Part shown: positions 1 to 64,000 of the stretch, piece by piece | Position numbering within the stretch: the stretch's first letter is position 1 | How the letters are laid out: each line of letters starts with the position of its first letter | Virus record (IMG/VR): IMGVR_UViG_3300032331_003609 | Coordinates: 124,001 to 188,000 of that record | Direction: 5' to 3' (one strand) | Length of the DNA: 64,000 nucleotides | The notes under the pieces: generated by a model | The model's database searches: none | What the model saw: only the letters and a program-made list of their open reading frames with translations | What the model was told of the DNA's origin: nothing | Translations under genes and position numbers: made by a program

Positions 1-1
1 A

Positions 2-400
2 GCAGTTGATCAAAACCCTGGTGAGATCACTCAACAGTATAAGAATGCTAAAAGATATTATGCAGGAGCAAGACCACAAAGAACCGGTCTTGATCTTACT
101 ATAAATTTTGAAGTTAACTTAGATGAAAACAATTCGATGTATGTTTTCAAAACTATGAGACAATGGGCAGATTTAATCTACAACCCATTAACAGGAGCAT
201 TGGGTCTTAAAAAAGACTATACTGGAAATATACTTATCAGTGTATTTAATAAAGCAGGCGACGTACACAGAAGAATAAGTTGCAAAGATTGCTTTATTAT
301 GACCCCATTATCACAAATGGATTTAAACTACACCAATACTAACTTGTTTGCTTTAAGAGTTACATGGGCAGTTGATTATTTCGATGACGTATTTATATAA
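2..400 (+). CDS. gp19: Tail tube protein, T4 gp19-like, paralog 1 (5'-truncated by window edge)
   Basis: The frame of track ORF 137..400 is open back to nt 2 (AVDQNPGEITQQYKNAKRYYAG...NFEVNLDENNSMYVFKTMRQWADLIYNPLTG). It aligns by eye along its length with 410..988. Confidence 0.75.
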   Translation, partial: AVDQNPGEITQQYKNAKRYYAGARPQRTGLDLTINFEVNLDENNSMYVFKTMRQWADLIYNPLTGALGLKKDYTGNILISVFNKAGDVHRRISCKDCFIMTPLSQMDLNYTNTNLFALRVTWAVDYFDDVFI

Positions 401-409
401 AAATAAAAA

Positions 410-988
410 ATGGCAGGATTACCACATTTTACTAGTGCAAAAGCGGCAGTAAGCCTTTACGAACCGGTATATTTAAACCAGTTCGAGGTTATTATTCAGC
501 CACCTGCTGCGGTTTCTAACCCAGCTGGTACTGCGGGAAGAACCTTAATGGTAGAGAATGTAACACAGATTGGCGGATTAGCAGTGGATAAAACTCCAGC
601 ACCAGTAATGCAAAACTATAAATTTGCAGGAAGAAGATACGCAGGTGCAGCAGTTGATGATACTGGTGTTAAGATCACAGTTAACTTTCAAACAAATTTA
701 GACGATAATAACTCTAACTATGTCCACAAGACACTTAGACAATGGAGTGATTTAGTTTATAACCCATTAACGGGTGCTATGGGAATTAAATCTAACTATG
801 CTGGCGGAACGTACATTCTAATTAGCATATTTAATAAACAAGGAGATGTTTTTAGAAGAATGAAATTCTTAAATTGCTTTCCGACTAAAGCTATAGATCC
901 TATGCCACTTACATATGACAATGGAGCAAATATGTACACGATTGCTGCTGAATTTAGAGCAGATTATTTTGAAGATGTGTTCAATTAA
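410..988 (+). CDS. gp19: Tail tube protein, T4 gp19-like, paralog 2
   Basis: 192 aa with typical gp19 pattern (N.FEV.I, ...LRQWSDLVYNP, FLNCFP, F..DYFE); lies upstream of baseplate hub genes. Confidence 0.8.
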   Translation: MAGLPHFTSAKAAVSLYEPVYLNQFEVIIQPPAAVSNPAGTAGRTLMVENVTQIGGLAVDKTPAPVMQNYKFAGRRYAGAAVDDTGVKITVNFQTNLDDNNSNYVHKTLRQWSDLVYNPLTGAMGIKSNYAGGTYILISIFNKQGDVFRRMKFLNCFPTKAIDPMPLTYDNGANMYTIAAEFRADYFEDVFN

Positions 989-1002
989 GAATTACTTAAA
1001 AT

Positions 1003-1010
1003 GATATATA
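1003..1010 (+). promoter_or_regulatory. Putative late promoter GATATATA abutting the terminator
   Basis: Exact copy of the motif recurring in front of structural genes. Confidence 0.45.
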
Positions 1011-1038
1011 AAAGGCTTATCCTACCGATAAGCCTTTT
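1011..1038 (+). terminator. Intrinsic terminator after the tail tube genes
   Basis: AAAGGCTTATC-ctacc-GATAAGCCTTT hairpin followed by T-run. Confidence 0.8.
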
Positions 1039-1041
1039 TAT

Positions 1042-1323
1042 TTGCACATCATTTTAAAAAGGAATAGAACTCCAACATGGACGACCCCGGTGATAGAAAA
1101 AACAATCAAAAAATACAAAGAAAAAGAAAAAAGACTAGTCTTTTACAAAGATACGTCCCTAATGTTAGCTATGTTCTTTCTCCCATTTGGCTACGACGCA
1201 TTGTTCAAGTTAATAATGGACATGAGTGGTTCATATTGGGTAGCAGATATTGTTTTTTATTCAATTTCAGGTTGCTTCTGGTTGTCGTATATCTTACTTA
1301 CGAAACGTTTAAGTAGAAAATAG
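1042..1323 (+). CDS. Small membrane protein with two predicted TM helices (start may be GTG 1090)
   Basis: Basic N-terminus, hydrophobic segments LMLAMFFLPFGY and WVADIVFYSISGCFWLSYILL, basic C-terminus. Confidence 0.55.
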   Translation: MHIILKRNRTPTWTTPVIEKTIKKYKEKEKRLVFYKDTSLMLAMFFLPFGYDALFKLIMDMSGSYWVADIVFYSISGCFWLSYILLTKRLSRK

Positions 1324-1362
1324 GATAAAACCCTTGCATTTTCTGAATTATATTTTGTCTTA

Positions 1363-1394
1363 GATACTAAAAGAGTATAGATAGATAAAATATA
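1363..1394 (+). promoter_or_regulatory. Variant ECF-type promoter GATACTA-N16-TAAAATATA
   Basis: Same spacing and -10 box as the 46165 copy; two differences from GAAACTT in the -35 box. Confidence 0.35.
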
Positions 1395-1404
1395 AAATAG
1401 CTTC

Positions 1405-2388
1405 ATGGAAGATAATTTAGACGAGATAGCTTTAAAGCATTTGTCACAAAAAGAAAGCGAAAGCGGATTAGAGTATGACAATATCCCAGAAATTCAAGAA
1501 CCCCCTAAATCTTTAGGTAAAGCTTCATTTGTCCAAGAGATCGAAGAAACAGCATTAGGAATGGAATCTCCATGGAAAAAGATTCCGTTTACAAATTTAC
1601 CCTCAGAAGGGTTTGGCTATCCTCCGGAAACTGAAATAACAATCAGATCAGCAGAGGTAGGAGAAATTCGTCATTTTTCAACAATAGATGAAAACGATCC
1701 TATTGATATAGATGATAAAATAAATCATATAATTTCTAAATGCTGTGTAATTAGATGGAAGGAAGGCGTTTTAAATTACATGGACATTTATCAAGAAGAT
1801 AGATTCTATATCTTTATGTCTGTCAGGGATTTGACATTTGTCAAAGGAGAGAACCGAATTTACATCCCTGTTCAAAAAACTTGCGATAAAGATGAGTGTC
1901 CTATTCCGAGCGATATAGAATTGACATCTGCTATACTTTCTAATTTTAAGCTGGATCTAAAATTAAAGAAATATTATGACCATGAAAATGGATTCTTTCA
2001 ATTGGTTCCAAAAAACGGGGATCCTGCAATTCAATTATTCATTCCTACAATAGGCGTTTCACAAAAAATTAGAAAAATCTTAAGAGATAAAGTGAATAGT
2101 GGAAAAAAGTATGACGAATCTTTTGCTAGCATGTCTCCCTTTATAATTCCAAATTGGAGGGATCTGTCAGAATCAGCATACGATGAATACGAAAGAATCT
2201 CCAAAGGATGGACATACACACAATTTGTATTAGCAGATACTATATCCAAACAAATAACTTTCGCAACTAAGAACACACTATCAGTTCAGTGTTCAAAATG
2301 CAGTGCTGAGGTCACTGCACCTATCCGATTTCGCGGCGGAATCAGATCCCTTTACATTGTTTCAGATATCTTTGGACAATTACTTTGA
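1405..2388 (+). CDS. gp26: Baseplate hub / tail assembly protein, T4 gp26-like
   Basis: I.IR...V.E motif, C-terminal C-x2-C (CSKC); position between tube and putative tape-measure genes. Confidence 0.6.
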   Translation: MEDNLDEIALKHLSQKESESGLEYDNIPEIQEPPKSLGKASFVQEIEETALGMESPWKKIPFTNLPSEGFGYPPETEITIRSAEVGEIRHFSTIDENDPIDIDDKINHIISKCCVIRWKEGVLNYMDIYQEDRFYIFMSVRDLTFVKGENRIYIPVQKTCDKDECPIPSDIELTSAILSNFKLDLKLKKYYDHENGFFQLVPKNGDPAIQLFIPTIGVSQKIRKILRDKVNSGKKYDESFASMSPFIIPNWRDLSESAYDEYERISKGWTYTQFVLADTISKQITFATKNTLSVQCSKCSAEVTAPIRFRGGIRSLYIVSDIFGQLL

Positions 2389-2563
2389 TATAAAGTATAA
2401 ATTTTCAAAGGACTTTAATATCAGCTTTAGTGAGCTTGAGAAGATGCCATATTTTGAATTTCAGATAATTCTAGATAAGATCAACGAGGCTATTGAAGAA
2501 AAGAATCAGAAAATAGTTCAGGAAAAAGACGGCATGGTACCTTTATTTAATTTAGGTAAGTAA
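2357..2563 (+). CDS. Small gp51-like hub assembly protein (no ATG; TTG 2357 or GTG 2303 start, or frameshift fusion to gp26)
   Basis: SLDNYF..KY....NISFSELEKMPYFE....LDKINEAIEE resembles the SLENYY...YSLTELENM.PWE pattern of T4-like phages; overlaps the gp26 3' end. Confidence 0.55.
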   Translation: MFQISLDNYFDIKYKFSKDFNISFSELEKMPYFEFQIILDKINEAIEEKNQKIVQEKDGMVPLFNLGK

Positions 2564-2599
2564 TAATCCTATCAATATATAGGGTAAATAAATTCCAAA

Positions 2600-4327
2600 T
2601 TGGCAGAAGAGCAATTACCAGATTTAAGCACAGACACTAAAAGGGTTGAACACTTCAATAAAAAGGTTGAAGAGTTTAGGAAAGAGAGCTCAGATGTTGC
2701 AGAGGCTCCTAAGCAAGCATTTGATATGGCAAGGCAGTATGCCCAACAACAGGTGTTTCCCCCGTTTGGGTTTATAGCATTTCCTGAAGATTCTAAGAAA
2801 CACACACCGGATGAGATGGGGATCGGTATAGCTGCGGGAAGAGTGTTATTTGGGGCTGCTAGATTCTTAGATGGTTTAAAAAAAGATTCCCCTGAAAATT
2901 TAGTACAAAAGGGGATAGACACTTATAAAGGATTTGATGATTCTACTGCAGTGAATGAATTAACAGGAGCCACCAGAATGTCTTTTGCAACAGTTAAAGA
3001 CGGTTTACAAGAAATAAAATCAGCAATTAGCGCTGATGATAAAGAAGCAGAAGATCCATTCGAAAAAAACCCGATCCTTAGCAAGTTAAACCCTGATGAT
3101 ATAGAAAATTTACTGGACTCTACGGTCCTTAAATTCATCAAAGAATTAGGTTTAAAAAGAGCAGATGAAGCTAGTGATAAACCAATATTAGATAAAGGTG
3201 AGGTATCATTCACAAAGGCAAAAGAACTTGCAGCTAAGACAAATCCGATTGCACCAACAAATATAGAGGCTTCAAAGTTAAACACAAAAGATGACCCTGA
3301 GTATATGGCTAGATTAGAAAAAGCCAAAAAGGAAGATGCTTTGATGGATTCTCTTGATACAAATAAAGCAGGAGCTAAAATTTCTCCCCGCGAGGGGAAA
3401 AAAACAGAGGCTAAGCCGGAGGGGATTAGAGCAACTGAAACCCCTGTTAATACACCTCCCGTAGCTCCAACAACCATAGAGAAAGCACAAAGTGAATTAG
3501 TAGCACTTAGCTCAAACGTAACTAGTAACGTAACTAATAATACAACTAGTAATGCAATCTCTGTTACACAAGATCCTGATGCAAAACCTAAACCTATATT
3601 AAAATCAGAAACACAGGTAAAACAGGAAGCACCAAAGCCAATAGTTACAAAACAAGATGCAACACCAGCGTCAACCAATCCTCCAATTGAAGCAAAGAGT
3701 GCGGGGACTGCTCCTGTTGGATTGGGAAATAAGAGCTCTGTTTCCGACGACGAAACCCCACTCCTAAAAATGCTAGGAGAAAGCATGGGAATGTCCGCAG
3801 ATGATATAGCTAAGATGTTTGCGGGTAAAGAAGACAACTTACAAAAGGGATTAGATCTTACATTTGGTTCTGAAGCAGAGGCAACAGGAATAAAATCAGA
3901 TCAGCCAGAAAATCCTGCTAAGTTTTTACCCGATGAACCTAAATCAACGATAGTTGAAAAAGCATCAAATGCTACAGTAGGACAAGCACAAAAAGTAGCT
4001 CAGCAAGCAACTGCTATTTCTACTGCCACAAAAACATCAGAACCTGTTAAGATTGCAGAGGCTACACCTACACCAAAACAAGAGCCTACACCAGAGCCTA
4101 CACCCGAACCAACACCTCCAGCCCCTGTTCAACCAGAGCAGACTAATACGGAATCTACGGGGACAGAATCTAAGGAATCCCCGGCACTTGAAACAAAAAC
4201 TCCAGAGGATAGTACAAATAAAGAGGCAGGTCCAAGTAATGATGATCTATTGAAAGTTATGAAGGAAATATTAAAAACTCTTCAAGGTCCGTTAATAGTT
4301 ACCGAGAGTACGCCTAAGTACTCATAG
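2600..4327 (+). CDS. 575-aa protein at the tape-measure/baseplate position with Pro/Thr/Glu/Lys-rich low-complexity C-half
   Basis: Long ORF with TTG start, PEPTPEPTP repeats near 4075-4120, AATATATA late-like box at 2574. Confidence 0.6.
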   Translation: MAEEQLPDLSTDTKRVEHFNKKVEEFRKESSDVAEAPKQAFDMARQYAQQQVFPPFGFIAFPEDSKKHTPDEMGIGIAAGRVLFGAARFLDGLKKDSPENLVQKGIDTYKGFDDSTAVNELTGATRMSFATVKDGLQEIKSAISADDKEAEDPFEKNPILSKLNPDDIENLLDSTVLKFIKELGLKRADEASDKPILDKGEVSFTKAKELAAKTNPIAPTNIEASKLNTKDDPEYMARLEKAKKEDALMDSLDTNKAGAKISPREGKKTEAKPEGIRATETPVNTPPVAPTTIEKAQSELVALSSNVTSNVTNNTTSNAISVTQDPDAKPKPILKSETQVKQEAPKPIVTKQDATPASTNPPIEAKSAGTAPVGLGNKSSVSDDETPLLKMLGESMGMSADDIAKMFAGKEDNLQKGLDLTFGSEAEATGIKSDQPENPAKFLPDEPKSTIVEKASNATVGQAQKVAQQATAISTATKTSEPVKIAEATPTPKQEPTPEPTPEPTPPAPVQPEQTNTESTGTESKESPALETKTPEDSTNKEAGPSNDDLLKVMKEILKTLQGPLIVTESTPKYS

Positions 4328-4343
4328 ATACATTTTTTATTAC

Positions 4344-4373
4344 GAAACTTTTTAACTATATTTGTATAGTATA
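4344..4373 (+). promoter_or_regulatory. Overlapping ECF-type (GAAACTT-N16-TAGTATA) and Bacteroidota -7 (TATATTTG, 4357-4364) promoters
   Basis: Both motifs are present 11-20 nt upstream of the 4385 start. Confidence 0.6.
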
Positions 4374-4384
4374 CTTAAAAAAAG

Positions 4385-4636
4385 ATGTCAGAGAGTAAAA
4401 AAACCTATATTGTATCAAAAGATCTTATTGAAAAGATCGTTGATTTTTTAGAAAACCCGTTCGATAACACAAAAGAATCTATAGAGATTCTTAAAAGCAA
4501 AGATTCTTTTACTGAAGATGAGATCAACAAAATAGTTGCTCTGTTAGGTAAATTTCCTGCTTATTCGGTATACCCAATAATTGATTTATTTAAAGGAAAT
4601 TTAAAAGTAGAAGAAATTGACCAGCAACAAGAATAA
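4385..4636 (+). CDS. Hypothetical protein
   Basis: 83-aa ORF, first gene after the promoter, overlaps the next gene. Confidence 0.7.
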   Translation: MSESKKTYIVSKDLIEKIVDFLENPFDNTKESIEILKSKDSFTEDEINKIVALLGKFPAYSVYPIIDLFKGNLKVEEIDQQQE

Positions 4637-5090
4637 CTACAAAGAACACACAGAAAAAGATTGTCAGGATCTAAAACAATTTAAATTAGATACTGTATAT
4701 CTAAAAATGGCTCAAGTGTGGGCATCTAACTCGCATTGCAAAAGAAGCCAGGTTGGATGTTTGGTGGTAAAAGATAAAACAATTATTTCCGATGGATATA
4801 ACGGAACTCCAACAGGATTTCCTAATATTTGCGAAGATGAAGATAATCAAACACTATCTTCTGTTCTTCATGCAGAAGCTAATGCTATAACAAAACTGGC
4901 AATGAATACAGTTACCTCAAACGGAAGTACAATGTACGTTACGCTATCTCCATGTTTTGATTGTTCGAAACTTATCATTCAATCCGGGATTAAAAGAATA
5001 GTCTTTTCTGAATTGTACAGAAAGATAGATTCTTTAGATTTGCTTAACCAGGCAGGTATTGAAATAATTTATATTAACTTACAACCCTAA
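4617..5090 (+). CDS. cd: dCMP deaminase (ComEB/Cd family)
   Basis: S.C.RSQVG, GYNG, HAEANAI and PC..C zinc motifs. Confidence 0.93.
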   Translation: MTSNKNNYKEHTEKDCQDLKQFKLDTVYLKMAQVWASNSHCKRSQVGCLVVKDKTIISDGYNGTPTGFPNICEDEDNQTLSSVLHAEANAITKLAMNTVTSNGSTMYVTLSPCFDCSKLIIQSGIKRIVFSELYRKIDSLDLLNQAGIEIIYINLQP

Positions 5091-5102
5091 ACCCAACACG
5101 AG

Positions 5103-5726
5103 ATGGCAAAAAGCATTCAAGACTTAGCAGAAAAATTTTTAGAAACAACTTTAGAGAAAGATTTTAAATATCTCTATGATCGAATTAAGCCTGGTTTATT
5201 AAATCATTGTAAATCTATTCTTATAGACGAAGAAATTGCTCAGGATGCAGTTTCAAAAACATTTGAAAAGATTTGGGTAAAGGTTGCTCAGTATGATCCA
5301 GCAAGGGGGAATTTTTCGACTTGGGCTTATAACATAGCTAGAAATGAATCCCTTCTTATAAAAAAGAATTCCAAAAAATTTACTCCTTTGGTTTATGAAT
5401 CAGTTGAACTGGAGGGGAGAGATTATGACGAATTCATTCCACTGTCAGACATTACGCCTGAAAGTATTTTTTCAGAGCCTGAATGGGAAATAAATAATAA
5501 AGAGGGTGGATTCGATGATTTATATGAAGTTGTATTGGAAAAGATGGAGCATTTACCAGCAATTTATAAAGATATCTTAATGGACAGAGAAATTCACAAA
5601 ATGAAGTATCAAGAAATTGCTGATAAATATAGTATGAAAAAAAGAGCAATAGCTACAAGGATCAGAAGAGCAAGAATTAAGATAAGAGAAATGTTCCCGG
5701 GTATTAAATTAAATTTTATTGACTAA
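5103..5726 (+). CDS. ECF-type (sigma70 group 4) RNA polymerase sigma factor
   Basis: Region 2 AQDAVSKTFEKIW...FSTWAYNIARN; region 4 LP..YKDIL..R.....KYQEIA......IATRIRRAR. Confidence 0.88.
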   Translation: MAKSIQDLAEKFLETTLEKDFKYLYDRIKPGLLNHCKSILIDEEIAQDAVSKTFEKIWVKVAQYDPARGNFSTWAYNIARNESLLIKKNSKKFTPLVYESVELEGRDYDEFIPLSDITPESIFSEPEWEINNKEGGFDDLYEVVLEKMEHLPAIYKDILMDREIHKMKYQEIADKYSMKKRAIATRIRRARIKIREMFPGIKLNFID

Positions 5727-6198
5727 TATGAAATCACTATTCTTTAGCATCTTTAAAATATTTGGCGTCATTAAGGACATCAAAAATTACATCTTTCTTA
5801 GAAAAATAATCAAGGACCAAATGATGGATTCTCCTCTTTGGGTTAAGAATAATCTAAGGGTTGATTGGATAGGAAGAATCTATACTGTAGTAAATCTTCC
5901 TCCTGAAGTAACAATGGCTCCTGATCTTCCAAAAGAACTCTGGCCTGCTTATTTAATAGATCAATCCAAAGGGTTGAACGAATATTTAACTTCATTAAAT
6001 TTACATGAGATTATAATTCCGGAATATAAAGAAATTCCGGATTCAACATCTTATCTTCTAGTTTACTATCCTTATTTTAGATCGTTTACAAAATGGTGGA
6101 TCTATACAAGGATAATTTTCTGGACATCCGTTGTATTAATACAACACTACACCCACTGGTTCTCTAACACGTATCAGTGGATAATATCACATTTTTAG
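5719..6198 (+). CDS. Hypothetical protein with C-terminal TM helix
   Basis: 159 aa; hydrophobic WWIYTRIIFWTSVVLI segment. Confidence 0.7.
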   Translation: MTNMKSLFFSIFKIFGVIKDIKNYIFLRKIIKDQMMDSPLWVKNNLRVDWIGRIYTVVNLPPEVTMAPDLPKELWPAYLIDQSKGLNEYLTSLNLHEIIIPEYKEIPDSTSYLLVYYPYFRSFTKWWIYTRIIFWTSVVLIQHYTHWFSNTYQWIISHF

Positions 6199-6201
6199 AA
6201 T

Positions 6202-6948
6202 TTGCAAAACTCAAAAATTGAAAGAAAAAGCTACTCGTGGGGAAGAGCTTACGAAGTTACGAGGGATAGTCATCCCAAGCTTATTTTACCTTCCGTTACA
6301 ACAGTTTTAAAGCTCGTCACTGAACCAAAATTCAAGCACTTAAGAGAAAAGTTTGGGGAAGCAAGATGGCAAAAAATACTTGACGATGCATCATATAGAG
6401 GAACTGTAATGCACAGTATGCTTGAAAACTTTCTGCTAGAATTTTCCACATCTAGGTCTATAGAAAAGTGCTTACAAATAGCACAAGCTACAGCAAAAGA
6501 CATAGAAGATAAAGAACCGCATAACTCAGGACTAATTAAAAAAGGCAGAGATTTATTTTGGAATTTCTATCACGAGAATTTCTGGGGGAATATTAAAACA
6601 GTGTTACATAATGAGCTTTTTCTTTGGAGTGATTTTAAAGGAGGCTGGGCAGGAGCAACCGATTTTATATTTGAAGACTATTTTGAAAATCACGTAGTTA
6701 TAGATTTTAAATCCTCATCATCACCAAAGGACGAAGATTCTGTTCTATCATATAAAATGCAAATATCTGCTTACATGTTTGCTTATGCGGAAAGATCCGG
6801 TGTTATACCCGATAGGGGAGAAATATGGATAGCAAATGAGAAAGATTCTAAGTTGCAAAGATTCATAGTAACAAAGGACGAGTTTAAAATATACCTCAGA
6901 CAATTTCTAGATTTACTTGCAGAATTTCAAAAAATACACGGGATTTAA
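6202..6948 (+). CDS. PD-(D/E)XK exonuclease (Cas4/RecB-like fold)
   Basis: LPSVTTVL, RGTVMH, GATD, IDFKSS, QISAY motifs. Confidence 0.85.
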   Translation: MQNSKIERKSYSWGRAYEVTRDSHPKLILPSVTTVLKLVTEPKFKHLREKFGEARWQKILDDASYRGTVMHSMLENFLLEFSTSRSIEKCLQIAQATAKDIEDKEPHNSGLIKKGRDLFWNFYHENFWGNIKTVLHNELFLWSDFKGGWAGATDFIFEDYFENHVVIDFKSSSSPKDEDSVLSYKMQISAYMFAYAERSGVIPDRGEIWIANEKDSKLQRFIVTKDEFKIYLRQFLDLLAEFQKIHGI

Positions 6949-6949
6949 C

Positions 6950-6980
6950 GAAACTTAACCCCCACAGAAACTAAAATATA
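6950..6980 (+). promoter_or_regulatory. ECF-type promoter GAAACTT-N15-TAAAATATA
   Basis: Seen directly upstream of the 6996 start. Confidence 0.5.
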
Positions 6981-6995
6981 AATAAAATTAAAAAC

Positions 6996-7448
6996 ATGTC
7001 AGAAGAAGTTTTACAAGAAGTAGTTATTGACGAAGCTAAAGTTGCTGCGTCCCAAAAAGCATTGGATGCTAAAATGGCAGAACTTTCTAATAAAGTTTAT
7101 GCAGTTTCGATGAACGCGGCATCATTGGAGGTATATTTCCAGGTAATTGAATCTATCAAATGGAAGGGTAAAGAAGGTTTAGGAATTTTAGAAATCACTA
7201 AGAAATTGAGCGAGGTAAAGGATAAGGGGATTTCAAATGATGCTATCTTTTTAAATGCTCTTACGATTGAAGCGAGTCATTATTTTTTAAACAGATACGA
7301 ATCGCAAGGAAGTAATACTGCAGAGGGATTTATTGATTTATTCAAAAAAATAGAGCAAGCGTTATCAGCAGTTTCGCAAGACAATAAAGATTTAGAGGAT
7401 CTTAATAAGGATTTAGCAGCTGCCCAACAAGGATTAGAAGCTGTATAA
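6996..7448 (+). CDS. Hypothetical alpha-helical/coiled-coil protein
   Basis: 150-aa ORF with A-rich leader and downstream terminator. Confidence 0.75.
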   Translation: MSEEVLQEVVIDEAKVAASQKALDAKMAELSNKVYAVSMNAASLEVYFQVIESIKWKGKEGLGILEITKKLSEVKDKGISNDAIFLNALTIEASHYFLNRYESQGSNTAEGFIDLFKKIEQALSAVSQDNKDLEDLNKDLAAAQQGLEAV

Positions 7449-7479
7449 TTAGACTTTTTTTACAGTTTTGCCCATATAT

Positions 7480-7507
7480 AGGCCTACTTTATTAAGTGGG
7501 CCTTTTT
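7480..7507 (+). terminator. Intrinsic terminator
   Basis: AGGCCTACTT-tatt-AAGTGGGCCT (one G-U pair) followed by TTTT. Confidence 0.7.
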
Positions 7508-7513
7508 CTTGTG

Positions 7514-7521
7514 GATATATA
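7514..7521 (+). promoter_or_regulatory. Late promoter GATATATA
   Basis: 23 nt upstream of the 7545 start. Confidence 0.65.
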
Positions 7522-7544
7522 AGGTTTAAGAATATAATAAAAGA

Positions 7545-9044
7545 ATGAAAGAGAATAAGATTTTTCCATGGTTAGTTGCAGTTGCTGCTGCTAGTATTTC
7601 TTTCTCTGCTGCTTTCTATTCAATTTTTGGTATAGGTAAGATGTTTGCAGGGGCTGCGACTAACGTTATGATAATGGCAACCAGTTTAGAATTTGCTAAA
7701 TTGGTGATTGCATCATTTCTATATAGATTTTGGAATGATGTAAATAGAGGTTTAAGAGCATATTTAACAATTGCTTGCTTTGTTTTAATACTTATAACAT
7801 CAGCAGGTATTTATGGATTTTTATCATCAGCTTATCAAGATACTGCAAATAAAGTAGAGAATTCAGACAAAAGCACCTTAGTAATAACCAAAAGGAAGGA
7901 CATGCTTCAGAAGCAGTTAGATCAGACAGAGAAGCAGTTGGAATTTAAGAGCACCAGACAGAATACGCTATCTGATATGAGAAGCAGACAGCAGTCAAAT
8001 GCTGATAATCTTATATCTAATAATAGATCCGTGTCTTCTGTTAGAACCCAGATGAATCAATTAGGTAAAGAGAGTAGCTTATTAGATAATGACATTAAGG
8101 TTTTACAGGACTCTATAACCTCAAAAACACAACAGATATCATCTTTAGATAATGAGATATTAGCAATATCGACAAATTCAGATTTAGCAAATGAGGTAGG
8201 ACCGTTAAAATACATAGCTAAATTAACGGGCAAAACTTTGGATCAGGTAGTAAACTGGTTTATAATTGCATTAATGCTCGTATTTGATCCATTAGCTATT
8301 GCCCTTGTTGTTGCAGCAAACTTTGTATTCTCCTATATAGGAGGAAAGAAAAAAGAAGCTGATGATTTTGAGGAATGGAAAAAAGAAAAAGCGGAAGAAG
8401 CTGCTAGACTGATAGCTGAAGAAGAAGCTAGATTAATAGCTGAAGAAGAGGCAAGAATAAAAGCTGAGGAAGAAGAAGCTGCTAGATTGATAGCTGAGGA
8501 AGAAGCAAGACTAATAGCTGAAGAGGAAGCAAGAATAAAAGCAGAGGAAGAAGAAGCTGCTAGATTGATAGCTGAGGAAGAAGCAAGACTAATAGCTGAA
8601 GAGGAAGCAAGATTATTAGCTGAAGAACAAGCAAGATTATTAGCTGACATAAAAGCTGCTAGATTACTTGCTGAAGAAGAAGCAAAAAGAGAAGCAGAAT
8701 GGGAGGAAATCATATCATTCTCTCCGGAAGAAGAGAATGCTTCTAAAAATTTCATTATTGGAGATACCCCGGTTAAACCTATAGAGGAATTTGTAGAAGA
8801 AACCGAATATTTCGTAGATTCTTACATAGAGAATGAATCTGAATATATTGCAGAGGATACATTCATCCCAGATGCTGAAACGGAGGCACCAGAAGAAGAA
8901 AAGGAAGAAGAAGATGGTGAATTTGGTGGTTATAAACTAGGAAACGTTTACGAAAAAAAATCGACCAACATAAAGGATTACGATAATATGAAAGATGTTC
9001 CTAGAGCCATCTTAGTAACTAAGGGTGATCCAACAAGATTATAA
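7545..9044 (+). CDS. Membrane protein: 3 N-terminal TMs, coiled coil, TM, charged E/A/R repeat helix, acidic tail
   Basis: Hydropathy pattern; EVGPLKYIA...FDPLAIALVVAA; EEEARLIA repeats. Confidence 0.8.
   Translation: MKENKIFPWLVAVAAASISFSAAFYSIFGIGKMFAGAATNVMIMATSLEFAKLVIASFLYRFWNDVNRGLRAYLTIACFVLILITSAGIYGFLSSAYQDTANKVENSDKSTLVITKRKDMLQKQLDQTEKQLEFKSTRQNTLSDMRSRQQSNADNLISNNRSVSSVRTQMNQLGKESSLLDNDIKVLQDSITSKTQQISSLDNEILAISTNSDLANEVGPLKYIAKLTGKTLDQVVNWFIIALMLVFDPLAIALVVAANFVFSYIGGKKKEADDFEEWKKEKAEEAARLIAEEEARLIAEEEARIKAEEEEAARLIAEEEARLIAEEEARIKAEEEEAARLIAEEEARLIAEEEARLLAEEQARLLADIKAARLLAEEEAKREAEWEEIISFSPEEENASKNFIIGDTPVKPIEEFVEETEYFVDSYIENESEYIAEDTFIPDAETEAPEEEKEEEDGEFGGYKLGNVYEKKSTNIKDYDNMKDVPRAILVTKGDPTRL
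8394..8690 (+). repeat. Tandem 78-bp (26-aa) repeat built from EEEARLIA units
   Basis: GAAGCTGCTAGAYTGATAGCT recurs at 8397, 8475 and 8553 (78-bp period). Confidence 0.85.
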
Positions 9045-9052
9045 GAAGAGAA

Positions 9053-9616
9053 ATGGCAAATATACTATCGACCGATCCAAGGAGTATTAAATATTTAGAT
9101 TGTAATCCGGAAAAGCAAAAGAAAATTGTTTTCGAAGGAGCATCGTTAAAGATTTTAATGGGATCTCAAGTTTTAGATACTGTCGATATGTCTTCTTTAT
9201 TCCATCCTGTTTCAATAAATGGCGGAAATTTTAAGAAGAGAATTTACATTCCATCTGACGGGTCCTATAATTTATATGGCGGAAATATAGCTCAGGATCA
9301 GGGTGAGGTTTCTTTGGTTGTTATAAGGGTTAGGTATGATAAAAGCATTCCTGAAGGAGATAGAGTAATATATTGGGAATATAAAGGAAATATATTTCCG
9401 TGTAAGAATCTAATGTTCTTAACGGGTAAAACACTGGATTCAATACCCCATAAAGGGTGGGATTTAGAACCGTATAATGCTGACGTTTCACCAGCTCCTG
9501 TTTTTTCCCCAGCATTAGATCCTCAACCAACATCTCCTGATTTATCTTTAGGAGGAATTAAAATAAATAACCCGACATTAAAAGAGGTTGAATTAGAAAT
9601 ATTAGTAATGAATTAA
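9053..9616 (+). CDS. Hypothetical, probably virion-associated protein
   Basis: 187-aa beta-rich ORF; GGI..NP....V.L.I end shared with the next gene's globular part. Confidence 0.7.
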   Translation: MANILSTDPRSIKYLDCNPEKQKKIVFEGASLKILMGSQVLDTVDMSSLFHPVSINGGNFKKRIYIPSDGSYNLYGGNIAQDQGEVSLVVIRVRYDKSIPEGDRVIYWEYKGNIFPCKNLMFLTGKTLDSIPHKGWDLEPYNADVSPAPVFSPALDPQPTSPDLSLGGIKINNPTLKEVELEILVMN

Positions 9617-10269
9617 TGGCAAAAGCACCACTTATATGTCAAGCAGACCTAGCAAATACACTTATTCAAGGAGGGCATTTTGACAGATGTACTTTTACTG
9701 TGACTAAGGATTCATCAGTGATGAATTCTTTTAGTTTTTGCGATTATTCATTGGATATAGATGACTTTTTTTCACAAAATGTAACACTGACTGGTGGAAG
9801 AGCATTTCTTCTTGATGATGCAGGTCTTGGTAATTCTTTTGGAGAGGTTAAATTCCTACTCATTAGTGCTAAGTATTCTTCATCATTCACAAGTGATAGC
9901 AACAAGTACATCCATTTAATTTATGAAGGAAAAACATACCCAATAGGAGCACTTCATATTTGGACAGGGCAACCAGGAGAAAGTGCAGGATCTGGTATAA
10001 CGCTAAATCCTAATGGATCCGGACTAACAAGTCCACAATTTAGTGAAGGCGGAATAGTTTTATATAATCCTCATGCAGGATCGGTAGATTTAAAAATAGT
10101 AATAGCATCAGGAGGACCAATTCTTTCCGCTGGTAGTGCATCATCAGGAACAAGCGGAACATCAGGAAGTACCTCCGGATCATCTGGATCAGCTGGATCA
10201 TCAGGATCATCAGGAGCTAACAGATTATATTACGGAACTAGCGGAACGATAATAACAATACAAACATAA
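9616..10269 (+). CDS. Hypothetical virion protein with short SGTSG repeat, distantly related to 9053..9616
   Basis: Both contain Y.GK.YP/Y.G.IFP..L....G and GGI...NP motifs; S/G/T repeat near 10140-10215. Confidence 0.7.
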   Translation: MAKAPLICQADLANTLIQGGHFDRCTFTVTKDSSVMNSFSFCDYSLDIDDFFSQNVTLTGGRAFLLDDAGLGNSFGEVKFLLISAKYSSSFTSDSNKYIHLIYEGKTYPIGALHIWTGQPGESAGSGITLNPNGSGLTSPQFSEGGIVLYNPHAGSVDLKIVIASGGPILSAGSASSGTSGTSGSTSGSSGSAGSSGSSGANRLYYGTSGTIITIQT

Positions 10270-10278
10270 GAAAGAATA

Positions 10279-10926
10279 ATGTCCTATCCTAATATAATAT
10301 TAACCACAGATCCTAATCTATCTTTTGCGCAATATGATTTTATTCAGATTGTTCATGATGAAAATAATTATATTGAAGCTAGGGTAGTAAGTTATAATTC
10401 TTCTACTGGTGAATTGATAGCAAGTCCTATTCATCATCACGGATCAGGAAGCTTTAATGACTGGAAAATTATGCTAGCGGGAGAACCAGGAACTGGAACT
10501 AGTGGTCAAGCAGGAGCATCGGGAACTTCTGGAACAAGTGGTACAGATGGTACTTCAGGAACTTCAGGCACAGATGGTACTTCTGGAACAAGTGGTACAG
10601 ACGGTACTTCAGGAACTTCAGGAACAAGTAATCTTCTTGCCTCTACAGAATGGAATATTGAAAGCGAATATCAAATCAGTAGCAACGAGCAACTTACATT
10701 CTCTGGGGACTATGTTCTTGATGATTCCTATTTATATATAGAAGGCAGTGACGAACAAGTAGAATATTCAGCGAATAAATTTTTTAAAAAAACTGGTAAA
10801 ATTTTCATCGGAGGTAATTTATTGCTCAAGAATTCACAGATAGAAAACGACGGAGAAATAAGTGTTGGAGGTGAAGTTATATTAACAGGTAATTCACAAA
10901 TAATAGGAACAGGAACAATAATATAA
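10279..10926 (+). CDS. Fibre-associated protein with Gly-X-Y (GTS/GTD) repeat
   Basis: [19 protein letters not shown] repeat at about 10490-10630. Confidence 0.75.
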
Positions 10927-10932
10927 AAAGAT

Positions 10933-13512
10933 ATGCAATACATTCAATTACAGGGACAGATAGCATCGGATCTGGATTTACCGATATCAGGAAGTTATAA
11001 TCTGTTTATAGATACTTCAGATAACTCTATTAAAGCGAAAGATTCTGATGGAGTTGTTCGTGGAGGGGGAATTTCATTAATAGAATTAACAAGATCTGAA
11101 ATTCAAACATTAGTGGACGAATCGGATCTTACCCCGGGTGCTTTTTACAAAATCACAGGCGTTGCAACTAAGGCATTTTATGATAGCATGGAATGGTCAT
11201 ACACTGGACCAGGTAATGAAATACAGGACGGTGGAACAACAATCATTCTACAAGCTACATCGTCCAAGACCCTATCTAAAAAAGGAATTGGCTTATTCTA
11301 TGTTCCAAACTATGAGGATCCTGACAACCCAACTAATGCTCCGGATTATAATTACTTAGTCTGGGATAATACACACAGATTAGATTTTACAAATCTGAGT
11401 GGTGTATTTGATCATGATGAATATGTTCAATTATATTCACAGGGAGAATCCACATCAACAGATGCATATTTGGTAGCAAACGTAGGAAATAATACCTTAA
11501 CCATTGTATATGATAGCTCCAGCGATACATTTTTAAATGACAGCAATAATTTTGGGGGATTAACAATAACAGGTGATTCCTCAGGGGCTACAGCAGATAT
11601 CACAGACAGCGAACGTATATCTTCATACAGTGCCAACGATAAAGTAATTTGGGGAGGTAGAGTTTGGAGAAATTTAAATGGAAATATCGGAAGCACGACT
11701 GGCGGATGGCCACTTGCTCAATTGACTTTAAATTCTGCTGATTGGGAGAAAGTTGCTTTCAACGAAACGGATTATACGATAGTTGCTGACCTAATTGAAT
11801 ATGAATTTGAATGGGATAATATTTCCTATAGAAAGAGCAAGAACAACAACGAGGTAACATGTATAGCAAAAGTAATGTTTGACAATTGGGGATATAACAC
11901 AATGAAGTATTTTCCTTGGGGACATTACCAAACACAAAATATAAGTATCAGCAATTCATATCTGGATGCATTTGTTAACTACCCTCACGATTCTTGGGCT
12001 AGTGAAATTAAGTTCGATGACTACGGTGGATTCAATGCACACTATTGGGGTCGTTCAACCGAAATATACAACATATCAGGAGACAAGGGTGCACACATGG
12101 TTAGTTTGAACCTAGGATACAACACAGAAATTAACAATATCAAATTGGGTATGGATGCTTATTTGTCTGACATCTATACTTATGATAACGACAACGGCAA
12201 TACTGCTATTTCGAATATTGTATTGGGTGATAATGCTTCTATTAACGATTGGGACGATACGATTTATATGTATAACGGATCATGGATGGAAAATTTAATC
12301 CTAGAAAATGATTCACACATTACTGATATTAACTTATATTCCAATGCATCAATCAGAGATTCTAAACTAGGAATTAATGCATATATCTCAGGAATTGGTA
12401 TGGACCCTTATGCAGCCTTTAGACAGGTTGAAATGGGAAATAGCAGTTACATTTCAAATATGAATATGAGTGTTAGTGCTTGTTTCAAAAGGGTTAAGAT
12501 GGGGATTGATAGTAATATCAATGCTATGTCTATTGGAGAAAACGGATATTTTAAACATATAGAAATGGGTGATGCCTCCTATATGTATTGCAACGGTATT
12601 GGAGATAATTCATATTTTCAATATGTCAATCTTGGAATAGATTCAGGAATTTATACAATAAATCAATCCAGCGGAAATTCCAATTTTGAATACGTAAATA
12701 CAGGAATTAACTCGGAAATATATAGTGTTTCTCTGGGTGAATATGGAGGATTTAGCAATATAGAATTGGGTATTAATAGCTCTATTAATGGCATTAACGC
12801 AACCGGGGATTACGCATATATTTCAAATATAAAGACATCAAATAATTCCTATATAAATTCTATCTATATGGGTGATAATTCCTATATAGCAAAGGTTGAT
12901 ATTGGAAGCGGATCTGGATTTAGCGGTATCGTATTGACTGCAAATTCACACATAGAGAATTTTCAAATTGGAAATGATTCTTCCTTCGGGGAATTCACAT
13001 TAACATCCGGTGCTGATCTTGTTGATTTTGAAATTGGCCAAGCTAGCGGATTTGGCGGATCTGCAATCTCATCAAATAAAAACTATGTAACAATCAGCAG
13101 GGGATTTACAAACATGTTGAATACACAGGTACAAAATGCTGAAAATACTAATGGGACTACTGGAAATCCTCTTATTGATTTTAGTAATAGAGGCATTGTA
13201 ACTATCGACATAACAGGATTAACAGCATCTCAGGGATTTGAATTACCGGATGGGGAATACGAGGGTCAAGAACTTACATTTGTATTAAAATCTGATGGAA
13301 CTCATACAATAGATTCTACTCAAATCAATATATGGACAACTAAATTGGTAACAAGTGGTGGAGGATATGGAGTATATGATAACACAGGTTCAACATATGC
13401 ATTTAGACCATTTGCAAGATGGTATAATAACGCTTGGGATTGGAGAAATGTAACCAAAGCAATTTGGACAGGTGGAGTATGGGTAACTGATGCAGAATCA
13501 TTCAACGATTAA
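10933..13512 (+). CDS. Putative tail spike / receptor-binding protein with parallel beta-helix
   Basis: Long run of ~11-aa units (NIVLGDNASIN, QVEMGNSSYIS, RVKMGIDSNIN, NIELGINSSIN) with Asn/Ile ladders. Confidence 0.7.
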   Translation: MQYIQLQGQIASDLDLPISGSYNLFIDTSDNSIKAKDSDGVVRGGGISLIELTRSEIQTLVDESDLTPGAFYKITGVATKAFYDSMEWSYTGPGNEIQDGGTTIILQATSSKTLSKKGIGLFYVPNYEDPDNPTNAPDYNYLVWDNTHRLDFTNLSGVFDHDEYVQLYSQGESTSTDAYLVANVGNNTLTIVYDSSSDTFLNDSNNFGGLTITGDSSGATADITDSERISSYSANDKVIWGGRVWRNLNGNIGSTTGGWPLAQLTLNSADWEKVAFNETDYTIVADLIEYEFEWDNISYRKSKNNNEVTCIAKVMFDNWGYNTMKYFPWGHYQTQNISISNSYLDAFVNYPHDSWASEIKFDDYGGFNAHYWGRSTEIYNISGDKGAHMVSLNLGYNTEINNIKLGMDAYLSDIYTYDNDNGNTAISNIVLGDNASINDWDDTIYMYNGSWMENLILENDSHITDINLYSNASIRDSKLGINAYISGIGMDPYAAFRQVEMGNSSYISNMNMSVSACFKRVKMGIDSNINAMSIGENGYFKHIEMGDASYMYCNGIGDNSYFQYVNLGIDSGIYTINQSSGNSNFEYVNTGINSEIYSVSLGEYGGFSNIELGINSSINGINATGDYAYISNIKTSNNSYINSIYMGDNSYIAKVDIGSGSGFSGIVLTANSHIENFQIGNDSSFGEFTLTSGADLVDFEIGQASGFGGSAISSNKNYVTISRGFTNMLNTQVQNAENTNGTTGNPLIDFSNRGIVTIDITGLTASQGFELPDGEYEGQELTFVLKSDGTHTIDSTQINIWTTKLVTSGGGYGVYDNTGSTYAFRPFARWYNNAWDWRNVTKAIWTGGVWVTDAESFND

Positions 13513-13541
13513 TAAAAACAAAATATAAATAAAAACAAATT

Positions 13542-13838
13542 ATGGCAAGATATACAACAAACCCAGATGCTAAAAGACCAGAGGGCGGTATTGAAGTAAC
13601 ACTTAGCAGCCCGATTGTAACACGTTCTTTTAGTGGATCAGAGATCAAAAGAGGAATTATCACAATCAAAAAATTCATGGACAATCCTGGTAGAAAAATA
13701 GTAGCAGCGATGACCGATGATAATAAATTATACGAATTATGGAAGGATGAAGCGTATGATGCTATTGGTGATTGGACAACTGAACAAGCAGTGGCAAGAC
13801 TTAAGGAATTAGCAGAAGCTGGAAATCCTGGAGCATAA
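13542..13838 (+). CDS. Small hypothetical virion protein
   Basis: 98-aa ORF in fibre cluster with A-rich leader; LWKDEAYDAIGDWT motif. Confidence 0.7.
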   Translation: MARYTTNPDAKRPEGGIEVTLSSPIVTRSFSGSEIKRGIITIKKFMDNPGRKIVAAMTDDNKLYELWKDEAYDAIGDWTTEQAVARLKELAEAGNPGA

Positions 13839-13853
13839 AAAACAAACAAAAAA

Positions 13854-15941
13854 ATGTTCGAAAGCAAATTAAATAGGGGTAAAGCGAATGGATATGCCCC
13901 GCTAGATTCAGAAGGGAAAGTTCCTGCTGATAGAATCCATGCGGGTGCTAGCGGAACATCTGGTGTATCCGGAACTTCAGGTACATCGGGATTGAATGGA
14001 TCACAAGGACTTAATGGTACATCAGGATCTGCAGGAACATCTGGTATATCAGGATCTGCAGGAACATCAGGAAGCGATGGAACTTCCGGTTCTAGCGGCA
14101 TAAATGGCACTAGCGGAACAAATGGCTCAAGCGGAACTTCAGGTTCTTCTGGAACATCAGGTTCTGGATTTGTTTGGAGAGGGGCGTGGCAACCAAGTCC
14201 AACAGTTTATGTAGGCGGTCAAGATGTAGTTTCATATACCGGAGGTTCATACATAAAGATTGGAGACGGTAATTCAGGTAGCGCACCGCCATTTGATTCA
14301 ATTCGTTGGAGCCCAATTGCAGAATCAGGAAGTTCTGGTGATAATGGGACAGATGGTAATGATTCTTCAAATAGCGGTAGATGGATTTATGCTGCCACTA
14401 TTACTCCTGGAAGTGGAAATTTTGGAACAGATGATCCTGTAATGAGTTTAATCGAATATGTCTACATAAATACAGATGAGGTAAACGGGGCAAATTATTC
14501 TACATGGCTTTCCGGAGTAGACAGTATACAGAACCTTGGTTACCCTGTCTATTTACAAATCACACAAGTAGGTTCTAACAATATTATTGGTATCTGGAGA
14601 GTTATATCCATTACTTCAACTGGTGGTGTTTACGAGTTTCAAGTTGATACGCCACTTGTGGCGAATGGTACTATAACTATATCAGATGTTTTTACAATAT
14701 CATGGGTATACAATGGGATAAGTGGTTCTTCAGGTTCAGCAGGAACTTCTGGCACTTCAGGTACGAGCGGTACATCAGGTACTACTGGAACTAGCGGTTC
14801 AAGCGGTTCAGCTGGCACCTCAGGTTCATCTGGTTCTGCTGGAACAAGTGGAACTTCAGGAACTTCTGGCACTTCAGGTACGAGTGGTACTTCCGGTTCT
14901 GCTGGAACTTCAGGTTCGAGTGGATCAGCTGGAACTAGCGGTACTTCGGGTTCTTCTGGATCTGCTGGAACGAGCGGTTCTTCAGGATCGAGTGGTTCAG
15001 CAGGTACAAGCGGTACTTCAGGATCAAGCGGTTCAGCAGGAACTTCAGGTACATCAACCCCCGGGCCACAGAATTATACACAAGTTTTAGGATCCCAAGT
15101 AAATAGTGTTAGCACAACAGGAATAACCATAATTTCAGGATCGATCACGACAACTGGCAATCCGGTCAAGATCCAAGTAACAGGTGATGCAAATCCACAA
15201 TCAGTATCAGGATGGGTGAGACTTCAAATATACAGAGAATCTACCCCTATAGGTAATATAATTCAATGCGAAACAGCAGGAAATAATGTAAATGTTCCTT
15301 ACTGTGTGGATTTTATAGATACCCCTGCAGCGGGTACCTACACATACTCAATGAGAACTGTTAGCGGTATTGCTGGAACATTCCAATTTGGAGAGGTAAA
15401 CGGGCCTACACTAAGTATGACTGAAATGGCGGGGGCAATTGGATCTTCAGGAACTTCCGGAGCTAATGGATTATCAGGTAGTTCTGGATCAAGCGGGGCA
15501 TCAGGAACGTCCGGAGCTAATGGATTGTCTGGTAGTTCTGGATCTTCCGGATCTACTGGAACATCAGGATCTACCGGTGCATCAGGAACATCGGGTACTT
15601 CATTCACCTCTCCATATTCCGGTAATCTAAATGGAACTGCAGGTCAATCCTGGATGTCGTCATTCGGAGCAACAACTTCAATAAACTGGAATAATGGAAA
15701 CGTACAAACACGTACACTTGCTGCTAGTGAGACGTTTACTTTTGCAAATCCACAAAACGGAGCAACTTATATTTTGGTAATAAAACAAGCAGCAGCTGGT
15801 AACTATACGATTACTTGGCCAACTATTAGTTGGATGGGGGGAGCACCTCCAACTATGACAACAACTGCTAATAAAACTGACATTTACACATTTGTATACG
15901 CTAATAGTACATATTTCGGATCTTACGCACAAAACTTCTAA
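13854..15941 (+). CDS. Modular tail fibre with three Gly-Thr/Ser-Ser repeat blocks separating globular domains
   Basis: N-terminal KANGYAPLDSEGKVP fibre motif; GTS/GSS blocks; C-terminal beta domain (GATYILVIKQ...YTITWP...W.GG..P). Confidence 0.8.
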   Translation: MFESKLNRGKANGYAPLDSEGKVPADRIHAGASGTSGVSGTSGTSGLNGSQGLNGTSGSAGTSGISGSAGTSGSDGTSGSSGINGTSGTNGSSGTSGSSGTSGSGFVWRGAWQPSPTVYVGGQDVVSYTGGSYIKIGDGNSGSAPPFDSIRWSPIAESGSSGDNGTDGNDSSNSGRWIYAATITPGSGNFGTDDPVMSLIEYVYINTDEVNGANYSTWLSGVDSIQNLGYPVYLQITQVGSNNIIGIWRVISITSTGGVYEFQVDTPLVANGTITISDVFTISWVYNGISGSSGSAGTSGTSGTSGTSGTTGTSGSSGSAGTSGSSGSAGTSGTSGTSGTSGTSGTSGSAGTSGSSGSAGTSGTSGSSGSAGTSGSSGSSGSAGTSGTSGSSGSAGTSGTSTPGPQNYTQVLGSQVNSVSTTGITIISGSITTTGNPVKIQVTGDANPQSVSGWVRLQIYRESTPIGNIIQCETAGNNVNVPYCVDFIDTPAAGTYTYSMRTVSGIAGTFQFGEVNGPTLSMTEMAGAIGSSGTSGANGLSGSSGSSGASGTSGANGLSGSSGSSGSTGTSGSTGASGTSGTSFTSPYSGNLNGTAGQSWMSSFGATTSINWNNGNVQTRTLAASETFTFANPQNGATYILVIKQAAAGNYTITWPTISWMGGAPPTMTTTANKTDIYTFVYANSTYFGSYAQNF
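14723..15057 (+). repeat. Uninterrupted G-(T/S/A)-(S/T/A) triplet repeat, about 110 aa
   Basis: [17 protein letters not shown]...; synonymous codons vary between units. Confidence 0.9.
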
Positions 15942-15947
15942 TTAAAT

Positions 15948-17297
15948 ATGATACTATATCCATTAGCATTTATATCAAGATCAACTTCTTTTGTAACGTC
16001 AGGAATGATTATGCAATTGGATGCTTATGATAGGGCAAGCTATTCCGGATCTGGCACCACAGTTAATGACCTAACAGGTTCGTATACTCACACTTTAACT
16101 GGTGCTTCATTCACAATTCTTGATGGAATTAGATGTTTTGCTTGCACGACAGGAAATAACAGGGTTGTTGTAAATGGAACCGGACCTACACTACCAACAA
16201 CAGGATATACATATATCACTTGGGCTAGATTAATGAGTAGTAATTCCGGATTTAGAACATTACTTTACACAAACTCCCCTAAATACACACCGATTACTAT
16301 CCCTAATGGGACAAGTACGTTGGGATATTGGGACAGCTCATTTAAGACTTCTGAATATGATGTCTCATCTTCCTCGGATACGTGGGTTCAATTTGCAGTA
16401 GTTGGAGATAGTTCATCCCAAACATTTTATATAAATGGTTCACAGGTAGGAAGTACAATTAATGCAGGTTCAGGCGGAAGAACACATTGGGGATGGGGCA
16501 ATAACGATACTGCAGGTCAACCCTGGGGGCATGTTGCTAATTTATTTCTTTATGATAGAAAATTATCTGTTGAAGAAATCATAGGAATGTATAACCACTT
16601 AGCACCAAGATTTGTAACACCGGTTACCTCTAATCTAGTTTTACATTATGATCCATATCAAAAACCTAGCTATGCTGGGTCGGGTGCAACCCTATATGAT
16701 TTAACAAGTAATGGTTTAAATGGAACACTTAGTAACACAACATATACAAGTCCATATTTAACTTATAATGGGTCAAGTTCACAAATTTCTGTTGCTGATA
16801 ATGCATTATTAGAGCCAGGAAGCGGGGATTGGACCATGGAGGTTTGGGTAAATCAATCAGTATCGGGTAACGATGTCGTGTTAGGAAAGTTTGATCCAGG
16901 TGGACTATCACAGGACGTAAGTTATAGTATTAGAACAACCAATACCACATATTACGCACAAATTGGTTCAGGCTCTGGTTCGGGGGCAACTCTATTTGTT
17001 AATAGTACTAACTATACGGGAACTATTGGTACGTGGTACCAGTTAGTTTATGTATTTACCAACGTAGCCGCTAATACACTCCAAACATTTGTCAATGGTG
17101 CAAGTATAGGCACGGTATCACACAGTTTAGCCAGTATATTAAATACCTCGGCTAACCTATACATAGGTTCATATAATAATGGTGAATTTGCACAGTGGTT
17201 CGACGGAAAAATTGGAATTGTAAGGATTTACAACAAGTCTCTTACTTCTACTGAGGTTCTAAACAACTATAATGCTGATAAATGGAAGTATCAGTAA
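15948..17297 (+). CDS. Tandem LamG / concanavalin A-like domain virion protein
   Basis: Two units starting L.LHYD/MQLDA..SY.GSG.T..DL; WYQLV, LYIG, G.IGIVRIYNKSLT..EV..NYNA. Confidence 0.85.
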   Translation: MILYPLAFISRSTSFVTSGMIMQLDAYDRASYSGSGTTVNDLTGSYTHTLTGASFTILDGIRCFACTTGNNRVVVNGTGPTLPTTGYTYITWARLMSSNSGFRTLLYTNSPKYTPITIPNGTSTLGYWDSSFKTSEYDVSSSSDTWVQFAVVGDSSSQTFYINGSQVGSTINAGSGGRTHWGWGNNDTAGQPWGHVANLFLYDRKLSVEEIIGMYNHLAPRFVTPVTSNLVLHYDPYQKPSYAGSGATLYDLTSNGLNGTLSNTTYTSPYLTYNGSSSQISVADNALLEPGSGDWTMEVWVNQSVSGNDVVLGKFDPGGLSQDVSYSIRTTNTTYYAQIGSGSGSGATLFVNSTNYTGTIGTWYQLVYVFTNVAANTLQTFVNGASIGTVSHSLASILNTSANLYIGSYNNGEFAQWFDGKIGIVRIYNKSLTSTEVLNNYNADKWKYQ

Positions 17298-17339
17298 ATA
17301 TTACATGGGATACAATTAATCGGATCCTTCTTAGTTTTT

Positions 17340-17408
17340 GATATATAATGGATATACTGACTTTAAACTCTGAATGCTTAAAAAATGGTTTTAGAACATA
17401 GATATATA
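17340..17408 (+). promoter_or_regulatory. Two GATATATA late promoters (17340-17347, 17401-17408)
   Basis: Exact motifs in the 132-bp intergenic region; the second is 21 nt before the 17430 start. Confidence 0.65.
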
Positions 17409-17429
17409 CAATAAAATAAATCCCTCAAA

Positions 17430-19679
17430 ATGGATAGAATTAATTTCGACGATAATCTGTCACAGATAAAAATGGAAAAGGCTAAAGCTGCTGCCACTCT
17501 TTTAAATGAGAGCTGGGGTGGTAACGGAGGTTTTATTCCAGGCGCTGCTGGCTCGTATACAGACGGTTTACAAAAAGAGATAGCTAATATGTCTACAGAA
17601 GACAGAAACCTAGCTAAACCTTCTTTTTCTGTTGGTGTGTTAGAAACAGCAATGGCTTTAAACAATACATCATTCACTGAATTGCCAGAAGCTAAGGTCC
17701 TGGTTGAGAAATACATCAATCATGCAGCGGTTAAAGGAATTTCTGAGGCTTACCTGATTGAATCAATGATCTCTGAATTGGAAAACTTTGCTTGGGAAAA
17801 GAATGTAAAATCTGCATTAAATACCCTAAAGAAAACATTTGAAAGCAATAGAAGAGAAATTGAAGTAGCAAAGGCTATTGAAGAAATTAATAGATCAGCA
17901 GGTAGAGATTTATTTTCTGGTATTGTTGAATCAATGAGAAATTGGTTAGCAGCAGATCAAAGAATTTCAGAAAGTCTTTTAAGAGACCTTAAGAAATGGG
18001 GATTTAACCCAACAGTTAGAAATCTAGTTGAGAAGGTATCTTATTTGGAGAATAACAGCTCAAGCAGATTTAGTATTAAAGTAGCATCTGATACATGCAG
18101 TGTCAGCCCTATTATTGCTCCAAGTTTAGTTACTGAAAGTTCTTCAATATTTGTAACATCTGATAGATTCTTCAGAGCTACAGAAGAAGGAGTATCTGTA
18201 ATGGAAAGAGCAGAAGCTTCAAAACTTCCTGGTAAATTCTTAAATGCAGTTTTAGCACTTTCTAATCCAAATGTTAAAGTTAACGAAAGTGGTTTAGATC
18301 TTTATATAGGTAAAAATAAAATCTCTGTTGTTTTTGAAAGTGAAACAGATACTAAAAATATTTTCTTCAACGGTAAAAGAGTAGCAGAAGATAAATTAGG
18401 ATTCACATTATCTTTTGAATTAAGAAATGGCTTCCAAGGATCTGCTAATGCAATTGAAAATGCAGTTCAAGTAGTAGAAGCTGCTAACTATCTTTCTGAA
18501 ATTGATTTTGGTAAAAAGATCTCTTCTAAAATCTACGAAGGAGTAGAAGCTAACGTATTTAAATTTGGCGAAAAGGTTTACGTTCATAAAGTAAACCCTG
18601 CTATGAGAAAGAACGAGCTTTTAGAAGGAAACGGCAATCAAGCAGTTAATATAGTAAAAGAATTCTTAGGATTTGATCTTTCTGAATCTATGACAGAAGT
18701 TTTAGAAAAAGAAGAAAGAATCTTAGCTATCATGAAGAATGACAAAGAATCTATCAAGAAAAACCTATCTATCGTAGAGAGCGAAATGAACAAGATTGCT
18801 AAAGCACTTGAATCAAATCCTTCTTTACAAAATTCTGATGAAATTAAAGAAGCTCAAGTAATGCTTAGCAATGAGTCTACTGCATTAAAATCTAAATGGA
18901 ATCAAATCTCAGTTGAGATTGAAAGATTCGAAAAAGGAGCTAAGAAGGTATCTAAAATCTCTGAAAACGAAGGATATGGTATTAACACCGATGTTAAAAT
19001 AAACAGAAACGGAGAAAAAGGTAGAGTTGTAGGTGTAAATGGTAATTCTAAAACATACACAGTTATGTTTGAGAATGGAAAAACCGGAGAATTTTTCTTC
19101 AATGATGTAACTGATATCTCAGATGAAATTAACAACATTGAATTACAACCAGTTAATGATTTACAAGAAGAGGAAACAAACGAATCAGCTGAAGCTAACT
19201 TAGCAGAAGCACCGGACACAACTGCAGCAGGATCAGCAAAAGATATTGACGATTTAAATGCTCACAATTTAGCAAATTTAGATGTTAAAGGTGGTAAGAA
19301 ATTAAAAGAAGATCCAAAAGGAACTTCTGGTAAACATGAATTAGCAACTGCTCCTGAGCACACAGCAAAGACAGGAAAGAAATTCGTTCAAAAAGAAAAG
19401 AATGCTAACTTAGCTGATGCACCACATAGCACATCTGCTGGATCAGCAAAAGATATTGAAGATTTAAAAGCTCACAATTTAGCAATTATCGAGTCTCAAA
19501 AGAATGCTAACTACGAAAAAGCACCTTCTGGCAAGAAAGAGAAAGTTAAAAAATTAGTTCTTGGTAAAAAAGGAACTTTGGCTAAAGCACCAGGTAATAG
19601 CAAGCATAACGGTAAAGGTGATCACGAGCCTCTTAATAGAGCAACCCTATCTAAAGCACCGTCTACAAAAAAAAAGTAA
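17430..19679 (+). CDS. Large head-associated protein (prohead core / internal head-like), 749 aa
   Basis: Late promoter; many L/I/V-x-E sites (LLNES, IVES, VTES, ISEN); coiled coil, SH3/KOW-like segment, C-terminal LA.AP repeats; lies in the head module. Confidence 0.7.
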   Translation: MDRINFDDNLSQIKMEKAKAAATLLNESWGGNGGFIPGAAGSYTDGLQKEIANMSTEDRNLAKPSFSVGVLETAMALNNTSFTELPEAKVLVEKYINHAAVKGISEAYLIESMISELENFAWEKNVKSALNTLKKTFESNRREIEVAKAIEEINRSAGRDLFSGIVESMRNWLAADQRISESLLRDLKKWGFNPTVRNLVEKVSYLENNSSSRFSIKVASDTCSVSPIIAPSLVTESSSIFVTSDRFFRATEEGVSVMERAEASKLPGKFLNAVLALSNPNVKVNESGLDLYIGKNKISVVFESETDTKNIFFNGKRVAEDKLGFTLSFELRNGFQGSANAIENAVQVVEAANYLSEIDFGKKISSKIYEGVEANVFKFGEKVYVHKVNPAMRKNELLEGNGNQAVNIVKEFLGFDLSESMTEVLEKEERILAIMKNDKESIKKNLSIVESEMNKIAKALESNPSLQNSDEIKEAQVMLSNESTALKSKWNQISVEIERFEKGAKKVSKISENEGYGINTDVKINRNGEKGRVVGVNGNSKTYTVMFENGKTGEFFFNDVTDISDEINNIELQPVNDLQEEETNESAEANLAEAPDTTAAGSAKDIDDLNAHNLANLDVKGGKKLKEDPKGTSGKHELATAPEHTAKTGKKFVQKEKNANLADAPHSTSAGSAKDIEDLKAHNLAIIESQKNANYEKAPSGKKEKVKKLVLGKKGTLAKAPGNSKHNGKGDHEPLNRATLSKAPSTKKK

Positions 19680-19930
19680 ACACAATTTCTGAACATAGAA
19701 AAGAGTTCGTTTCCGAAGGTATAGGAAGCGAACTCTCTTTTTTTGCAGAGGATCTGACAAAGACCATAGGTAAATTGAAGGAATTAGAAACAACCAGTCA
19801 CTCTAACAGTAAGATAGGATTGAAGACCATACAAGACAGCATAAAAAAACTTGTGGCTTTAGAGGAAGATGTAACTAGACAAATGGAAACATTAGAAGGT
19901 CATTTCTCTCAAGAAAATAATACAGACTAA
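19676..19930 (+). CDS. ATG-less 84-codon open frame, candidate -1 frameshift extension of 17430..19679
   Basis: VNTISEHRKEFVSEGIGSELSFFAEDLTKTIGKLKELETTSHSNSKIGLKTIQDSIKKLVALEEDVTRQMETLEGHFSQENNTD*; frame open from 19655; fills the whole gap before gp55. Confidence 0.55.
   Translation, partial: VNTISEHRKEFVSEGIGSELSFFAEDLTKTIGKLKELETTSHSNSKIGLKTIQDSIKKLVALEEDVTRQMETLEGHFSQENNTD
19702..19744 (+). terminator. 13-bp stem-loop plus T-run (terminator or attenuator) inside the candidate extension frame
   Basis: AGAGTTCGTTTCC-gaaggtata-GGAAGCGAACTCT (one G-U pair) then CTTTTTTT. Confidence 0.65.
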
Positions 19931-19935
19931 ACCAA

Positions 19936-20292
19936 ATGGAGTATGTTAAAAACAAAGATCTAAAAAGAGCGATATTAGAATCAAAAGAGAATGGAAAATT
20001 AACCGCAGAAACGGTTAAAATGTTTACTTTAATAGTAAATGGTCTTTCAAAAACAAAATCCTATCGGGATATTGAAGATAAAGAAGATTGCATAGCATTT
20101 GGAATGGAGGATTTAATTAAATATTGGGACAGATTTGATCCAGCTAAATCCGATAATCCATTTGCATTTATTTCACAAATTGCCAAAAACGGAATGCAAA
20201 AAGGTTGGAAAAAAATACATTCAACCAGGTCTATAAAAACCATCCCCTTTTCTAGACTTACAAGGGATGATAATCAAAATTATAATGTCTAA
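19936..20292 (+). CDS. gp55: Late-transcription sigma factor, T4 gp55-like
   Basis: YVKNKDL...LIVNGLS...SY...EDCI..G.E.LIKY...FDP.KSDNPFAFISQIA.NG matches the gp55 pattern (YVNNKEL...LIAEGLS...NFD..K..NPHAYITQ). Confidence 0.85.
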   Translation: MEYVKNKDLKRAILESKENGKLTAETVKMFTLIVNGLSKTKSYRDIEDKEDCIAFGMEDLIKYWDRFDPAKSDNPFAFISQIAKNGMQKGWKKIHSTRSIKTIPFSRLTRDDNQNYNV

Positions 20293-20779
20293 AACCAATA
20301 TAAAAAATGTCAAACCTAATGGCAGATTTAAATCGGGAAAATTCGTACCAAGAAATCCCGAGAAGTATATTGGCGATATTCACAACATAATCTATAGATC
20401 ATCATGGGAAGGGAGATTTTGTATGTATTGCGATCAGAATCCTAGCATCTTAAAATGGGCTTCAGAAGCGGTGCAAATAGAATATTGGAATCCCATTGAT
20501 AAAAAAACCCACATTTACCACCCCGATTATTACATAAAGGTTCAAAAAAGGGATATGTCAACTGAGGATTGGATTATTGAAATAAAACCATCTTCCCAAT
20601 ATCAGTTAGAAAAAAAACCAGTTTTAAAAGAACCGATGACGGAAAAGAGAATTAGATCTCATAACGATCAAATGCAAATATGGATCGTGAACAGAGCTAA
20701 ATTTGATGCTGCAATGAATTTTGCAAAGTTTAATGGATATAAGTTTGGAGCCATAGATGAAAATTTCATTTTTAGATAA
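20267..20779 (+). CDS. gp4: Head completion nuclease, T4 gp4-like (TnsA-type fold)
   Basis: GKF.P.NPEKYIGD...I.YRSSWE..F...CD.NP.ILKWASE; YHPDYY; IEIKP. Confidence 0.9.
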   Translation: MIIKIIMSKTNIKNVKPNGRFKSGKFVPRNPEKYIGDIHNIIYRSSWEGRFCMYCDQNPSILKWASEAVQIEYWNPIDKKTHIYHPDYYIKVQKRDMSTEDWIIEIKPSSQYQLEKKPVLKEPMTEKRIRSHNDQMQIWIVNRAKFDAAMNFAKFNGYKFGAIDENFIFR

Positions 20780-21351
20780 TGGATTTTAAAATAGAAATAA
20801 GAGATGCTATAGAGAAAGCTGGATCCCCTGCAAAATTAGCGGAGGAAAGTTTTTTGAATTATTCAAAGAACTATGCAGTACTTACTAGTTCAGAGTCGCT
20901 TAGGAGTTTAGTTCAGGGAAAGATCTACACATTTTATTATGATTCAGATATTAAGGCAGATAAGGGATTTGTTAATAGAAGACCCGTAGTGTTCTTTGAA
21001 TCAAAAGAGATAACCCCATCAAAAAGCATAATAAAAGGAATAGACATGATCTTGCTAAGTCCAAAAGACAGAAAGAATTTCTTCATCCGATTACATTCTA
21101 TTTATGGTAAAATCATGGATCAGAACGAAAAAAGAGATAGATCTGCGCACATGCCTTTAAGATTTGACCCCTCAGTATTAGAAACTTTAATGGGAGGTAT
21201 CAAGTATAATCATGCATACACCGGATACAAAATGGAAAAAATAAAAGGATTAAAGGAAATAGAAAGAGAGGAGTGGAGATATTTAGTCTATCTAAACACC
21301 AAATCTATTGAGGGGGCTGATTTGAACGATATATACAACAAATATCAATAA
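20779..21351 (+). CDS. gp2: DNA end protector, T4 gp2-like
   Basis: GKIYTFYYD...RPVV...G..M..L.PK.R pattern; synteny gp4-gp2-portal. Confidence 0.65.
   Translation: MDFKIEIRDAIEKAGSPAKLAEESFLNYSKNYAVLTSSESLRSLVQGKIYTFYYDSDIKADKGFVNRRPVVFFESKEITPSKSIIKGIDMILLSPKDRKNFFIRLHSIYGKIMDQNEKRDRSAHMPLRFDPSVLETLMGGIKYNHAYTGYKMEKIKGLKEIEREEWRYLVYLNTKSIEGADLNDIYNKYQ
21328..21335 (+). promoter_or_regulatory. Late promoter GATATATA inside the gp2 3' end
   Basis: 15 nt before the portal-1 ATG. Confidence 0.55.
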
Positions 21352-22943
21352 TGGCAGGATTTTTAGGAGATAATAGGAGCAATCCATTTTTTAGTAACGT
21401 TCTAAATAACCTTAGAAAAATAGGTTCTTTTGGAATGAGCTATGGTGACATGGTTGTTAAAAACTCCCAAGCGGTAGGTACTACCGAGGCAATGTTCTTA
21501 AAACAGGGCGGAATTCAGGATGAAAATTTCTTATATGCTTTAAGAAAGGCAGATACCACAGCTAAACAATACATAGCTTATTTTGATAGGGATTACATCA
21601 ATAAGAAAACATATCTTAGAAGCTTTGCACTTAATCCTGAAATAGAATTTATTTTAGATACCGTTTGCGACGAAGCTATTGTATATGATGATAAAAACTT
21701 CTTTTCATATTTTGTATCAACAGATATCAAGGGTATTGGCGAAGAGATGGAACAGCAAATACAAGACAGATATAAAGAAATTTATAGCTTATTTGGCTTT
21801 AATGAAGGAATCTCTGCATGGCACTTTTTTAGGAACTTTTTAATTGATGGGATATTAGCATTTGAAATCATATTTGACTCGAGGGGAAAGAATATTATAG
21901 GATTTAAAGAATTAGATCCTGCATCCTTATTGCCTTCCGTCGAAAAACAACTTGACGGTAATTTCGTAGAATGCTGGATTCAATACCCAGACAATCCCTC
22001 TTTATCTAGAAAATTGTACGATTCACAGATTATTTATATTTCATACGCTAAGGGAAATACAACAACAAGAGTAAGTTATGTAGAAAGATTGATTAGATCT
22101 TTTAATCTATTAAGAATTATGGAGCATACCAGAGTAATTTGGAATGTTATGAATTCATCATATAGAATGACAATGACTGTTCCAGTAGGAACAAAATCCC
22201 CGCAAAAAGCAAAACAATCATTAGCTGAGCTGATGAGCATCTATAAAGAAGATATTAGTCTTAATCAAGATAGCGGTGAGCTTTTTGTGAACGGAAAACC
22301 AAACATTCAGTTCTTTAAAAATTATCTGATGCCGTCTACTCCCAACGGAACACCTGATATAACACCATTAGCAGGAAGCGGAGATGCAACACCTTTTAGC
22401 GATTTAAAAGCTTTAGCATATTTTGCAGATAAGCTTAAATTAGATTCTAAAATTCCATATTCAAGATTTGATAGAGAGGATAGAGGTACACAGGGTACAT
22501 TCAGTGGTAACGCAGAAGGATTAGATCAAGAAGAGATAAGATTCTTTAAATTCATTACAAGATTAAGATCCATCTATCAAGATATACTTCTAAAACCTTT
22601 ATGGATACAATTTTGCTTGGATCATCCAGAGCATAAAAGGGATTTTATGGTTAAGAGCCAATTCGGTTTAGATTATGTTAAAGATAATTCTTTTGCTGAA
22701 ATAAAATATATGGAGATCCTCAATGCAAGAAAAGATCAAGTAACTAAAATTGCAGGTCTTTTAGATGCTGACGGAACACCGTATTTCTCGTTGAATTATG
22801 TACTAGACAAGTATCTTGGAATGACCGATGATGATAAGATAGCTAACGAGAAAGCAAAAGAGGCAGCAGAGAAGAAGAAAAAAGAGAAGGAGAAAGAAGC
22901 AGGAGAAGCAGGAGAAGCACCAGAAGGAGAATTTAAACTTTAA
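21351..22943 (+). CDS. gp20: Portal vertex protein, T4 gp20-like, paralog A
   Basis: PEIEFILD..CDEAIVYD, FR..LIDG.L.F, ELDP, SY.ERLIRSFNLLRIME...VIW, KA.Q....LM..YK, EEIRFFKFI.RLR. Confidence 0.9.
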   Translation: MAGFLGDNRSNPFFSNVLNNLRKIGSFGMSYGDMVVKNSQAVGTTEAMFLKQGGIQDENFLYALRKADTTAKQYIAYFDRDYINKKTYLRSFALNPEIEFILDTVCDEAIVYDDKNFFSYFVSTDIKGIGEEMEQQIQDRYKEIYSLFGFNEGISAWHFFRNFLIDGILAFEIIFDSRGKNIIGFKELDPASLLPSVEKQLDGNFVECWIQYPDNPSLSRKLYDSQIIYISYAKGNTTTRVSYVERLIRSFNLLRIMEHTRVIWNVMNSSYRMTMTVPVGTKSPQKAKQSLAELMSIYKEDISLNQDSGELFVNGKPNIQFFKNYLMPSTPNGTPDITPLAGSGDATPFSDLKALAYFADKLKLDSKIPYSRFDREDRGTQGTFSGNAEGLDQEEIRFFKFITRLRSIYQDILLKPLWIQFCLDHPEHKRDFMVKSQFGLDYVKDNSFAEIKYMEILNARKDQVTKIAGLLDADGTPYFSLNYVLDKYLGMTDDDKIANEKAKEAAEKKKKEKEKEAGEAGEAPEGEFKL

Positions 22944-22946
22944 TAA

Positions 22947-24680
22947 ATGGCAGGATTCATTGACAATTTTTCACAGAGTAACCCAAACATGGGGCGTATA
23001 CTCAAAGCCGTAAGTAAAATCGGAAGCTTCGGAATGGAGTATAAAGATCTTGTTGTGAAAAATTCTCAAGCAATTGGGGTTTCAGAAGCAATGATGAGAC
23101 AAAAATTAGCATTAACAGATTCTGATGAGGATTTTATTTTTAGCCTTGCAGCTGCAGATACCACTAGTAGAAAATACATTGCTTATTTTGATAAAGATTA
23201 TCCATACAAAAGAGATTTTTTAAGAAGCTTTGCACTTAATGCCGAGATAGAATGGATTTTAGACATCCTTGCTGATGAAGCTATAGTTTATGATGACAGA
23301 AATTTTTGCTGCAGTCTATCACTGGTTAATATGGATCTAAAGGATGAAATAGCAGACTCATTGAGGGAGAACTTTAGAAAGATCTATGTCTCCCATGGAT
23401 TTAACAACGGAATTTCAGCTTGGCAGTATTTTAGACAATTTTTAATAGATGGATTTTTATCTTTTGAAATAGTTTATTCAGATGATGGAAAACAAATAGT
23501 AGGATTTAAAGAATTAGATCCAGTTTCATTGACCCCATCTGTAGAGAGAAACCCTGGAGGACAAACTGTTCAAATATGGTATCAGTACTATGGAGACAGT
23601 GTTAGAGAAAGAAAGCTATATGATGCTCAGGTCATATATGTTTCTTTTGCAAATGGTAATGGCACAAGCAGAACAAGTTATGCTGAAAGATTAATTAGAT
23701 CCCATAATCTTCTAAAGATAATGGAGCATACCAGAATCATTTGGAATGTTATGAATGCTTCTTTCCGATTGAAGATGACTATCCCGGTTGGTTCTAGATC
23801 TCCTCAAAAAGCAAAAGAGACATTAGGGGAATTGATGAACATGTATAAGGAGGATATTAAACTTAATACTGATTCCGGAGAATTAAGTATTAACGGACGT
23901 CCAAATTTACAATTTTATAAGAACTATCTTTTCCCTGTCCAAGGAGGAGAATCACCTAAAATAGAGACTATTAATAATGCAGGGCCAAACTTAAATGTTA
24001 TAGATGCTGTGGTTTATTTCTTCAATAAATTAAAAGCAGATTCTAAGATACCATTTAATAGATTCGCTGCTAGATCTGGTGGAACCGTAGGAACATATAA
24101 GATAGGAGCAGAATCTGCAGAAAGGGATGAAATCAGATATAATAAATTCATTAATAGAATTAGATCAATCTATCAAGAGATCATACTAAAACCATTATGG
24201 ATTCAGATGACTTTGGATTATCCTGAACTTGATAAGGATTCTATATTTAGATCCCAATTAGGGCTTAAATTTAACTCCGATAATCAGTTTGGTGAATCTA
24301 AAGAGATAGAACAACTAATTAAGAAAATAGATTTTATAGCAGGACTTTCTGAAATTAAAGAAAAGAAAGGCGAAGAAGAACTTCCTTATTTTAGCCAGGA
24401 TTTTCTTATAGATAAATTTTTAGGATTGACCAACGAAGATAGAAGGGTTAATAATATTTACAAGAAAAAGGAGGAGGAGGAAGGCAAAGCAGCAGCTGCA
24501 ATTTCAGGATCTGCTACACCAGCACCAGCAGGTGGAGGTGACACAGCAACTCCAGCAGCAGAAACTGGAGGCGATGAAGCAGCACCAGCAGCTGAAGCCC
24601 CTGCGGAAGAAGCACCAGCAGCAGAAGCCACACCAGCACCAGCACCAGCAGCAGCAGCAACAGAGACTGAAGCACCTTAA
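22947..24680 (+). CDS. gp20: Portal vertex protein, T4 gp20-like, paralog B with Ala/Pro/Glu-rich tail
   Basis: Same motifs as paralog A along the full length (RDEIRYNKFI.RIR); C-terminal PAAEAPAEEAPAAEA tail. Confidence 0.9.
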   Translation: MAGFIDNFSQSNPNMGRILKAVSKIGSFGMEYKDLVVKNSQAIGVSEAMMRQKLALTDSDEDFIFSLAAADTTSRKYIAYFDKDYPYKRDFLRSFALNAEIEWILDILADEAIVYDDRNFCCSLSLVNMDLKDEIADSLRENFRKIYVSHGFNNGISAWQYFRQFLIDGFLSFEIVYSDDGKQIVGFKELDPVSLTPSVERNPGGQTVQIWYQYYGDSVRERKLYDAQVIYVSFANGNGTSRTSYAERLIRSHNLLKIMEHTRIIWNVMNASFRLKMTIPVGSRSPQKAKETLGELMNMYKEDIKLNTDSGELSINGRPNLQFYKNYLFPVQGGESPKIETINNAGPNLNVIDAVVYFFNKLKADSKIPFNRFAARSGGTVGTYKIGAESAERDEIRYNKFINRIRSIYQEIILKPLWIQMTLDYPELDKDSIFRSQLGLKFNSDNQFGESKEIEQLIKKIDFIAGLSEIKEKKGEEELPYFSQDFLIDKFLGLTNEDRRVNNIYKKKEEEEGKAAAAISGSATPAPAGGGDTATPAAETGGDEAAPAAEAPAEEAPAAEATPAPAPAAAATETEAP

Positions 24681-24712
24681 TTGAAACATTTTTTATAATC
24701 GGGTTTTTTATT

Positions 24713-24720
24713 TACATTTG
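24713..24720 (+). promoter_or_regulatory. Bacteroidota-type -7 promoter box TACATTTG
   Basis: TAnnTTTG 18 nt upstream of the ligase ATG. Confidence 0.6.
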
Positions 24721-24738
24721 ACCTGTAAATAAACAAAC

Positions 24739-26058
24739 ATGCATAAAGAATTAGAACTGTTATTAGAAATAGAAGGATCCACTGGTGAGGGATCCCAAAA
24801 AAGAAAACAGGAGCTTATCTCCTCTAATCTAACTCCAGAATTGGAGTATATCCTATCAATCTGTTTTGATCCATTTGTTACGACAAAGCTACACAAGCTT
24901 AATTACGGGGATACAGATTCTCAAGAAAATCCAAACCTTTTCAATGAATTCGTTTCATTATGCGAGGAGCTTAAGAAAGCACCAGCGATAAACGACAATC
25001 TAAGGACCAAGGCTGAACGTTTGATTGAATCTACTGGTTATCATACAGAATTAAATAAAGTACTCGCTAAGGTGCTTACAAAGCGAATGAATATAGGGGT
25101 GGGTGCTAAACTCATTAATAAAGCAGTCGGAAAAGAACTAATTCCTGATCCTAGCCTAATGCTAGCAGAAGATGATCATAAAGCCATCGATAAATGGAAT
25201 TCTATTGTTTGTGAAGAAAAATATGATGGCGTTAGGGTTATTTGTGTAATAGAAGACCGAATTCCTAAATTCTATACTAGAGCATTCAATGAACTGAATA
25301 GCAAATTTCTTTCTAAAATAGCAAACCAACTATTAATCATTTCAGAAGGAATAGATGGTATTTTTTTCGACGGGGAGCTTACAGATTTAGACAGGAAGGG
25401 GGTTAGTGGAAAAGTTAATCAAATGTTAAAGGGATCACCAAAAGAGTCCATAGGTGACGATCTTCTTTTTAACACATTCGATATAGATCCTATTACATCT
25501 ATTAGGAACGGCAAGGGAACTACCGCATACACAGAACGTAGAGATTTATTAGAAAAGCTTTTTCAAAATACAGAAACACCTAATATAGTTTTAGCAAGAA
25601 AATGGGAAGCAAAGACCAAGGAGGAATTAATGCCAATTTATGATCAAATAGTAGCTAATGGAGGTGAAGGAGTTATTATGAAAGATCCATCCCATGTATA
25701 TGAATGTAAAAGATCTAAATCTTGGATTAAATTTAAGGAAGTAGAAGATTGTGATTTAGAAGTTACTGGTTGGTATCCCGGTGAAGGAAAAAGGGAAGGA
25801 TTTATTGGAGGATTTAATTGTAAAGATGCATCAGGGGAATATCAGGTAAAAGTTGGATCTGGATTTACAGAAGCAGATCTTATTTCTCTATCTAAAAATC
25901 CTGATTCTTTGATTGGTAGAATTGTAACATTACAATATAACGTCCCTATAGAAGATAAGAACGGTAGTAAATCTTTATTCTTACCTAGATTTATAGAAGT
26001 TAGAAGTGATAAGACAGAACCAGAAAACCTAGTAACAAGATTTAACGAAAAGAAATAA
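24739..26058 (+). CDS. gp30: ATP-dependent DNA ligase (T4 gp30-like)
   Basis: EEKYDGVR (KxDG), FDGEL, GGEGVIMK, WIKFK, OB domain VGSGF...LFLPRF. Confidence 0.95.
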   Translation: MHKELELLLEIEGSTGEGSQKRKQELISSNLTPELEYILSICFDPFVTTKLHKLNYGDTDSQENPNLFNEFVSLCEELKKAPAINDNLRTKAERLIESTGYHTELNKVLAKVLTKRMNIGVGAKLINKAVGKELIPDPSLMLAEDDHKAIDKWNSIVCEEKYDGVRVICVIEDRIPKFYTRAFNELNSKFLSKIANQLLIISEGIDGIFFDGELTDLDRKGVSGKVNQMLKGSPKESIGDDLLFNTFDIDPITSIRNGKGTTAYTERRDLLEKLFQNTETPNIVLARKWEAKTKEELMPIYDQIVANGGEGVIMKDPSHVYECKRSKSWIKFKEVEDCDLEVTGWYPGEGKREGFIGGFNCKDASGEYQVKVGSGFTEADLISLSKNPDSLIGRIVTLQYNVPIEDKNGSKSLFLPRFIEVRSDKTEPENLVTRFNEKK

Positions 26059-27002
26059 TGATCAATATTCTATTAACAGAGAAATTAAGACCAAAAGAAC
26101 TAAAGCACATGATCCTTCCAGAAAGGATTAAAGATGCTTTTCAAAACGGGCTACAGCAAAATGTTCTATTGACAGGATCACCAGGATCTGGTAAAACATC
26201 TCTTGCTAAAATATTATCTGCGGATTCTCCACGGCTTTTTATTAACGTTTCTGACGAAAGCTCGGTTGATACAGTTAGGGAAAAAATAGTAGGATTTTGT
26301 TCTACTATCTCTATTATGAACGAAGAGAATGCTATGAAGGTTGTAGTACTGGATGAGTTTGATGGTGCATCTGATCAATTCTATAAAGCCCTCAGAGGAA
26401 CAATAGAAAAATTCGCTAAGACCACTAGATTTGTTGCAACGTGTAACTGGATCAATAAAGTTCCTGCTCCGATGCAAAGTAGATTTCAGGTTTTTATTTT
26501 TGATCCAGTAAATAAGGAAGAGGAAGAAGATCTAAGGAATCAATGGAGATCCAGAATTAGATTGATCCTAACAAAGATGAATATTTCTATAGACGATAAT
26601 GCATTAAATTCTTTTGTTAAGAAATATTATCCAGATATGAGATCTGGATTGAATTGTATTCAAAGATGGCAAATTCAAGGATTAGATTCCATAACAGAAG
26701 AAAAGGTTTCTGAATCATCTTGGGATTACGAAGAACTATATGAAATGATCTTTCAAAAATTGGATCCAGTAAAAAGCTATCAGGTTATAGTTGGACAGTA
26801 CTCTAATTCAGTTGGAGAAATTATGGAATCTTTAGGAAGAGAATTCATAGAATGGGTAAAAGAAAAAAAACCCGGAAAAGTTCAGATGATTCCAGCATCT
26901 ATGATCCTTATTGCGCAGCACCAGGCTCAAAGAAACCAGGTAATTGATCCAGTTGTTAGTCTTTTGTCCTTATTCTATTCTTTACAAAAATTAACACAGT
27001 AG
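26058..27002 (+). CDS. gp44: Clamp loader large subunit (gp44 / RFC AAA+)
   Basis: EKLRP, GSPGSGKTS, INVSDE..VD.VR.KI, LDEFD, SRF, YPDMR. Confidence 0.92.
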   Translation: MINILLTEKLRPKELKHMILPERIKDAFQNGLQQNVLLTGSPGSGKTSLAKILSADSPRLFINVSDESSVDTVREKIVGFCSTISIMNEENAMKVVVLDEFDGASDQFYKALRGTIEKFAKTTRFVATCNWINKVPAPMQSRFQVFIFDPVNKEEEEDLRNQWRSRIRLILTKMNISIDDNALNSFVKKYYPDMRSGLNCIQRWQIQGLDSITEEKVSESSWDYEELYEMIFQKLDPVKSYQVIVGQYSNSVGEIMESLGREFIEWVKEKKPGKVQMIPASMILIAQHQAQRNQVIDPVVSLLSLFYSLQKLTQ

Positions 27003-27473
27003 ATGAGAAGTAAAATAGTAATTGTTGGCAGAGGAGGTTCGGGTAAAGATTTTCTGAGAAAAAAATTCGAATCAAGAGGATTTAAATACTGTGTTTCGTG
27101 TACAAGCAGACCTATTAGGGAAAACGAAGAAGATGGAAAGGATTATAGATTTACAGACGTTCAATTTTTTGAGAATAACTTTCTTAAGTTCTATGAGATT
27201 GATGAGTTCAATGAATGGAAGTACGGAACTTTGATAGAGGATTTTGAGAATTCAAATTTATTTATTATGACCCCAAGAGGGGTTAATCACATAAAACCAG
27301 AAGACAGAGCAAATTGCTTTGTTATATTTATAGATCCGGATAAACAAACAATAAAGAAAAGACTTCTTGAAAGAAGAGACGCAGATTCAGCTGACAGAAG
27401 AATAGAAGCTGATGACAAGGATTTTTTCGAATTTTCCAACTATGATATGAGGGTAACAAATCACGATTTTTAA
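27003..27473 (+). CDS. gmk: Guanylate kinase
   Basis: GRGGSGKD, TSRPIRENEEDGKDY.F, YGT. Confidence 0.9.
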   Translation: MRSKIVIVGRGGSGKDFLRKKFESRGFKYCVSCTSRPIRENEEDGKDYRFTDVQFFENNFLKFYEIDEFNEWKYGTLIEDFENSNLFIMTPRGVNHIKPEDRANCFVIFIDPDKQTIKKRLLERRDADSADRRIEADDKDFFEFSNYDMRVTNHDF

Positions 27474-27474
27474 T

Positions 27475-28605
27475 ATGGTTAGTGTAATTATAGACGGCAA
27501 TTATCTTTTTCATAAGACCTTTGCTATATTTTCAGATTTTGGTGCTAAACAACCAGGTGAGGTTCTTTCTCAAGAAGCTGATCAGGGTATGTTTATGAGA
27601 AAGATAATGACAGATCTTTGTTATTCCCTAAATCAAATCCCGGTAAATGGACATGTAATATTTTGTAAGGATTCTAGATCTTGGAGAAAGGATTTGAAAA
27701 TAGAGAGAGCTGACTATAAAGGATCTAGGGTAAAGGACGAAAAAGTAGATTGGGGATCATTCTTTGATCTAATGGACGAATTTGGAAAATTCTTAGAATT
27801 AAGTGGATATATTTATTCTAAATCTAACGGAGCAGAAGGAGATGATTTACTTTGGTTTTGGAATCAAAAGTTGAGAGGACTAGGTCATAACGTTGTGGTA
27901 TATTCAGGAGACAAGGATAGTCATCAATTAGTTGGGTGTGAAGATACCTGGACTATATGTTGGAATGCTAATTCAAAAAATAATAAAATATTTTGCCCAA
28001 ATAATTGGAAAGAAGATTATCTTGATAAAGAAAGAGAAACGTCTATTTTTAATTTGGACTTTATAGCTGATAATGAAAAGGATAAAATAATGAATTTAAT
28101 ATCATCAGCTACATTAGAATATACTGATCCTATCAGATTGCTATTTGAAAAGATTCTAACCGGAGATAAGGGTGATGATGTTCCAAGCGTTTTTTCCTAT
28201 GAAAAAACACCAGGTAAGATTTTTAAATTGACAAAGGCAAAAGCAGAATCTATCTATGAAAGTTTTAAACAATCAGGATGGGGAAATTCTAGACTAGAAG
28301 ATGTATGGAAAGAAGTCGAGTTCCTAGATTGGATTTCTGGTTATGTTTTAAGATCTTTAAATTACACAGACAACGGAAATAATCGTAAAGAGGTATCTAA
28401 TAACTATCAAGAAAATGCACAGTTAGTTTGGTTATCAGACCAGGTAATTCCAGAGAAGGTTTTAGCTGATATGGAATTTACATACACTACTACAGATCTT
28501 GCGGTTAAACCCGTATTAATAGATAAGAAAAATTTAATTGGCAGATCGAGATGGGATCAATACGAAGCTCCTTCTGCATTTAATCCTTTTAAGAGTTTTA
28601 AATAA
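27475..28605 (+). CDS. rnh: 5'-3' exonuclease / RNase H (FEN family)
   Basis: IIDGN, D..SWRK, YKGSR, EGDD, SGDKD..QL, GDKGDDVP. Confidence 0.88.
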   Translation: MVSVIIDGNYLFHKTFAIFSDFGAKQPGEVLSQEADQGMFMRKIMTDLCYSLNQIPVNGHVIFCKDSRSWRKDLKIERADYKGSRVKDEKVDWGSFFDLMDEFGKFLELSGYIYSKSNGAEGDDLLWFWNQKLRGLGHNVVVYSGDKDSHQLVGCEDTWTICWNANSKNNKIFCPNNWKEDYLDKERETSIFNLDFIADNEKDKIMNLISSATLEYTDPIRLLFEKILTGDKGDDVPSVFSYEKTPGKIFKLTKAKAESIYESFKQSGWGNSRLEDVWKEVEFLDWISGYVLRSLNYTDNGNNRKEVSNNYQENAQLVWLSDQVIPEKVLADMEFTYTTTDLAVKPVLIDKKNLIGRSRWDQYEAPSAFNPFKSFK

Positions 28606-29003
28606 TGGAATTATTCGACATTTTAAAAGCATTTTTTGATGATGAAAAATGGAAAGAAGTATCTAGTTATGACAAATCTAGGAATTTCTTTATGATCAAC
28701 AGAATGATGGGAATTGCATTTCCTTTACAGTCCAATGCGTTTAATAACACTAAAATAGATCCAGTTTCAGTGGTAGATTACTGGAAAGAAGCATTAAGCA
28801 CCAAATATAAAGCGCCTCCAGGATGGTTTTTTACTTCAACTAAGAAGAAAGAAAAATCCGAATCATTTTCCCCAGAAGAAGAGGTTTCAGAATTTATTAG
28901 ATTTAGGTATGAAATTTCCAGTAGAGAAATCAAGGATCTAGGTAAATATTTTCCAAAGCAGTTTAAAGAATTTTCTAAATCGATTAAAGATCTACTAGGT
29001 TAG
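28605..29003 (+). CDS. gp62: Probable clamp loader small subunit (gp62-like)
   Basis: FFMINRMMG...N..N and FIRFRYEISSREI resemble the gp62 PF.INR.LS / V..YY.YS..KA motifs. Confidence 0.55.
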   Translation: MELFDILKAFFDDEKWKEVSSYDKSRNFFMINRMMGIAFPLQSNAFNNTKIDPVSVVDYWKEALSTKYKAPPGWFFTSTKKKEKSESFSPEEEVSEFIRFRYEISSREIKDLGKYFPKQFKEFSKSIKDLLG

Positions 29004-29021
29004 TACTGCTTATTTTCTGCG

Positions 29022-29029
29022 GATATATA
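29022..29029 (+). promoter_or_regulatory. Late promoter GATATATA
   Basis: 19 nt before the 29049 start. Confidence 0.65.
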
Positions 29030-29048
29030 AGTAAAGTATCAACCAGAA

Positions 29049-29975
29049 ATGACAGAACTAACAGAATTAAATCTACAATCCATTTTAAATTCGCCGGATT
29101 ATAGGTTATCAACAGAAAAGAATTTTAACCAAATACAGGAAGCTATAGATTTGCTTCAATCTGCATTTGGTATTCAATTCGAGCCCAATCCCGCTATAAA
29201 TTCACAAAATGCATCATTTGCAATAGGGGTGCTAAAGGGTAATTCAGTTAAACTTCCACTAACAGGAGCAACTAAGATTAGTCTAGATGGAACAAACGGG
29301 GGAATAACTGGATCTTCTATAAATGTTTCTAAAAATTCTTATGTTGGTGGAGATCTTTTGCTTTATAATGATTCTGGTAGTGACGGTAGAATTAAATTCT
29401 CGGTGGACAAAGTTAATGATGAGATTAAGGTACCAGAGGTTGGTCAAATAAGATTTACAGGTAGCGCATTTCAGGGATATGCAGTTCAAGATGAGGTTTC
29501 TTCTAAATTTTCTTTCACTATAGGATCTACAGGAAGTGGAAATTTCACATTATCTTATGCTGGGTCTGCGATTTTAACAATAGCTTGGCAAGGAACAGCG
29601 CATTCAACCGCTAATAAAATAGTTTCTGAAATAGCAGATCTCTCTGATATAGCAAATGCAAACGGACCGGCAATAAAGGCATCATCTTCAATAAATACAG
29701 TAACCATCGAATCGTTACCTGGATTTGCATCAGCAATGAATAGTGTTGCAGTTTCAGTATCTGCTTCGGGTATGACAATTACGCCTTCCTCAGGTAATAT
29801 GACGGGAGGTATAGATGGAACAGCGAGATGGGTAAATTTCTTTAACGGTGAAACTGTTCTTTACACACCGGGTACACCTAGTAGTTGGAATGGTACAGCA
29901 CCTACAACCTTACAAGGAGCTATAGACAGATTAGCGGCATTAGTTAAAACATTAAACAGCGGAACCGGGGCTTAA
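29049..29975 (+). CDS. Probable virion structural protein (beta-rich, fibre/vertex-like)
   Basis: Late promoter; G/S/T-rich; C-terminal WNGTAPTTLQGAIDRLAA helix. Confidence 0.65.
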   Translation: MTELTELNLQSILNSPDYRLSTEKNFNQIQEAIDLLQSAFGIQFEPNPAINSQNASFAIGVLKGNSVKLPLTGATKISLDGTNGGITGSSINVSKNSYVGGDLLLYNDSGSDGRIKFSVDKVNDEIKVPEVGQIRFTGSAFQGYAVQDEVSSKFSFTIGSTGSGNFTLSYAGSAILTIAWQGTAHSTANKIVSEIADLSDIANANGPAIKASSSINTVTIESLPGFASAMNSVAVSVSASGMTITPSSGNMTGGIDGTARWVNFFNGETVLYTPGTPSSWNGTAPTTLQGAIDRLAALVKTLNSGTGA

Positions 29976-30008
29976 TATTTAAATAGCAAAATAAACGACA
30001 GTACTAAT

Positions 30009-30539
30009 ATGTCTAAATTAACAGAGGTAGATAAAAAAATAATAGATGGTGTAATATCATCTATTGACTGGGGTCAAATAGTTAAATTCTATAAGATACT
30101 AGACAGAAGAATCGGATATGAGCAGGTTAGAATAAAAGGCATAGAAAGAAGTTCTAAAATAACAATAGATTCTGCAAAAGAAGAATTGTACAAGGTTTTA
30201 GAATATGTTATTGAAGGGGATATCCCCGAAATGTCATATGGACCTTGGGCAATTATTTGGGTTAATGGAGAATGGGAAATTATAGAGAGCATACAGGTGA
30301 ACGAAGACGAACCTGCTGAAGAAATTCAAATCCCTATTATGGAATCTAAACTTCAGGTTCATTTTGTACCACAGAGTGTAACAATGAAAGAAGAAGTTGA
30401 TTTTCCCCAAGAATTTTTTCAGATGGATGATATGATAGTTTTAGAAGGAAGACTTAAAGAATGCGTTGAAGAAGAAGATTATGTACTAGCTGGAAAGATA
30501 AGGGACGTTCTTGATGAACTTAATAAAAGAAAAAAATGA
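30009..30539 (+). CDS. Hypothetical protein with C-terminal UVR (UvrB/C) motif
   Basis: LEGRLKECVEEEDYVLAGKIRDVL matches L...L..A...E.YE.AA..RD. Confidence 0.7.
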   Translation: MSKLTEVDKKIIDGVISSIDWGQIVKFYKILDRRIGYEQVRIKGIERSSKITIDSAKEELYKVLEYVIEGDIPEMSYGPWAIIWVNGEWEIIESIQVNEDEPAEEIQIPIMESKLQVHFVPQSVTMKEEVDFPQEFFQMDDMIVLEGRLKECVEEEDYVLAGKIRDVLDELNKRKK

Positions 30540-31459
30540 GCATTAAAAAATTAAACGAGCAATTTGCTCAGACATTTAGCGGTGATGGATTTAATAGCTC
30601 TAATGGGGTTTTTAAAGTTAAGTATAAGGCTTTTGATGATTTATCAAAAGCTAAAGGAAGAGAAATAAATCCTTATGACCATATTAAAGGTGAAGAGTAT
30701 CAAATAGGTGATATAGTTTTAGCAAGGCTAAGTGGAAATAGCAAAAAGAAGAGGATAAAAGCTGAAGTTATATCATCAATAAGAACTGATGATGGTAAAG
30801 GAACTGAATTTAAAATCAGAAGTTTAGTATCAAAAAAGATTTACACTGTTCCTTCGTATGCCCTTGATTTTTATGAGGACAGAGGACATAGGGGCGGAAG
30901 TCATTCCGGAGCTAGTACTATTAGCAATAAAGAAAAATTCCTAAACTCGTTGAAATACAATAATGGTAATTTTATTTGGGGATCTTTAGAATCTAAAAAT
31001 AATAATATGAGAACTGATATGCTATTAAAAGAAGGTGATTCTGTTTCGGAAAGACCTAGCATCATAGATCCTTCTATAAATGTTGTACTAATAGATACCA
31101 ATCATCCGGACTATAATCTTCATATAGAGAATTTTAAAAAGCTTGGAGGTATTTACACTATCCCAGAGAATAAAAGTATTTATATACACAAAGAAGATCC
31201 TAATTTTTCTAAATTCAATGATAACCATTTAACTGTTATAGAAGCAGTAGAAATTGCAAAGATGCTATCTAAAGAATCATCTGTTGACGAAAAATATAGT
31301 GACGTCCTTGCTGCTCAAATTCTAAGAAACAAAGGACACAAGGATGCATATAAGATTATAGCTTCCAATTTTTTAAAGAAGCATGGAATTTCTTACGGGG
31401 AGGCAGTTGACGAATTAGCGCCCTCTATGAAAAACCATCTACCAGAAAAAGAAATGTAA
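30536..31459 (+). CDS. Hypothetical protein with SH3/KOW-like segment
   Basis: YQIGDIVLA...KAEVI...FKI; N-terminal IKKLNE. Confidence 0.7.
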   Translation: MSIKKLNEQFAQTFSGDGFNSSNGVFKVKYKAFDDLSKAKGREINPYDHIKGEEYQIGDIVLARLSGNSKKKRIKAEVISSIRTDDGKGTEFKIRSLVSKKIYTVPSYALDFYEDRGHRGGSHSGASTISNKEKFLNSLKYNNGNFIWGSLESKNNNMRTDMLLKEGDSVSERPSIIDPSINVVLIDTNHPDYNLHIENFKKLGGIYTIPENKSIYIHKEDPNFSKFNDNHLTVIEAVEIAKMLSKESSVDEKYSDVLAAQILRNKGHKDAYKIIASNFLKKHGISYGEAVDELAPSMKNHLPEKEM

Positions 31460-32163
31460 TGTCCATTGATAGAATAAGAAGAATACCATTCCCAGAAAAT
31501 ATAACTAATAATAATTCTCTCACTATTGATTCAGAAAAATTTAAAAACAGAGATATCGGGGAGTACAGTAAATTTGTCAATAAGCATTCTAATGAATCAT
31601 TTATAGTTTGTGCATGTGGCGTTTCTCTAAACGATTATGACAATTTTGATAACCACATAACTATTGGGGTAAATGATGCAGGTAAGAAAGTCTGGTGTAA
31701 ATATCTGGTTGTAGTTAACGAGCCAAGCACCTTTAAATTTAAAAGATGGCCAGACGTTCAAAGTAATAACTCAGAATTTGTTTTTACCCACATGAAAACT
31801 TTACCTATTGATAATCCGGAAGGAAGAATAATAAAGGTAAATCTCGGAAAATATGAAGGCGTAGATCTAGACAATTATGGATTTATAGATTACACTACCA
31901 ATTCACCATATATGGCTATAGTTATAGCATATCAAATGGGAGCTAGAAAAATAGCATTGGTTGGAGTCGATTTTACAATGAATCACTTCTTTGGTGAAAC
32001 AGGAAAACACCAGATAATGAGAGAAATAGAGAGGGTGAAGGAACAATATTCGGTTCTTGGAAAAGCATTAACGGAAAAAGGTATTAAAATAGCAAACCTG
32101 TCAAAAGACAGTCTTATTGAGTCGTGGCCCAAAATGACACTGCAAGAATTCGAAACTATATAG
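31459..32163 (+). CDS. GT29/Maf-type (DUF115-like) Rossmann sugar-transferase-like protein
   Basis: IVCACGVSL, TIGVND, TNSPYMAI.IAYQMGARKIALVGVDF. Confidence 0.7.
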   Translation: MSIDRIRRIPFPENITNNNSLTIDSEKFKNRDIGEYSKFVNKHSNESFIVCACGVSLNDYDNFDNHITIGVNDAGKKVWCKYLVVVNEPSTFKFKRWPDVQSNNSEFVFTHMKTLPIDNPEGRIIKVNLGKYEGVDLDNYGFIDYTTNSPYMAIVIAYQMGARKIALVGVDFTMNHFFGETGKHQIMREIERVKEQYSVLGKALTEKGIKIANLSKDSLIESWPKMTLQEFETI

Positions 32164-32180
32164 GGTTTAAAAATTATAAT
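32152..32180 (+). promoter_or_regulatory. ECF-type promoter GAAACTA-N16-TATAAT
   Basis: Ends 4 nt before the 32185 ATG, so the transcript may be leaderless. Confidence 0.45.
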
Positions 32181-32184
32181 ACTT

Positions 32185-32952
32185 ATGAGCGATCAAAAGA
32201 CGGGATTATTAATAAGATTTCCCCTAAGCCCAAAGAAAGGAAAAAAATCCACATACACAGTTTCTTTCTACGGCTTTATGGAAAGAAAAATAGCTGAGGG
32301 AATTAATCTGGGGTACAAATGTTTTATCTTCGAAGTATCTGACGATGATTTCGATGTCCTTGATTTTGAGGTACATGGGGATATTAGACAATCCTTAAAT
32401 TCTTACATACGGGAAGGAATAAGATTGGCAATCTATATAAAGGTAAAAAAATATCTAACATCCGATTCTATTGACGAAATAAATGAAGCACACAGTCAAA
32501 TAACTACGTGCTTGAATTTTGTTAAAAACTTTACTATATCAGATCCTCAAGAATTTCCTATCATTTTACATGTTGGAGGTGCTAAAGGGGATAGGAGAGG
32601 TACCATGGAAGATTTTTGTAAAAAAATAGAAAAATTATTTAATCCAGACGATATCCTGAGTCTTGCTGTTGTTAATGACGAGAAGCCAAGTCTTTTCTCG
32701 GTCAAAGATCTTCTTCCCGGCGTATTTTATAAAATAAGAATTCCTATAGTTTTTAGATCAACGTCATATCCAACTAATCAAGGGAACCTGACACTTAATG
32801 AATCACTATTCCTAGCAGCTTCCACGTGGAAGAGAACGATCAATCCTATTTTTGTTTACCTTCCAGGGAACACCCAAATCAACGGGGATCAAACTAAGCC
32901 ATTTGGTTTAGAATTAGATTTTGTCTTTGATAACAGATTACCCGAACCATAG
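32185..32952 (+). CDS. UV-damage endonuclease (UvsE/UVDE) homolog lacking several catalytic residues
   Basis: IILHVGGAKGD...F......LAVVNDEKPSLFSVKDL..GV...IRIPIVF aligns to UVDE, but ENDD is VNDE and DYHHH is RSTSY. Confidence 0.75.
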   Translation: MSDQKTGLLIRFPLSPKKGKKSTYTVSFYGFMERKIAEGINLGYKCFIFEVSDDDFDVLDFEVHGDIRQSLNSYIREGIRLAIYIKVKKYLTSDSIDEINEAHSQITTCLNFVKNFTISDPQEFPIILHVGGAKGDRRGTMEDFCKKIEKLFNPDDILSLAVVNDEKPSLFSVKDLLPGVFYKIRIPIVFRSTSYPTNQGNLTLNESLFLAASTWKRTINPIFVYLPGNTQINGDQTKPFGLELDFVFDNRLPEP

Positions 32953-32978
32953 CATTTTATTGTCTCGAGGATTTCTTT

Positions 32979-32986
32979 TATATTTG
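32979..32986 (+). promoter_or_regulatory. Bacteroidota-type -7 box TATATTTG
   Basis: 17 nt before ATG 33004. Confidence 0.6.
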
Positions 32987-33003
32987 TGAAAACAAATAAG
33001 GAT

Positions 33004-33825
33004 ATGCCTGAAATCAGCGAAGTAAGAATAATGTCAGACTTTATCAATAAAGTCTCTTCTAAGGTTGACTATTTTATTGGGATCTCTAAAAACCCAGAGC
33101 ACAAAAGCAAAACAATTCTAGTTATTCCGTTTGACCATTTTCAGATTAAAGCATATTCCAGGGGAAAGGAATTGATGATTCGGTTTATAAATCTGGATTT
33201 TTCATATTCTGACATAACCGATTCTAAGCCCCTAGTTTTTACCATGGGTATGAGTGGCAACTGGAATTATTCAAAGAATATGTTTGAAATACCTAAGCAC
33301 ACACATTTTATGATTATGGGTTCTGATGGTAGTGTATTAGGAATGAATGATGTCAGAAGATTTGCCCGTTGGGATTGGCGCAGCTGGAATTCTGAAAGGG
33401 GTCATGATCCTGTTCAGGAGACAGAACTTTTTAAAAAAAATATCTTAGAAAATTTAATGAAGGACAGGGTATTTCAAAAACCTATCTTTGAAGTCATGAT
33501 GAATCAAAAATATTTCAACGGGGTTGGAAATTATCTAAGAGCTGAGATTCTGGGTAGGATAGATTTAGATCCGAGAATATCTGCTAGTGATTATATTACT
33601 CGAGCGGGAGATAAATTTTTTAATATGACAGAAAAAATAATTGTTGAATCATATGAACTTGGGGGAGGTCAATTTAAGGACTGGTATAATCAAGCAGATT
33701 TAGAAAAAAAGAAAAGTAAAGAATTTCAAGCATGGATGCAATTCTATTTCAATAAAGATAGTTGCGTTCCTATCAAAGATAAAAACGATCGTAATTTTTG
33801 GATTGATAAAAAATGGCTAATATGA
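33004..33825 (+). CDS. nei: Fpg/Nei DNA glycosylase/AP lyase, NEIL1-like, zincless finger
   Basis: True start M-P-E (catalytic Pro2/Glu3) at 33004; RGKEL, MGMSG, D.RRF.RW, H2TH FNGVGNYLRAEIL; no Cys4 finger. Confidence 0.92.
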   Translation: MPEISEVRIMSDFINKVSSKVDYFIGISKNPEHKSKTILVIPFDHFQIKAYSRGKELMIRFINLDFSYSDITDSKPLVFTMGMSGNWNYSKNMFEIPKHTHFMIMGSDGSVLGMNDVRRFARWDWRSWNSERGHDPVQETELFKKNILENLMKDRVFQKPIFEVMMNQKYFNGVGNYLRAEILGRIDLDPRISASDYITRAGDKFFNMTEKIIVESYELGGGQFKDWYNQADLEKKKSKEFQAWMQFYFNKDSCVPIKDKNDRNFWIDKKWLI

Positions 33826-34517
33826 TAAGTAAAGACACACTTAAAAAAATTCTATATTTTGATATAGAAACTGCCGGAATTAAAGAAACGTTTTCCGATC
33901 TAAAAAATTCAGATCCTAGACTTGCAAAGATTTGGGAAAAAAGATGTGTCTGGCTAAGAAAGAATTCTGGGGATGAATACAAGGAAGCAACAGAAGATCA
34001 ATTATGGGCAGACAAATCATCATTACATCCAGAATTTGCTAAAGTTGTTTGTATTAGCTTTGGAGCATATAATGGCGATGATGTTAAAATCCAATCAGTT
34101 ATAGGAGAGGAGAATGAAATTCTTGCAAATGCTAATAAGATTTTTAATAATGCAGTATCAAAAGGCTGGAAACTCGGGGGTCACACAATTAAGAATTTTG
34201 ACATACCCTTTGTTGGAAAAAGAATGATCATAAACAGAATAGATCCCTCGCCTTTGATTGGCCAATTAAACAGAAAACCCTGGGATTCTCCAGTAATAGA
34301 TATTTCAGAGATTTTTGCTTTTGGTGGATATGGCCAAACTCATTCTTCTTTGGATCTCATGTGCTCAGTCTTTGGTCATGAATCACCTAAAGATGAAATG
34401 GACGGATCTCTTGTCCATTCATATTTTCACTCAGGAAGAATAGAAGAAATAAAGAAATATTGCGAAATGGACGTTAAGTATCTTATAAAATGCTACGAGT
34501 CATTCTCTTTCGAATAG
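33813..34517 (+). CDS. DEDD 3'-5' exonuclease (PolB-exo2-like)
   Basis: FDIET, LHPEF.K..CI, GH.IKNFDIPF, SLD.M, I..YC..DV. Confidence 0.85.
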   Translation: MANMISKDTLKKILYFDIETAGIKETFSDLKNSDPRLAKIWEKRCVWLRKNSGDEYKEATEDQLWADKSSLHPEFAKVVCISFGAYNGDDVKIQSVIGEENEILANANKIFNNAVSKGWKLGGHTIKNFDIPFVGKRMIINRIDPSPLIGQLNRKPWDSPVIDISEIFAFGGYGQTHSSLDLMCSVFGHESPKDEMDGSLVHSYFHSGRIEEIKKYCEMDVKYLIKCYESFSFE

Positions 34518-34533
34518 CATAGCACACACTATG

Positions 34534-34541
34534 GATATATA
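34534..34541 (+). promoter_or_regulatory. Late promoter GATATATA
   Basis: 15 nt before GTG 34557. Confidence 0.65.
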
Positions 34542-34556
34542 CAATAAAATATCCGG

Positions 34557-35303
34557 GTGGTCAATCGTATTAAAAATTTTAAACAGTGGATTTTAAATGA
34601 GGGTGAATTCTATCAGAATGAGCTTAATACCCTTTTTTGGACCAATTCTCAGTTTGATCCCTCTATAAGAGAAAAGCTACTTCAGATCGCTAATGAATTT
34701 TATCAAACGTTCAAATTAGAAATCCCAATCTCCGATATTCAATTAACTGGATCTTTAGCTAACTATAACTGGACACCTAAGTCAGATCTTGACGTTCACG
34801 TCCTAATAGATTTTTCTAAACTTAATCCAGATATTGCTTTAGTTAAAAAGGGAATAGACGGACAAAGATTTATCTGGAACTTAAGACATAATATAGTTAT
34901 GAGAGGACATGATGTTGAATTATATCTTCAAGACGTAAACGAGCCTCACATAGCTTCTGGTCTATTTTCTCTTTTAAATAACGAATGGATAAGAATCCCT
35001 AAGTATAATCCGCCCCAAATAGATGAAATGGATGTGCAAAAGAAGTTTGAGGGAATAGTAAATGATATAGATCAATTAAATGCTAATCTTGAAAGCGGAA
35101 GTTCAGCTATATCTCCGAGGGAGCTTTATGACCATTCAGAAAAGGTTAAATCTAGAATCATGAAAATGAGAAAAGAGGGTCTTGCAGAGAGGGGGGAATT
35201 CTCTGTAGAAAATTTAGTGTTTAAAAAGCTCAGAAACGAAGGATATATACAGAATCTTATCGACCTAATATCCAGGTCATACGAGAAAATTTATAACGAA
35301 TAA
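34557..35303 (+). CDS. Pol-beta superfamily nucleotidyltransferase with capsid-targeting-like N-terminus
   Basis: LTGSLANYNW...SDLDVH (GS..DxD) and DVELY; N-terminus IKNFKQWILNE. Confidence 0.8.
   Translation: MVNRIKNFKQWILNEGEFYQNELNTLFWTNSQFDPSIREKLLQIANEFYQTFKLEIPISDIQLTGSLANYNWTPKSDLDVHVLIDFSKLNPDIALVKKGIDGQRFIWNLRHNIVMRGHDVELYLQDVNEPHIASGLFSLLNNEWIRIPKYNPPQIDEMDVQKKFEGIVNDIDQLNANLESGSSAISPRELYDHSEKVKSRIMKMRKEGLAERGEFSVENLVFKKLRNEGYIQNLIDLISRSYEKIYNE
35242..35249 (+). promoter_or_regulatory. GATATATA inside the NTase 3' end, possible promoter of 35315..37840
   Basis: Exact motif 65 nt upstream of the next start. Confidence 0.4.
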
Positions 35304-35314
35304 AAACCAAAAAG

Positions 35315-37840
35315 ATGTCAGGAATTTACAAAGGATACAATCCTATTTTCGAATCAATGAAGCAAGAGCTTTTTGAGGAGGAAACTAAAATAGACGTAGA
35401 TGCACTTATTAGAGCTATCTACGACACTTTTGTTAACCTAATAGTTAATGGAACAGACGAGGCAGTTAAAACTCCTGATGGATTTAAAGCATACATGGAA
35501 AAGGCTTTACAAGCCAGCTCTTTAAATGGTATTCAGGCTGAATTTGAAAAAAGAATAGATTTAATGGCTGCTACTGATAAAAGTCAAGCAGAAGCATTAA
35601 ACCAATCTAGATCCTATATTGGACAATTATTCTCATCATTAAAATCTGCAGTAGGTGAAGATTCCAAAGGTCTACAAAAAGCTATAGATAAAATGACATC
35701 TTTAATGGGATCTACAATAACTAGTTTTCAATCAGTTCAGGTTGAACTTCAAAAGAACGAAAGCTTAGTTAGCAGATACTTAATGGAAGATAATGAGCAA
35801 TTAACAGGAGAGGAAGCAGATTCTGAAGATGGATTAGCAGATAAATGGTATACCCAATTATCTAAAAATCTTTTAGACAGCGCAACGTCTTTTAAAGGAG
35901 AAACAGCATCTGCCATGGCTAGCAAAAATTTAGCTGGCAATTCCGAGGTTCAGAATTTTTCTCAATCTTCTCAGCAATATCTGGAGCAAGCAAAGCAATT
36001 AGCAATATCAGGGGGTAGGAGAGGATTATTTCAAACAGGAAAACTCCAAACAGCTTCAGGTCCTATGAAAGCTAAAGATTATAGAGTAAAGGCTCAAAAT
36101 CTTGTCAATGAGATAATCAGACAAAGAGAAGAATTTAGAAAATTAAATTACAAACTATCTAATATTCCTGCACCAACAAATCCAATCGTGGTTTGCCCAA
36201 CAGGTATGGCGTTTGATGTAGCAAAAAATGCTTGCGTATTTGTTACCGTTCCTGTAGTTAATACAGGAGGAGGAGGCGGGGACACTAAACCACCAAGGCC
36301 AAAGCCAACACCAGTTACAACTGGATGTACTTTTCCAGTTGCTATAGGAGCATCTAAATGCTCGGAGGTAGCAGCACTTCAAGGTAAATTGATTAGTATG
36401 GGATCTTGTATGGCTGATATCTTAAATGCAGCAGGGGGAGCAGATGGAAGATATGGTAAAGTAACAGCTAAGTTAGCAAACATCACTTATGCTTATATGA
36501 TGAAGTCAAATTCATTTAATGCAGCAGGAGAATTAACCCAAGAAATGTATAATGCTATAATGGCAGGAGGCCAGGTAATATACCAACAGCCACCAACAGC
36601 AGTGAAAGATTCATTAGACGTTTCTAAAGTTTTAGAAAACAAAACATTTGAAAAAGAACATCAAACAGGGACACCAGTTTTATCATTTGGTGATTTCTCT
36701 AAGATCCTAACAGAAGCTGTCTATTTAACTGAAGATGCAGGTATTCCTAATACATCAAGAAGCATAGCATCTTGTATATGTTCAACATATCAATCTGGAA
36801 ATATAGATCCAAATTGCTTCTCAATTGTCCCAGTACCAGTTCCAAACCCTACAGGAGGAACAGGAGCAACAGGAGGAACAGAGCCAATACCGGGTCAAGC
36901 AGATTGGAAAGGACTTAAATATGTTAATAGTGGATCTTATCCGGTTTCATTCGACGAAAGTCTTTTAAGTTTCTGGACCAAAGAAATAATAATTGATGCT
37001 TTAACATTCTGGGCACCAGGAGGAACATACGCTCTAAAAGCAGGAGCAACGGGTCTTAAATCATTAGGTATCAAGGGAGCCTCTAAAGCTGGAATGACAA
37101 AATTAGCTACTAAATTGGCAGCTAGCGCATCAACTAAAGCAGCTACACTAGGAACTGAAAAAGTAGCTTCTAAATTAGCTAACGTTTCTGCAGGATATTT
37201 TGCTAAATATGGTAGAATTCCTATCGCAAAGAGAACAGCAGCTGGACTTCTTGGAGGAACGGTTGGTGGTGCATTCTTTGACTTCATAGCGGGAAGAGAC
37301 ACTTTTGTTATCACATCAGTAGAAGGATTTGTAGAAAGAAACATGATAATGGGAATAGCTAAGGGTCTGACAAATACACTTGATGGATACTGCAGTGATG
37401 ACGATTGGGCATGCATAACACAGGTTTTAGCTATTACTAAAGGCGGTTGGACAGTGGACGAGGATGATAAAGCAGTATCAATTTGGTCACAGCTTAAGAA
37501 ATTCTACATGGAATCAGAAGGCGAGGAATTAATAGACGATATAAAGAGTGTTAAAGCTAAATTTGGAGATGTTGAAGGATATCCTAATGTTAAATCACTT
37601 TCTCCGCTTGCAAGTGTATCTGATCTTGATTGGGATTTAGCAAAAGCTGAGACTAATAGATTTGTTGATGCTCTTGAAAGAAACGAATCTAAGCTAGCGG
37701 AAAACCTTGCTAAACTTCCTGAAAAGTACGTTCAAGCATTCGTAGAGGGTGCTTATGATGAGATTGATGAAGAAGGAGAAGCAACTTCTGCTGACGGAAA
37801 AGAAGCTCCGGAGGAAAAAGCAATAAACAAACCTCAATAA
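35315..37840 (+). CDS. 841-aa putative internal/ejection protein with peptidoglycan-binding-like motif and hydrophobic Gly/Ala segment
   Basis: YNPIFES N-terminus; EVAALQ.KL...GADG.YG..T motif; AAGLLGGTVGGAFF segment. Confidence 0.7.
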   Translation: MSGIYKGYNPIFESMKQELFEEETKIDVDALIRAIYDTFVNLIVNGTDEAVKTPDGFKAYMEKALQASSLNGIQAEFEKRIDLMAATDKSQAEALNQSRSYIGQLFSSLKSAVGEDSKGLQKAIDKMTSLMGSTITSFQSVQVELQKNESLVSRYLMEDNEQLTGEEADSEDGLADKWYTQLSKNLLDSATSFKGETASAMASKNLAGNSEVQNFSQSSQQYLEQAKQLAISGGRRGLFQTGKLQTASGPMKAKDYRVKAQNLVNEIIRQREEFRKLNYKLSNIPAPTNPIVVCPTGMAFDVAKNACVFVTVPVVNTGGGGGDTKPPRPKPTPVTTGCTFPVAIGASKCSEVAALQGKLISMGSCMADILNAAGGADGRYGKVTAKLANITYAYMMKSNSFNAAGELTQEMYNAIMAGGQVIYQQPPTAVKDSLDVSKVLENKTFEKEHQTGTPVLSFGDFSKILTEAVYLTEDAGIPNTSRSIASCICSTYQSGNIDPNCFSIVPVPVPNPTGGTGATGGTEPIPGQADWKGLKYVNSGSYPVSFDESLLSFWTKEIIIDALTFWAPGGTYALKAGATGLKSLGIKGASKAGMTKLATKLAASASTKAATLGTEKVASKLANVSAGYFAKYGRIPIAKRTAAGLLGGTVGGAFFDFIAGRDTFVITSVEGFVERNMIMGIAKGLTNTLDGYCSDDDWACITQVLAITKGGWTVDEDDKAVSIWSQLKKFYMESEGEELIDDIKSVKAKFGDVEGYPNVKSLSPLASVSDLDWDLAKAETNRFVDALERNESKLAENLAKLPEKYVQAFVEGAYDEIDEEGEATSADGKEAPEEKAINKPQ

Positions 37841-37844
37841 TAGA

Positions 37845-37852
37845 GATATATA
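37845..37852 (+). promoter_or_regulatory. Late promoter GATATATA of the protease-capsid operon
   Basis: 19 nt before ATG 37872. Confidence 0.7.
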
Positions 37853-37871
37853 GTAAAATAAATAAAATAGA

Positions 37872-39953
37872 ATGAGTCTTAACCCTGAATTCGTTTTGGT
37901 CTTGGAAAAATCTTCACATAACCTGAAGTCCGAGAAGAATGGTAACGAATATTATCTTGAAGGTATAGCAGCAGTGTTTGGTAAAGAGAATTCAAACCAA
38001 AGAATCTACGAGGAAAGAGAATATCTTCCCCATTTGCAATATTTAAAAGAAAAGATAGAACAAAAAAGATTAGTAGGTGAATTAGATCACCCTAAGGAAT
38101 TTGATGTGTCTTTAAAGAATATTTCACACCTAGTTGAAGAGCTTGCTTATGATCAAGAGAATAGAACTTTAAGAATTAAAGTTAGACTTTTAGATACACC
38201 AGCAGGTAAAATAGCTAAATCTTTAGTTGATGCTGGTATTCCAGTTTCTATCTCATCAAGAGCAGCAGGCAACGTGATGGAAAACAAAAAAGTACAAATT
38301 AAGAAGATTTTTACCTATGATCTAGTTGCTGATCCTGGATTTGAGAATGCTCAATTAGAAAGAGTTTACGAAAGCTATGGATACAATCTTAACGAAAAGT
38401 CAAAAAATGAATCCATTTTAAATGGTCTTCCTTTGATGAACGAAAGCTTAGGATTAGAAAATGATTCAAATTTTAAGATATATAGAATCAAAGATCAAGA
38501 TAAGATACAAAAGCTTCTAGATAAGGAGCCAAATAAGAGTTTAATCATGGAAAATAATTTCGTTACAGCGGAAGAAATGAATGGATATTCTAAACTAATC
38601 AAAAAAGAAATGGACACTATTAAAGGGTCTATTGAATCATTGAAAGGGATTAAAGAATCTTCCAAAATAACAGAATCATCTTCTCTTGAGGAAAGAGTTG
38701 GTAAGTTAGAAAAGTATGCTGATTATTTAGCAGAAAACCTAGAGGCATCTATTAAGTATGGTGAATACCTAGCTGAAAATTTAGAAGATTCAGTTTCTTA
38801 TTCTAAGTATCTTGCAGAGAACCTAGACAAATCTATTTCTTATGCAAAATATCTTGCTGAGCATTTAGATCACAATATCTCTTATTCTGAGTACATTGCA
38901 GAGAACGTTGACAACAACGTAACAGCAGTTAAAGGTCTAACAGAGAAAGTTGATCAATCTATTGCTTATGCAGAATATGTAGCAGAGAACGTAGACAAGA
39001 ACATTAAGTATAGCGAATACCTTGCTGAAAACTTAGATAAGAACATCTCTTATTCTGAGTATCTTGCTGAGAACGTAGATAAGAACATTTCTTATTCTGA
39101 GTACTTAGCAGAAAACCTAGATAAAGGTTTAGCTTATAGCGAATACTTAGCTGAGAAATTAGATAAGAACATTTCTTATTCTGAGTACTTAGCAGAAAAC
39201 CTAGATAAAGGTTTAGCTTATTCTGATTATCTTGGTGAGAACCTAGATAAGACAGTTCATTACAGTGAGTATATCGCTGAAAAATTAGCTAACAACATCA
39301 GCTATGCAGAATACATCGCTGAGTCTGTAAATGCAGCTTCAGGAACCGCAGAGGTAAAAGAAGCAGTAACAAAAGCAATTTCTGAAAACACAAGAACTTC
39401 AGGATATGCAGGAGATTACACAGAGATCTCTTCTAAAATTGACAATTTATTGAACACTGTCGGTAAACAAAAGACAGAAGAAATAGCAGAAAATAAGAAC
39501 TATCCTTTCTTAAAGCTTATGGGCGAACAAGGACAAAGAGAATTTTTATCACTGCACGAAGGCCAAAAACAAAAGGTCGCCAAATCCTTAAACGAAAACA
39601 ATTACTCATCCGAAAAAGAGGTAGTTGAAATTATGGGTAAAACTCTGAATGAGCAAAATCAATCCGGAGAAAAATTCCTAGATTTAATGCCAGAAAAATA
39701 CAAAACTACATGGGAGAATATGAATGAGTCTCAAAAGGCCTCTATATTAGCTCAAAGTAAGTTTCATAAATTGGATACTCCTTACCAAATCCAGAATTTC
39801 TGGGCTACAAGAGGTATTGCAGTTACCAAGGCAAATATCGAAAGAATAGACGAATCCCAAGAACAAATAACCGCAGCTCCTCAGCCAAAGGGAATATCTA
39901 GAGAATATTTAGATAATCTTTCTGAAGCTTTAGCTGTTAGGTTTAAAAAATAA
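37872..39953 (+). CDS. gp21: Prohead protease (gp21, U9 family) fused to gp22-like scaffold
   Basis: LEGIA...N.N.RIY, GELDHP, NISH, LDTPAGKIAK.L, ISSRA.G, TYDLVADPGF; then about 500 aa helical scaffold directly before gp23. Confidence 0.93.
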   Translation: MSLNPEFVLVLEKSSHNLKSEKNGNEYYLEGIAAVFGKENSNQRIYEEREYLPHLQYLKEKIEQKRLVGELDHPKEFDVSLKNISHLVEELAYDQENRTLRIKVRLLDTPAGKIAKSLVDAGIPVSISSRAAGNVMENKKVQIKKIFTYDLVADPGFENAQLERVYESYGYNLNEKSKNESILNGLPLMNESLGLENDSNFKIYRIKDQDKIQKLLDKEPNKSLIMENNFVTAEEMNGYSKLIKKEMDTIKGSIESLKGIKESSKITESSSLEERVGKLEKYADYLAENLEASIKYGEYLAENLEDSVSYSKYLAENLDKSISYAKYLAEHLDHNISYSEYIAENVDNNVTAVKGLTEKVDQSIAYAEYVAENVDKNIKYSEYLAENLDKNISYSEYLAENVDKNISYSEYLAENLDKGLAYSEYLAEKLDKNISYSEYLAENLDKGLAYSDYLGENLDKTVHYSEYIAEKLANNISYAEYIAESVNAASGTAEVKEAVTKAISENTRTSGYAGDYTEISSKIDNLLNTVGKQKTEEIAENKNYPFLKLMGEQGQREFLSLHEGQKQKVAKSLNENNYSSEKEVVEIMGKTLNEQNQSGEKFLDLMPEKYKTTWENMNESQKASILAQSKFHKLDTPYQIQNFWATRGIAVTKANIERIDESQEQITAAPQPKGISREYLDNLSEALAVRFKK
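38712..39341 (+). repeat. 15 tandem 42-bp (14-aa) repeats, consensus SYSEYLAENLDKNI
   Basis: Counted in translation from KYADYLAENLEASI to SYAEYIAESVNAAS; unit 6 is degenerate. Confidence 0.92.
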
Positions 39954-39968
39954 ACATTTTTATAGAAA

Positions 39969-41726
39969 ATGCAACTTATCAATCAACATGAAATCTATGA
40001 AACCTGGGCACCAATATTGGAAAGCAAAACAGGTATTCAAGAGAGAGGTAAATTAGACTGGTTAACTAAATACTGTCATTACCACTCATTAAACGAATCT
40101 GCCGGAGCGTATAACTCTTTAGGCGTATTAAACGGTATGGGCCAAGTATCTCCTGCTTCTAACGTAGGTTTATCTGGCGGTCCTGCTGGCTTTTATGCAG
40201 GCGGATCTTATTCTGGAACTGGTCTTGGTTCTGGCGATAAATTCCCTTCTCTTTTACCTTTAGCTATTCAAGTAGCTGCTAAAACAGTAGGTTTTGATAT
40301 CGTTCCAGTTATCCCAATGAGCGGTCCTACAGGCGTATTATCATACTTAGACTATGTTTACGCAGGTGGTAAATTATCTGGTACTGACTCTGTATCTCCA
40401 TACACAGCAAACACTCCAGATTTAATTAAAGTTCCAACAACAACAGCTTCTCCAGTTACTGGTTTAGCAGTAGGAACCACTTACCTTTTAGGTGCTTCTG
40501 GTCTTTCTTCAACAAAAGACTTAGACTCTGCAGGTGTAGGTGCTTTAGTAGCTGGTAAATTCGTCGGTAGTTCAAGAATCGATGGTTTCCCAATTTTCCA
40601 AGTGGTAGCATTAACTGTAGGTTTCTCTATTGCTGACGCAATCGGGGCAGACGCAGTTATTTACTCTGGTTCATATAATACAGGTACAAAGGTTTATACA
40701 ATCTCTGCAACAGTAGGATATGCAAACGGTGCTGCTCAATTAGTTAAAACTTTAGAAGATCACGTACAAGGATTTACTGGTTCTGGCGTTGCTAACGACG
40801 GTACATGGTCTGGTCCTTATGTAGACGGTACTAAAGCTTACGATCCAATGTCAAGAGGAACTGCAGAAGGCACTTACTTCAAGTCATTAGGTCTTTCTAC
40901 ATTCACTAAGTTTGTAGAGGCTGGTACATTCCAAGTTGCTGCTTCTGTTACAACTGAGCAAATCCAAGATTTGAACAAGCAATTCGGTATCGACGTAGTT
41001 TCTATGATCGAGAACGCACTTGTTAACGAGGTTTCTCAAGCGATCAACAAGCACATCTTATCTAGAGCATTTGCTTTAGGTTGGTCTAACCACTATGAAT
41101 TTGCAAACACCGAATTAGGTGGAGCATCTTCTGCTTCTCTAAACATCAATTTAAATATTGGTTCTGGTGGAGCTTCAACCGCATCTTTCATCGGTAAGGA
41201 CAATGGATCTTTAACAATCTATACTCCTGGCGATATTGCTACAGGCGGATACGAGAACCAATCAACTGTACAAAGAAGATTATTCTCAAGAATCTTGGCT
41301 GCTGCTAACGTAGTAGCAAACAGAGGAAGAAGAGGACCTGCTAACTTTATTGTTACTAACGCTCAGGTAGCTTCTGCTTTACAAGATATTTCACAATTCA
41401 CATTTGCTCCTTTTACAAACACGTTAACTCAAAATAACGGTACTTTATATCCAGTTGGTTCAATCGCTGGTATGACCGTTTATGTTGATCAAAACATGTC
41501 TTTTGGCGATACGAGAGTATTAGTTGGAAGAAAAGGTGCTGATGACGAACCAGGTATGAAATTTATGCCTTACATGATGGCTGAGTCAATTCAGACTATC
41601 TCTGAAGGTACAATGTCACCTAAAATTGCAGTTAAGTCTAGATACTCTTTAGTAGAGGCTGGACATCATCCTCAAACAATGTACTTATGCTTCAAAGCTA
41701 TAGTACCTGCAACTGGTATCGCTTAG
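39969..41726 (+). CDS. gp23: Major capsid protein, T4 gp23-like
   Basis: W.PIL, VGFDIVPV.PMSGPTG, Q.AA..T.EQIQDL...GID...., NF.V...VAS.L, G...G..VYVD, G.KF.PY, SRY.L; strong codon bias. Confidence 0.96.
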   Translation: MQLINQHEIYETWAPILESKTGIQERGKLDWLTKYCHYHSLNESAGAYNSLGVLNGMGQVSPASNVGLSGGPAGFYAGGSYSGTGLGSGDKFPSLLPLAIQVAAKTVGFDIVPVIPMSGPTGVLSYLDYVYAGGKLSGTDSVSPYTANTPDLIKVPTTTASPVTGLAVGTTYLLGASGLSSTKDLDSAGVGALVAGKFVGSSRIDGFPIFQVVALTVGFSIADAIGADAVIYSGSYNTGTKVYTISATVGYANGAAQLVKTLEDHVQGFTGSGVANDGTWSGPYVDGTKAYDPMSRGTAEGTYFKSLGLSTFTKFVEAGTFQVAASVTTEQIQDLNKQFGIDVVSMIENALVNEVSQAINKHILSRAFALGWSNHYEFANTELGGASSASLNINLNIGSGGASTASFIGKDNGSLTIYTPGDIATGGYENQSTVQRRLFSRILAAANVVANRGRRGPANFIVTNAQVASALQDISQFTFAPFTNTLTQNNGTLYPVGSIAGMTVYVDQNMSFGDTRVLVGRKGADDEPGMKFMPYMMAESIQTISEGTMSPKIAVKSRYSLVEAGHHPQTMYLCFKAIVPATGIA

Positions 41727-41750
41727 TATTAATTAAGTTAACCTTTAATA

Positions 41751-41780
41751 AAAAGCCTCTGAGAGATCAGAGGCTTTTTT
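41751..41780 (+). terminator. Intrinsic terminator after gp23
   Basis: AAAAGCCTCTGA-gaga-TCAGAGGCTTTT followed by further Ts. Confidence 0.9.
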
Positions 41781-41804
41781 TATTCTCTTTCGAATCTATT
41801 GTGG

Positions 41805-41812
41805 GATATATA
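41805..41812 (+). promoter_or_regulatory. Late promoter GATATATA
   Basis: 16 nt before ATG 41829. Confidence 0.7.
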
Positions 41813-41828
41813 AAGAAAAAGTTTACAT

Positions 41829-42941
41829 ATGAAGCTTATTGAAAATTTTAAATCATATAGTGATTGCAAAGAAGCATTAATAGAATCGTATGGTGATATT
41901 GATATTGCAAAAACCAAATTAATTAAAAAGGGATATTCATCGGATGATTTAGACGAAAGTTTAAATGCAATCAAAGAATCATTAGGCGATAAGATTATTA
42001 ACTTTTTTTCTAAAAATCTAGGGGGTGGTATTTCTAAAATAGACAGAATACTAAGAGATATAAAAGAAGAAGAAATTAGATTTATCAGGGACGAGCATGA
42101 AGCAGAATCTAAATTCTATAAATTAAGCACAGCACTAGGACAATTAAAAAGGGATAAAGCAGACAAGTCGGAAATGGATCAATATGTTATTAAATTGAAT
42201 AAGATTCAAAAATTAATAAGAGATTTAGTTTCTTCACACAGCTCTATTATGGATAGCCTAGAAAAACAAATAGATGTTCTAACTAATAAGAAGAATAGAA
42301 GAAGCGAGTACTATAACTTAAAAAGAGCAGAGGATGCTGTAGAGACTAAAAAACTAAGAGCAGAATTTAAAAAGAAGCTTATTAGTCAAGAAGATGATTC
42401 TGAGTACTTAAAAGATATTCAAAAGATTCTTGGAAATCCCAAAGATGCAGAGAAAGATTTAGAAAAAGCTAAGGAGAACCTAGCTAAAGAAAAAGGTGAA
42501 ATAGGAGCAAGCGACGAGGTTTCTAGAATGTCACCAGATAAGATAGAAAATATCTTGAGTGAATATCATAAAGAAATTATGGCTTCGCTCAAAGACGTTA
42601 AAGACTATACAGAAAAATCATTAGACAGGATTCAAGAGCTTTCTGATAATAAGAAAATGAATCAAGGAGCTTATAACAGTATGAAAAATACATTTGAATC
42701 TAAGATAAGTAAGATTTCTAAGTATGTTGAAGAAGCTAAGAGTAAAATATCACAAATAGGAACTTCCGATGAAGAGATAGGAGAAGATTCAAATAAAGCA
42801 ATAACTTATCTTTTGAACCTGGAAAAAGCAGTTACCAATATAAAGTATTATACTTGGCCAGCTGATGATCTTTCTAAAGAGAAAAAAGAGATTCAATCTG
42901 CTTTAGAAGTAGTAGAAGACGAAATACAAAAAGCAGCTTAA
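41829..42941 (+). CDS. Charged coiled-coil putative internal head protein
   Basis: MKLIENFKSY N-terminus; K/E-rich helical composition. Confidence 0.75.
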   Translation: MKLIENFKSYSDCKEALIESYGDIDIAKTKLIKKGYSSDDLDESLNAIKESLGDKIINFFSKNLGGGISKIDRILRDIKEEEIRFIRDEHEAESKFYKLSTALGQLKRDKADKSEMDQYVIKLNKIQKLIRDLVSSHSSIMDSLEKQIDVLTNKKNRRSEYYNLKRAEDAVETKKLRAEFKKKLISQEDDSEYLKDIQKILGNPKDAEKDLEKAKENLAKEKGEIGASDEVSRMSPDKIENILSEYHKEIMASLKDVKDYTEKSLDRIQELSDNKKMNQGAYNSMKNTFESKISKISKYVEEAKSKISQIGTSDEEIGEDSNKAITYLLNLEKAVTNIKYYTWPADDLSKEKKEIQSALEVVEDEIQKAA

Positions 42942-43768
42942 TGAAGAAGTACTCAGACTTCATATTGGACGATTCCCTTAATGAAGGTTTTCTAAAGAAC
43001 CTCTTTGGAAAAATAGGATCTTTCCTCAAGGGCAGTAAAAGATCTATTTTAGATAAGATTTCTAAAATGAAAGATGCCGAAAAGGAATTCATCAATAAAT
43101 CTGATGAATTAAATTATGATATCTTTTCTTCAGAACTAGGAAGAAACCAAGATCCAAATTCAAGACAAAGAGCATTGATGAGCAAAAGAGCACTTGAAGC
43201 TATAAGGCTTGCAAAAAATGGTGAAATAAATTTCATAGTAAAGGAAGTGAAAGAAATATGCGGTTCTGATCCTTCCCTTGCAAATTTTTACAATCAACAA
43301 AAAATGCTAGCAGACACAGAGCTTGCACAATATGCCTATGAGAAAGCCAAAAAATTTAAAGATAATGATTATGAGAGGGATTTTTATAATCAATGGAAAA
43401 CTTTAGACTCCGAGGTTCAAAAGGTTAAATTTGACAGTTTTGAAGATGAAGAAGACACTGTTGCTAATTTAGGAATGTTTGATCTTCCGTTAAAAGAATT
43501 TGTTAGTCAAATACAAGGATTACCTAAATCTGACATAGCTCAATTATTAAGCGATGCAAATGATTTAAAATGGAAAATTGCTGACGATTATAGAAAAAAA
43601 TCAATGAGCATTCGCGAATTAAAAAATAGATCATATAGATCCGGCGATATATCCTCTTTTAATTTTTCAAGAGAGAAGTTTGAAGAAATGAAAAATATAT
43701 ACAGAAAGGCTAATGTCTCTATAGACAATAAAATATCAATGCTAAAAAACAGATTAAAGAATATATAA
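42941..43768 (+). CDS. Charged coiled-coil putative internal head protein, related to 41829..42941
   Basis: MKKYSDFILDDSLNE|G; a FF/FL-...-I..I...E.EFI pattern is shared with the preceding gene. Confidence 0.75.
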   Translation: MKKYSDFILDDSLNEGFLKNLFGKIGSFLKGSKRSILDKISKMKDAEKEFINKSDELNYDIFSSELGRNQDPNSRQRALMSKRALEAIRLAKNGEINFIVKEVKEICGSDPSLANFYNQQKMLADTELAQYAYEKAKKFKDNDYERDFYNQWKTLDSEVQKVKFDSFEDEEDTVANLGMFDLPLKEFVSQIQGLPKSDIAQLLSDANDLKWKIADDYRKKSMSIRELKNRSYRSGDISSFNFSREKFEEMKNIYRKANVSIDNKISMLKNRLKNI

Positions 43769-43779
43769 TATAAAAAAAG

Positions 43780-46143
43780 ATGAAAAATAACATCTATAAC
43801 CCACTTTTTGAAAGCTTGCTTAAAAAAGTAAACGATTACGAAAATCCACAAGGCATCTCAGAACAAGATGGTGCGGTGAAAGGAACTATTTTTAGCGACT
43901 ATATGAAAGCTATGTCTCAATTAGGTTCTAAATTGGTTGCACAATATGCCAATGCTATTCAGACCTATCCTAAGACTGCTGTTAAGACTGAATACATGAA
44001 AACCTTTACTGATAAATTAAAGGCCATTGAAAGCTCTATAGATATTACAAAAACACCATCTATCCAATTGGATGCTTTATTTAACAATGTTAAAACTGAG
44101 GCAACAGCATTTTTTGGATTGGGTGCTAAAGAAGATAAAAATCTTGTTAAATACCTAGAGCCATGGAGAGATGCATTTAGAACAGGATTTCAACTTTATA
44201 CCCAAGCATTTAAAAGCTTAATGGAATATGTTAAAAAACAAGAAGAGAGTGGCCAAGCTAAAATTAGCGAAACTGAAAAGGGTATGATGAAAGCAGGTGT
44301 TAGTAAATTTATTGCATCACTTACTGCATCTTTTGAAAAAAACAAGACAATCACAGATACTAAATGGGGAGAACCCGTTGTTGGTGAGTCTTTAGTTAGA
44401 GATAACTCAGTTATAGAAAAACTAATTCAAAACAAAATATGCGTTGATTTTAACACCTTTAATACAGTAGTTAATGAAGCTAAAGAGGATAGAATTGCAA
44501 GAAGAGCAGCAAAATCAGCAAGGGTTAATATAGAAGTATTACAGGCAAACATTTCAAATGTTCTAAACCAAATAGGAGGGAGACTTGGAGATCCGGCTAA
44601 AGCTAATTTTAAATCTCTAGCAATGGCTCCTGAATTTAACAAGATTGCAAACACTCTAGTTTCTATCCAAGACGAATTGTCAATTGATAGGTCAGAATTA
44701 AAGAATGTTCAATTTGATGATTTAGATAAACAAATTGCCAATCTAACGGATCTATTCAAGACTAAAAAAGATTCTTATGATAAGACATATTCTGAAGAAG
44801 AAAAAACACTAAGAAGTTCTAAAACATTAGAAATTGCAACACCAGAGGTTGCCAAGTTTATTGCAGACGGAGATGCTCAATTCGATGCATTATCAGATCT
44901 GGCTCAAAACGGAGCTAATCTTTTCTCTGCAGATATTGAAAAAGCAAAACAAGATAAATCACAAGCAGATAAAATAAAGGGAGAATCTCAACCAAAGAAT
45001 CCAGGCAAGAAAGACGGAGAGGTACAAAAAGGTCAAGACGGAGCAGATTGGAAATGGGACGCTAAAGCAAAGGTTTGGAATAAAGTAGAAGTTGCTGATC
45101 CTGTTTCTACCTCAAATATTAAAATTGCATCACCGATTAAAAAAGGTGCTAAAGGTGATCAGGTTAAAGCAGTTCAGCAATTGATCATGGATAAAATGGG
45201 TACAAAATTGAAAGATGTACCTCAGTATAAGAAATTTGCTAAATACGGAGCAGATGGTATATTCGGAGGATCCACAGCATCTTTAGTTCCTGCGATGAAA
45301 GGGGCGTTAGGGTTAAAAGACACTTCTTCTGATATTACACAGGAATTGGTTGATAAATTATCAGCAGTTATTAAAGAATCATTTGTTTTCGAACAAGATT
45401 TCGATATGGACGTTTTTAATAAAATCATAGGAAGCGGAGGGGGAGGAGACACCAAACCAGCAAAGGGAAGTTCGGGTGCAGGATCACCTATAAATTCTGC
45501 AGCTTTTAAATGTATTAAAGCTAAGGAAACTACAGAATTTGCAATGAAGGGAGGAAAAGCAGTGGTAACAAGGGCAACTACTGGAAATATTCACGAATTT
45601 AAAGCAGACGGAAGTTATAGAATTTACATAAAAAGTGAGGATAAATGGAAAAGGGGTGTTTGGAGTTGTGCGGGTAATTCTTATCAAGCAACAATAGAAG
45701 GAGGCGAAGTCTATCTTGGTGATTATCAGAATTTTAAAAGTGAAATTGATAAATCGCAAAAAGTAGCAGCAGAAGCAGCAGCTAAAAAAGCAGCAGAACA
45801 GATTGCTAGTGCTAGAGTAATTTGTCAGATTCTCCTTCAAGCAATGGCAGGTGCTAGTGAAGATGAGGGAACAGTTTATAAAACATTCCAGGATAAAATC
45901 ACAACCAAGGAGATGTTTAATACTGTTGAGGCCCAGTGGAATTCGCTTTGGCCAAGTAAAGCTGATATGAACGGCACGATGATATCAGCTAAATCAAAAA
46001 GTTGGGAAGAACTTAAGAAAGCGTGTGCATTTACTGGAACAAAGAATGGATTTAGCTTTAGAAACATATTTACACAGTTTTTTAGTTCTTCTGAAATAGC
46101 TAGATTGAATCAATATTTACCAGCAGGGGTTAAAGCAATTTAA
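43780..46143 (+). CDS. 787-aa putative internal/ejection protein with peptidoglycan-binding-like motif
   Basis: YNPLFES N-terminus; IKKGAKGDQVKAVQQ...YGADGIFG..T motif. Confidence 0.72.
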   Translation: MKNNIYNPLFESLLKKVNDYENPQGISEQDGAVKGTIFSDYMKAMSQLGSKLVAQYANAIQTYPKTAVKTEYMKTFTDKLKAIESSIDITKTPSIQLDALFNNVKTEATAFFGLGAKEDKNLVKYLEPWRDAFRTGFQLYTQAFKSLMEYVKKQEESGQAKISETEKGMMKAGVSKFIASLTASFEKNKTITDTKWGEPVVGESLVRDNSVIEKLIQNKICVDFNTFNTVVNEAKEDRIARRAAKSARVNIEVLQANISNVLNQIGGRLGDPAKANFKSLAMAPEFNKIANTLVSIQDELSIDRSELKNVQFDDLDKQIANLTDLFKTKKDSYDKTYSEEEKTLRSSKTLEIATPEVAKFIADGDAQFDALSDLAQNGANLFSADIEKAKQDKSQADKIKGESQPKNPGKKDGEVQKGQDGADWKWDAKAKVWNKVEVADPVSTSNIKIASPIKKGAKGDQVKAVQQLIMDKMGTKLKDVPQYKKFAKYGADGIFGGSTASLVPAMKGALGLKDTSSDITQELVDKLSAVIKESFVFEQDFDMDVFNKIIGSGGGGDTKPAKGSSGAGSPINSAAFKCIKAKETTEFAMKGGKAVVTRATTGNIHEFKADGSYRIYIKSEDKWKRGVWSCAGNSYQATIEGGEVYLGDYQNFKSEIDKSQKVAAEAAAKKAAEQIASARVICQILLQAMAGASEDEGTVYKTFQDKITTKEMFNTVEAQWNSLWPSKADMNGTMISAKSKSWEELKKACAFTGTKNGFSFRNIFTQFFSSSEIARLNQYLPAGVKAI

Positions 46144-46164
46144 TTTTACATTTTTTATCTAGGG

Positions 46165-46196
46165 GAAACTTTAGTACATTTGGGATATAAAATATA
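46165..46196 (+). promoter_or_regulatory. Overlapping ECF-type (GAAACTT-N16-TAAAATATA) and Bacteroidota -7 (TACATTTG, 46175-46182) promoters
   Basis: Both motifs precede the 46203 ATG. Confidence 0.6.
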
Positions 46197-46202
46197 AATT
46201 TT

Positions 46203-46742
46203 ATGTCCCTTTTTGTTATTGAAGGAGCTAGAAAATCTGGTAAAACACATTTTGTTAGTTCCCAAAGTTGGATCCCCGTATTTAAATTTGATTTCAATGG
46301 ATTGTACACATCCTTGGATCTTCCTGCAGAGGGTGAAAAAACTCACCATATTGGACTGGGTAAGGAGCTAATGGTTCAGCAACTAAACAGGGATGGTTTT
46401 CTTTCAGATCTAATGATGGACCGGGGAATTATTACTAATTCAGTCTGGGGTATTCTAAATAAAAGGGTAAGCAAAAAATCTGTTTATAAAGAGCTAGATT
46501 ATATGCTTGAAAACAATCTTTTTAAAGACACCTTCTTTTTTTTAATCACTGGAACATCCCCAGAGAATAGAGAGAAAGATGTTTGGGATTATATGGACAA
46601 GAAGATTCCTGAAGAAAGTGCTCTTTTTATAGAACTTGGAAATTATCTTTCAGAAAGAGGGGTAAAGATTCAGACAATCGAAAATAAATTTGATGCTGAA
46701 TCACTCTCTGCATTCCAAACTATAATTAAAAACCTTAAATAA
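46203..46742 (+). CDS. P-loop (deoxy)nucleoside monophosphate kinase, thymidylate kinase-like
   Basis: VIEGARKSGKT Walker A; MDRG motif. Confidence 0.75.
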   Translation: MSLFVIEGARKSGKTHFVSSQSWIPVFKFDFNGLYTSLDLPAEGEKTHHIGLGKELMVQQLNRDGFLSDLMMDRGIITNSVWGILNKRVSKKSVYKELDYMLENNLFKDTFFFLITGTSPENREKDVWDYMDKKIPEESALFIELGNYLSERGVKIQTIENKFDAESLSAFQTIIKNLK

Positions 46743-46743
46743 T

Positions 46744-48177
46744 ATGTGTGGAATACTAATTGCTCATAATCCCTCCGAGGAAAGAATTAAGTCAATATCG
46801 CACAGGGGTATCGAATATTCCACACACTCAGATGCATCGGGATTAACCCTATGCCATCACAGATTGCCTATCCAAACAGCAATAGGTGACGGTTGGATTC
46901 AACCGGTCGAGATATCGAAAGACAAGTACCTTCTATTCAATGGCGAAATTTTTAATTATCCCACGGAGCTATATGATTCAGATACTGCGTATCTAGCTAG
47001 TCTTTTTTCTACCTGCCTAGACTTTTCATCACTTGAGATGTTTAGTGCTCTCTACGAGCCCCATATTAAGAGCTGGGATGGTTTCTGGGCTATTTGTCTG
47101 GTTGATATGAAGACAAAGAACGTTATTTGTTTTACAGACCCTCTAGGTAAGAAGTGCCTATACTATAATGATCTTGGAGAAATCTGCTCTGAAATGAAAG
47201 GACTTATTAATAGTGCTTCTTTCTTAGATAGATCCTTTATGGGCGGTGTAAGAAAATGGGGGTATGTTCCTAATGAATCTACCCCATTTGAAAACATCCA
47301 GAAGATCCGACCAAACTACTTTTATCAATGGAATTTTGCTGCTCCAGACTTCAAGAAGCTATATGGTCCCTATTTCTCATTTAAACCCCCCAAATTTGAG
47401 TTTAATTCTGAGGATGAGATGTTAGATTGGGTTTGGAACAAAGTTGAAGCAGCGACAAAGAATAGACTGTTAAGCTTGGACTATCCTATATCCATCCTGC
47501 TTTCAGGAGGTCTGGATTCATCTATCATTGGTGGGCTTCTTCTTAAGCTAGGTGCGGATGTTAGTTGGTATACCATAAACAACGGACCGGACAATGATTA
47601 TGTCAGAGAATGCGAGAATTATTGGGGTATTAAAGTAAACCAATTGGAATATACAATGAACGAAGATAGTATTAATCTGGATGAATTGTATTTTAAGTGG
47701 AATGAATCTCCTATAGATTTAGGCAGCGTGGTACCACAGTACCTGCTATTTGATGCGATTAAAAAAGGAACAGACACTAGAATAGTCCTATCAGGGGACG
47801 GAGCAGATGAAATGTTTGGAGGATATAGAAGGATAGATGAGTACGACTCACAAGGATCTGATGTTTTCCATGAATTAACATATTACCATTTACCAAGACT
47901 TGATAAAATGAGCATGGCACACACATTAGAGCTTAGAAATCCTTTTCTGAATTTAGAGCTTCTTCAAATGGCACTAAATCTTCCGATGGATTTAAGGAAA
48001 CATAAGACCATTCTTAAGAAAGCATTCAAAGGATTGGTTCCAGATTCTGTTATAGAAAGAAAAAAGCATCCATTAAAGAATGAAAGAATAGTGAAAGATC
48101 CTATGGAATATAGAATAGAAGCTATTGAAAGCTTTAAAAAGGGATACAGCGATTTTTTAGAAAGAGGAGAATATTAA
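46744..48177 (+). CDS. asnB: Asparagine synthase-like glutamine-dependent amidotransferase (AsnB family)
   Basis: N-terminal MCGI, HRG, H.RL.I, FNGEIFNY, LLSGGLDSS, LSGDGADEMFGGY, LELRNPFL. Confidence 0.93.
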   Translation: MCGILIAHNPSEERIKSISHRGIEYSTHSDASGLTLCHHRLPIQTAIGDGWIQPVEISKDKYLLFNGEIFNYPTELYDSDTAYLASLFSTCLDFSSLEMFSALYEPHIKSWDGFWAICLVDMKTKNVICFTDPLGKKCLYYNDLGEICSEMKGLINSASFLDRSFMGGVRKWGYVPNESTPFENIQKIRPNYFYQWNFAAPDFKKLYGPYFSFKPPKFEFNSEDEMLDWVWNKVEAATKNRLLSLDYPISILLSGGLDSSIIGGLLLKLGADVSWYTINNGPDNDYVRECENYWGIKVNQLEYTMNEDSINLDELYFKWNESPIDLGSVVPQYLLFDAIKKGTDTRIVLSGDGADEMFGGYRRIDEYDSQGSDVFHELTYYHLPRLDKMSMAHTLELRNPFLNLELLQMALNLPMDLRKHKTILKKAFKGLVPDSVIERKKHPLKNERIVKDPMEYRIEAIESFKKGYSDFLERGEY

Positions 48178-49661
48178 TAAAGCTCAATTCCTGCTAGAGA
48201 ATCACCTTTTGCATTAAGTGGTGAATAATCTTCTGGTTCATCCGTCAAAAGAAACGTCTTACTTGCATCGACAACTAAACCAGCTATTCCCATAAATCCC
48301 CTGTTAATTAGTATCGGAGTACTTTTGTTAGTTCTATCAACAATAGAAAATTTAACCTTCTTGTAAACCATTTCCCCGAATTCAATATCTAAAAGAATAA
48401 CTGGCCTTTTATCAGTTTGATCCCCAACTTCTGCATGGGAATATTCCATTATTCTGTTACTAAAGGATTTACCCCCAACTGTCCAATTTAAAAATCCATC
48501 AACCTCTTCTGAAAAATCTGCATGAAGAGAACACGCAATAGATCCGTTGCCAGTATCTAATTTACCTATAAATTTGCCAACCCCCTTGATATCAAAGCTC
48601 TCTCTAAATCCCACCATTTTTCGAGGATAATTCCAGTTCTTTTTATCAAGTATAAAATCTAAGATAATTCCTGTTACGTCAAGACCCGTTGCTTTTTCTA
48701 TGCCGTCAGTTCCTGGTGATGCGTTTACTTCTAAAACATATGGTATACCAGTATTTTTTCCAATAATAATATCAACACCACACCACGAGCATTCAGTTGC
48801 TTTAGCAGCTCCTATTGCTATTTTTTCTATCTCTTTAGATATTTCTACTGCCTCTGCTACCCCACCTAAAGACACGTTTGTTCTAAAGTCATTCTCTATT
48901 CTGTGTCTTTTCATAGAGGCTATAATTGTATAATCATCCCCGTCGCCTGTAGAATTTCTAGATCCAACTACGTGTATTCTTAAATCAAAGTCAGCTTCTA
49001 TTTTTTCTTGGACTATTAATTCAGTTTCTGGCGAAAGCTTCCATATTGTTTGTAAAGTTGAGAAAAGAGACGTTTTAGAATCTATCTGAAATACACCTAT
49101 TCCTTTGGTGCCGCTTAATGTTTTTACTACAATAGGGTATTTTCCCCCGATTTTACTCATAGCATTTTCTATATCATCCTCTGATGATATTAAAGCAGTT
49201 TTTGGTGTCGGTATTCCTTTTTCTTGGAGTTTTTGAACAGTGTCTAACTTATCTTCACAAAGAAGTACAGATCTTGGTGAATTCACTGATACAAATCCAA
49301 GAGATTCAAGTTTTTCAAAAAATTTAACAGCTGCTGTTGAGTTTATTGATGATCTTCTAGCAAGTATTGCTGTATTTTTAATATCAATCTCATACTTGTT
49401 GTTGCTTCCTTTATTTCTAATAAAGAAGCTTCCTGTTTCACTTTTTTCGATTTCCCCCTGCGATGTGTTAATTATGATGCATTTAAATCCTAAAGAAGTG
49501 GATTTCTCCATCATTTTTTTAACAGTTGGAGCAAGATAGTTTTTTCTTGATTCTAATTTGGTTGTAAGAATCACAAGGGAAATAGGCTTTTTTGAGCCTA
49601 TCTTTAGATTCTCAGCTCCCTGAAAAACAAAATCATCTTCTTTGGTCAATAAATTATCCAT
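48174..49661 (-). CDS. rimK: RimK-family ATP-grasp ligase fused to C-terminal retropepsin-like (RimB/ATP-dependent Zn-protease family) domain
   Basis: DKL.T...L...GIP.PKT, P.VVK...G..GIGV, DLR..V.G, FR.NVS.GG, GVDII, LEVN.SPG; then KLDTGNG...SLHA...RPVI.LD..F...FSIVDR...ILINR.FM. Confidence 0.9.
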   Translation of the reverse strand: MDNLLTKEDDFVFQGAENLKIGSKKPISLVILTTKLESRKNYLAPTVKKMMEKSTSLGFKCIIINTSQGEIEKSETGSFFIRNKGSNNKYEIDIKNTAILARRSSINSTAAVKFFEKLESLGFVSVNSPRSVLLCEDKLDTVQKLQEKGIPTPKTALISSEDDIENAMSKIGGKYPIVVKTLSGTKGIGVFQIDSKTSLFSTLQTIWKLSPETELIVQEKIEADFDLRIHVVGSRNSTGDGDDYTIIASMKRHRIENDFRTNVSLGGVAEAVEISKEIEKIAIGAAKATECSWCGVDIIIGKNTGIPYVLEVNASPGTDGIEKATGLDVTGIILDFILDKKNWNYPRKMVGFRESFDIKGVGKFIGKLDTGNGSIACSLHADFSEEVDGFLNWTVGGKSFSNRIMEYSHAEVGDQTDKRPVILLDIEFGEMVYKKVKFSIVDRTNKSTPILINRGFMGIAGLVVDASKTFLLTDEPEDYSPLNAKGDSLAGIELY

Positions 49662-49678
49662 CTAAAACTTAATTGATC

Positions 49679-49686
49679 TATATATC
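49679..49686 (-). promoter_or_regulatory. Late promoter GATATATA for the RimK fusion
   Basis: TATATATC on +, 17 nt before the minus-strand ATG. Confidence 0.65.
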
Positions 49687-49696
49687 CTTGGCAAAT

Positions 49697-49726
49697 AAAA
49701 AAGGAGATCTTTGAGGATCTCCTTTT
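49697..49726 (-). terminator. Intrinsic terminator between the Glu-rich gene and rimK
   Basis: AAAAGGAGATC-6 nt-GATCTCCTTTT perfect inverted repeat with T-run on the minus strand. Confidence 0.8.
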
Positions 49727-49749
49727 GTTTATTTTGTTTTAATTTATTG

Positions 49750-50331
49750 TTAATTGAAAAATCTATTAAAAGCAGGGTTTAAAATTTCTTCAGATTCTTC
49801 TTCTTCATGATCCATTTCCTCGCCTTCTTCCATTTCTTCGTGGGTCATTTCTTCTCCTTCCTCCATTTCTTCATCTTCTTCCATTTCTTCCTCATTGACA
49901 TCCGCTTCATCTTCTAGTTCTTCCTCCTCATTATACTCATCTAGGTCAATTTCTTCCTCTTCACCATCCTCTTCATCCTCATCTTCTTCGTTCATATTTT
50001 CTTCCATATCTTCCTCTTCTTCCATACTTTCTTCTTCTTCCTCTTCTTCCATACTTTCTTCTTCTTCCTCTTCTTCTTCCTCGTTATCTGTCATATCATC
50101 AGAAGTGGTATCATCGTCCATATCAAATGAGGAATCTACTCCATCAGTTTCTTCATCTTCTTCTTCTGTTTCATCGTCAGTAGGAATTGAATCTGCACCA
50201 CCATCGGTTTCAGTTTCTTCTTGATCTGCTGTATCTGCAGTGTCCATATCCATTTCTGTATTGTCTTGACCAAGTGTTCCTTCAGTGTATTGTTTAGAAA
50301 ACTCCTCAAAACTTAATATCTTTTTTTCCAT
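49750..50331 (-). CDS. Extremely acidic poly-Glu/Asp protein, putative internal head or core protein
   Basis: 193 aa with runs such as EEEEEEEESMEEEEEEESMEEEE; MEKKILSFEEF N-terminus; GATATATA 18 nt upstream. Confidence 0.8.
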   Translation of the reverse strand: MEKKILSFEEFSKQYTEGTLGQDNTEMDMDTADTADQEETETDGGADSIPTDDETEEEDEETDGVDSSFDMDDDTTSDDMTDNEEEEEEEEESMEEEEEEESMEEEEDMEENMNEEDEDEEDGEEEEIDLDEYNEEEELEDEADVNEEEMEEDEEMEEGEEMTHEEMEEGEEMDHEEEESEEILNPAFNRFFN

Positions 50332-50349
50332 TTTTGAATTATTTATATC

Positions 50350-50357
50350 TATATATC
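50350..50357 (-). promoter_or_regulatory. Late promoter GATATATA
   Basis: 18 nt upstream of the 50331 ATG. Confidence 0.65.
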
Positions 50358-50376
50358 TTTTTGCGTGATCGCATTC

Positions 50377-50610
50377 TTATTCTGCACCCCCTGATTCTAC
50401 TGCTCCGTTGCCTGGATAATCTATCTTAGATTGATTTTTAAAAATAGCGTCCCCATAACCAACATACTCGTAAGGTTTTTCTAATTTAATTTCATGAAAA
50501 GGGGATCTATCCTCTTTACTCATGTTCTTAGGATTCCATGGGTCTGCTATAACTTTTAAGAAGTCTTTAAACTCTAAGATCTCCCTCTTTTTTACGTTTT
50601 TCTGATGCAT
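50377..50610 (-). CDS. Small putative internal head protein
   Basis: 77 aa; ILEFKDFLK motif similar to neighbours. Confidence 0.6.
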   Translation of the reverse strand: MHQKNVKKREILEFKDFLKVIADPWNPKNMSKEDRSPFHEIKLEKPYEYVGYGDAIFKNQSKIDYPGNGAVESGGAE

Positions 50611-50624
50611 CTTTTCTTTTTTTA

Positions 50625-51323
50625 TTATCCTAGTCCTAAAAGACTTAATATTCCAGTATTAGTACTACCTGTTCCGTCGGTCGATTTGGCTGATGTTTTA
50701 GCTGCAGTAGCTAAATCTTTTTCTGAGAATTTTCCGCCTCCAAATATACTTTTGAATGATGTTCCTTCCCCACAAACTATTCCCTCTAATTTAGTTTCTA
50801 GCATAGTTGCAAAAGCGGTAGAGTTTATATAGGTAGTTAATGCCTCTCTTGTTGAAGCTACAAAAGTACCTCCTAAACCAGATTCAAAATTAATGTTTAT
50901 TCCTAATCCTCTAGAAAGTATAAGTGAGATAGCTTTTTCTTCTATTGTTTCTGTTAATCCTAATGTTATTGCTTTTGTCCAATATTTACAAGATCCTGCC
51001 CCGAAATAACTACCAATGTGCATAAATGAGATATTTTCCACTATATTCTTTGCAAATTCACTCATAAACCCACCGTCGTTTGGTAATCCGAATTTGTCCA
51101 AAAGCCATCCAGCAGCATAGTTTTTTAGTCTATCTTCAAATCCACCCATTAATTTACCGCCTAGACCGCTAATTAAATCCCAAAGGCCTTCATTTATTTG
51201 ATCTACTGATTCACCTTTGTGCAGCATATCATTATAATGAGCTTCTAAACCTTCCACTATTCTGAAATATTCTTCGTCTGTTACATTAACCTTTGTAAAT
51301 TCTGAATATTTGATGACTTTCAT
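50625..51323 (-). CDS. Putative internal head / membrane-active protein (true start MKVIKYSEF at 51323)
   Basis: GATATATA 17 nt upstream of this ATG; amphipathic Gly-rich helices (GLWDLISGLGGKLMGG; GILSLLGLG). Confidence 0.75.
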   Translation of the reverse strand: MKVIKYSEFTKVNVTDEEYFRIVEGLEAHYNDMLHKGESVDQINEGLWDLISGLGGKLMGGFEDRLKNYAAGWLLDKFGLPNDGGFMSEFAKNIVENISFMHIGSYFGAGSCKYWTKAITLGLTETIEEKAISLILSRGLGININFESGLGGTFVASTREALTTYINSTAFATMLETKLEGIVCGEGTSFKSIFGGGKFSEKDLATAAKTSAKSTDGTGSTNTGILSLLGLG

Positions 51324-51340
51324 TTCTACTTTATTTTTAT

Positions 51341-51379
51341 TATATATCTCTTCTATAATAATAAAACCAAAGATATATA
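51341..51379. promoter_or_regulatory. Divergent pair of GATATATA late promoters (51341-51348 minus, 51372-51379 plus)
   Basis: Back-to-back exact motifs between divergent genes. Confidence 0.7.
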
Positions 51380-51400
51380 ACCATATAATCAAGTCACCCA

Positions 51401-51973
51401 TTGAAACACCTTCTAAGTTATAGAGATTTATTTGAAAGTACCTCTGCTGGATCCCAGGATAGGGGATCTTCAGATGTGCCTCCGTTCAAGTTTGCTATAA
51501 ACTTCGACCCTAGACTAGGATACACTAAAAACGATTTTGTGCAGGATTTGACTGAGATCTATTTGGGATATCCATTAAAGGACCGTAGAGATCTTATGGA
51601 TGCTGTTTTTAAAAGCGCTGGTGTTTTTAAAATATCAGACATTCAGGATCTTCCGCAGGACAGGGTAGATAAATTAATCAAAAGCGTAGAAGAGTATATG
51701 GAAAGTAAATCCGAGTATAAATTAGAAATACTTCCAGACGGGTTTATTCTTTGCTTTGAGGGGCTTAAACACCGAAAAAGAACTTGTGATGTTTATTACT
51801 CCCCGACGGAAAGAAAAGTAAAAATATCATATACCGACGCCTATCCAGAAAATGAAGAGATAATAATTGGGATAGATGGATTTTCTCCTATATCAGTAGG
51901 AGTTGATAATAACGATTTTATGGCGACGGTTGAAAAGTGCGATGATTATGCTAAAAAGTCTAATCCCTTATAG
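51401..51973 (+). CDS. Hypothetical protein with capsid-targeting-like N-terminus (TTG start)
   Basis: MKHLLSYRDLFE|S; late promoter 21 nt upstream. Confidence 0.7.
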   Translation: MKHLLSYRDLFESTSAGSQDRGSSDVPPFKFAINFDPRLGYTKNDFVQDLTEIYLGYPLKDRRDLMDAVFKSAGVFKISDIQDLPQDRVDKLIKSVEEYMESKSEYKLEILPDGFILCFEGLKHRKRTCDVYYSPTERKVKISYTDAYPENEEIIIGIDGFSPISVGVDNNDFMATVEKCDDYAKKSNPL

Positions 51974-52696
51974 CATAGAAAGATAATCCCTATAATTATT
52001 AACTATAAATTCTATTGACTTGTCTTTCATAACCTCAAATGATATTTCATCTTCGCCCTTGGCCTTTTGCAAATCCACAATAATAAAACAATCGGTATAC
52101 TTAGAAAAGTTTTTGATCTCCTTTTCAAAAAAGTTATAGATTTTTCTGTCAGACTTTGTATACTCGGGTAACGGGTCCATCAATTCGCTTAACAAAAGAC
52201 CTACCTGCTCAACCTCATCAACTTTAATAATAGAAAACAACCAAGAGTAAATTTTCATTTTCTTGTTCTTGTTATTTCTCATAACAACATATCCGCGGTC
52301 TTTAGAGAAAAAATCCTCATTGTGTATTCTGAACTCTAAAGATTTTTCTATTTCTTCGAGGTAGGGATTTAACTTCTCCATAAAATTGTCTAACACCTCT
52401 AATGTTCCGTCTAATATAAGTGGAACTTCTTCATTCTCGTCGACAAGTGTTATTAGTTCATGGGTTTTCTCTATTTCGTCCTGGGTCATATTTTTAACAG
52501 TCTTATCACTAAGTCTATTAAACTTTTGAAAACTTTTTACATCATTGTAAACCCTGGTTATTTTTTGGATTTGCTCTGAGTATTTTTTCTTGCCAAGATC
52601 AGTTTCCACAGATTGCAGAAAATCCATCAGAATATAATACTTATGCTCTGCATCTATAGGATCTTGTAAAAACCAATATGGTTGTAAATTTTTCAT
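51968..52696 (-). CDS. Conserved hypothetical protein
   Basis: 242 aa; WF...PID.EHK.YIL..FLQ N-terminal motif. Confidence 0.75.
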   Translation of the reverse strand: MKNLQPYWFLQDPIDAEHKYYILMDFLQSVETDLGKKKYSEQIQKITRVYNDVKSFQKFNRLSDKTVKNMTQDEIEKTHELITLVDENEEVPLILDGTLEVLDNFMEKLNPYLEEIEKSLEFRIHNEDFFSKDRGYVVMRNNKNKKMKIYSWLFSIIKVDEVEQVGLLLSELMDPLPEYTKSDRKIYNFFEKEIKNFSKYTDCFIIVDLQKAKGEDEISFEVMKDKSIEFIVNNYRDYLSML

Positions 52697-52767
52697 TGCT
52701 TACTACTATAATATATAACCCAAAACGTGACGGATTCCTCTCATAAAAAAAATATTTCTCGTTTTTG

Positions 52768-52796
52768 GAAACTTTCCACTAAAACACAACTAAGAT
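52768..52796 (+). promoter_or_regulatory. ECF-type promoter GAAACTT-N16-TAAGAT
   Basis: Upstream of the first glycosyltransferase gene. Confidence 0.45.
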
Positions 52797-52842
52797 TGTT
52801 ATCTATTAACATCCTGGGTTATGAATATATCTATAGTCTCTT

Positions 52843-53430
52843 ATGAGCCCCTTTCTAGTAATAGCTTATTATACCTTAGGAAACCCTTACCAGCAACTCT
52901 CGGAAAATCTTACAAAATCTTGTAAAGAATTTAATCTACCCCATTTTTTAAAACCAATAGAAGACTTAGGGTCTTGGGAAAAGAACACACACTATAAAGC
53001 AAACTTTATCAGTGACTGTTTAGAAAGATTCTCAGAAAATCTAGTTTATGTAGACGTTGATGCAGAGTTTAAAAGATATCCAGATCTATTTGAATCTTTA
53101 GATTGCGATATAGCATACAGGACAGAGAATTTTAGATGGAGACAGAACGAAGCTTTAAGTGGAACAATCTTTATAAGAAATAATGATAAGGTAAGATCCC
53201 TAGTTAATCTTTGGAAATCGATCAATGAATTAACCCCAGCTATCAGAAATAAGCCAGACACATGGGAACAGGCTAATCTGCAAAGGGCAACCCAACAGAG
53301 CCCCGAAATAATCTATGAAAATCTGCCGCCGGAATATACCTATATTTTTGATCATACAAAAACAATGTATCCTAGTATTTCTCCAGTGATAGAACACTTT
53401 CAAGCATCTAGAAAATCTCGATCAAATTAA
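52843..53430 (+). CDS. GT-A fold glycosyltransferase
   Basis: W..N..YK..FI...L, YVDVDA (DxD), LSG.IF, WEQ..LQ, I.HFQASR. Confidence 0.8.
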   Translation: MSPFLVIAYYTLGNPYQQLSENLTKSCKEFNLPHFLKPIEDLGSWEKNTHYKANFISDCLERFSENLVYVDVDAEFKRYPDLFESLDCDIAYRTENFRWRQNEALSGTIFIRNNDKVRSLVNLWKSINELTPAIRNKPDTWEQANLQRATQQSPEIIYENLPPEYTYIFDHTKTMYPSISPVIEHFQASRKSRSN

Positions 53431-53463
53431 CAATAATGAGGATTTTGGATCATAAACATGAAT

Positions 53464-53471
53464 GATATATA
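53464..53471 (+). promoter_or_regulatory. Late promoter GATATATA at the head of the glycosylation operon
   Basis: 18 nt before ATG 53490; downstream genes overlap or abut through 62530. Confidence 0.65.
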
Positions 53472-53489
53472 AAAAGCGTAACCCATAGA

Positions 53490-54620
53490 ATGTTATCAGG
53501 AAAAATAAGTAAGATACGAAAAATTTGGAATCCTATTAAGGATTTTATTAAACCCGAATTGGATATAAATGATACCCCGAAGAATCCGGGTGTTACCGGC
53601 AATACATCAAACGTTACTGTTAAACATAAGATCATCAGCTATTATGCTGATTATGAAGAAAGAAAATATTATAAGGGATTTGCCAAAGCACTTATAGAGA
53701 GGTGCAAAGGATTTGGCTTGGACTATGATATTGCAGAAATTGAATCCAGAGGAAACTATGGAGATAATTGTCTAATGAAGCCTGAGTTTATCCTTGAAAA
53801 ATTAAAGCAGTATAAAAAACCTCTAATATGGATGGATTGCGACACCGACTTTAGAGAGCCGTTTGATCATTTCAATGAGGTTACAGAGGATATAGGAATG
53901 GCAACTCATAGCGGGAATATTGAGGGAATCAAAGCATCCCCCTTATATTTAAATTACACTAAAGGTGCTTTTAGAATAATAAGAGAGTGGGTGATTCATT
54001 GTAGAGAATGTTATGATAATGGTATAGTCGAATTAGATCATGACGCATTAAAGCACTACGTACTAGATACAATTAAAGGATCATATTCGATATACATACT
54101 AAATAAAAATTGGAACGACTTTGTACATGGGCGTTATATTTGGAATGGGAACTCAAAAGTCGAAGGCAAGGTACAGACCCATAGACAGGTAGGTGTTACA
54201 GATGATGTAAGAAGATCCTACTCACAAAATGCTAAGACATTTAAAATTATATTCAAATCGGAGACACCAGAGGATTTTAAATCTGGGTTGATCTTCTTAG
54301 ATCAATTTTCAGATAGATCCAGAATTAATTTTATTTTTAAAAAGAAGCTTTTAGCCGAATCTATAGATAATGATGATTTTGCTAGACTTAAAATAGAATC
54401 TGGCGGATTGATATACTTTGATCCCTCCGTTCTTGATTCTATTGAACCAGGAAAATCCGATATTATTATAGAAGCTACAAACGTCACAAGCATAGAGCAA
54501 GATTGGGATCTTAAAATTATATCGAGTATAGACACGGAACAAAATCCACTTGATGATTTATTTTTTGATTCAAAAGAAGGGGGAGTTAGAATAAAAACAT
54601 ATAAAAAACTATGGAGCTAA
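53490..54620 (+). CDS. GT-A glycosyltransferase (paralog of 52843..53430) with degenerate C-terminal domain
   Basis: NCLMKPEFIL..L, WMDCD, ASPLY, DHDAL. Confidence 0.75.
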   Translation: MLSGKISKIRKIWNPIKDFIKPELDINDTPKNPGVTGNTSNVTVKHKIISYYADYEERKYYKGFAKALIERCKGFGLDYDIAEIESRGNYGDNCLMKPEFILEKLKQYKKPLIWMDCDTDFREPFDHFNEVTEDIGMATHSGNIEGIKASPLYLNYTKGAFRIIREWVIHCRECYDNGIVELDHDALKHYVLDTIKGSYSIYILNKNWNDFVHGRYIWNGNSKVEGKVQTHRQVGVTDDVRRSYSQNAKTFKIIFKSETPEDFKSGLIFLDQFSDRSRINFIFKKKLLAESIDNDDFARLKIESGGLIYFDPSVLDSIEPGKSDIIIEATNVTSIEQDWDLKIISSIDTEQNPLDDLFFDSKEGGVRIKTYKKLWS

Positions 54621-55471
54621 TAAAAGGCATAGGAATGCCATTTCCTGAGAATTATTCTTCATGCTCTAATCTGCCGCCAAAAGAATTTTGCTGGACTAGT
54701 AAGGAGGGTATAGCAGATATCTATATTGATGATAAAATAATGGACGGGTTACAAACTCCTAAGAGTAATTCTAAATTTGGATGGCTTTGTGAATCTAGAG
54801 AGATCGCTATAGATATTTTTAATACTATATTACAAAATCCTAAAAAATTCAAAGAAAAATATGCAGGTATTTTTACGTGTGATGAGACTTTATTAGGGTG
54901 TGATTCTTTATTCATATATGCACCACCAGGATCTAATCTTCCGTGGACCAAGCCTGAAGAAATATCAATTTATGAAAAAAGTAAACTATGCTCTATGTTA
55001 TGCTCGCCTAAGGCAAGAACAGAAGGGCATAAACTCAGACTAGAAGTAGCAAAGACCCTAATGAATAGATTGGATTTATTCGGAGGTGCCCATGGATCCC
55101 CTAGAATAGGTGAGGGATTTGGACCAAAGCAGGATTGGTGGAGATCTAAATTACCAGCTTTAAAAGATTACATGTTTTCAATTGTTTTCGAAAATGCTGT
55201 TTATGACAAGTATTACACTGAAAAAATAACAGACTGTTTTGCAACAGGGACAATTCCAGTTTATTGGGGAACTAAAAAAGTGGTAGAGGATTTTAATTCT
55301 GATGGAATTATATTTTATGATGAACTGGGTTCAATAGAAGATCTAAATGAAGAATTATATCTTTCTAAATCAGATTCAATCAAAGATAATTTAGAAAGAG
55401 TCAGATCATTAAAGTCTGGAGATGATTGTGTTTATTCTGCTATAAAAACAATTCAAAATGCAGAAAAATAA
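54611..55471 (+). CDS. GT10-like (fucosyltransferase-type) glycosyltransferase
   Basis: K...LKDYMFSIVFEN....YYTEKITDCF.TGTIPVYWG. Confidence 0.82.
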   Translation: MELIKGIGMPFPENYSSCSNLPPKEFCWTSKEGIADIYIDDKIMDGLQTPKSNSKFGWLCESREIAIDIFNTILQNPKKFKEKYAGIFTCDETLLGCDSLFIYAPPGSNLPWTKPEEISIYEKSKLCSMLCSPKARTEGHKLRLEVAKTLMNRLDLFGGAHGSPRIGEGFGPKQDWWRSKLPALKDYMFSIVFENAVYDKYYTEKITDCFATGTIPVYWGTKKVVEDFNSDGIIFYDELGSIEDLNEELYLSKSDSIKDNLERVRSLKSGDDCVYSAIKTIQNAEK

Positions 55472-56096
55472 AACTATCTTAGTAACCCAATTTTACATTC
55501 CCGATGACGTTAAAAGATATCAGGAATTAAAGTATTGTGTGAAAGAGAATATTTCCAATACACTAATAGATCAAATTGTTTTGGTTGTTGAAAGGGGAAC
55601 TTCTGATAGACTGATCCCATTCCACGAGAAAATAAAAATTAATTGGATAGAAAATAGGCCAACATACCAAGATCTTTTTAAGATAGCAAAAAAAACACTC
55701 GGAAACAAAAAAGGATTAATGGTAATATCTAATAGTGATATTTTTTATGATGAAGATTGTATTTCTAAAATGTATGAAAAAATTTCCAATCAAGAACCCC
55801 TAGCCCTTTCAAGATGGGAATTCAAAATAGGAAGCAACCCGGTTCATCATGATACTTGGGACAGTCAAGATACGTGGGTGTTTAAGGATTATATTCTTCC
55901 TGGAAAATATGCTATAAATTTAGGAATACCTGGATGTGATAACAAAATAGCTTACGAGCTTCAAAAGGCTGGATATATGGTTAAGAATCCATCTAAGTCT
56001 ATAAAATCCTATCATTATCACACATCAGAGCATAGAACATATAATGAAGAAGATAGAATTTCTGGACCTTATCTTTTTATAAACACTGAAGAATGA
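55458..56096 (+). CDS. Putative GT-A-like glycosyltransferase
   Basis: R.QEL..C...N, RPTY, ISNSDI, LSRWE, SQDTW.F, G.PGCDN.IA. Confidence 0.65.
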   Translation: MQKNKTILVTQFYIPDDVKRYQELKYCVKENISNTLIDQIVLVVERGTSDRLIPFHEKIKINWIENRPTYQDLFKIAKKTLGNKKGLMVISNSDIFYDEDCISKMYEKISNQEPLALSRWEFKIGSNPVHHDTWDSQDTWVFKDYILPGKYAINLGIPGCDNKIAYELQKAGYMVKNPSKSIKSYHYHTSEHRTYNEEDRISGPYLFINTEE

Positions 56097-56743
56097 GTAA
56101 AATAGATTTAAAAAAAATAACTGCGGTTTGTATAGACGGAAGACCCTATGATAAAGAAAGGTATGAGAGGTATAGTGTTATTCTTAATTTCTTTCTAACA
56201 AACGCGGAATTTACATCTATACAAATGATATCCACACACGATCCAGAAATAGAAGGTGTTTCTCATACAAGAATAAAAGAATTTGGAATATCTGATTATT
56301 CAAGATTCTGCTTGCATCATTTATCAGATTGGGTTAATTCTGAGTTTTGCCTTATTTTTCAGGATGATGGATTTATACTCAACCCTAGTTTATGGAACGA
56401 TTCTTTTTATGAGTATGATTATATAGGATCTCCTTGGCCTCTTTATATAGGTTGGCCGGTAGAGGGACAACAAGTAGGAAATGGTGGATTTTCACTCAGA
56501 AGTAAAAGGCTTTTAGAATTTACTAAAACATTTACCGGGCACACCACTGAGAATGAAGACACCTATATAATTTCTGCTAAAAGAAAAGATATAGAAGATG
56601 AAGGATTAAAAATTGCTCCTTTAGAAATTGCTCGACTTTTTTCGATTGAGAATAGTTTAGACCCCGAGCATCGTTTAGATACATGCTTTGGATTTCACGC
56701 CAAGCATTTATTAGATGATGCAATAAAAATGATACAACAATGA
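56093..56743 (+). CDS. Putative glycosyltransferase (DUF5672-like)
   Basis: LIFQDDGF, YDYIGSPW, VGNGGFSLRSK, ED, FS.E, FGFH. Confidence 0.75.
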   Translation: MSKIDLKKITAVCIDGRPYDKERYERYSVILNFFLTNAEFTSIQMISTHDPEIEGVSHTRIKEFGISDYSRFCLHHLSDWVNSEFCLIFQDDGFILNPSLWNDSFYEYDYIGSPWPLYIGWPVEGQQVGNGGFSLRSKRLLEFTKTFTGHTTENEDTYIISAKRKDIEDEGLKIAPLEIARLFSIENSLDPEHRLDTCFGFHAKHLLDDAIKMIQQ

Positions 56744-57468
56744 AAGTAATGGCATATTATCCAGTTCACTATGGAGCTGAGTATTTTAATGCATCTATTA
56801 AATCAATAGATGAACAGGTTGAGAAAATCCTAATTCTTTATACGCCTAAACCTAGTTATGGCCACGGAACAGAAAAGCAATGCCCGGAAACAGAAGATGA
56901 ATTAAAAGAGATAGCATTTGGATCTTCCAACAAAATAGAATGGGTGACAGTAGATGCTGGTAATGAAGGAAATCACCGGGCATTAGCATTTACCAATGCA
57001 TCTGAATATGATATCATGCTAACTCTAGATACCGATGAGGTTTGGGAGTCTACTTCTTTAGAAAGATGTATTCAAGAAGCATATGACGGAGAAGCATGGA
57101 GAAGAAATATTTCCGGATTTATTCATTTTTGGAAATCTTTCAATTGGGCATGTCAAGATGGTTTTGAGCCTGCTAGAATTTTTAATCTAAAAAGAAAAAA
57201 TAATTTAGAGGTTCCAATTAACGGTACAATCTATCATTTTGGGTATGCTCAATCTAAAAAAATAATGGATTACAAGTTTGATATTCACGGACACAAGAAT
57301 GAACTTAAAGAAGGATGGTTAGAAAATACATACTATGGATGGGAACCTGGAAAACTAGATCTTCATCCAACATGTGGGGTTTGGCCAGAAGCTAAACTGT
57401 TTGATAAAAACACACTCCCTGATATTTTAAAATCACATCCAAATTTTGATAAAGAAATAATTTCATGA
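56740..57468 (+). CDS. GT2-like glycosyltransferase
   Basis: LTLDTDEVW DxD motif; IYHFGY. Confidence 0.75.
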   Translation: MKVMAYYPVHYGAEYFNASIKSIDEQVEKILILYTPKPSYGHGTEKQCPETEDELKEIAFGSSNKIEWVTVDAGNEGNHRALAFTNASEYDIMLTLDTDEVWESTSLERCIQEAYDGEAWRRNISGFIHFWKSFNWACQDGFEPARIFNLKRKNNLEVPINGTIYHFGYAQSKKIMDYKFDIHGHKNELKEGWLENTYYGWEPGKLDLHPTCGVWPEAKLFDKNTLPDILKSHPNFDKEIIS

Positions 57469-58400
57469 GAAAAAAGCTTTTATACATTCCTTTAGATTAT
57501 TGTAGACATGCTGAGAGTGATTCAATATTTAACTCCATGTTATCTGGATTTAATACCCAATTTGAAGCTCGTGTTTTTAAAAATATGGAGGAATCTATTT
57601 TATTTAATCCGGACCTTGTTTATATGCACGGTAATGCCATTTCGATTGAAGAATGTCATTTGCTTAAAAAATCAACTAATGCTTTTTTTACCATATGGGT
57701 AGGTGACGTTAGATATGCACCTTTACCCGAGGCAATGAGCATGATTGATGTTGCAAATCTCTATTTATTTCCATTTAAAGGAGAACAATTAAAATCTTTT
57801 TCCCGAATCCTTAATACACCTTGTGAATATCTTTTTGAGGTATTTGATGATAGGCAGATTAGAGATGTAAAGGAGATATCTTCTGGAAGAATAGTATTTG
57901 TTGGCAATGTTTATGAGCATTTTCCAGGGGGTGAAGAAAGAATATCTCTCGTAAAATTTATTGGGAAACATGCTCCTGAATTAGAGTATTATGGATCATT
58001 CCCATATGAGAGTAATTCAGCAAAAGGGGGAATAGATTTCTCAAATGTTCCAGACTTATATAATTCATCATATTTAACTATTGCACATAATAATAGAAAT
58101 GATATAGATGGGTATTTTACTCACCGTAACTTAATAGCGCTAGCATCAGGCTCATGTGTATTGATGAAATATTTTCCTGGTATAGAGGAATTCTTTATTA
58201 ATTGGGAGCATTGCGTTTATTATAAAACAAATTATGAATTATTGGATGTAATTGAATTTTTAAAAAGAAACCCAGACATAAGAAATAAAATTGCTAAAAG
58301 CGGAAATACATATGTTAGGGAAAATTATCTAAATGCTAATTTTGCCTATAAGTATAATGAAATTTTAAATAAAATAAAAAAGCTAAATCATGAAAGATAA
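57465..58400 (+). CDS. GT-B glycosyltransferase (CgeB/DUF3880-like)
   Basis: W.GD.R, IVFVGN, ER, R....LASG, G.EE.F....H.VYY, IAK.G..YV. Confidence 0.78.
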   Translation: MRKKLLYIPLDYCRHAESDSIFNSMLSGFNTQFEARVFKNMEESILFNPDLVYMHGNAISIEECHLLKKSTNAFFTIWVGDVRYAPLPEAMSMIDVANLYLFPFKGEQLKSFSRILNTPCEYLFEVFDDRQIRDVKEISSGRIVFVGNVYEHFPGGEERISLVKFIGKHAPELEYYGSFPYESNSAKGGIDFSNVPDLYNSSYLTIAHNNRNDIDGYFTHRNLIALASGSCVLMKYFPGIEEFFINWEHCVYYKTNYELLDVIEFLKRNPDIRNKIAKSGNTYVRENYLNANFAYKYNEILNKIKKLNHER

Positions 58401-58917
58401 AATAAAAAAATATTCTCTCCATTGGGCTTTAGGTGGAAATGATGCGAACGGAGGACTGGAACAAAATGCTTATGAACTTGAAAAGCTTTGTGAATTTATA
58501 AAGGAAAAAAATATTAAAACCTACACAGAGATAGGGTGTGCTGCTGGACAGCTCCTAAGATTTATGAGGGATGAATTTGAACTTGATACAACGGGAATTA
58601 CTTTAGAACCAAGGGATACTCATAAAGATCTACCCATAATACACGGAAGTTCCAGAGATCCTGAAATAATAAAAACTGCAAAGCCGTGTGATCTTTATTT
58701 CATAGACGGAGATCATTCTTATTTAGGAGTTAAATCTGATTATTTGAATTATAAAGGTCTTTGTAAATACATGGCATTTCACGACATATTAGGGCAAAGA
58801 GACTGTGAAGGGGTTTCCCAATTTTGGAATGAAATAAGAAATGAATATGAATTTATAGAATTTATAGATCCTAATAGGGATATAGCTAGTGGAATCGGAA
58901 TTATTAAAATAATATAA
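58390..58917 (+). CDS. Class I SAM-dependent methyltransferase (Methyltransf_24-like)
   Basis: EIGC..G, FIDGDHSY.GVK.D, AFHDI, V..FW. Confidence 0.82.
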   Translation: MKDKIKKYSLHWALGGNDANGGLEQNAYELEKLCEFIKEKNIKTYTEIGCAAGQLLRFMRDEFELDTTGITLEPRDTHKDLPIIHGSSRDPEIIKTAKPCDLYFIDGDHSYLGVKSDYLNYKGLCKYMAFHDILGQRDCEGVSQFWNEIRNEYEFIEFIDPNRDIASGIGIIKII

Positions 58918-58919
58918 AA

Positions 58920-59954
58920 ATGGAAACTGTAATTATAACCGGATCCTGTGGATTAATTGGAAGTGAAGCTGTTAAATTCTTTCATACACAAGGATTTAAA
59001 ATAATTGGAATTGATGATGATTCTCGAGCTAAATTTTTTGGAAAAGAAGCAAGTACAAATGGGATGCTTTCTCAATTAAAAGAACTTAAAAATTACCAGC
59101 ATCTTTCAATTAATATTTCATCTTATCAAGATCTACAGACTAGTTTATCCAGCATTAAAGATTTAAAGATGATTATTCATACAGCTGCTCAACCTTCTCA
59201 TGATTGGGCAGCAACAAATCCGTTTGCAGATTTTAATGCAAATGCACTTGGTACCTTAAACATGCTAGAAATAACAAGAAATTATTTTCCAGAGGTAGTT
59301 TTTATCTTTACTTCTACTAATAAAGTTTATGGAGATTTACCTAATACTATAACAGAATACACAGAATCTAATTCTAGATTTAATCCGGTTAATTCTGATT
59401 TTATAGAAAAAGGAATTAACGAAAACCTATCAATAGATCAATGTAAGCATTCTTTATTTGGTGTATCAAAAGCTTACGGGGATTTAATAACACAGGAATA
59501 TGGAAAATACTTTGGATTAAAAACTGGCACATTCAGAGGTGGATGCTTAACTGGACAAAATCATTCAGGTGTTAAGGCTCATGGATTTTTATCTTATCTA
59601 GTAAAATGTGCAATGACAGGAGAAAAATATTACATTAATGGATACAAAGGAAAACAAGTTAGAGATAACATACACTCTAGTGATGTTGTCTCCGCCTTTT
59701 ATGAATTTTATAAAAATCCTAATCCCGGTGAAGTCTATAATATAGGAGGAGGAAATCTTTCAAACTGCTCAATTCTAGAAGCTATTGAATTAATTCATGA
59801 AATATCAGGTAAAAGAGTAGACTATGAATTACTTGAAACACCAAGAGAAGGCGACCATATTTGGTATATTAGTGATATGACAAAATTTAGAAATGATTAT
59901 CCAAATTGGATTCAAAAATATGACCTAAGAAAAATAATAAAAGAAATGATATGA
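58920..59954 (+). CDS. NAD-dependent sugar epimerase, CDP-paratose 2-epimerase (RfbE)-like
   Basis: ITGSCGLIG, HTAAQPSH, STNKVYGD, S.FGVSK, FR.GC.TG, GKQVRD..H. Confidence 0.88.
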   Translation: METVIITGSCGLIGSEAVKFFHTQGFKIIGIDDDSRAKFFGKEASTNGMLSQLKELKNYQHLSINISSYQDLQTSLSSIKDLKMIIHTAAQPSHDWAATNPFADFNANALGTLNMLEITRNYFPEVVFIFTSTNKVYGDLPNTITEYTESNSRFNPVNSDFIEKGINENLSIDQCKHSLFGVSKAYGDLITQEYGKYFGLKTGTFRGGCLTGQNHSGVKAHGFLSYLVKCAMTGEKYYINGYKGKQVRDNIHSSDVVSAFYEFYKNPNPGEVYNIGGGNLSNCSILEAIELIHEISGKRVDYELLETPREGDHIWYISDMTKFRNDYPNWIQKYDLRKIIKEMI

Positions 59955-60580
59955 TTAGTATAGTTTTTCCCCACGCTATGAACAAAGAGAATGATGCGGT
60001 TCTCCAATTGAAATTAAAAATGTTAGAAGAGAATTCCACTTACCCCTATGAGGTTATGGTTTTATCCAACACAGGAAGACCTGATTTAGTTTATGAATCA
60101 TGGGATTGGATGATGAGAAGAGCTAAATATGACCTGGTTCTATGGGATAATTCAGATATAACATATGCTCCAAAATTCATGGATAATATTATCAAACACA
60201 AAGATGATGCAGATTGGTTAGGACTCGAATTAATTGAATGTGGAGCCATAGGAGTGGCTGCAACCAACATCCATCAAGATTTTGGAAGAACAGCAAATTC
60301 TTTCAATAGATCAGAATTTGAAAAATGGGTGGAAGAATATTCTAAAGATCGCCCATCAATAAGAGAAGGATTTTGCTGGTACTCTCCTTCAGTTTGGAAG
60401 AAAGAATGGTACATTAAAATAGGTGGTTTTAACTTCTCAAAGCCATTTCCTCACCCGAATGATTCTGAGTTTAGAGAGAAGTGTATAGCAGCAGGATCAA
60501 CATTTGCTGTTGTTAATTCTTTTGCATATCATTTTCAAAGAGCAGGAGAAAATAGGGGAGAAAAACCAGAAAGAGAATAA
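59951..60580 (+). CDS. GT2-like glycosyltransferase
   Basis: ISIVFP, LWDNSD, GGF...P....DSEF, YHF. Confidence 0.65.
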   Translation: MISIVFPHAMNKENDAVLQLKLKMLEENSTYPYEVMVLSNTGRPDLVYESWDWMMRRAKYDLVLWDNSDITYAPKFMDNIIKHKDDADWLGLELIECGAIGVAATNIHQDFGRTANSFNRSEFEKWVEEYSKDRPSIREGFCWYSPSVWKKEWYIKIGGFNFSKPFPHPNDSEFREKCIAAGSTFAVVNSFAYHFQRAGENRGEKPERE

Positions 60581-60590
60581 TCAATGATAT

Positions 60591-61526
60591 ATGAAAAAAA
60601 ATATTGCAATATTTGGATCAACAGGATTAGTTGGTTCTAACATTCTTAAAAAAATAGACACCGAAAAATATAAGGTTTATGCTCCTTCGAGAAAGGAGCT
60701 AGATCTTTTCGATCAGGAAAAGGTCCTAGATTGGTTCTTTGAAAATAAAATGGAATATGTAATCATTGCAGCTGCTAGGGTTGGAGGAATAGTTGCTAAT
60801 TCAACATACCCTACAGAATTCTTGCATGAGAATCTCACAATCCAAAATAATATTATAATGTCTGCTTTAAAGAGCGATGTCAAAAATCTTATATTTCTAG
60901 GATCTTCTTGCATTTATCCGAGAGAATGCCCACAACCAATTAAGGAAGAATATCTACTAACTGGTCCTTTAGAGAAGACAAATAAATCCTATGCCTTGGC
61001 AAAGATTGCTGGTATTCAATTATGTGATTCGATCAAAGAACAATACGGAAATAATTACTATTCTTTAATGCCGTGTAATCTTTATGGTCCGGGTGATAAT
61101 TTTGATCTAGAAGCTTCCCATGTTATTCCGGGAATGATTAGAAAAATTGAAAGCGCTAGAGACAACAATCAACCAACGCTTAAACTACTCGGAACAGGAA
61201 GACCCCTTAGAGAATTTCTTTATGTGGAAGATCTAGCAGAAGCTGTAATATTCATGTTAGAAAACTATAACGGAAAAGATGGTTTAATTAACGTTGGAAG
61301 CGGTTCTGAAATCACGATAAAAGATCTAGCAAATATAATTTCACGTGTCATAGGATATAAAGGTGAAATTCTTTTTGATACTGAGGGATTAGACGGAACA
61401 CCCAGAAAGGTAATGGACAATTCTAAAATAGAATCGCTTGGATGGAAACCCCAAATGACATTAGAAACAGGAATAACCGAAACAGTAAAATGGTATTGGG
61501 ACAATAAGGATAAAATTAGAAAATGA
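60591..61526 (+). CDS. fcl: GDP-L-fucose synthase
   Basis: G..GLVGS, AAARVGGI.AN, LGSSCIYP, YALAK, MPCNLYGP.DNF, SHVIPG, REFL.VEDLA, DG.PRK. Confidence 0.96.
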   Translation: MKKNIAIFGSTGLVGSNILKKIDTEKYKVYAPSRKELDLFDQEKVLDWFFENKMEYVIIAAARVGGIVANSTYPTEFLHENLTIQNNIIMSALKSDVKNLIFLGSSCIYPRECPQPIKEEYLLTGPLEKTNKSYALAKIAGIQLCDSIKEQYGNNYYSLMPCNLYGPGDNFDLEASHVIPGMIRKIESARDNNQPTLKLLGTGRPLREFLYVEDLAEAVIFMLENYNGKDGLINVGSGSEITIKDLANIISRVIGYKGEILFDTEGLDGTPRKVMDNSKIESLGWKPQMTLETGITETVKWYWDNKDKIRK

Positions 61527-62530
61527 AAATAGCATTAATAACAGGAGTAAATGGACAGGATGGGTCATATTTAGCAGAGTTGCTTCTTGACAAGGGATAT
61601 ATGGTTCATGGAACAATTAGAAGGTCTTCTTCTTTTAACTCGGGAAGAATAGAACACTTTAGAGAGCATTCAAATTTCAAGAGACACTATATGGATCTAA
61701 CTGATCCAGGAAGTGTATCCCACGTAATTTCTGAATTAAAGCCTGACGAGATTTATAATTTAGCTGCTCAGAGCCATGTAAAAATTTCTTTTGAAATTCC
61801 AAACTATACCGGACAGGTAGATGCTATGGGTACATTAAATGTTCTGGAAGCAATTCGTGTTCATTCACCAAATTCTAAATTATACCAAGCATCAACCTCC
61901 GAGCTTTATGGAAAAGTTCAGGAAACACCTCAGACTGAAACGACCCCATTCTATCCAAGATCTCCATACGGAGTTGCAAAACTATATGGATATTGGATTG
62001 TTAAAAACTACAGGGAGTCTTATAATCTATTTGCATGTAACGGAATTCTTTTTAATCACACCTCTCCGAGAAGAGGTGAAAACTTTGTTGAGAAGAAAAT
62101 TATAGATTCCCTATGTCAAATTAAAAAAGGAAAGACAGATATACTAACTCTTGGAAATCTTTCTGCTAGAAGGGATATAGGACACGCAAAAGAATACGTT
62201 GAAGGTATGTGGAGAATGCTTCAATTAGAATCCCCCGAAGATTTCGTACTAGCAACAGGCAAGACTCACTCTATTAAAGAAATGGTTGATATGGTTTGTC
62301 AAAAATTAGATATTGATATAGATTGGAAGGGCGGGGGTGAAAGAGAAATTGCAATTGATAAATCCTCTGGAGGAATTATTATAGGAATAGATCCTAAGTA
62401 TTATAGACCAGCTGAAGTAGAGCTTTTACAAGGTGATTCAGCTAAAGCTAAAAAAGTATTAGGATGGGAACCAAAACTATCTCTGTCAGAAATATTTGAT
62501 GAGATGATAGCAGAATCACTAAAGGATTAG
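61523..62530 (+). CDS. gmd: GDP-mannose 4,6-dehydratase
   Basis: ALITG.NGQDGSYLAE.LL, YNLAAQSHV, QASTSELYG, PRSPYGVAK, NGILFNH.SPRRG, RD.GHA.EYV, RP.EV..L.GD. Confidence 0.97.
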   Translation: MKIALITGVNGQDGSYLAELLLDKGYMVHGTIRRSSSFNSGRIEHFREHSNFKRHYMDLTDPGSVSHVISELKPDEIYNLAAQSHVKISFEIPNYTGQVDAMGTLNVLEAIRVHSPNSKLYQASTSELYGKVQETPQTETTPFYPRSPYGVAKLYGYWIVKNYRESYNLFACNGILFNHTSPRRGENFVEKKIIDSLCQIKKGKTDILTLGNLSARRDIGHAKEYVEGMWRMLQLESPEDFVLATGKTHSIKEMVDMVCQKLDIDIDWKGGGEREIAIDKSSGGIIIGIDPKYYRPAEVELLQGDSAKAKKVLGWEPKLSLSEIFDEMIAESLKD

Positions 62531-62760
62531 TGATTAGTGTTTGATACGATTTCATTGGCTTTCAAAAGATCTTCTACTGTTTTAACTGTGTATATTGTTT
62601 GGCCAGGTACACCCCAGTCTTTTTGTTCACCCCAATTGATAAATCCTTGATGTGTGATATGGTTTCCTGAATTATAAGAAAAATCGTGATGTCCTTCTTT
62701 CGAAGACGCCTGTTCAAACTCATCCCTAGATGAAATATTTTTATATCCGTATTTTTCCAT
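62527..62760 (-). CDS. Small hypothetical protein
   Basis: 77-aa ORF; ATG overlaps the stop of the upstream minus-strand gene. Confidence 0.6.
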   Translation of the reverse strand: MEKYGYKNISSRDEFEQASSKEGHHDFSYNSGNHITHQGFINWGEQKDWGVPGQTIYTVKTVEDLLKANEIVSNTNH

Positions 62761-63338
62761 TATTTCTTTTTCTTTCTTAAGTTAGCTTTTGCCTGCTTGT
62801 AAAGTGCCTTATCTCCCATTTTAGATGTCTTACCCCCTGTAACAAACGAGTTAACCCTAGCCATTGCCCATTGTTGAGGATTAGTTCCTGGTATATGTCC
62901 TATTTTCCAAGCAGCATATCCTCTTTTCCACACTTTTTTTAAAATACCTAATGGGAATCTAGTTTTTTCGGATTTCTTTTTAAGTGCTTTATTTACTGGG
63001 CTAGAAACAGAATCTACACCCTCATTAAGATTGTCCAGGTTATGCTCCTCTTTTAGTTCATTAAAAACCTCCCAGGTTGCAATCTCTACTGCTTCATTGA
63101 ATCCTTCAAAACCTAATATTTTGCTGTTTTTATTTTCTCCAAACATTTTCTTGTATTTATTTGTGTATTGGCTAGTTTTTGTGCCAACTTTTTTACCTTT
63201 GCCTGCCTTTCCTGATTTATAATCTGCATCCCATTCAGTGTATGCTGAGGGATCATTATCAGCCTTATCCTTATTATCTTTAATCTCCCTTTTCATTATT
63301 CGGGGATTTTTGGTGAGATATTTCTTAGGTACTTTCAT
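62760..63338 (-). CDS. Basic virion-type protein with C-terminal domain resembling DUF5824-like proteins (true start MKVPKK at 63338)
   Basis: PLGILKKVWKRGYAAWKIGH.PG..PQQWAMARVNSF..GGKT; GATATATA 9 nt upstream. Confidence 0.7.
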   Translation of the reverse strand: MKVPKKYLTKNPRIMKREIKDNKDKADNDPSAYTEWDADYKSGKAGKGKKVGTKTSQYTNKYKKMFGENKNSKILGFEGFNEAVEIATWEVFNELKEEHNLDNLNEGVDSVSSPVNKALKKKSEKTRFPLGILKKVWKRGYAAWKIGHIPGTNPQQWAMARVNSFVTGGKTSKMGDKALYKQAKANLRKKKK

Positions 63339-63347
63339 AATTGTTTT

Positions 63348-63355
63348 TATATATC
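63348..63355 (-). promoter_or_regulatory. Late promoter GATATATA
   Basis: TATATATC on +, just upstream of the 63338 ATG. Confidence 0.6.
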
Positions 63356-63455
63356 CTGAAATAAATGCTTTTAATCTTCTATAATAAACTGGAAGAAAGA
63401 AAATAAAAGCCTTCATGGCCGCATGTTCAAAAAACTCAAGAAAATAATACAAATT

Positions 63456-64000
63456 ATGACAGATAAGGATATTTCCGAATTGAGGGAAGAATATTCCGTT
63501 TTTTCGTATCAGTGGATAAAAGGGGATAATATTTCACAAACCCAACATTTTGAAGATTTAATAGAGGAAGGTGGAAGAAAATACATCTTATTTTCGGATA
63601 AATCTAGAATAGCATTAGATCTATTAGATGAGTATATGATTAAGGTTGAAAGGGGGTTTGAAGAAATAATTCCAACATCCGATGTTAAGCTAGTATCCCA
63701 AACAGATCTTTCCCAAAACAAGGGGGTAAAAAAGAGGGATGCTCAGGAAATTAAAACCCAAGCCGTAGAAGGAAATCCTATTTTTGCTCTTTTATCAAAG
63801 CAAAAAGAAAACTGGGTAGATGTTGATCTAAAGCTCAGTATTAATCTGCCTCCTAGAAGTTTATGGGACGTTTTAATGGGTTCGTTTGATGAAGCGGAAA
63901 AGGATATTTTAGAGTACGTTACTAAAGACCTTGATATAGAGGTAGTCCGCCAATCTCTGAGGGAATCTATAAAGGATATATATAAAAAGCAAAAAACAAT
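63456..64000 (+). CDS. Hypothetical protein, 3'-truncated (absent from the ORF track)
   Basis: Manual translation MTDKDISELREEYSVFSYQWIKGDN...NPIFALLSKQK...LSINLPPRSLWDVL..., open to the window end; alternative ATG at 63423. Confidence 0.75.
   Translation, partial: MTDKDISELREEYSVFSYQWIKGDNISQTQHFEDLIEEGGRKYILFSDKSRIALDLLDEYMIKVERGFEEIIPTSDVKLVSQTDLSQNKGVKKRDAQEIKTQAVEGNPIFALLSKQKENWVDVDLKLSINLPPRSLWDVLMGSFDEAEKDILEYVTKDLDIEVVRQSLRESIKDIYKKQKT

What the first reader, a model, noticed from the sequence alone, without database searches (positions are those of the whole stretch)
48174..50331. Possible phage poly-glutamate write/erase system: RimK-RimB fusion beside an encoded poly-Glu protein
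One ORF joins an intact RimK ATP-grasp ligase to a C-terminal retropepsin-like domain (LDTG near 48550). In Pseudomonas the rimK-linked retropepsin RimB cleaves poly-alpha-glutamate, and the fusions I know place the protease first; here the order is reversed. Immediately upstream and co-oriented is a 193-aa protein with long Glu runs and a capsid-targeting-like leader. Both genes have GATATATA late promoters. Hypothesis: a late glutamylation and deglutamylation module that processes an acidic head protein, or remodels host ribosomal S6, during assembly or after injection.
Basis: partly seen in the sequence, partly recalled or inferred. Interest (0 to 1): 0.8.

Follow-up and report, generated by a model that had tools for sequence, protein, structure and literature searches.

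The report
Phage poly-glutamate enzyme with polyacidic partner
A freshwater T4-like phage makes, late in infection, a two-domain enzyme predicted to add and cut glutamate chains, beside an extremely acidic disordered protein with a head-targeting-like leader; the pairing recurs in related phages and points to an untested protein-modification step linked to the phage head.

Summary
ORF 48174-49661 (-) encodes an intact RimK-family alpha-L-glutamate ligase. It is fused at its C-terminus to a PF05618 (RimB/RloA-type) retropepsin-like domain with an invariant DTG.

ORF 49750-50331 (-) encodes a 193-aa polyanion: 104 Asp+Glu, net charge -100, Glu runs of 9 and 7. Its leader resembles the T4 capsid-targeting sequence. 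Each gene has its own GATATATA motif, the motif that precedes this phage's structural genes.

The ligase-then-peptidase order is not new. It was reported in marine phage contigs and in Halobacteria in 2008.

What appears new is the partnership:
- 35 of 36 hyper-acidic ORFs in the flanks of 86 related loci lie within 1.5 kb of the enzyme gene.
- They occur in two gene orders, in two enzyme clades.
- They share the promoter-like motif and a short terminal peptide (h-x-F-x-D/E-F).
- In other clades the enzyme carries that peptide at its own N-terminus, followed by a T4-protease-like h-x-E|A site.

Other clades, including Pelagibacter phage Mosig, have no such partner, so it is not obligatory.

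Best reading (about 0.4): a late, head-associated module in which the enzyme trims and extends the acidic protein with glutamate. No activity, substrate or packaging was shown here.

The parts
48174..49661 (-). Gene for the 495-aa bifunctional enzyme: RimK-type ligase followed by a retropepsin-like peptidase
   Evidence: Uninterrupted ORF. Family and structure evidence. More than 235 homologues in the protein collection and at least 581 hits in IMG/VR.
49584..49661 (-). N-terminal leader, residues 1-26. Disordered in the model; carries the clade-specific F-[IV]-F-[QK]-G motif
   Evidence: pLDDT is below 50 for residues 1-5 and 11-23, and the first strand of the fold is at residues 28-33. N-termini across the family are compared.
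48630..49583 (-). RimK-family ATP-grasp alpha-L-glutamate ligase domain, residues 27-344
   Evidence: PF08443 at 4e-38; TIGR00768 at 169.6 bits, above its 143.4 cutoff. PDB RimK matches 7qyr, 7qys and 5zct at 2e-31 to 3e-30. Foldseek target-normalised TM 0.88. Invariant K138, K180, G184-V190 loop, D226, R228, E311 and N313.
48246..48629 (-). PF05618 (RimB/RloA-type) retropepsin-like aspartic peptidase domain, residues 345-472. Catalytic D369-T370-G371 at nt 48549-48557
   Evidence: Profile matches 2pma, 9g59 and 9g58 at 5e-12 to 5e-11. AF2 pLDDT 91; foldseek finds 2pma, RloA2 and RloA, then HIV proteases. DTGN conserved.
48177..48245 (-). Conserved C-terminal tail, residues 473-495, with the motif Y-S-P-x-x-A-K-G-D-x-x-A-G-I. 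Function unknown
   Evidence: Conserved in the 52-row supergroup but absent from the Mosig and YerA41 proteins. Modelled with high confidence, mean pLDDT about 88-94 per 10-residue block.
49679..49686 (-). GATATATA promoter-like motif, 18 nt upstream of the enzyme's start codon
   Evidence: A similar motif lies upstream of 42 of 86 enzyme genes, against 125 of 1202 other genes.
49699..49726 (-). Intrinsic-terminator-like hairpin with a T-run, after the acidic gene
   Evidence: 11-pair stem followed by a T-rich tail. A metatranscriptome contig ends at 49730.
49750..50331 (-). Gene for the 193-aa hyper-acidic, presumably disordered partner. N-terminal leader KKILSFEEF...YTE|G; C-terminal peptide ILNPAFNRFFN
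   Evidence: Conserved upstream and co-oriented in 14 of the 16 clade-A loci, and about 1 kb upstream on the opposite strand in the other 2.
50350..50357 (-). GATATATA promoter-like motif, 19 nt upstream of the acidic gene's start codon
   Evidence: Present upstream of 27 of 35 partner genes.
50377..50610 (-). 77-aa protein with the same type of leader (REILEFKDFLKVIAD). Conserved in all clade-A loci
   Evidence: cluster 13. No family match.
50625..51323 (-). 232-aa Gly-rich protein with leader MKVIKYSEFTKV. The start is most likely at 51323, with a GATATATA motif at 51341-51348
   Evidence: Conserved in clade A (cluster 12).
51401..51973 (+). 190-aa protein with leader MKHLLSYRDLFE|S. Divergently transcribed, with a GATATATA motif at 51372-51379
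   Evidence: Conserved in clade A (cluster 11).
46203..48177 (+). Convergent neighbours conserved in clade A only: a P-loop kinase-like protein (46203-46742) and an AsnB-like glutamine amidotransferase (46744-48177). The amidotransferase's stop overlaps the enzyme's stop by 4 nt. Any relation to the module is unknown
   Evidence: PF00733 at 3.7e-39 and TIGR01536 at 2e-64, below its cutoff. Atlas lead to dNK/thymidylate-kinase-like phage proteins. Clusters 14 and 15 occur in 16 and 15 loci.

Best explanation
This is a late-expressed module of a freshwater T4-like phage, probably associated with the head.

THE ENZYME. One polypeptide joins a RimK-type ATP-dependent ligase to a RimB/RloA-type retropepsin-like aspartic peptidase. 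The ligase would add L-glutamate to a C-terminal glutamate. The peptidase would cut within or trim glutamate-rich tails.

THE PARTNER. It is a 193-aa disordered polyanion with net charge -100. Its ends carry a short peptide, h-x-F-x-(D/E)-F. At the N-terminus this peptide is followed by Y-T-E|G, which resembles the T4 capsid-targeting sequence and its gp21 cleavage site.

PROPOSED MECHANISM.
1. The polyacid is made late and loaded into the prohead core through its terminal peptides. In most clades the enzyme, through its own N-terminal copy of the peptide, is loaded too.
2. A cut after a Glu, by the Glu-specific prohead protease or by the retropepsin domain, exposes a Glu C-terminus.
3. The ligase domain extends that end with alpha-linked glutamates and the peptidase domain trims it back. 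Together they set the length and amount of a polyanionic peptide pool.
4. This pool would be analogous to the acidic internal peptides that T4 derives from gp67. It would stay in the head or be ejected with the DNA.

SHOWN HERE: domain identities and conserved catalytic motifs; gene linkage in two arrangements; the shared promoter-like motif; the shared terminal peptide; T4-type head genes in the same block.

INFERRED: packaging, proteolytic priming, that the partner is the substrate, and the purpose of the polyanion.
For: 1. BOTH DOMAINS LOOK ACTIVE AND ARE KEPT TOGETHER. They are conserved as a unit in at least 581 viral contigs. Full-length copies in cellular collections occur only on MAG contigs, mostly short and taxonomically scattered. 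Isolate genomes match the RimK part only.

2. BIOCHEMICAL PRECEDENT. RimB cuts terminal and internal Glu runs, including an E8 linker. It binds RimK and switches it to poly-alpha-glutamate synthesis of up to 28 residues (PMC11957791).

3. LINKAGE.
- All 16 clade-A loci have the polyacid next to the enzyme gene: co-oriented and immediately upstream in 14, about 1 kb upstream on the opposite strand in 2.
- 17 of 23 clade-B rows have a convergent polyacid downstream.
- 35 of 36 acidic ORFs in the flanks lie within 1.5 kb of the enzyme gene (p = 5e-15).
- Searching from the leader, 15 of 17 informative acidic genes have the enzyme adjacent.

4. CO-REGULATION. A GATATATA-like motif lies upstream of 42 of 86 enzyme genes and 27 of 35 partner genes, against 10% of other genes. 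This holds even where the pair sits among replication genes. In the window the motif precedes structural genes.

5. SHARED PEPTIDE.
- Clade-A partner N-terminus: KKILSFEEFS.
- Clade-B partner C-terminus: RVLSF.DFFNKN.
- Enzyme N-terminus in the clades under 50% identity: l.F.sFlnEak.
- T4 IPIII: MKTYQEFIAE|A.
- The strict pattern occurs in 37 of 171 enzyme N-termini, 27 of 1016 other N-termini and 0.08% of internal windows.
- In T4, residues 4 and 7 of the sequence direct targeting and residues 8 and 10 direct processing (PMC9026906).

6. HEAD CONTEXT. The phage has gp20, gp21-like and gp23 homologues. N-terminal h-x-E|[AGS] sites cluster in the block 34557-51973, which includes the major capsid protein and the acidic protein.

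7. VIRION DATA. The YerA41 homologue was detected in virions by LC-MS/MS (PMC7354516).

8. T4 ANALOGY. T4 gp67 ends in a polyacidic tail.

9. TRANSCRIPTS. Metatranscriptome contigs of a relative cover the acidic gene and its two upstream neighbours. They stop at the terminator before the enzyme gene.
Against: - The window-clade enzyme lacks the canonical leader and cleavage site; it has F-V-F-Q-G instead. Its own packaging is therefore the weakest link.
- Several enzyme clades have no adjacent polyacid, and the complete Mosig genome has none. The family's core function cannot require it.
- Partners are not uniformly Glu-rich, whereas RimB did not cut an all-Asp tail.
- The partner does not end in Glu. 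A prior cut is needed, and no canonical L/I-x-E site precedes its C-terminal peptide.
- The YerA41 proteome listed 63 'particle-associated' proteins, including the ribonucleotide reductase alpha subunit and DNA polymerases. This is weak evidence for packaging. The gene was a middle gene there.
- In many phages the gene lies in the replication module.
- The RNA coverage comes from one small run of a 90-95% identical relative. DNA carry-over cannot be excluded.
Confidence: 0.4

Rival explanations
1. Host-takeover enzyme acting on the ribosome. The enzyme is either packaged and ejected like T4 Alt, or simply cytoplasmic. It glutamylates and deglutamylates host ribosomal protein S6 (RpsF) to retune translation. 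The acidic neighbour is an independent cargo, for example a DNA mimic or polycation sink, that merely shares regulation and targeting.
For: - The closest characterised relatives by sequence and structure are S6-modifying RimK enzymes.
- Sources annotate homologues as S6 glutamate ligases.
- The enzyme occurs without any polyacid in Mosig-like and YerA41-like phages, so it needs a universal target.
- Monier et al. proposed translation control (PMC2530865).
- A leader plus late expression fits an enzyme delivered for the next infection.
- Mosig also encodes an S21 homologue, so it does touch the ribosome.
Against: - The score against the S6 ligase equivalog model is far below its cutoff: 124 bits against 331.
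- The bacterial RimBK hybrid showed no S6 glutamylation in vitro (PMC11957791).
- This reading does not explain why 35 of 36 polyacid genes sit beside the enzyme gene in two different arrangements.
- Cyanophage RimK genes of the metabolic-gene type lack both the leader and the peptidase domain. They look like a different solution.
Confidence: 0.25
2. Free poly-alpha-glutamate factory. The fused RimB-like domain mainly activates the ligase, as RimB does for RimK. The enzyme then makes soluble poly-Glu late in infection, possibly primed on fragments of the acidic protein. The polymer would buffer charge, bind polyamines, Mg or basic proteins, or aid DNA packaging or lysis timing. Nothing would be packaged.
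For: - Poly-Glu was detected in vitro only when RimB was present with RimK (PMC11957791).
- The fusion fixes a 1:1 ratio of the two domains.
- Late-promoter-like motif.
- The window-clade enzyme has no canonical targeting or cleavage site.
Against: - Most clades carry a T4-CTS-like N-terminal leader on the enzyme, which a purely cytoplasmic enzyme would not need.
- The invariant DTG argues that peptidase catalysis, not only binding, is under selection.
- A genome-encoded polyanion of charge -100 already supplies the polymer.
Confidence: 0.15
3. Small-molecule or nucleic-acid modification pathway. Together with the convergent AsnB-like amidotransferase and the P-loop kinase-like protein, the ligase adds glutamate to a cofactor, nucleotide or modified DNA base. 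This would resemble the RimK relatives MptN and CofF, or the ATP-grasp, amidotransferase and peptidase trio of NAGGN synthesis.
For: - The AsnB-like and P-loop genes are conserved beside the enzyme in all clade-A loci.
- The enzyme also matches the MptN and CofF models, and weakly the NAGGN synthetase model. The neighbour matches the NAGGN amidotransferase model below its cutoff.
- The YerA41 homologue lies next to nrdAB and dUTPase, in a phage with hypermodified thymidine.
Against: - Those neighbours are absent outside clade A.
- All the MptN, CofF and NAGGN scores are far below their cutoffs, whereas rimK_fam passes.
- The YerA41 modification was interpreted as an oligosaccharide (PMC9023294).
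- A peptide-cutting retropepsin domain and a linked polyacid protein have no role in such a pathway.
Confidence: 0.08
4. No functional link. The acidic ORF is a fast-evolving low-complexity gene, or an antisense artefact, that happens to lie next to a phage RimK gene.
For: - Low-complexity sequence evolves and expands easily. Indel polymorphism is seen in the Glu-run region.
- An antisense poly-Ser ORF exists at 49895-50224.
Against: - The gene has its own promoter-like motif and a terminator.
- It has conserved non-repetitive termini across divergent loci, and two independent gene orders.
- Adjacency statistics.
- RNA contigs cover it.
Confidence: 0.03

Closest known systems
RimK/RimB (RimABK) system of Pseudomonas (PMC11957791, PMC7343187, PMC10092738)
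   Same: - The same two catalytic families: a RimK alpha-L-glutamate ligase and a PF05618 retropepsin-like peptidase with a catalytic DTG.
- RimB cuts Glu runs and stimulates poly-Glu synthesis by RimK.
- The same add-and-remove logic for glutamate tails.
   Different: - Here both activities are on one chain.
- There is no RimA or c-di-GMP control.
- The system is phage-encoded, carries a late-promoter-like motif, and is linked to a genome-encoded polyanion rather than to rpsF.
- The score against the S6-ligase equivalog model is far below its cutoff.
Bacterial RimBK hybrid (Desulfotalea psychrophila DP2392; Flavobacteriales, Rhodobacterales)
   Same: A single polypeptide with both domains. 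The hybrid's protease domain is active on poly-Glu tails. No S6 glutamylation was seen for the hybrid, which hints at another substrate.
   Different: The domain order is reversed: there RimB is N-terminal, here it is C-terminal. The phage family is separate, with an N-terminal leader and, in part of the family, a conserved C-terminal tail.
Putative phage RimK with C-terminal DUF785 in GOS marine contigs (Monier, Claverie and Ogata 2008, PMC2530865); Halobacteria RimK-DUF785
   Same: The same architecture, ATP-grasp followed by DUF785/PF05618, in T4-like phage contigs next to regA and PolB. This is the context seen here for Mosig and clade B. The window's enzyme belongs to this already noticed family.
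   Different: That report predates the recognition of DUF785 as a poly-Glu peptidase. It does not mention an acidic partner, a leader peptide or late promoters. The window's clade sits in the head-gene block of a 245-kb freshwater phage.
T4 internal proteins IPI-III and Alt with their capsid-targeting sequence; gp21 prohead protease
   Same: - A short N-terminal leader with aromatic residues three apart, followed by h-x-E|A/S/G.
- Several small unrelated genes share the leader.
- The phage has gp20, gp21-like and gp23 head genes.
- Alt is an enzyme packaged and ejected to modify host proteins, and it has propeptides at both ends. The partner here likewise carries the peptide at both ends.
   Different: - T4 internal proteins are basic, whereas this cargo is extremely acidic.
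- In clade B the peptide lies at the C-terminus of the partner.
- Packaging is inferred from sequence only.
T4 gp67 (pip), precursor of acidic internal peptides
   Same: A head-core protein with a polyacidic tail rich in Asp and Glu that yields acidic peptides kept in the head. This is a precedent for a polyanion inside a T4-type head.
   Different: There is no sequence homology. gp67 is 80 aa and has no linked ligase or peptidase. Its peptides are purely genome-encoded.
Eukaryotic tubulin polyglutamylation (TTLL ligases and CCP deglutamylases); from general knowledge, not tested here
   Same: An ATP-grasp-type glutamate ligase opposed by a dedicated deglutamylase, acting on an acidic disordered tail.
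   Different: The enzyme families for removal are unrelated. There the glutamates form gamma-linked branch points on side chains. The biology is different.

Membership tests
RimK family alpha-L-glutamate ligases (TIGR00768 / PF08443) | Sequence reaches the curated family threshold | tested here: met
   TIGR00768 at 169.6 bits against a cutoff of 143.4. PF08443 at 131.4 bits against 21.
RimK family alpha-L-glutamate ligases (TIGR00768 / PF08443) | ATP-grasp fold closest to solved RimK structures | tested here: met
   phmmer against PDB: RimK 7qyr, 7qys, 5zct and 4iwx at 2e-31 to 3e-30, against LysX at 1e-13. Foldseek on the pLDDT-87 model gives RimK first, target-normalised TM 0.88.
RimK family alpha-L-glutamate ligases (TIGR00768 / PF08443) | Conserved nucleotide- and Mg-binding residues of ATP-grasp enzymes: two Lys, a Gly-rich loop and an E-x-N motif | tested here: met
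   K138, K180, G184-G187-G189-V190, D226, R228, E311 and N313 are invariant in 67 homologues. The roles of these residues are assigned from general knowledge of ATP-grasp enzymes, not from a residue-level comparison with RimK.
Ribosomal protein S6--L-glutamate ligase (equivalog NF007764, E. coli RimK orthologues) | Score at equivalog level; S6 as the acceptor | tested here: not met
   124 bits against a cutoff of 331. Acceptor specificity cannot be tested with these tools.
PF05618 / RimB-RloA retropepsin-like aspartic peptidases | Sequence membership | tested here: met
   The single sequence is below the Pfam threshold: 21.6 bits against 27. Many homologues carry precomputed PF05618 hits. The 23-sequence profile matches the solved PF05618 proteins 2pma, 9g59 and 9g58 at 5e-12 to 5e-11 over positions 3-128.
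PF05618 / RimB-RloA retropepsin-like aspartic peptidases | Catalytic Asp in a D-T/S-G motif | tested here: met
   D369 and G371 are invariant and T370 is at least 90% conserved. RimB D31 in the same motif is essential for its activity (PMC11957791).
PF05618 / RimB-RloA retropepsin-like aspartic peptidases | Retropepsin fold | tested here: met
   The AF2 domain model has pLDDT 91. Foldseek top hits are 2pma, RloA2 and RloA at 1e-8 to 1e-6, followed by HIV-1 and HIV-2 proteases.
PF05618 / RimB-RloA retropepsin-like aspartic peptidases | Homodimer forms the active site; specificity for Glu runs | not testable with these tools
   This needs biochemistry or a multimer model. RimK tetramers could bring two C-terminal domains together, but that is inference.
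Bacterial RimBK hybrid (DP2392 type) | RimB domain N-terminal to the RimK domain | tested here: not met
   Here the RimK domain covers residues 27-344 and the peptidase domain residues 345-472. The published hybrid has RimB at residues 1-163.
T4-type capsid-targeted, gp21-processed head proteins | N-terminal leader with aromatic residues at about positions 4 and 7, then hydrophobic-x-Glu followed by a small residue | tested here: met
   ACIDIC PROTEIN: met, with F8, F11 and Y-T-E17|G. ENZYME IN OTHER CLADES: met, for example FKSFITE|AK and FWSFLNE|AK. The strict pattern gives 37 of 171 enzyme N-termini against 0.08% of internal windows. WINDOW'S OWN ENZYME: not met, as it has F-V-F-Q-G-A-E.
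T4-type capsid-targeted, gp21-processed head proteins | The phage encodes a gp21-type prohead protease and a gp23-type capsid protein | tested here: met
   PF03420 at 7.6e-9 (above its cutoff), PF07068 at 7e-39 and PF07230 at 5e-66; PHROG matches.
T4-type capsid-targeted, gp21-processed head proteins | Physical presence in heads and removal of the leader | not testable with these tools
   The only indirect evidence is that the YerA41 homologue was detected by virion LC-MS/MS, among 63 proteins (PMC7354516).

The most novel reading that the evidence does not exclude
T4-like aquatic phages load their heads with a polyglutamylation machine and its polyanionic substrate. A non-templated poly-Glu polymer would then be written and trimmed on a genome-encoded acidic protein, either inside the prohead or immediately after ejection. 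This would be the first enzymatic write/erase protein modification tied to virion assembly or cargo in a phage. The h-x-F-x-(D/E)-F peptide would be a portable head-targeting signal, usable at either end of a protein, and conserved far beyond the T-even phages.
Probability: 0.3. Interest if true: 0.8.

Novelty: new variant of a known kind. Interest (0 to 1): 0.6.

Why it matters
RimK/RimB is so far a bacterial system for tuning ribosomes, and the peptidase half was characterised biochemically only in 2025. A large phage-specific family has at least 581 viral contigs here and more than a hundred marine contigs in 2008. It fuses both activities and, in two clades, keeps them beside an encoded polyanion of charge about -100, under a promoter-like motif shared with this phage's structural genes.

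If the proposed link holds, three things follow:
- It would give the first natural substrate other than S6 for this enzyme pair.
- It would suggest that phage heads can carry enzymatically built polyanions.
- It would extend the T4 capsid-targeting principle to distant freshwater and marine phages. That signal is already used to load foreign proteins into T4 heads.

The hypothesis is directly testable with an isolate such as YerA41 or Mosig, or with recombinant proteins. If instead the target is host S6, the family is a widespread and unstudied phage strategy for translation takeover.

Tried and rejected
- MEGABLAST. The 6-kb region found nothing in the phage collection, so the phage has no close cultured relative.
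- FAMILY SCANS. Pfam, PHROGs and NCBIfam found nothing for the acidic protein or for the 77-, 232-, 190- and 242-aa neighbours.
- PARTNER AS QUERY. Searching with the acidic protein found only near-identical contigs, because the patterns came from the repeats. A degenerate DNA pattern for the leader was used instead.
- POLY-GLU ON DNA. I considered that the YerA41 homologue might build the roughly 1-kDa thymidine hypermodification as a poly-Glu chain. The authors interpret it as an oligosaccharide and do not mention the ATP-grasp gene. The idea survives only inside the low-probability pathway rival.
- OTHER NEIGHBOURS. YerA41_065 and Mosig_00004, next to the homologues, are not acidic.
- MOSIG GENOME. 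A scan of the whole genome found no hyper-acidic ORF.
- ANTISENSE ARTEFACT. I checked whether the clade-B acidic ORFs are antisense artefacts. They have their own GATATATA-type motif, and their C-terminal peptide is conserved through amino-acid substitutions. The artefact reading was rejected.
- MAIN SCAFFOLD. The acidic protein is unlikely to be the main scaffold. The 470-aa extension of the protease gene, which has many h-x-E|S sites, is the better scaffold candidate.
- UNAVAILABLE PAPER. The 2009 amidoligase survey by Iyer and colleagues could not be read.
- LITERATURE. The jumbo-phage survey does not mention this family. No paper in the library combines glutamylation, bacteriophage and RimK beyond the Pseudomonas work.
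- NOT USED. The single exhaustive representative-protein search was not run. The word-indexed search and the contig scans already gave a deep family.

Full report
WHAT IS THERE

The window matches at 100% identity part of a 245-kb IMG/VR contig. It comes from a freshwater phage whose DNA is found in metagenomes from more than ten studies.

The window carries a T4-type structural module:
- two tandem gp20 portal paralogues;
- a gp21-like prohead protease with a long extension;
- a gp23 major capsid protein;
- collagen-like tail fibres.

Almost all genes are on the + strand. A short island of mostly minus-strand genes follows the head genes, at about 48.2-52.7 kb. The finding lies in this island.

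THE ENZYME

ORF 48174-49661 (-) is an uninterrupted 495-codon frame.

Ligase domain, residues about 27-344:
- It is a RimK-family ATP-grasp ligase. PF08443 scores 4e-38, and TIGR00768 scores above its curated cutoff.
- The nearest solved proteins are Pseudomonas and E. coli RimK.
- A confident AF2 model (pLDDT 87) superposes on RimK at target-normalised TM 0.88.
- The residues expected for ATP and Mg binding are invariant across 67 homologues.
- It scores far below the equivalog threshold for the S6 ligase, 124 bits against 331. It is a RimK-family member, not a demonstrable orthologue of E. coli RimK.

Peptidase domain, residues about 345-472:
- It is a PF05618 domain. The single-sequence signal is weak.
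- A profile of 23 homologues matches the three solved PF05618 proteins, including the Pseudomonas RloA aspartic peptidases, at about 1e-11 over the whole domain.
- The domain model (pLDDT 91) finds those structures first and HIV proteases next.
- The D-T-G motif at residues 369-371 is conserved throughout.

The first 23 residues are disordered in the model. A 23-residue C-terminal tail is conserved in part of the family and is modelled confidently. Its role is unknown.

WHAT WAS ALREADY KNOWN

RimB of Pseudomonas is a retropepsin-like endopeptidase. It removes Glu tails from S6, cuts an internal E8 linker, did not cut an all-Asp tail, acts as a dimer, and switches RimK into poly-alpha-glutamate synthesis. 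A bacterial RimBK hybrid has the peptidase at the N-terminus (PMC11957791).

The reversed order is nonetheless not new. Monier, Claverie and Ogata (2008) found more than a hundred marine contigs with phage RimK. Several carried DUF785 (PF05618) on the C-terminal side and lay next to regA and PolB. They also noted the same order in Halobacteria (PMC2530865).

My searches recover that family:
- Full-length relatives occur in Pelagibacter phage Mosig, between regA and the polymerase gene. They also occur in Yersinia phages YerA41 and GN1.
- The word-indexed protein search gives more than 235 proteins.
- IMG/VR gives at least 581 hits.
- Among species-representative genomes, full-length matches occur only on MAG contigs, mostly short and taxonomically scattered. 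Isolate genomes match the ligase part only.

Cyanophage RimK genes of the metabolic-gene type lack both the leader and the peptidase domain. The Melnitz phage protein keeps the leader but ends exactly at the domain boundary.

THE ACIDIC NEIGHBOUR

ORF 49750-50331 (-) encodes 193 residues with 75 Glu, 29 Asp and only 4 Lys+Arg. Net charge is -100. It has Glu runs of 9, 7 and four runs of 4.

It is a real gene:
- It has a GATATATA motif 19 nt upstream of the start codon, and a terminator-like hairpin after the stop.
- Its non-repetitive ends are conserved in relatives.
- Contigs from a lake metatranscriptome, from a 90-95% identical relative, cover it and the two genes upstream of it. They end at the hairpin and do not cover the enzyme gene. 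This rests on one small run, and DNA carry-over cannot be excluded.

The repeat region varies in length between samples.

IS THE PAIRING MORE THAN CHANCE?

I collected 86 loci encoding full-length relatives, with up to 6 kb of flank on each side.

Clade A. All 16 loci whose enzyme is at least 54% identical to the window's form one well-supported clade.
- Every locus has a polyacid of 155-249 aa with 43-76% Asp+Glu.
- It lies immediately upstream and co-oriented in 14 loci, and about 1 kb upstream on the opposite strand in 2.

Clade B. A second clade, 39-45% identical, sits among replication genes (DNA polymerase, topoisomerase and probable clamp genes).
- It has a convergent downstream polyacid of 93-201 aa in 19 loci, which is 17 of 23 non-identical enzyme rows.
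- Each has its own GATATATA-type motif in a 30-nt intergenic gap.

Overall statistics:
- Of 36 ORFs with at least 28% Asp+Glu among 1270 flank genes, 35 lie within 1.5 kb of the enzyme gene (Fisher p = 5e-15).
- Searching from the other side, with a degenerate DNA pattern for the leader, 15 of 17 informative acidic genes have the enzyme adjacent and 2 do not.

The remaining clades show no adjacent polyacid. These include the Mosig-like and YerA41-like clades and several groups known only from metagenomes. The complete Mosig genome has none at all. The link is therefore strong but clade-limited.

A SHARED TERMINAL PEPTIDE AND A SHARED PROMOTER-LIKE MOTIF

The partners are conserved only in being polyanionic and in their ends. 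The consensus sequences are:
- clade-A partner N-terminus: KKILSFEEFS;
- clade-A partner C-terminus: i.npaFn.FFN, which is VIRFDNFFN in one subclade;
- clade-B partner C-terminus: RVLSF.DFFNKN;
- enzyme N-terminus in all clades under 50% identity: l.F.sFlnEak.

Examples of enzyme N-termini are FKSFITE|AK and FWSFLNE|AK. The T4 internal proteins, read from the T4 record, start MKTYQEFIAE|A. In T4, residues 4 and 7 of this capsid-targeting sequence direct packaging. Residues 8 and 10 direct cleavage by gp21 after Glu (PMC9026906).

A strict version of the pattern occurs in 37 of 171 non-redundant enzyme N-termini and in 27 of 1016 other N-termini. It occurs in 0.08% of internal windows. In Mosig the enzyme is the only protein in the genome that has it.

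In the window, the leader type recurs on the three neighbouring small genes at 50377-50610, 50625-51323 and 51401-51973. N-terminal h-x-E|[AGS] sites at residues 11-19 are concentrated in the block 34557-51973. This block includes the capsid protein, four large proteins around it, the acidic protein and the 190-aa protein.

In clade B, the next gene after the polyacid also starts MKKILEF.DF.

A GATATATA-like motif lies within 45 nt upstream of 42 of 86 enzyme genes and 27 of 35 partner genes. It lies upstream of 10% of the other genes. In the window it is enriched, 18 occurrences against 5.4 expected, and it precedes the portal, protease and other structural genes.

One weakness needs stating. 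The window's own clade has F-[IV]-F-[QK]-G at the enzyme's N-terminus and no canonical Glu site. Its own packaging is therefore less well supported than that of its partner.

HOW IT MOST LIKELY WORKS

The two catalytic domains are kept together and intact, so both adding and cutting matter.

The partner is a polyanion that RimK-type enzymes should bind, since their known acceptor is the acidic tail of S6. In the window it also has Glu runs of the kind RimB cuts.

The partner does not end in Glu, so it needs a cut first. That cut could come from the Glu-specific prohead protease or from the retropepsin domain. Either would leave a Glu C-terminus, which is the acceptor a RimK ligase needs.

I therefore favour, at about 0.4, a late, head-associated module. 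In it the polyacid, and in most clades the enzyme, enters the prohead through the terminal peptide. The enzyme then sets the length of Glu tails on the resulting fragments. T4 gives a precedent for acidic peptides inside heads, because gp67 ends in a polyacidic tail.

The YerA41 homologue, listed as a 'ribosomal protein modification protein', was detected in virions. However, 62 other proteins were also listed, and the gene was a middle gene there (PMC7354516).

Every step beyond domain identity, linkage and motif sharing is inference.

RIVALS

- Host S6 (0.25). The enzyme may act on host S6, delivered like T4 Alt or acting in the cytoplasm. This best explains the clades without a partner, but not the linkage.
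- Free poly-Glu (0.15). The enzyme may mainly make free poly-Glu.
- Pathway (0.08). It may belong to a pathway with the convergent AsnB-like amidotransferase and the P-loop kinase-like protein. Those neighbours are confined to clade A, and the peptidase and the polyacid would have no role.
- Chance (0.03). Chance adjacency is disfavoured.

VERDICT

The enzyme belongs to a phage family noticed in 2008 and never characterised. The following appear to be new in the literature I could search:
- the linkage to encoded polyanions;
- the shared targeting-like peptide;
- the late-type promoter-like motif.

I rate it a new variant of a known kind, with interest 0.6.

Noticed in passing
window 21351-22943 and 22947-24680 (+): Two tandem T4-type portal (gp20) genes, 51% identical over their full length. 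Both match PF07230 / phrog_213. Two portal paralogues in one phage are unusual.
   Followed up: partly
window 37872-39953 (+), internal motif at 38477-38484: The gp21-like prohead protease domain covers residues about 17-218 and is followed by a roughly 470-aa extension with many h-x-E|S sites. An internal GATATATA motif lies within the gene. This may be a fused or separately expressed scaffold/core protein.
   Followed up: partly
window 46203-46742 and 46744-48177 (+): A P-loop dNK/thymidylate-kinase-like protein and an AsnB-like glutamine amidotransferase starting MCG (N-terminal Cys2). They are conserved in all clade-A loci and converge on the enzyme gene with 4-nt overlapping stop codons. 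The combination recalls the ATP-grasp, amidotransferase and peptidase trio of NAGGN synthesis. One speculation, untested, is that the amidotransferase amidates acidic chains.
   Followed up: partly
window 34557-35303 (+): A 248-aa protein with a weak poly(A)-polymerase/nucleotidyltransferase-like Pfam hit (2.7e-4, below the cutoff). Its leader resembles the capsid-targeting type (NFKQWILNE|G). It is a possible packaged nucleotidyltransferase.
   Followed up: no
window 35315-37840, 41829-42941, 42941-43768, 43780-46143 (+): Four proteins around the capsid gene with no family match. Each has an N-terminal h-x-E|S/G site at residues 11-19, for example MKKYSDFILDDSLNE|G. They are candidate processed head or ejection proteins.
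   Followed up: partly
window 49950-50000: The Glu-run region of the acidic gene shows length polymorphism between samples: a 12-nt deletion at 49955 and a 27-nt insertion after 49998. Assemblies break there. The two 100%-identity loci differ by 4 residues (193 against 189 aa).
   Followed up: partly
window 48177-48245 (enzyme residues 473-495): A conserved C-terminal tail, Y-S-P-x-x-A-K-G-D-x-x-A-G-I, beyond the retropepsin fold. It is confidently modelled. It is present in the supergroup that contains both partner-bearing clades and absent from the Mosig and YerA41 proteins.
   Followed up: no
L027 7402-7584 and 7907-8224; likewise in 22 clade-B loci: In clade B, the enzyme gene is followed by a conserved 60-aa ORF that may be ribbon-helix-helix-like (judged by eye, not tested). 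After the convergent polyacid comes a 105-aa gene starting MKKILEF.DF, the same leader type.
   Followed up: no
L201 82-1131 (Methylophilales phage Melnitz-3): The RimK-like protein keeps the capsid-targeting-like leader (FSQFITE|E) but ends exactly at the ligase/peptidase boundary. The peptidase domain has been lost or split off in this close relative of Mosig.
   Followed up: no
L183 and L189 (IMG/VR contigs 3300021962_000198 and 3300017913_001781): Two acidic proteins (37% and 46% Asp+Glu) start with the same KKILSFEEF leader but have no enzyme gene in the available flank. These are exceptions to the pairing.
   Followed up: no
window 53490-62530 (+): A run of co-oriented genes. Several N-termini look like Rossmann-type sugar-nucleotide enzymes, for example starts with G-x-x-G-x-x-G. 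This may be a glycan or sugar-modification cluster. It was judged from N-terminal sequences only.
   Followed up: no

What the first reader, a model, noticed from the sequence alone, without database searches (positions are those of the whole stretch)
52843..62530. Twelve-gene, late-expressed glycosylation island with its own GDP-fucose pathway
About eight glycosyltransferase-like genes of several folds, a methyltransferase, an RfbE-like epimerase, Fcl and Gmd form a near-gapless operon. There is no flippase, polymerase or membrane initiator, which argues against O-antigen conversion. A GATATATA promoter precedes 53490. This points to cytoplasmic assembly of a complex fucosylated, methylated glycan on virion proteins, as in giant viruses, possibly mimicking Bacteroidota fucosylated surfaces. 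DNA glycosylation is the alternative.
Basis: partly seen in the sequence, partly recalled or inferred. Interest (0 to 1): 0.7.

Follow-up and report, generated by a model that had tools for sequence, protein, structure and literature searches.

The report
Phage fucose-glycan assembly gene island
A freshwater jumbo phage carries a real 12-gene operon of soluble sugar-adding enzymes plus its own GDP-fucose pathway, probably switched on late to decorate virus particles, but similar untested clusters are already known in large cyanophages, so it is a good example rather than a new kind of system.

Summary
Window 52843-62530 carries 12 co-directional ORFs that mostly overlap by a few bases. Eight are glycosyltransferase-like: O1, O2, O4, O5, O6 and O10 have or probably have the GT-A fold, O3 is a GT10 fucosyltransferase, and O7 is GT-B. 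The rest are a class I SAM methyltransferase (O8), a CDP-tyvelose-2-epimerase-like SDR (O9), Fcl and Gmd. None has a membrane segment.

GATATATA at 53464-53471 is a genome-wide promoter-like motif. It also precedes the portal, prohead protease, tail sheath and head-closure genes, and the phage encodes a T4 gp55-like late sigma factor.

The host genome is a 245-kb uncultured lake phage whose capsid protein is about 40% identical to that of Lak megaphages. In relatives the island keeps a core (O1-O3, usually Fcl and Gmd) around a swappable middle that carries other GTs, FkbM methyltransferases, a pyruvyl transferase and an acetyltransferase. Recombination patches have sharp edges.

The target of the glycan is not shown. 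Virion proteins are the best guess (about 0.45). Remodelling of host envelope glycan is about 0.25. DNA glycosylation is about 0.12, and it stays open because the genome has a cytosine-type thymidylate-synthase homologue.

Gmd-Fcl-fucosyltransferase operons already exist in cyanophages such as S-SKS1 and P-SSM2. I class this as a new member of a known kind.

The parts
52797..52830 (+). Conserved regulatory region upstream of O1: the palindrome TGTTATCTATTAACA (52797-52811) and a GAATATAT box (52823-52830)
   Evidence: Nearly identical upstream of the O1 homologues in L002-L005, although the flanking sequence has diverged. Its function is inferred only.
52843..53430 (+). O1, 195 aa, small GT-A-like transferase (DVDAE motif), related to the O2 catalytic domain
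   Evidence: BLASTP against O2, E 3e-6 up to the DXD motif. Conserved at 64-92% in L002-L008. No Pfam or PDB sequence hit.
53464..53471 (+). GATATATA promoter-like box, 18 nt before the O2 start codon
   Evidence: Genome-wide statistics. Conserved upstream of O2 in L002-L005 and L008. In L009 and L010 the same position carries TATAAATA, the T4 late consensus.
53490..54620 (+). O2, 376 aa: retaining-type GT-A catalytic domain (about residues 43-229, DXD motif WMDCDTD) plus a second alpha/beta domain (about residues 245-376); a conserved core gene
   Evidence: AF2 model pLDDT 89. VIA-align Z 13.7 to PBCV-1 A64R, then the GT6 family. Two-domain Foldseek matches to Mimivirus R699, LH3 and GlyE. 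ESM Atlas neighbours carry Nucleotid_trans and GT34. 848 homologues found.
54611..55471 (+). O3, 286 aa, GT10-family fucosyltransferase; a conserved core gene
   Evidence: PF00852 at 36.8 bits, above the 23.9-bit cut-off. H. pylori alpha1,3-FucT 2nzw, E 1.4e-8. 34-42% identical to cyanophage genes annotated as GT10.
55458..56096 (+). O4, 212 aa, probable viral glycosyltransferase (weakest assignment)
   Evidence: ESM Atlas feature score 0.98 to viral clusters named 'putative glycosyltransferase'. No Pfam or PDB sequence hit.
56093..56743 (+). O5, 216 aa, DUF5672 protein with a GT-A fold
   Evidence: PF18922 at 72 bits. AF2 model pLDDT 96. Foldseek matches to GT-A enzymes including CHSY3, B3GalT6, GT8, BoGT6a and PBCV-1 A64R, E 1e-6 to 1e-4.
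56740..57468 (+). O6, 242 aa, GT2-like GT-A transferase (DTDE motif)
   Evidence: Homologues named 'glycosyltransferase involved in cell wall biosynthesis', two with PF00535. Weak own hits to GT2 and CHGN.
57465..58400 (+). O7, 311 aa, GT-B fold glycosyltransferase
   Evidence: PF13524 Glyco_trans_1_2 at 54.7 bits. Weak hit to PHROG beta-glucosyltransferase, E 0.0015.
58390..58917 (+). O8, 175 aa, class I SAM-dependent methyltransferase (Methyltransf_24 type); first gene of the O8-O9-O10 cassette
   Evidence: Own Pfam hit below the cut-off. Most homologues carry PF13578, and one is named class I SAM methyltransferase. 84% identical to its L012 counterpart.
58920..59954 (+). O9, 344 aa, extended SDR NDP-sugar epimerase of the CDP-tyvelose 2-epimerase type
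   Evidence: PF01370 at 112 bits. PDB 1orr E 5e-35 and 9rl0 E 6e-34, both full length. 92% identical to its L012 counterpart.
59951..60580 (+). O10, 209 aa, small GT2-like GT-A transferase
   Evidence: ESM Atlas score 0.98 to viral clusters carrying PF00535, PF13712 and PF02709. Weak GT21 hit. 89% identical to its L012 counterpart.
60591..61526 (+). O11, 311 aa, GDP-L-fucose synthase (Fcl/WcaG)
   Evidence: NF047922 E 5e-124 over positions 2-307 of 308, at 414 bits, below the 500-bit cut-off. 51% identical to S-SKS1 'GDP-L-fucose synthase'.
61523..62530 (+). O12, 335 aa, GDP-mannose 4,6-dehydratase (Gmd)
   Evidence: TIGR01472 at 495 bits, above the 415-bit cut-off. 63% identical to S-SKS1 Gmd. 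58-63% identical to Gmd of Bacteroidota MAGs.
19936..20292 (+). 118-aa homologue of the T4 gp55 late sigma factor; the likely reader of the GATATATA boxes (inferred)
   Evidence: Search of the phage's own genome with T4 gp55: 37% identity over residues 9-113, E 3e-6. ORF confirmed.

Best explanation
The island is an autonomous glycan-assembly line that works in the cytoplasm. Gmd and Fcl convert host GDP-mannose to GDP-L-fucose. The O9 epimerase supplies a second, C2-epimerised NDP-sugar. Eight soluble transferases build a branched hetero-oligosaccharide: O1, O2, O4, O5, O6 and O10 (GT-A type), O3 (GT10 fucosyltransferase) and O7 (GT-B). O8 methylates it.

O2 to O12 are transcribed from a GATATATA box of the kind that drives the structural genes. 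That box is probably read by the phage's gp55-like late sigma factor.

The most likely acceptor is a virion protein, either on the capsid surface or in the Ser/Thr-rich collagen-like fibres. This would give particles a strain-variable fucosylated coat, as in chloroviruses, mimiviruses and some mycobacteriophages.

Shown here: the enzyme families, their solubility, the operon layout, the motif statistics, and the conserved core with a mosaic middle. Inferred: late timing, the order of the steps, and the acceptor.
For: - Enzyme identities.
- No TM-like segment in any island protein.
- The GATATATA motif is concentrated in intergenic DNA and oriented toward start codons.
- The motif precedes the portal, prohead protease, tail sheath (two copies), head-closure and fibre-like genes.
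- The motif is conserved before O2 in relatives, and a TATAAATA box occupies the same place in L009 and L010.
- A gp55-like sigma factor is present.
- The island lies just downstream of the head module. In the distant relatives L009 and L010 it starts 3 kb from the capsid and protease genes.
- The O2 catalytic domain is structurally closest to the PBCV-1 capsid-glycan transferase A64R. Its two-domain matches are protein-glycosylating enzymes: R699, LH3 and GlyE.
- Relatives swap in GT2, GT11, GT17-like and GT92-like transferases, FkbM methyltransferases, a pyruvyl transferase and an acetyltransferase.
- Against a near-identical phage, recombination patches have sharp edges. This fits a surface-exposed glycan under diversifying selection.
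- A fibre protein with long G-T-S and G-S-A repeats offers many hydroxyl acceptor sites.
Against: - No data show glycans on any virion protein.
- A shared fold does not identify the acceptor.
- The capsid protein has no Ser/Thr-rich tail of the kind glycosylated in mycobacteriophages.
- Linkage to the head genes could simply reflect conserved gene order.
- Diversifying selection would also act on a DNA glycan or on a modified host surface.
- The analogous cyanophage clusters are usually read as host-surface modifiers (PMC12801897).
- Late timing rests on a motif, not on expression data. The lake metatranscriptome contigs that match the island are short and could be DNA carry-over.
Confidence: 0.45

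Rival explanations
1. Host envelope remodelling. The soluble transferases act at the inner face of the membrane on the host's own undecaprenyl-phosphate-linked intermediates (O-antigen, capsule or the Bacteroidota general O-glycan). They add fucose and other residues, and the host's flippase and ligase then export the product. This changes the infected cell surface, for example to block superinfection or to stop progeny sticking to debris.
For: - All non-initiating transferases of Und-P pathways are soluble or peripheral, so the lack of membrane genes does not exclude this.
- O6 homologues are named 'involved in cell wall biosynthesis'.
- The closest sequence-level analogues are the cyanomyovirus clusters read as cell-wall or LPS modifiers.
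- Cassette variability resembles that of O-antigen and capsule loci.
Against: - A late-type promoter shared with structural genes leaves little time to export a new surface glycan before lysis.
- No Gtr-type, Wzx, Wzy or ligase genes were found anywhere in the 86%-complete record.
- This function has not been demonstrated for the cyanophage clusters either.
Confidence: 0.25
2. DNA hypermodification. The phage replaces cytosine with 5-hydroxymethylcytosine or a related base, and some or all island transferases attach a fucose-containing glycan to it to evade restriction.
For: - The genome encodes a divergent thymidylate-synthase homologue at G000:103166-103945. It matches phrog_160 at E 5e-27, and its best PDB hit is the CMP hydroxymethylase MilA.
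- In alignment it has Asp at the E. coli N177 position, as T4 gp42 does, and it keeps C146 and D169.
- It sits next to an NT5C 5'-deoxynucleotidase and a non-specific nuclease.
- Known DNA-glycan systems combine a TS homologue, NDP-sugar genes and 2-3 transferases, and group transfer can occur late (PMC13326640).
- Both GT-A and GT-B enzymes can act on DNA.
- O7 has a weak hit to a PHROG beta-glucosyltransferase family.
Against: - The TS homologue is 74 kb from the island, with no transferase beside it. In relative G001 the spacing is similar. Known pathways are clustered.
- No T4 beta-glucosyltransferase homologue is present.
- GT10 and GT11 fucosyltransferases extend oligosaccharides rather than modify bases.
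- Eight or more transferases plus methyl, pyruvyl and acetyl decoration imply a glycan far larger than the mono- to trisaccharides known on DNA. By my own estimate, such a glycan on every cytosine would add more than half of the DNA's mass to a full capsid.
- The TS homologue could equally be a dCMP methylase, or could feed an unglycosylated base.
Confidence: 0.12
3. The glycan is built on something else: a non-structural phage protein, a host cytoplasmic protein, or a soluble or lipid small-molecule acceptor.
For: Nothing in the sequence fixes the acceptor. The O2 accessory domain (residues 245-376) has no assigned partner.
Against: There is no precedent for a 12-gene variable cluster serving such a role in a phage. 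The position and the promoter tie it to virion genes.
Confidence: 0.1

Closest known systems
Gmd-Fcl-fucosyltransferase / 'LPS' or 'cell wall synthesis and modification' gene clusters of large cyanophages (S-SKS1, P-SSM2, S-SCSM1, S-SCSM2R, S-SSM7)
   Same: Both are phage-borne operons of about 10-13 small soluble genes. They share Gmd (59-63% identical), Fcl (51% in S-SKS1), a GT10 fucosyltransferase (26-42%), further GT1, GT2 and GT11 genes and NDP-sugar epimerases, and neither has membrane components. In both cases the target is untested.
   Different: The phage lineage and probable host phylum differ: a Lak-related jumbo phage, probably of Bacteroidota, against T4-like and S-SKS1-type cyanophages. 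Only Gmd, Fcl and GT10 are recognisably homologous. No wcaG RNA motif is present here. Here the operon carries the structural-gene promoter box and sits next to the head module.
Chlorovirus PBCV-1 capsid glycosylation machinery (GMD, GMER, A64R and other cytoplasmic transferases)
   Same: Both have virus-encoded GDP-fucose synthesis, soluble transferases, methylated sugars, and independence from membrane glycosylation pathways (own knowledge of the chlorovirus literature). The O2 catalytic domain's best structural match is A64R, Z 13.7, and O5 also matches it.
   Different: That is a eukaryotic virus, and sequence identity is only 11-14%. Attachment to the capsid protein is proven there and not here.
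Mycobacteriophage virion glycosylation (Che8, Corndog, Myrna; Freeman et al. 2023, as summarised in PMC12619734)
   Same: Phage transferase operons near structural genes, with glycans on the capsid and tail tube that shield the particle.
   Different: Those glycans attach to C-terminal tails of the capsid and tail-tube subunits. No such tail is seen on this capsid protein. Those systems have no GDP-fucose pathway. The paper itself could not be read.
Phage DNA glycan hypermodification clusters (T4 alpha/beta-GT; RB69 and DLP3 arabinosyl-5hoC; RL38J1)
   Same: A thymidylate-synthase homologue in the genome, phage-encoded NDP-sugar synthesis, and several transferases.
   Different: Those transferases cluster with the TS homologue and number 1-3. 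Here the TS homologue is 74 kb away, there are 8 transferases including a fucosyltransferase, and there is no beta-GT homologue.
'Moraphages', freshwater jumbo phages of predicted Bacteroidota hosts (PMC12619734)
   Same: Freshwater origin, genomes of 200-300 kb, kinship to Lak phages, and putative glycosyltransferases among the widely shared genes whose role was left open.
   Different: Membership could not be tested because their sequences are not in the tools. That paper does not describe the island, the GDP-fucose branch or the cassette structure.

Membership tests
De novo GDP-L-fucose pathway (Gmd + Fcl) | GDP-mannose 4,6-dehydratase scoring above the equivalog cut-off | tested here: met
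   TIGR01472 at 494.8 bits against a 415-bit cut-off, positions 1-340 of 342
De novo GDP-L-fucose pathway (Gmd + Fcl) | GDP-L-fucose synthase (3,5-epimerase/4-reductase) scoring above the equivalog cut-off | tested here: inconclusive
   NF047922 E 5e-124, full length, but 413.6 bits is below the 500-bit cut-off. 51% identical to the annotated S-SKS1 Fcl. Adjacent to and overlapping Gmd.
GT10 alpha-1,3/4-fucosyltransferases | C-terminal GDP-fucose-binding domain scoring above the Pfam gathering score | tested here: met
   PF00852 at 36.8 bits against 23.9. H. pylori FucT E 1.4e-8, residues 179-239.
GT10 alpha-1,3/4-fucosyltransferases | Fucosyl transfer from GDP-fucose to a defined glycan acceptor | not testable with these tools
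   Needs an enzyme assay.
Virus-encoded virion glycosylation machinery (chlorovirus, mimivirus, mycobacteriophage type) | Soluble virus-encoded transferases and sugar-nucleotide enzymes, with no membrane pathway parts | tested here: met
Virus-encoded virion glycosylation machinery (chlorovirus, mimivirus, mycobacteriophage type) | Expression together with the structural (late) genes | tested here: inconclusive
   Shared GATATATA box, a gp55-like sigma factor, and TATAAATA in relatives. No time-resolved expression data.
Virus-encoded virion glycosylation machinery (chlorovirus, mimivirus, mycobacteriophage type) | Glycan covalently attached to virion proteins | not testable with these tools
   Needs virions.
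Wzx/Wzy-dependent O-antigen or capsule locus | Initiating phosphoglycosyl transferase, flippase and polymerase or ligase (multipass membrane proteins) | tested here: not met
   No TM-like segment in the island. The only multipass candidate in the record is an unrelated 499-aa protein at 7545-9044 with no Pfam or PHROG hit. The record is 86% complete.
Phage DNA sugar-hypermodification cluster | Pyrimidine-modifying thymidylate-synthase homologue (or 5mYOX) in the genome | tested here: met
   G000:103166-103945, phrog_160 E 5e-27, Asp at the N177 position
Phage DNA sugar-hypermodification cluster | Transferases clustered with the base-modifying enzyme, or homologous to known DNA transferases | tested here: not met
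   74 kb apart, with nuclease, nucleotidase and AAA/VWA genes as neighbours. No T4 beta-GT homologue. Alpha-GT was not searched.
Phage DNA sugar-hypermodification cluster | Glycosylated nucleosides in virion DNA | not testable with these tools
   Needs LC-MS or native-DNA sequencing.
Moraphage lineage (PMC12619734) | Clustering with the 25 described genomes in MCP, TerL and PolB trees | not testable with these tools
   Their sequences are not held.

The most novel reading that the evidence does not exclude
The phage replaces cytosine using its gp42-like thymidylate-synthase homologue, and the island then builds a strain-variable, fucosylated and methylated oligosaccharide on the DNA itself. 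That would be a far larger and chemically different DNA glycan than any known.
Probability: 0.1. Interest if true: 0.85.

Novelty: new member of a known kind. Interest (0 to 1): 0.5.

Why it matters
If the glycan coats the virion, this would extend protein glycosylation from giant eukaryotic viruses and a few actinophages to abundant freshwater jumbo phages. It would also show a serotype-like, cassette-swapping glycan coat on phage particles. That has consequences for host recognition, grazing and aggregation, and for how the long-unexplained 'LPS' clusters of cyanophages are read.

The island offers clean test material. It has a conserved core (O1, O2, GT10, Fcl, Gmd), a modular middle in which a methyltransferase, an epimerase and a transferase travel together, and a defined promoter.

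If the target is host surface or DNA instead, the island still matters as a defence or counter-defence device. The cytosine-type thymidylate-synthase homologue makes the DNA question directly testable.

Tried and rejected
- Megablast of the island against 50,697 phage records: no match.
- PDB sequence searches for O1, O2, O4, O6, O10 and O8: nothing meaningful.
- Pfam at E up to 10 for the unassigned ORFs: only marginal hits.
- NCBIfam and PHROGs: nothing for most transferases.
- Rfam over 46000-64000 at E up to 1: no match, so no wcaG RNA motif like the one annotated before the S-SCSM2R cluster.
- Sigma-70 and terminator scans: no better than shuffled sequence.
- Profile-profile comparison of the O6 family with the GT2-like and DUF5672 alignments: not significant with such shallow alignments.
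- Search for Ser/Thr-rich tails on the capsid protein and neighbouring proteins: none found.
- ThyX: absent.
- T4 beta-glucosyltransferase: no homologue.
- The thymidylate-synthase homologue was found in only 2 of 5 related, incomplete records. This gives no usable co-occurrence signal.
- The Freeman et al. paper on mycobacteriophage glycosylation is not held.
- Lake metatranscriptome contigs match a few 150-257-nt pieces of the island at 99% or more. They cannot prove transcription or timing.

Full report
**Context.** The window is bases 124001-188000 of a 244,850-bp IMG/VR virus record that is linear and about 86% complete. It is a tailed jumbo phage. The window carries two tandem portal paralogues, a prohead protease, a T4-type major capsid protein and collagen-like fibres. 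The capsid protein is 39-44% identical to those of Lak megaphages of Prevotella, and more distantly related to jumbo phages of Tenacibaculum, Chryseobacterium and enterobacteria. Near-identical DNA occurs in freshwater and lake metagenomes. The habitat, size and kinship match the 'moraphages', freshwater jumbo phages with predicted Bacteroidota hosts. That paper lists four putative glycosyltransferase groups among the widely shared genes and leaves their role open (PMC12619734). I could not test membership.

**The observation.** Twelve + strand ORFs fill 52843-62530. Ten of the eleven junctions are overlaps of 4-14 nt or gaps of 2-10 nt. Only O1 and O2 are separated by more, 59 nt.
- The right end is a complete de novo GDP-fucose branch. 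Gmd scores 495 bits against the equivalog cut-off of 415. Fcl aligns end to end at E 5e-124, although below its strict cut-off.
- O9 is an extended SDR whose nearest solved relatives are CDP-tyvelose 2-epimerases (E 5e-35, full length).
- O8 belongs to a family of class I SAM methyltransferases.
- O3 is a GT10 fucosyltransferase.
- O7 is a GT-B enzyme.
- O5, a DUF5672 protein, folds with pLDDT 96 into a GT-A transferase.
- O2 folds with pLDDT 89 into a GT-A domain plus a second alpha/beta domain.
- O1 is related to the O2 catalytic domain.
- O6 has homologues annotated as GT2-type.
- O4 and O10 rest on language-model neighbours only.

So 'about eight glycosyltransferase-like genes of several folds' is right, with O4 the weakest. 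None of the twelve proteins has a hydrophobic segment. The record holds no protein that looks like a flippase, polymerase or initiating transferase.

**The promoter.** GATATATA at 53464-53471 is not a chance match.
- It is the most enriched upstream 8-mer in the genome.
- 36 of its 46 copies touch the 6.3% of the genome that is intergenic, where base composition predicts 2.5.
- 28 copies point at a start codon within 40 nt, and one points away.
- It precedes the portal, prohead protease, tail sheath (twice), a head-closure protein and fibre-like genes.
- It is conserved before O2 in five relatives whose flanking sequence has diverged. In two more distant relatives the same position carries TATAAATA, the T4 late-promoter consensus.
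- The phage encodes a 118-aa homologue of the T4 late sigma factor gp55 at 19936-20292.

Late expression is therefore a reasonable inference but is not shown. O1 has its own conserved upstream region with a palindrome and a GAATATAT box, so it may be controlled separately.

**Comparative anatomy.** Thirteen related IMG/VR loci were recovered.
- In L002-L008 the island occupies the same slot. On the left are an AsnB-like amidotransferase, a RimK-type ligase and several unknown genes. On the right are three conserved small genes.
- O1, O2 and O3 are conserved throughout that set, and Fcl and Gmd wherever the contig reaches that far. O2 and O3 recur in every locus recovered. The middle is replaced by other cassettes: GT17-like, GT2, GT11 and GT92-like transferases, FkbM-type methyltransferases, a polysaccharide pyruvyl transferase, a hexapeptide acyltransferase and a tandem DUF5672 protein. 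All are soluble.
- O8-O9-O10 are 84-92% identical to the copy in L012, where O2, O3, O5 and O6 are only 49-63% identical. The methyltransferase, epimerase and transferase therefore move together as one cassette, plausibly adding one decorated residue.
- Against the near-identical phage L002 the flanks are 99-100% identical at the DNA level. Three sharply bounded patches drop to 82-94%: the O1/O2 junction, the O3/O4 junction, and Fcl-Gmd with the next gene. The island is a hot spot of allelic exchange.
- In the distant relatives L009 and L010 the island starts 3 kb from the capsid and protease genes.

**What it most likely does.** The chemistry is clear in outline. Host GDP-mannose is turned into GDP-fucose. 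A second sugar nucleotide is epimerised. A series of soluble transferases then builds a branched, fucosylated, methylated oligosaccharide in the cytoplasm.

The acceptor is the open question. I favour virion proteins (about 0.45) for these reasons:
- The promoter is shared with the structural genes.
- Linkage to the head module persists in two lineages.
- The conserved O2 catalytic domain is structurally nearest to PBCV-1 A64R, the chlorovirus capsid-glycan transferase (Z 13.7).
- O2's two-domain matches are enzymes that glycosylate proteins: Mimivirus R699 collagen glucosyltransferase, LH3 and GlyE.
- The variable, recombining cassettes fit an exposed structure.

A fibre protein at 13854-15941 has long G-T-S and G-S-A triplet repeats and is a speculative acceptor. 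The capsid protein shows no Ser/Thr-rich tail.

**Rivals.**
- Host-envelope remodelling (about 0.25) is not excluded by the missing membrane genes, because the later transferases of Und-P pathways are soluble and the host could do the rest. It is also the usual reading of the analogous cyanophage clusters. A late promoter argues against it.
- DNA glycosylation (about 0.12) gains from a finding outside the window. A thymidylate-synthase homologue at G000:103166-103945 has the catalytic Cys and has Asp where E. coli ThyA has N177, as in T4 dCMP hydroxymethylase. It lies beside a 5'-deoxynucleotidase and a nuclease. Recent work shows poly-glycosylated cytosines made by a TS homologue plus sugar-nucleotide genes and two or three transferases (PMC13326640). 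Against this rival: the 74-kb separation, when known pathways are clustered; the absence of a beta-GT homologue; the oligosaccharide-extending nature of fucosyltransferases; and the sheer number of transferases and decorating enzymes.
- A non-virion acceptor takes the remaining 0.1 or so.

**Comparison with what is known.** Phages with their own GDP-fucose pathway and a fucosyltransferase are already in the databases. Gmd is present in 89 phage records, mostly large cyanomyoviruses. Synechococcus phage S-SKS1 has a Gmd-Fcl-unknowns-fucosyltransferase operon of similar size. S-SCSM2R has a GT10, GT11, GT1 and GT2 plus epimerase cluster. Only Gmd, Fcl and GT10 are recognisably homologous to the island. 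The function of those clusters is untested.

I therefore class the island as a new member of a known kind: virus-borne, membrane-independent glycan-assembly clusters. What it adds is the lineage and probable host phylum, the structural-gene promoter, the core-plus-cassette architecture with documented recombination, and the co-resident cytosine-type TS homologue.

**Verdict.** Interest is moderate (0.5). It is a clean, testable system that bears on a long-standing unknown, namely what phage 'LPS' clusters do, but it is not unprecedented and its target is unresolved.

Noticed in passing
G000:C1:103166-103945 (outside the window; L015:1090-1869): Divergent thymidylate-synthase homologue with Asp at the E. 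coli N177 position (as in T4 dCMP hydroxymethylase) and D169 retained. It lies next to an NT5C 5'-deoxynucleotidase and a non-specific nuclease. This suggests the phage DNA may carry a modified cytosine.
   Followed up: partly
window 21351-22943 and 22947-24680: Two tandem full-length portal-protein paralogues (both phrog_213, E 6e-65 and 5e-59), the first preceded by a GATATATA box. Two portal genes in a row are unusual.
   Followed up: no
window 19936-20292: 118-aa homologue of the T4 late sigma factor gp55 (37% identity, E 3e-6), just upstream of the portal genes.
   Followed up: partly
window 46744-48177 and 48174-49661: An AsnB-like glutamine amidotransferase and a RimK-family glutamate ligase fused to a retropepsin-like / Zn_protease domain. 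Both are conserved at the left flank of the island in all close relatives. The ligase gene has a GATATATA box. Their target is unknown; they could act on a protein or a sugar acid.
   Followed up: no
window 13854-15941: 695-aa fibre protein with three blocks of collagen-like G-T-S / G-S-A triplets, very rich in Ser and Thr, which raises local GC to 0.43. A possible O-glycan acceptor, but this is speculative.
   Followed up: partly
window 52797-52830: Conserved palindrome TGTTATCTATTAACA and a GAATATAT box in the divergent intergenic region before O1, kept in relatives. Possibly an operator with a variant promoter.
   Followed up: partly
window 7545-9044: 499-aa protein with about five hydrophobic segments and an acidic C-terminus, preceded by a GATATATA box, with no Pfam or PHROG hit. 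It is the only multipass membrane candidate in the record.
   Followed up: partly
window 49750-50331: 193-aa protein that is extremely rich in Asp and Glu. It has a GATATATA box, and only its N-terminus is conserved among relatives.
   Followed up: no
window 62760-63452 (- strand): DUF5824 protein (51 bits) whose C-terminus matches the end of a PHROG 'cytidyltransferase' family. It is conserved at the right flank of the island. Any link to sugar activation was not examined.
   Followed up: no
G000:C1:24312-35651 (outside the window): A run of about ten consecutive genes whose products each start with a single hydrophobic helix, suggesting secreted or membrane-anchored proteins. Two are preceded by GATATATA boxes.
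   Followed up: no
G000:C1:45122-45826 (L034:3122-3826): A further small GT2-like ORF (234 aa, Pfam E 0.007) far from the island. A possible extra transferase.
   Followed up: no
L010:8894-10999 and L009:2683-4788: In two distant relatives the O2 homologue is a 701-aa protein with an extra N-terminal half of about 330 aa that has no Pfam hit. It may be an acceptor-binding module.
   Followed up: no
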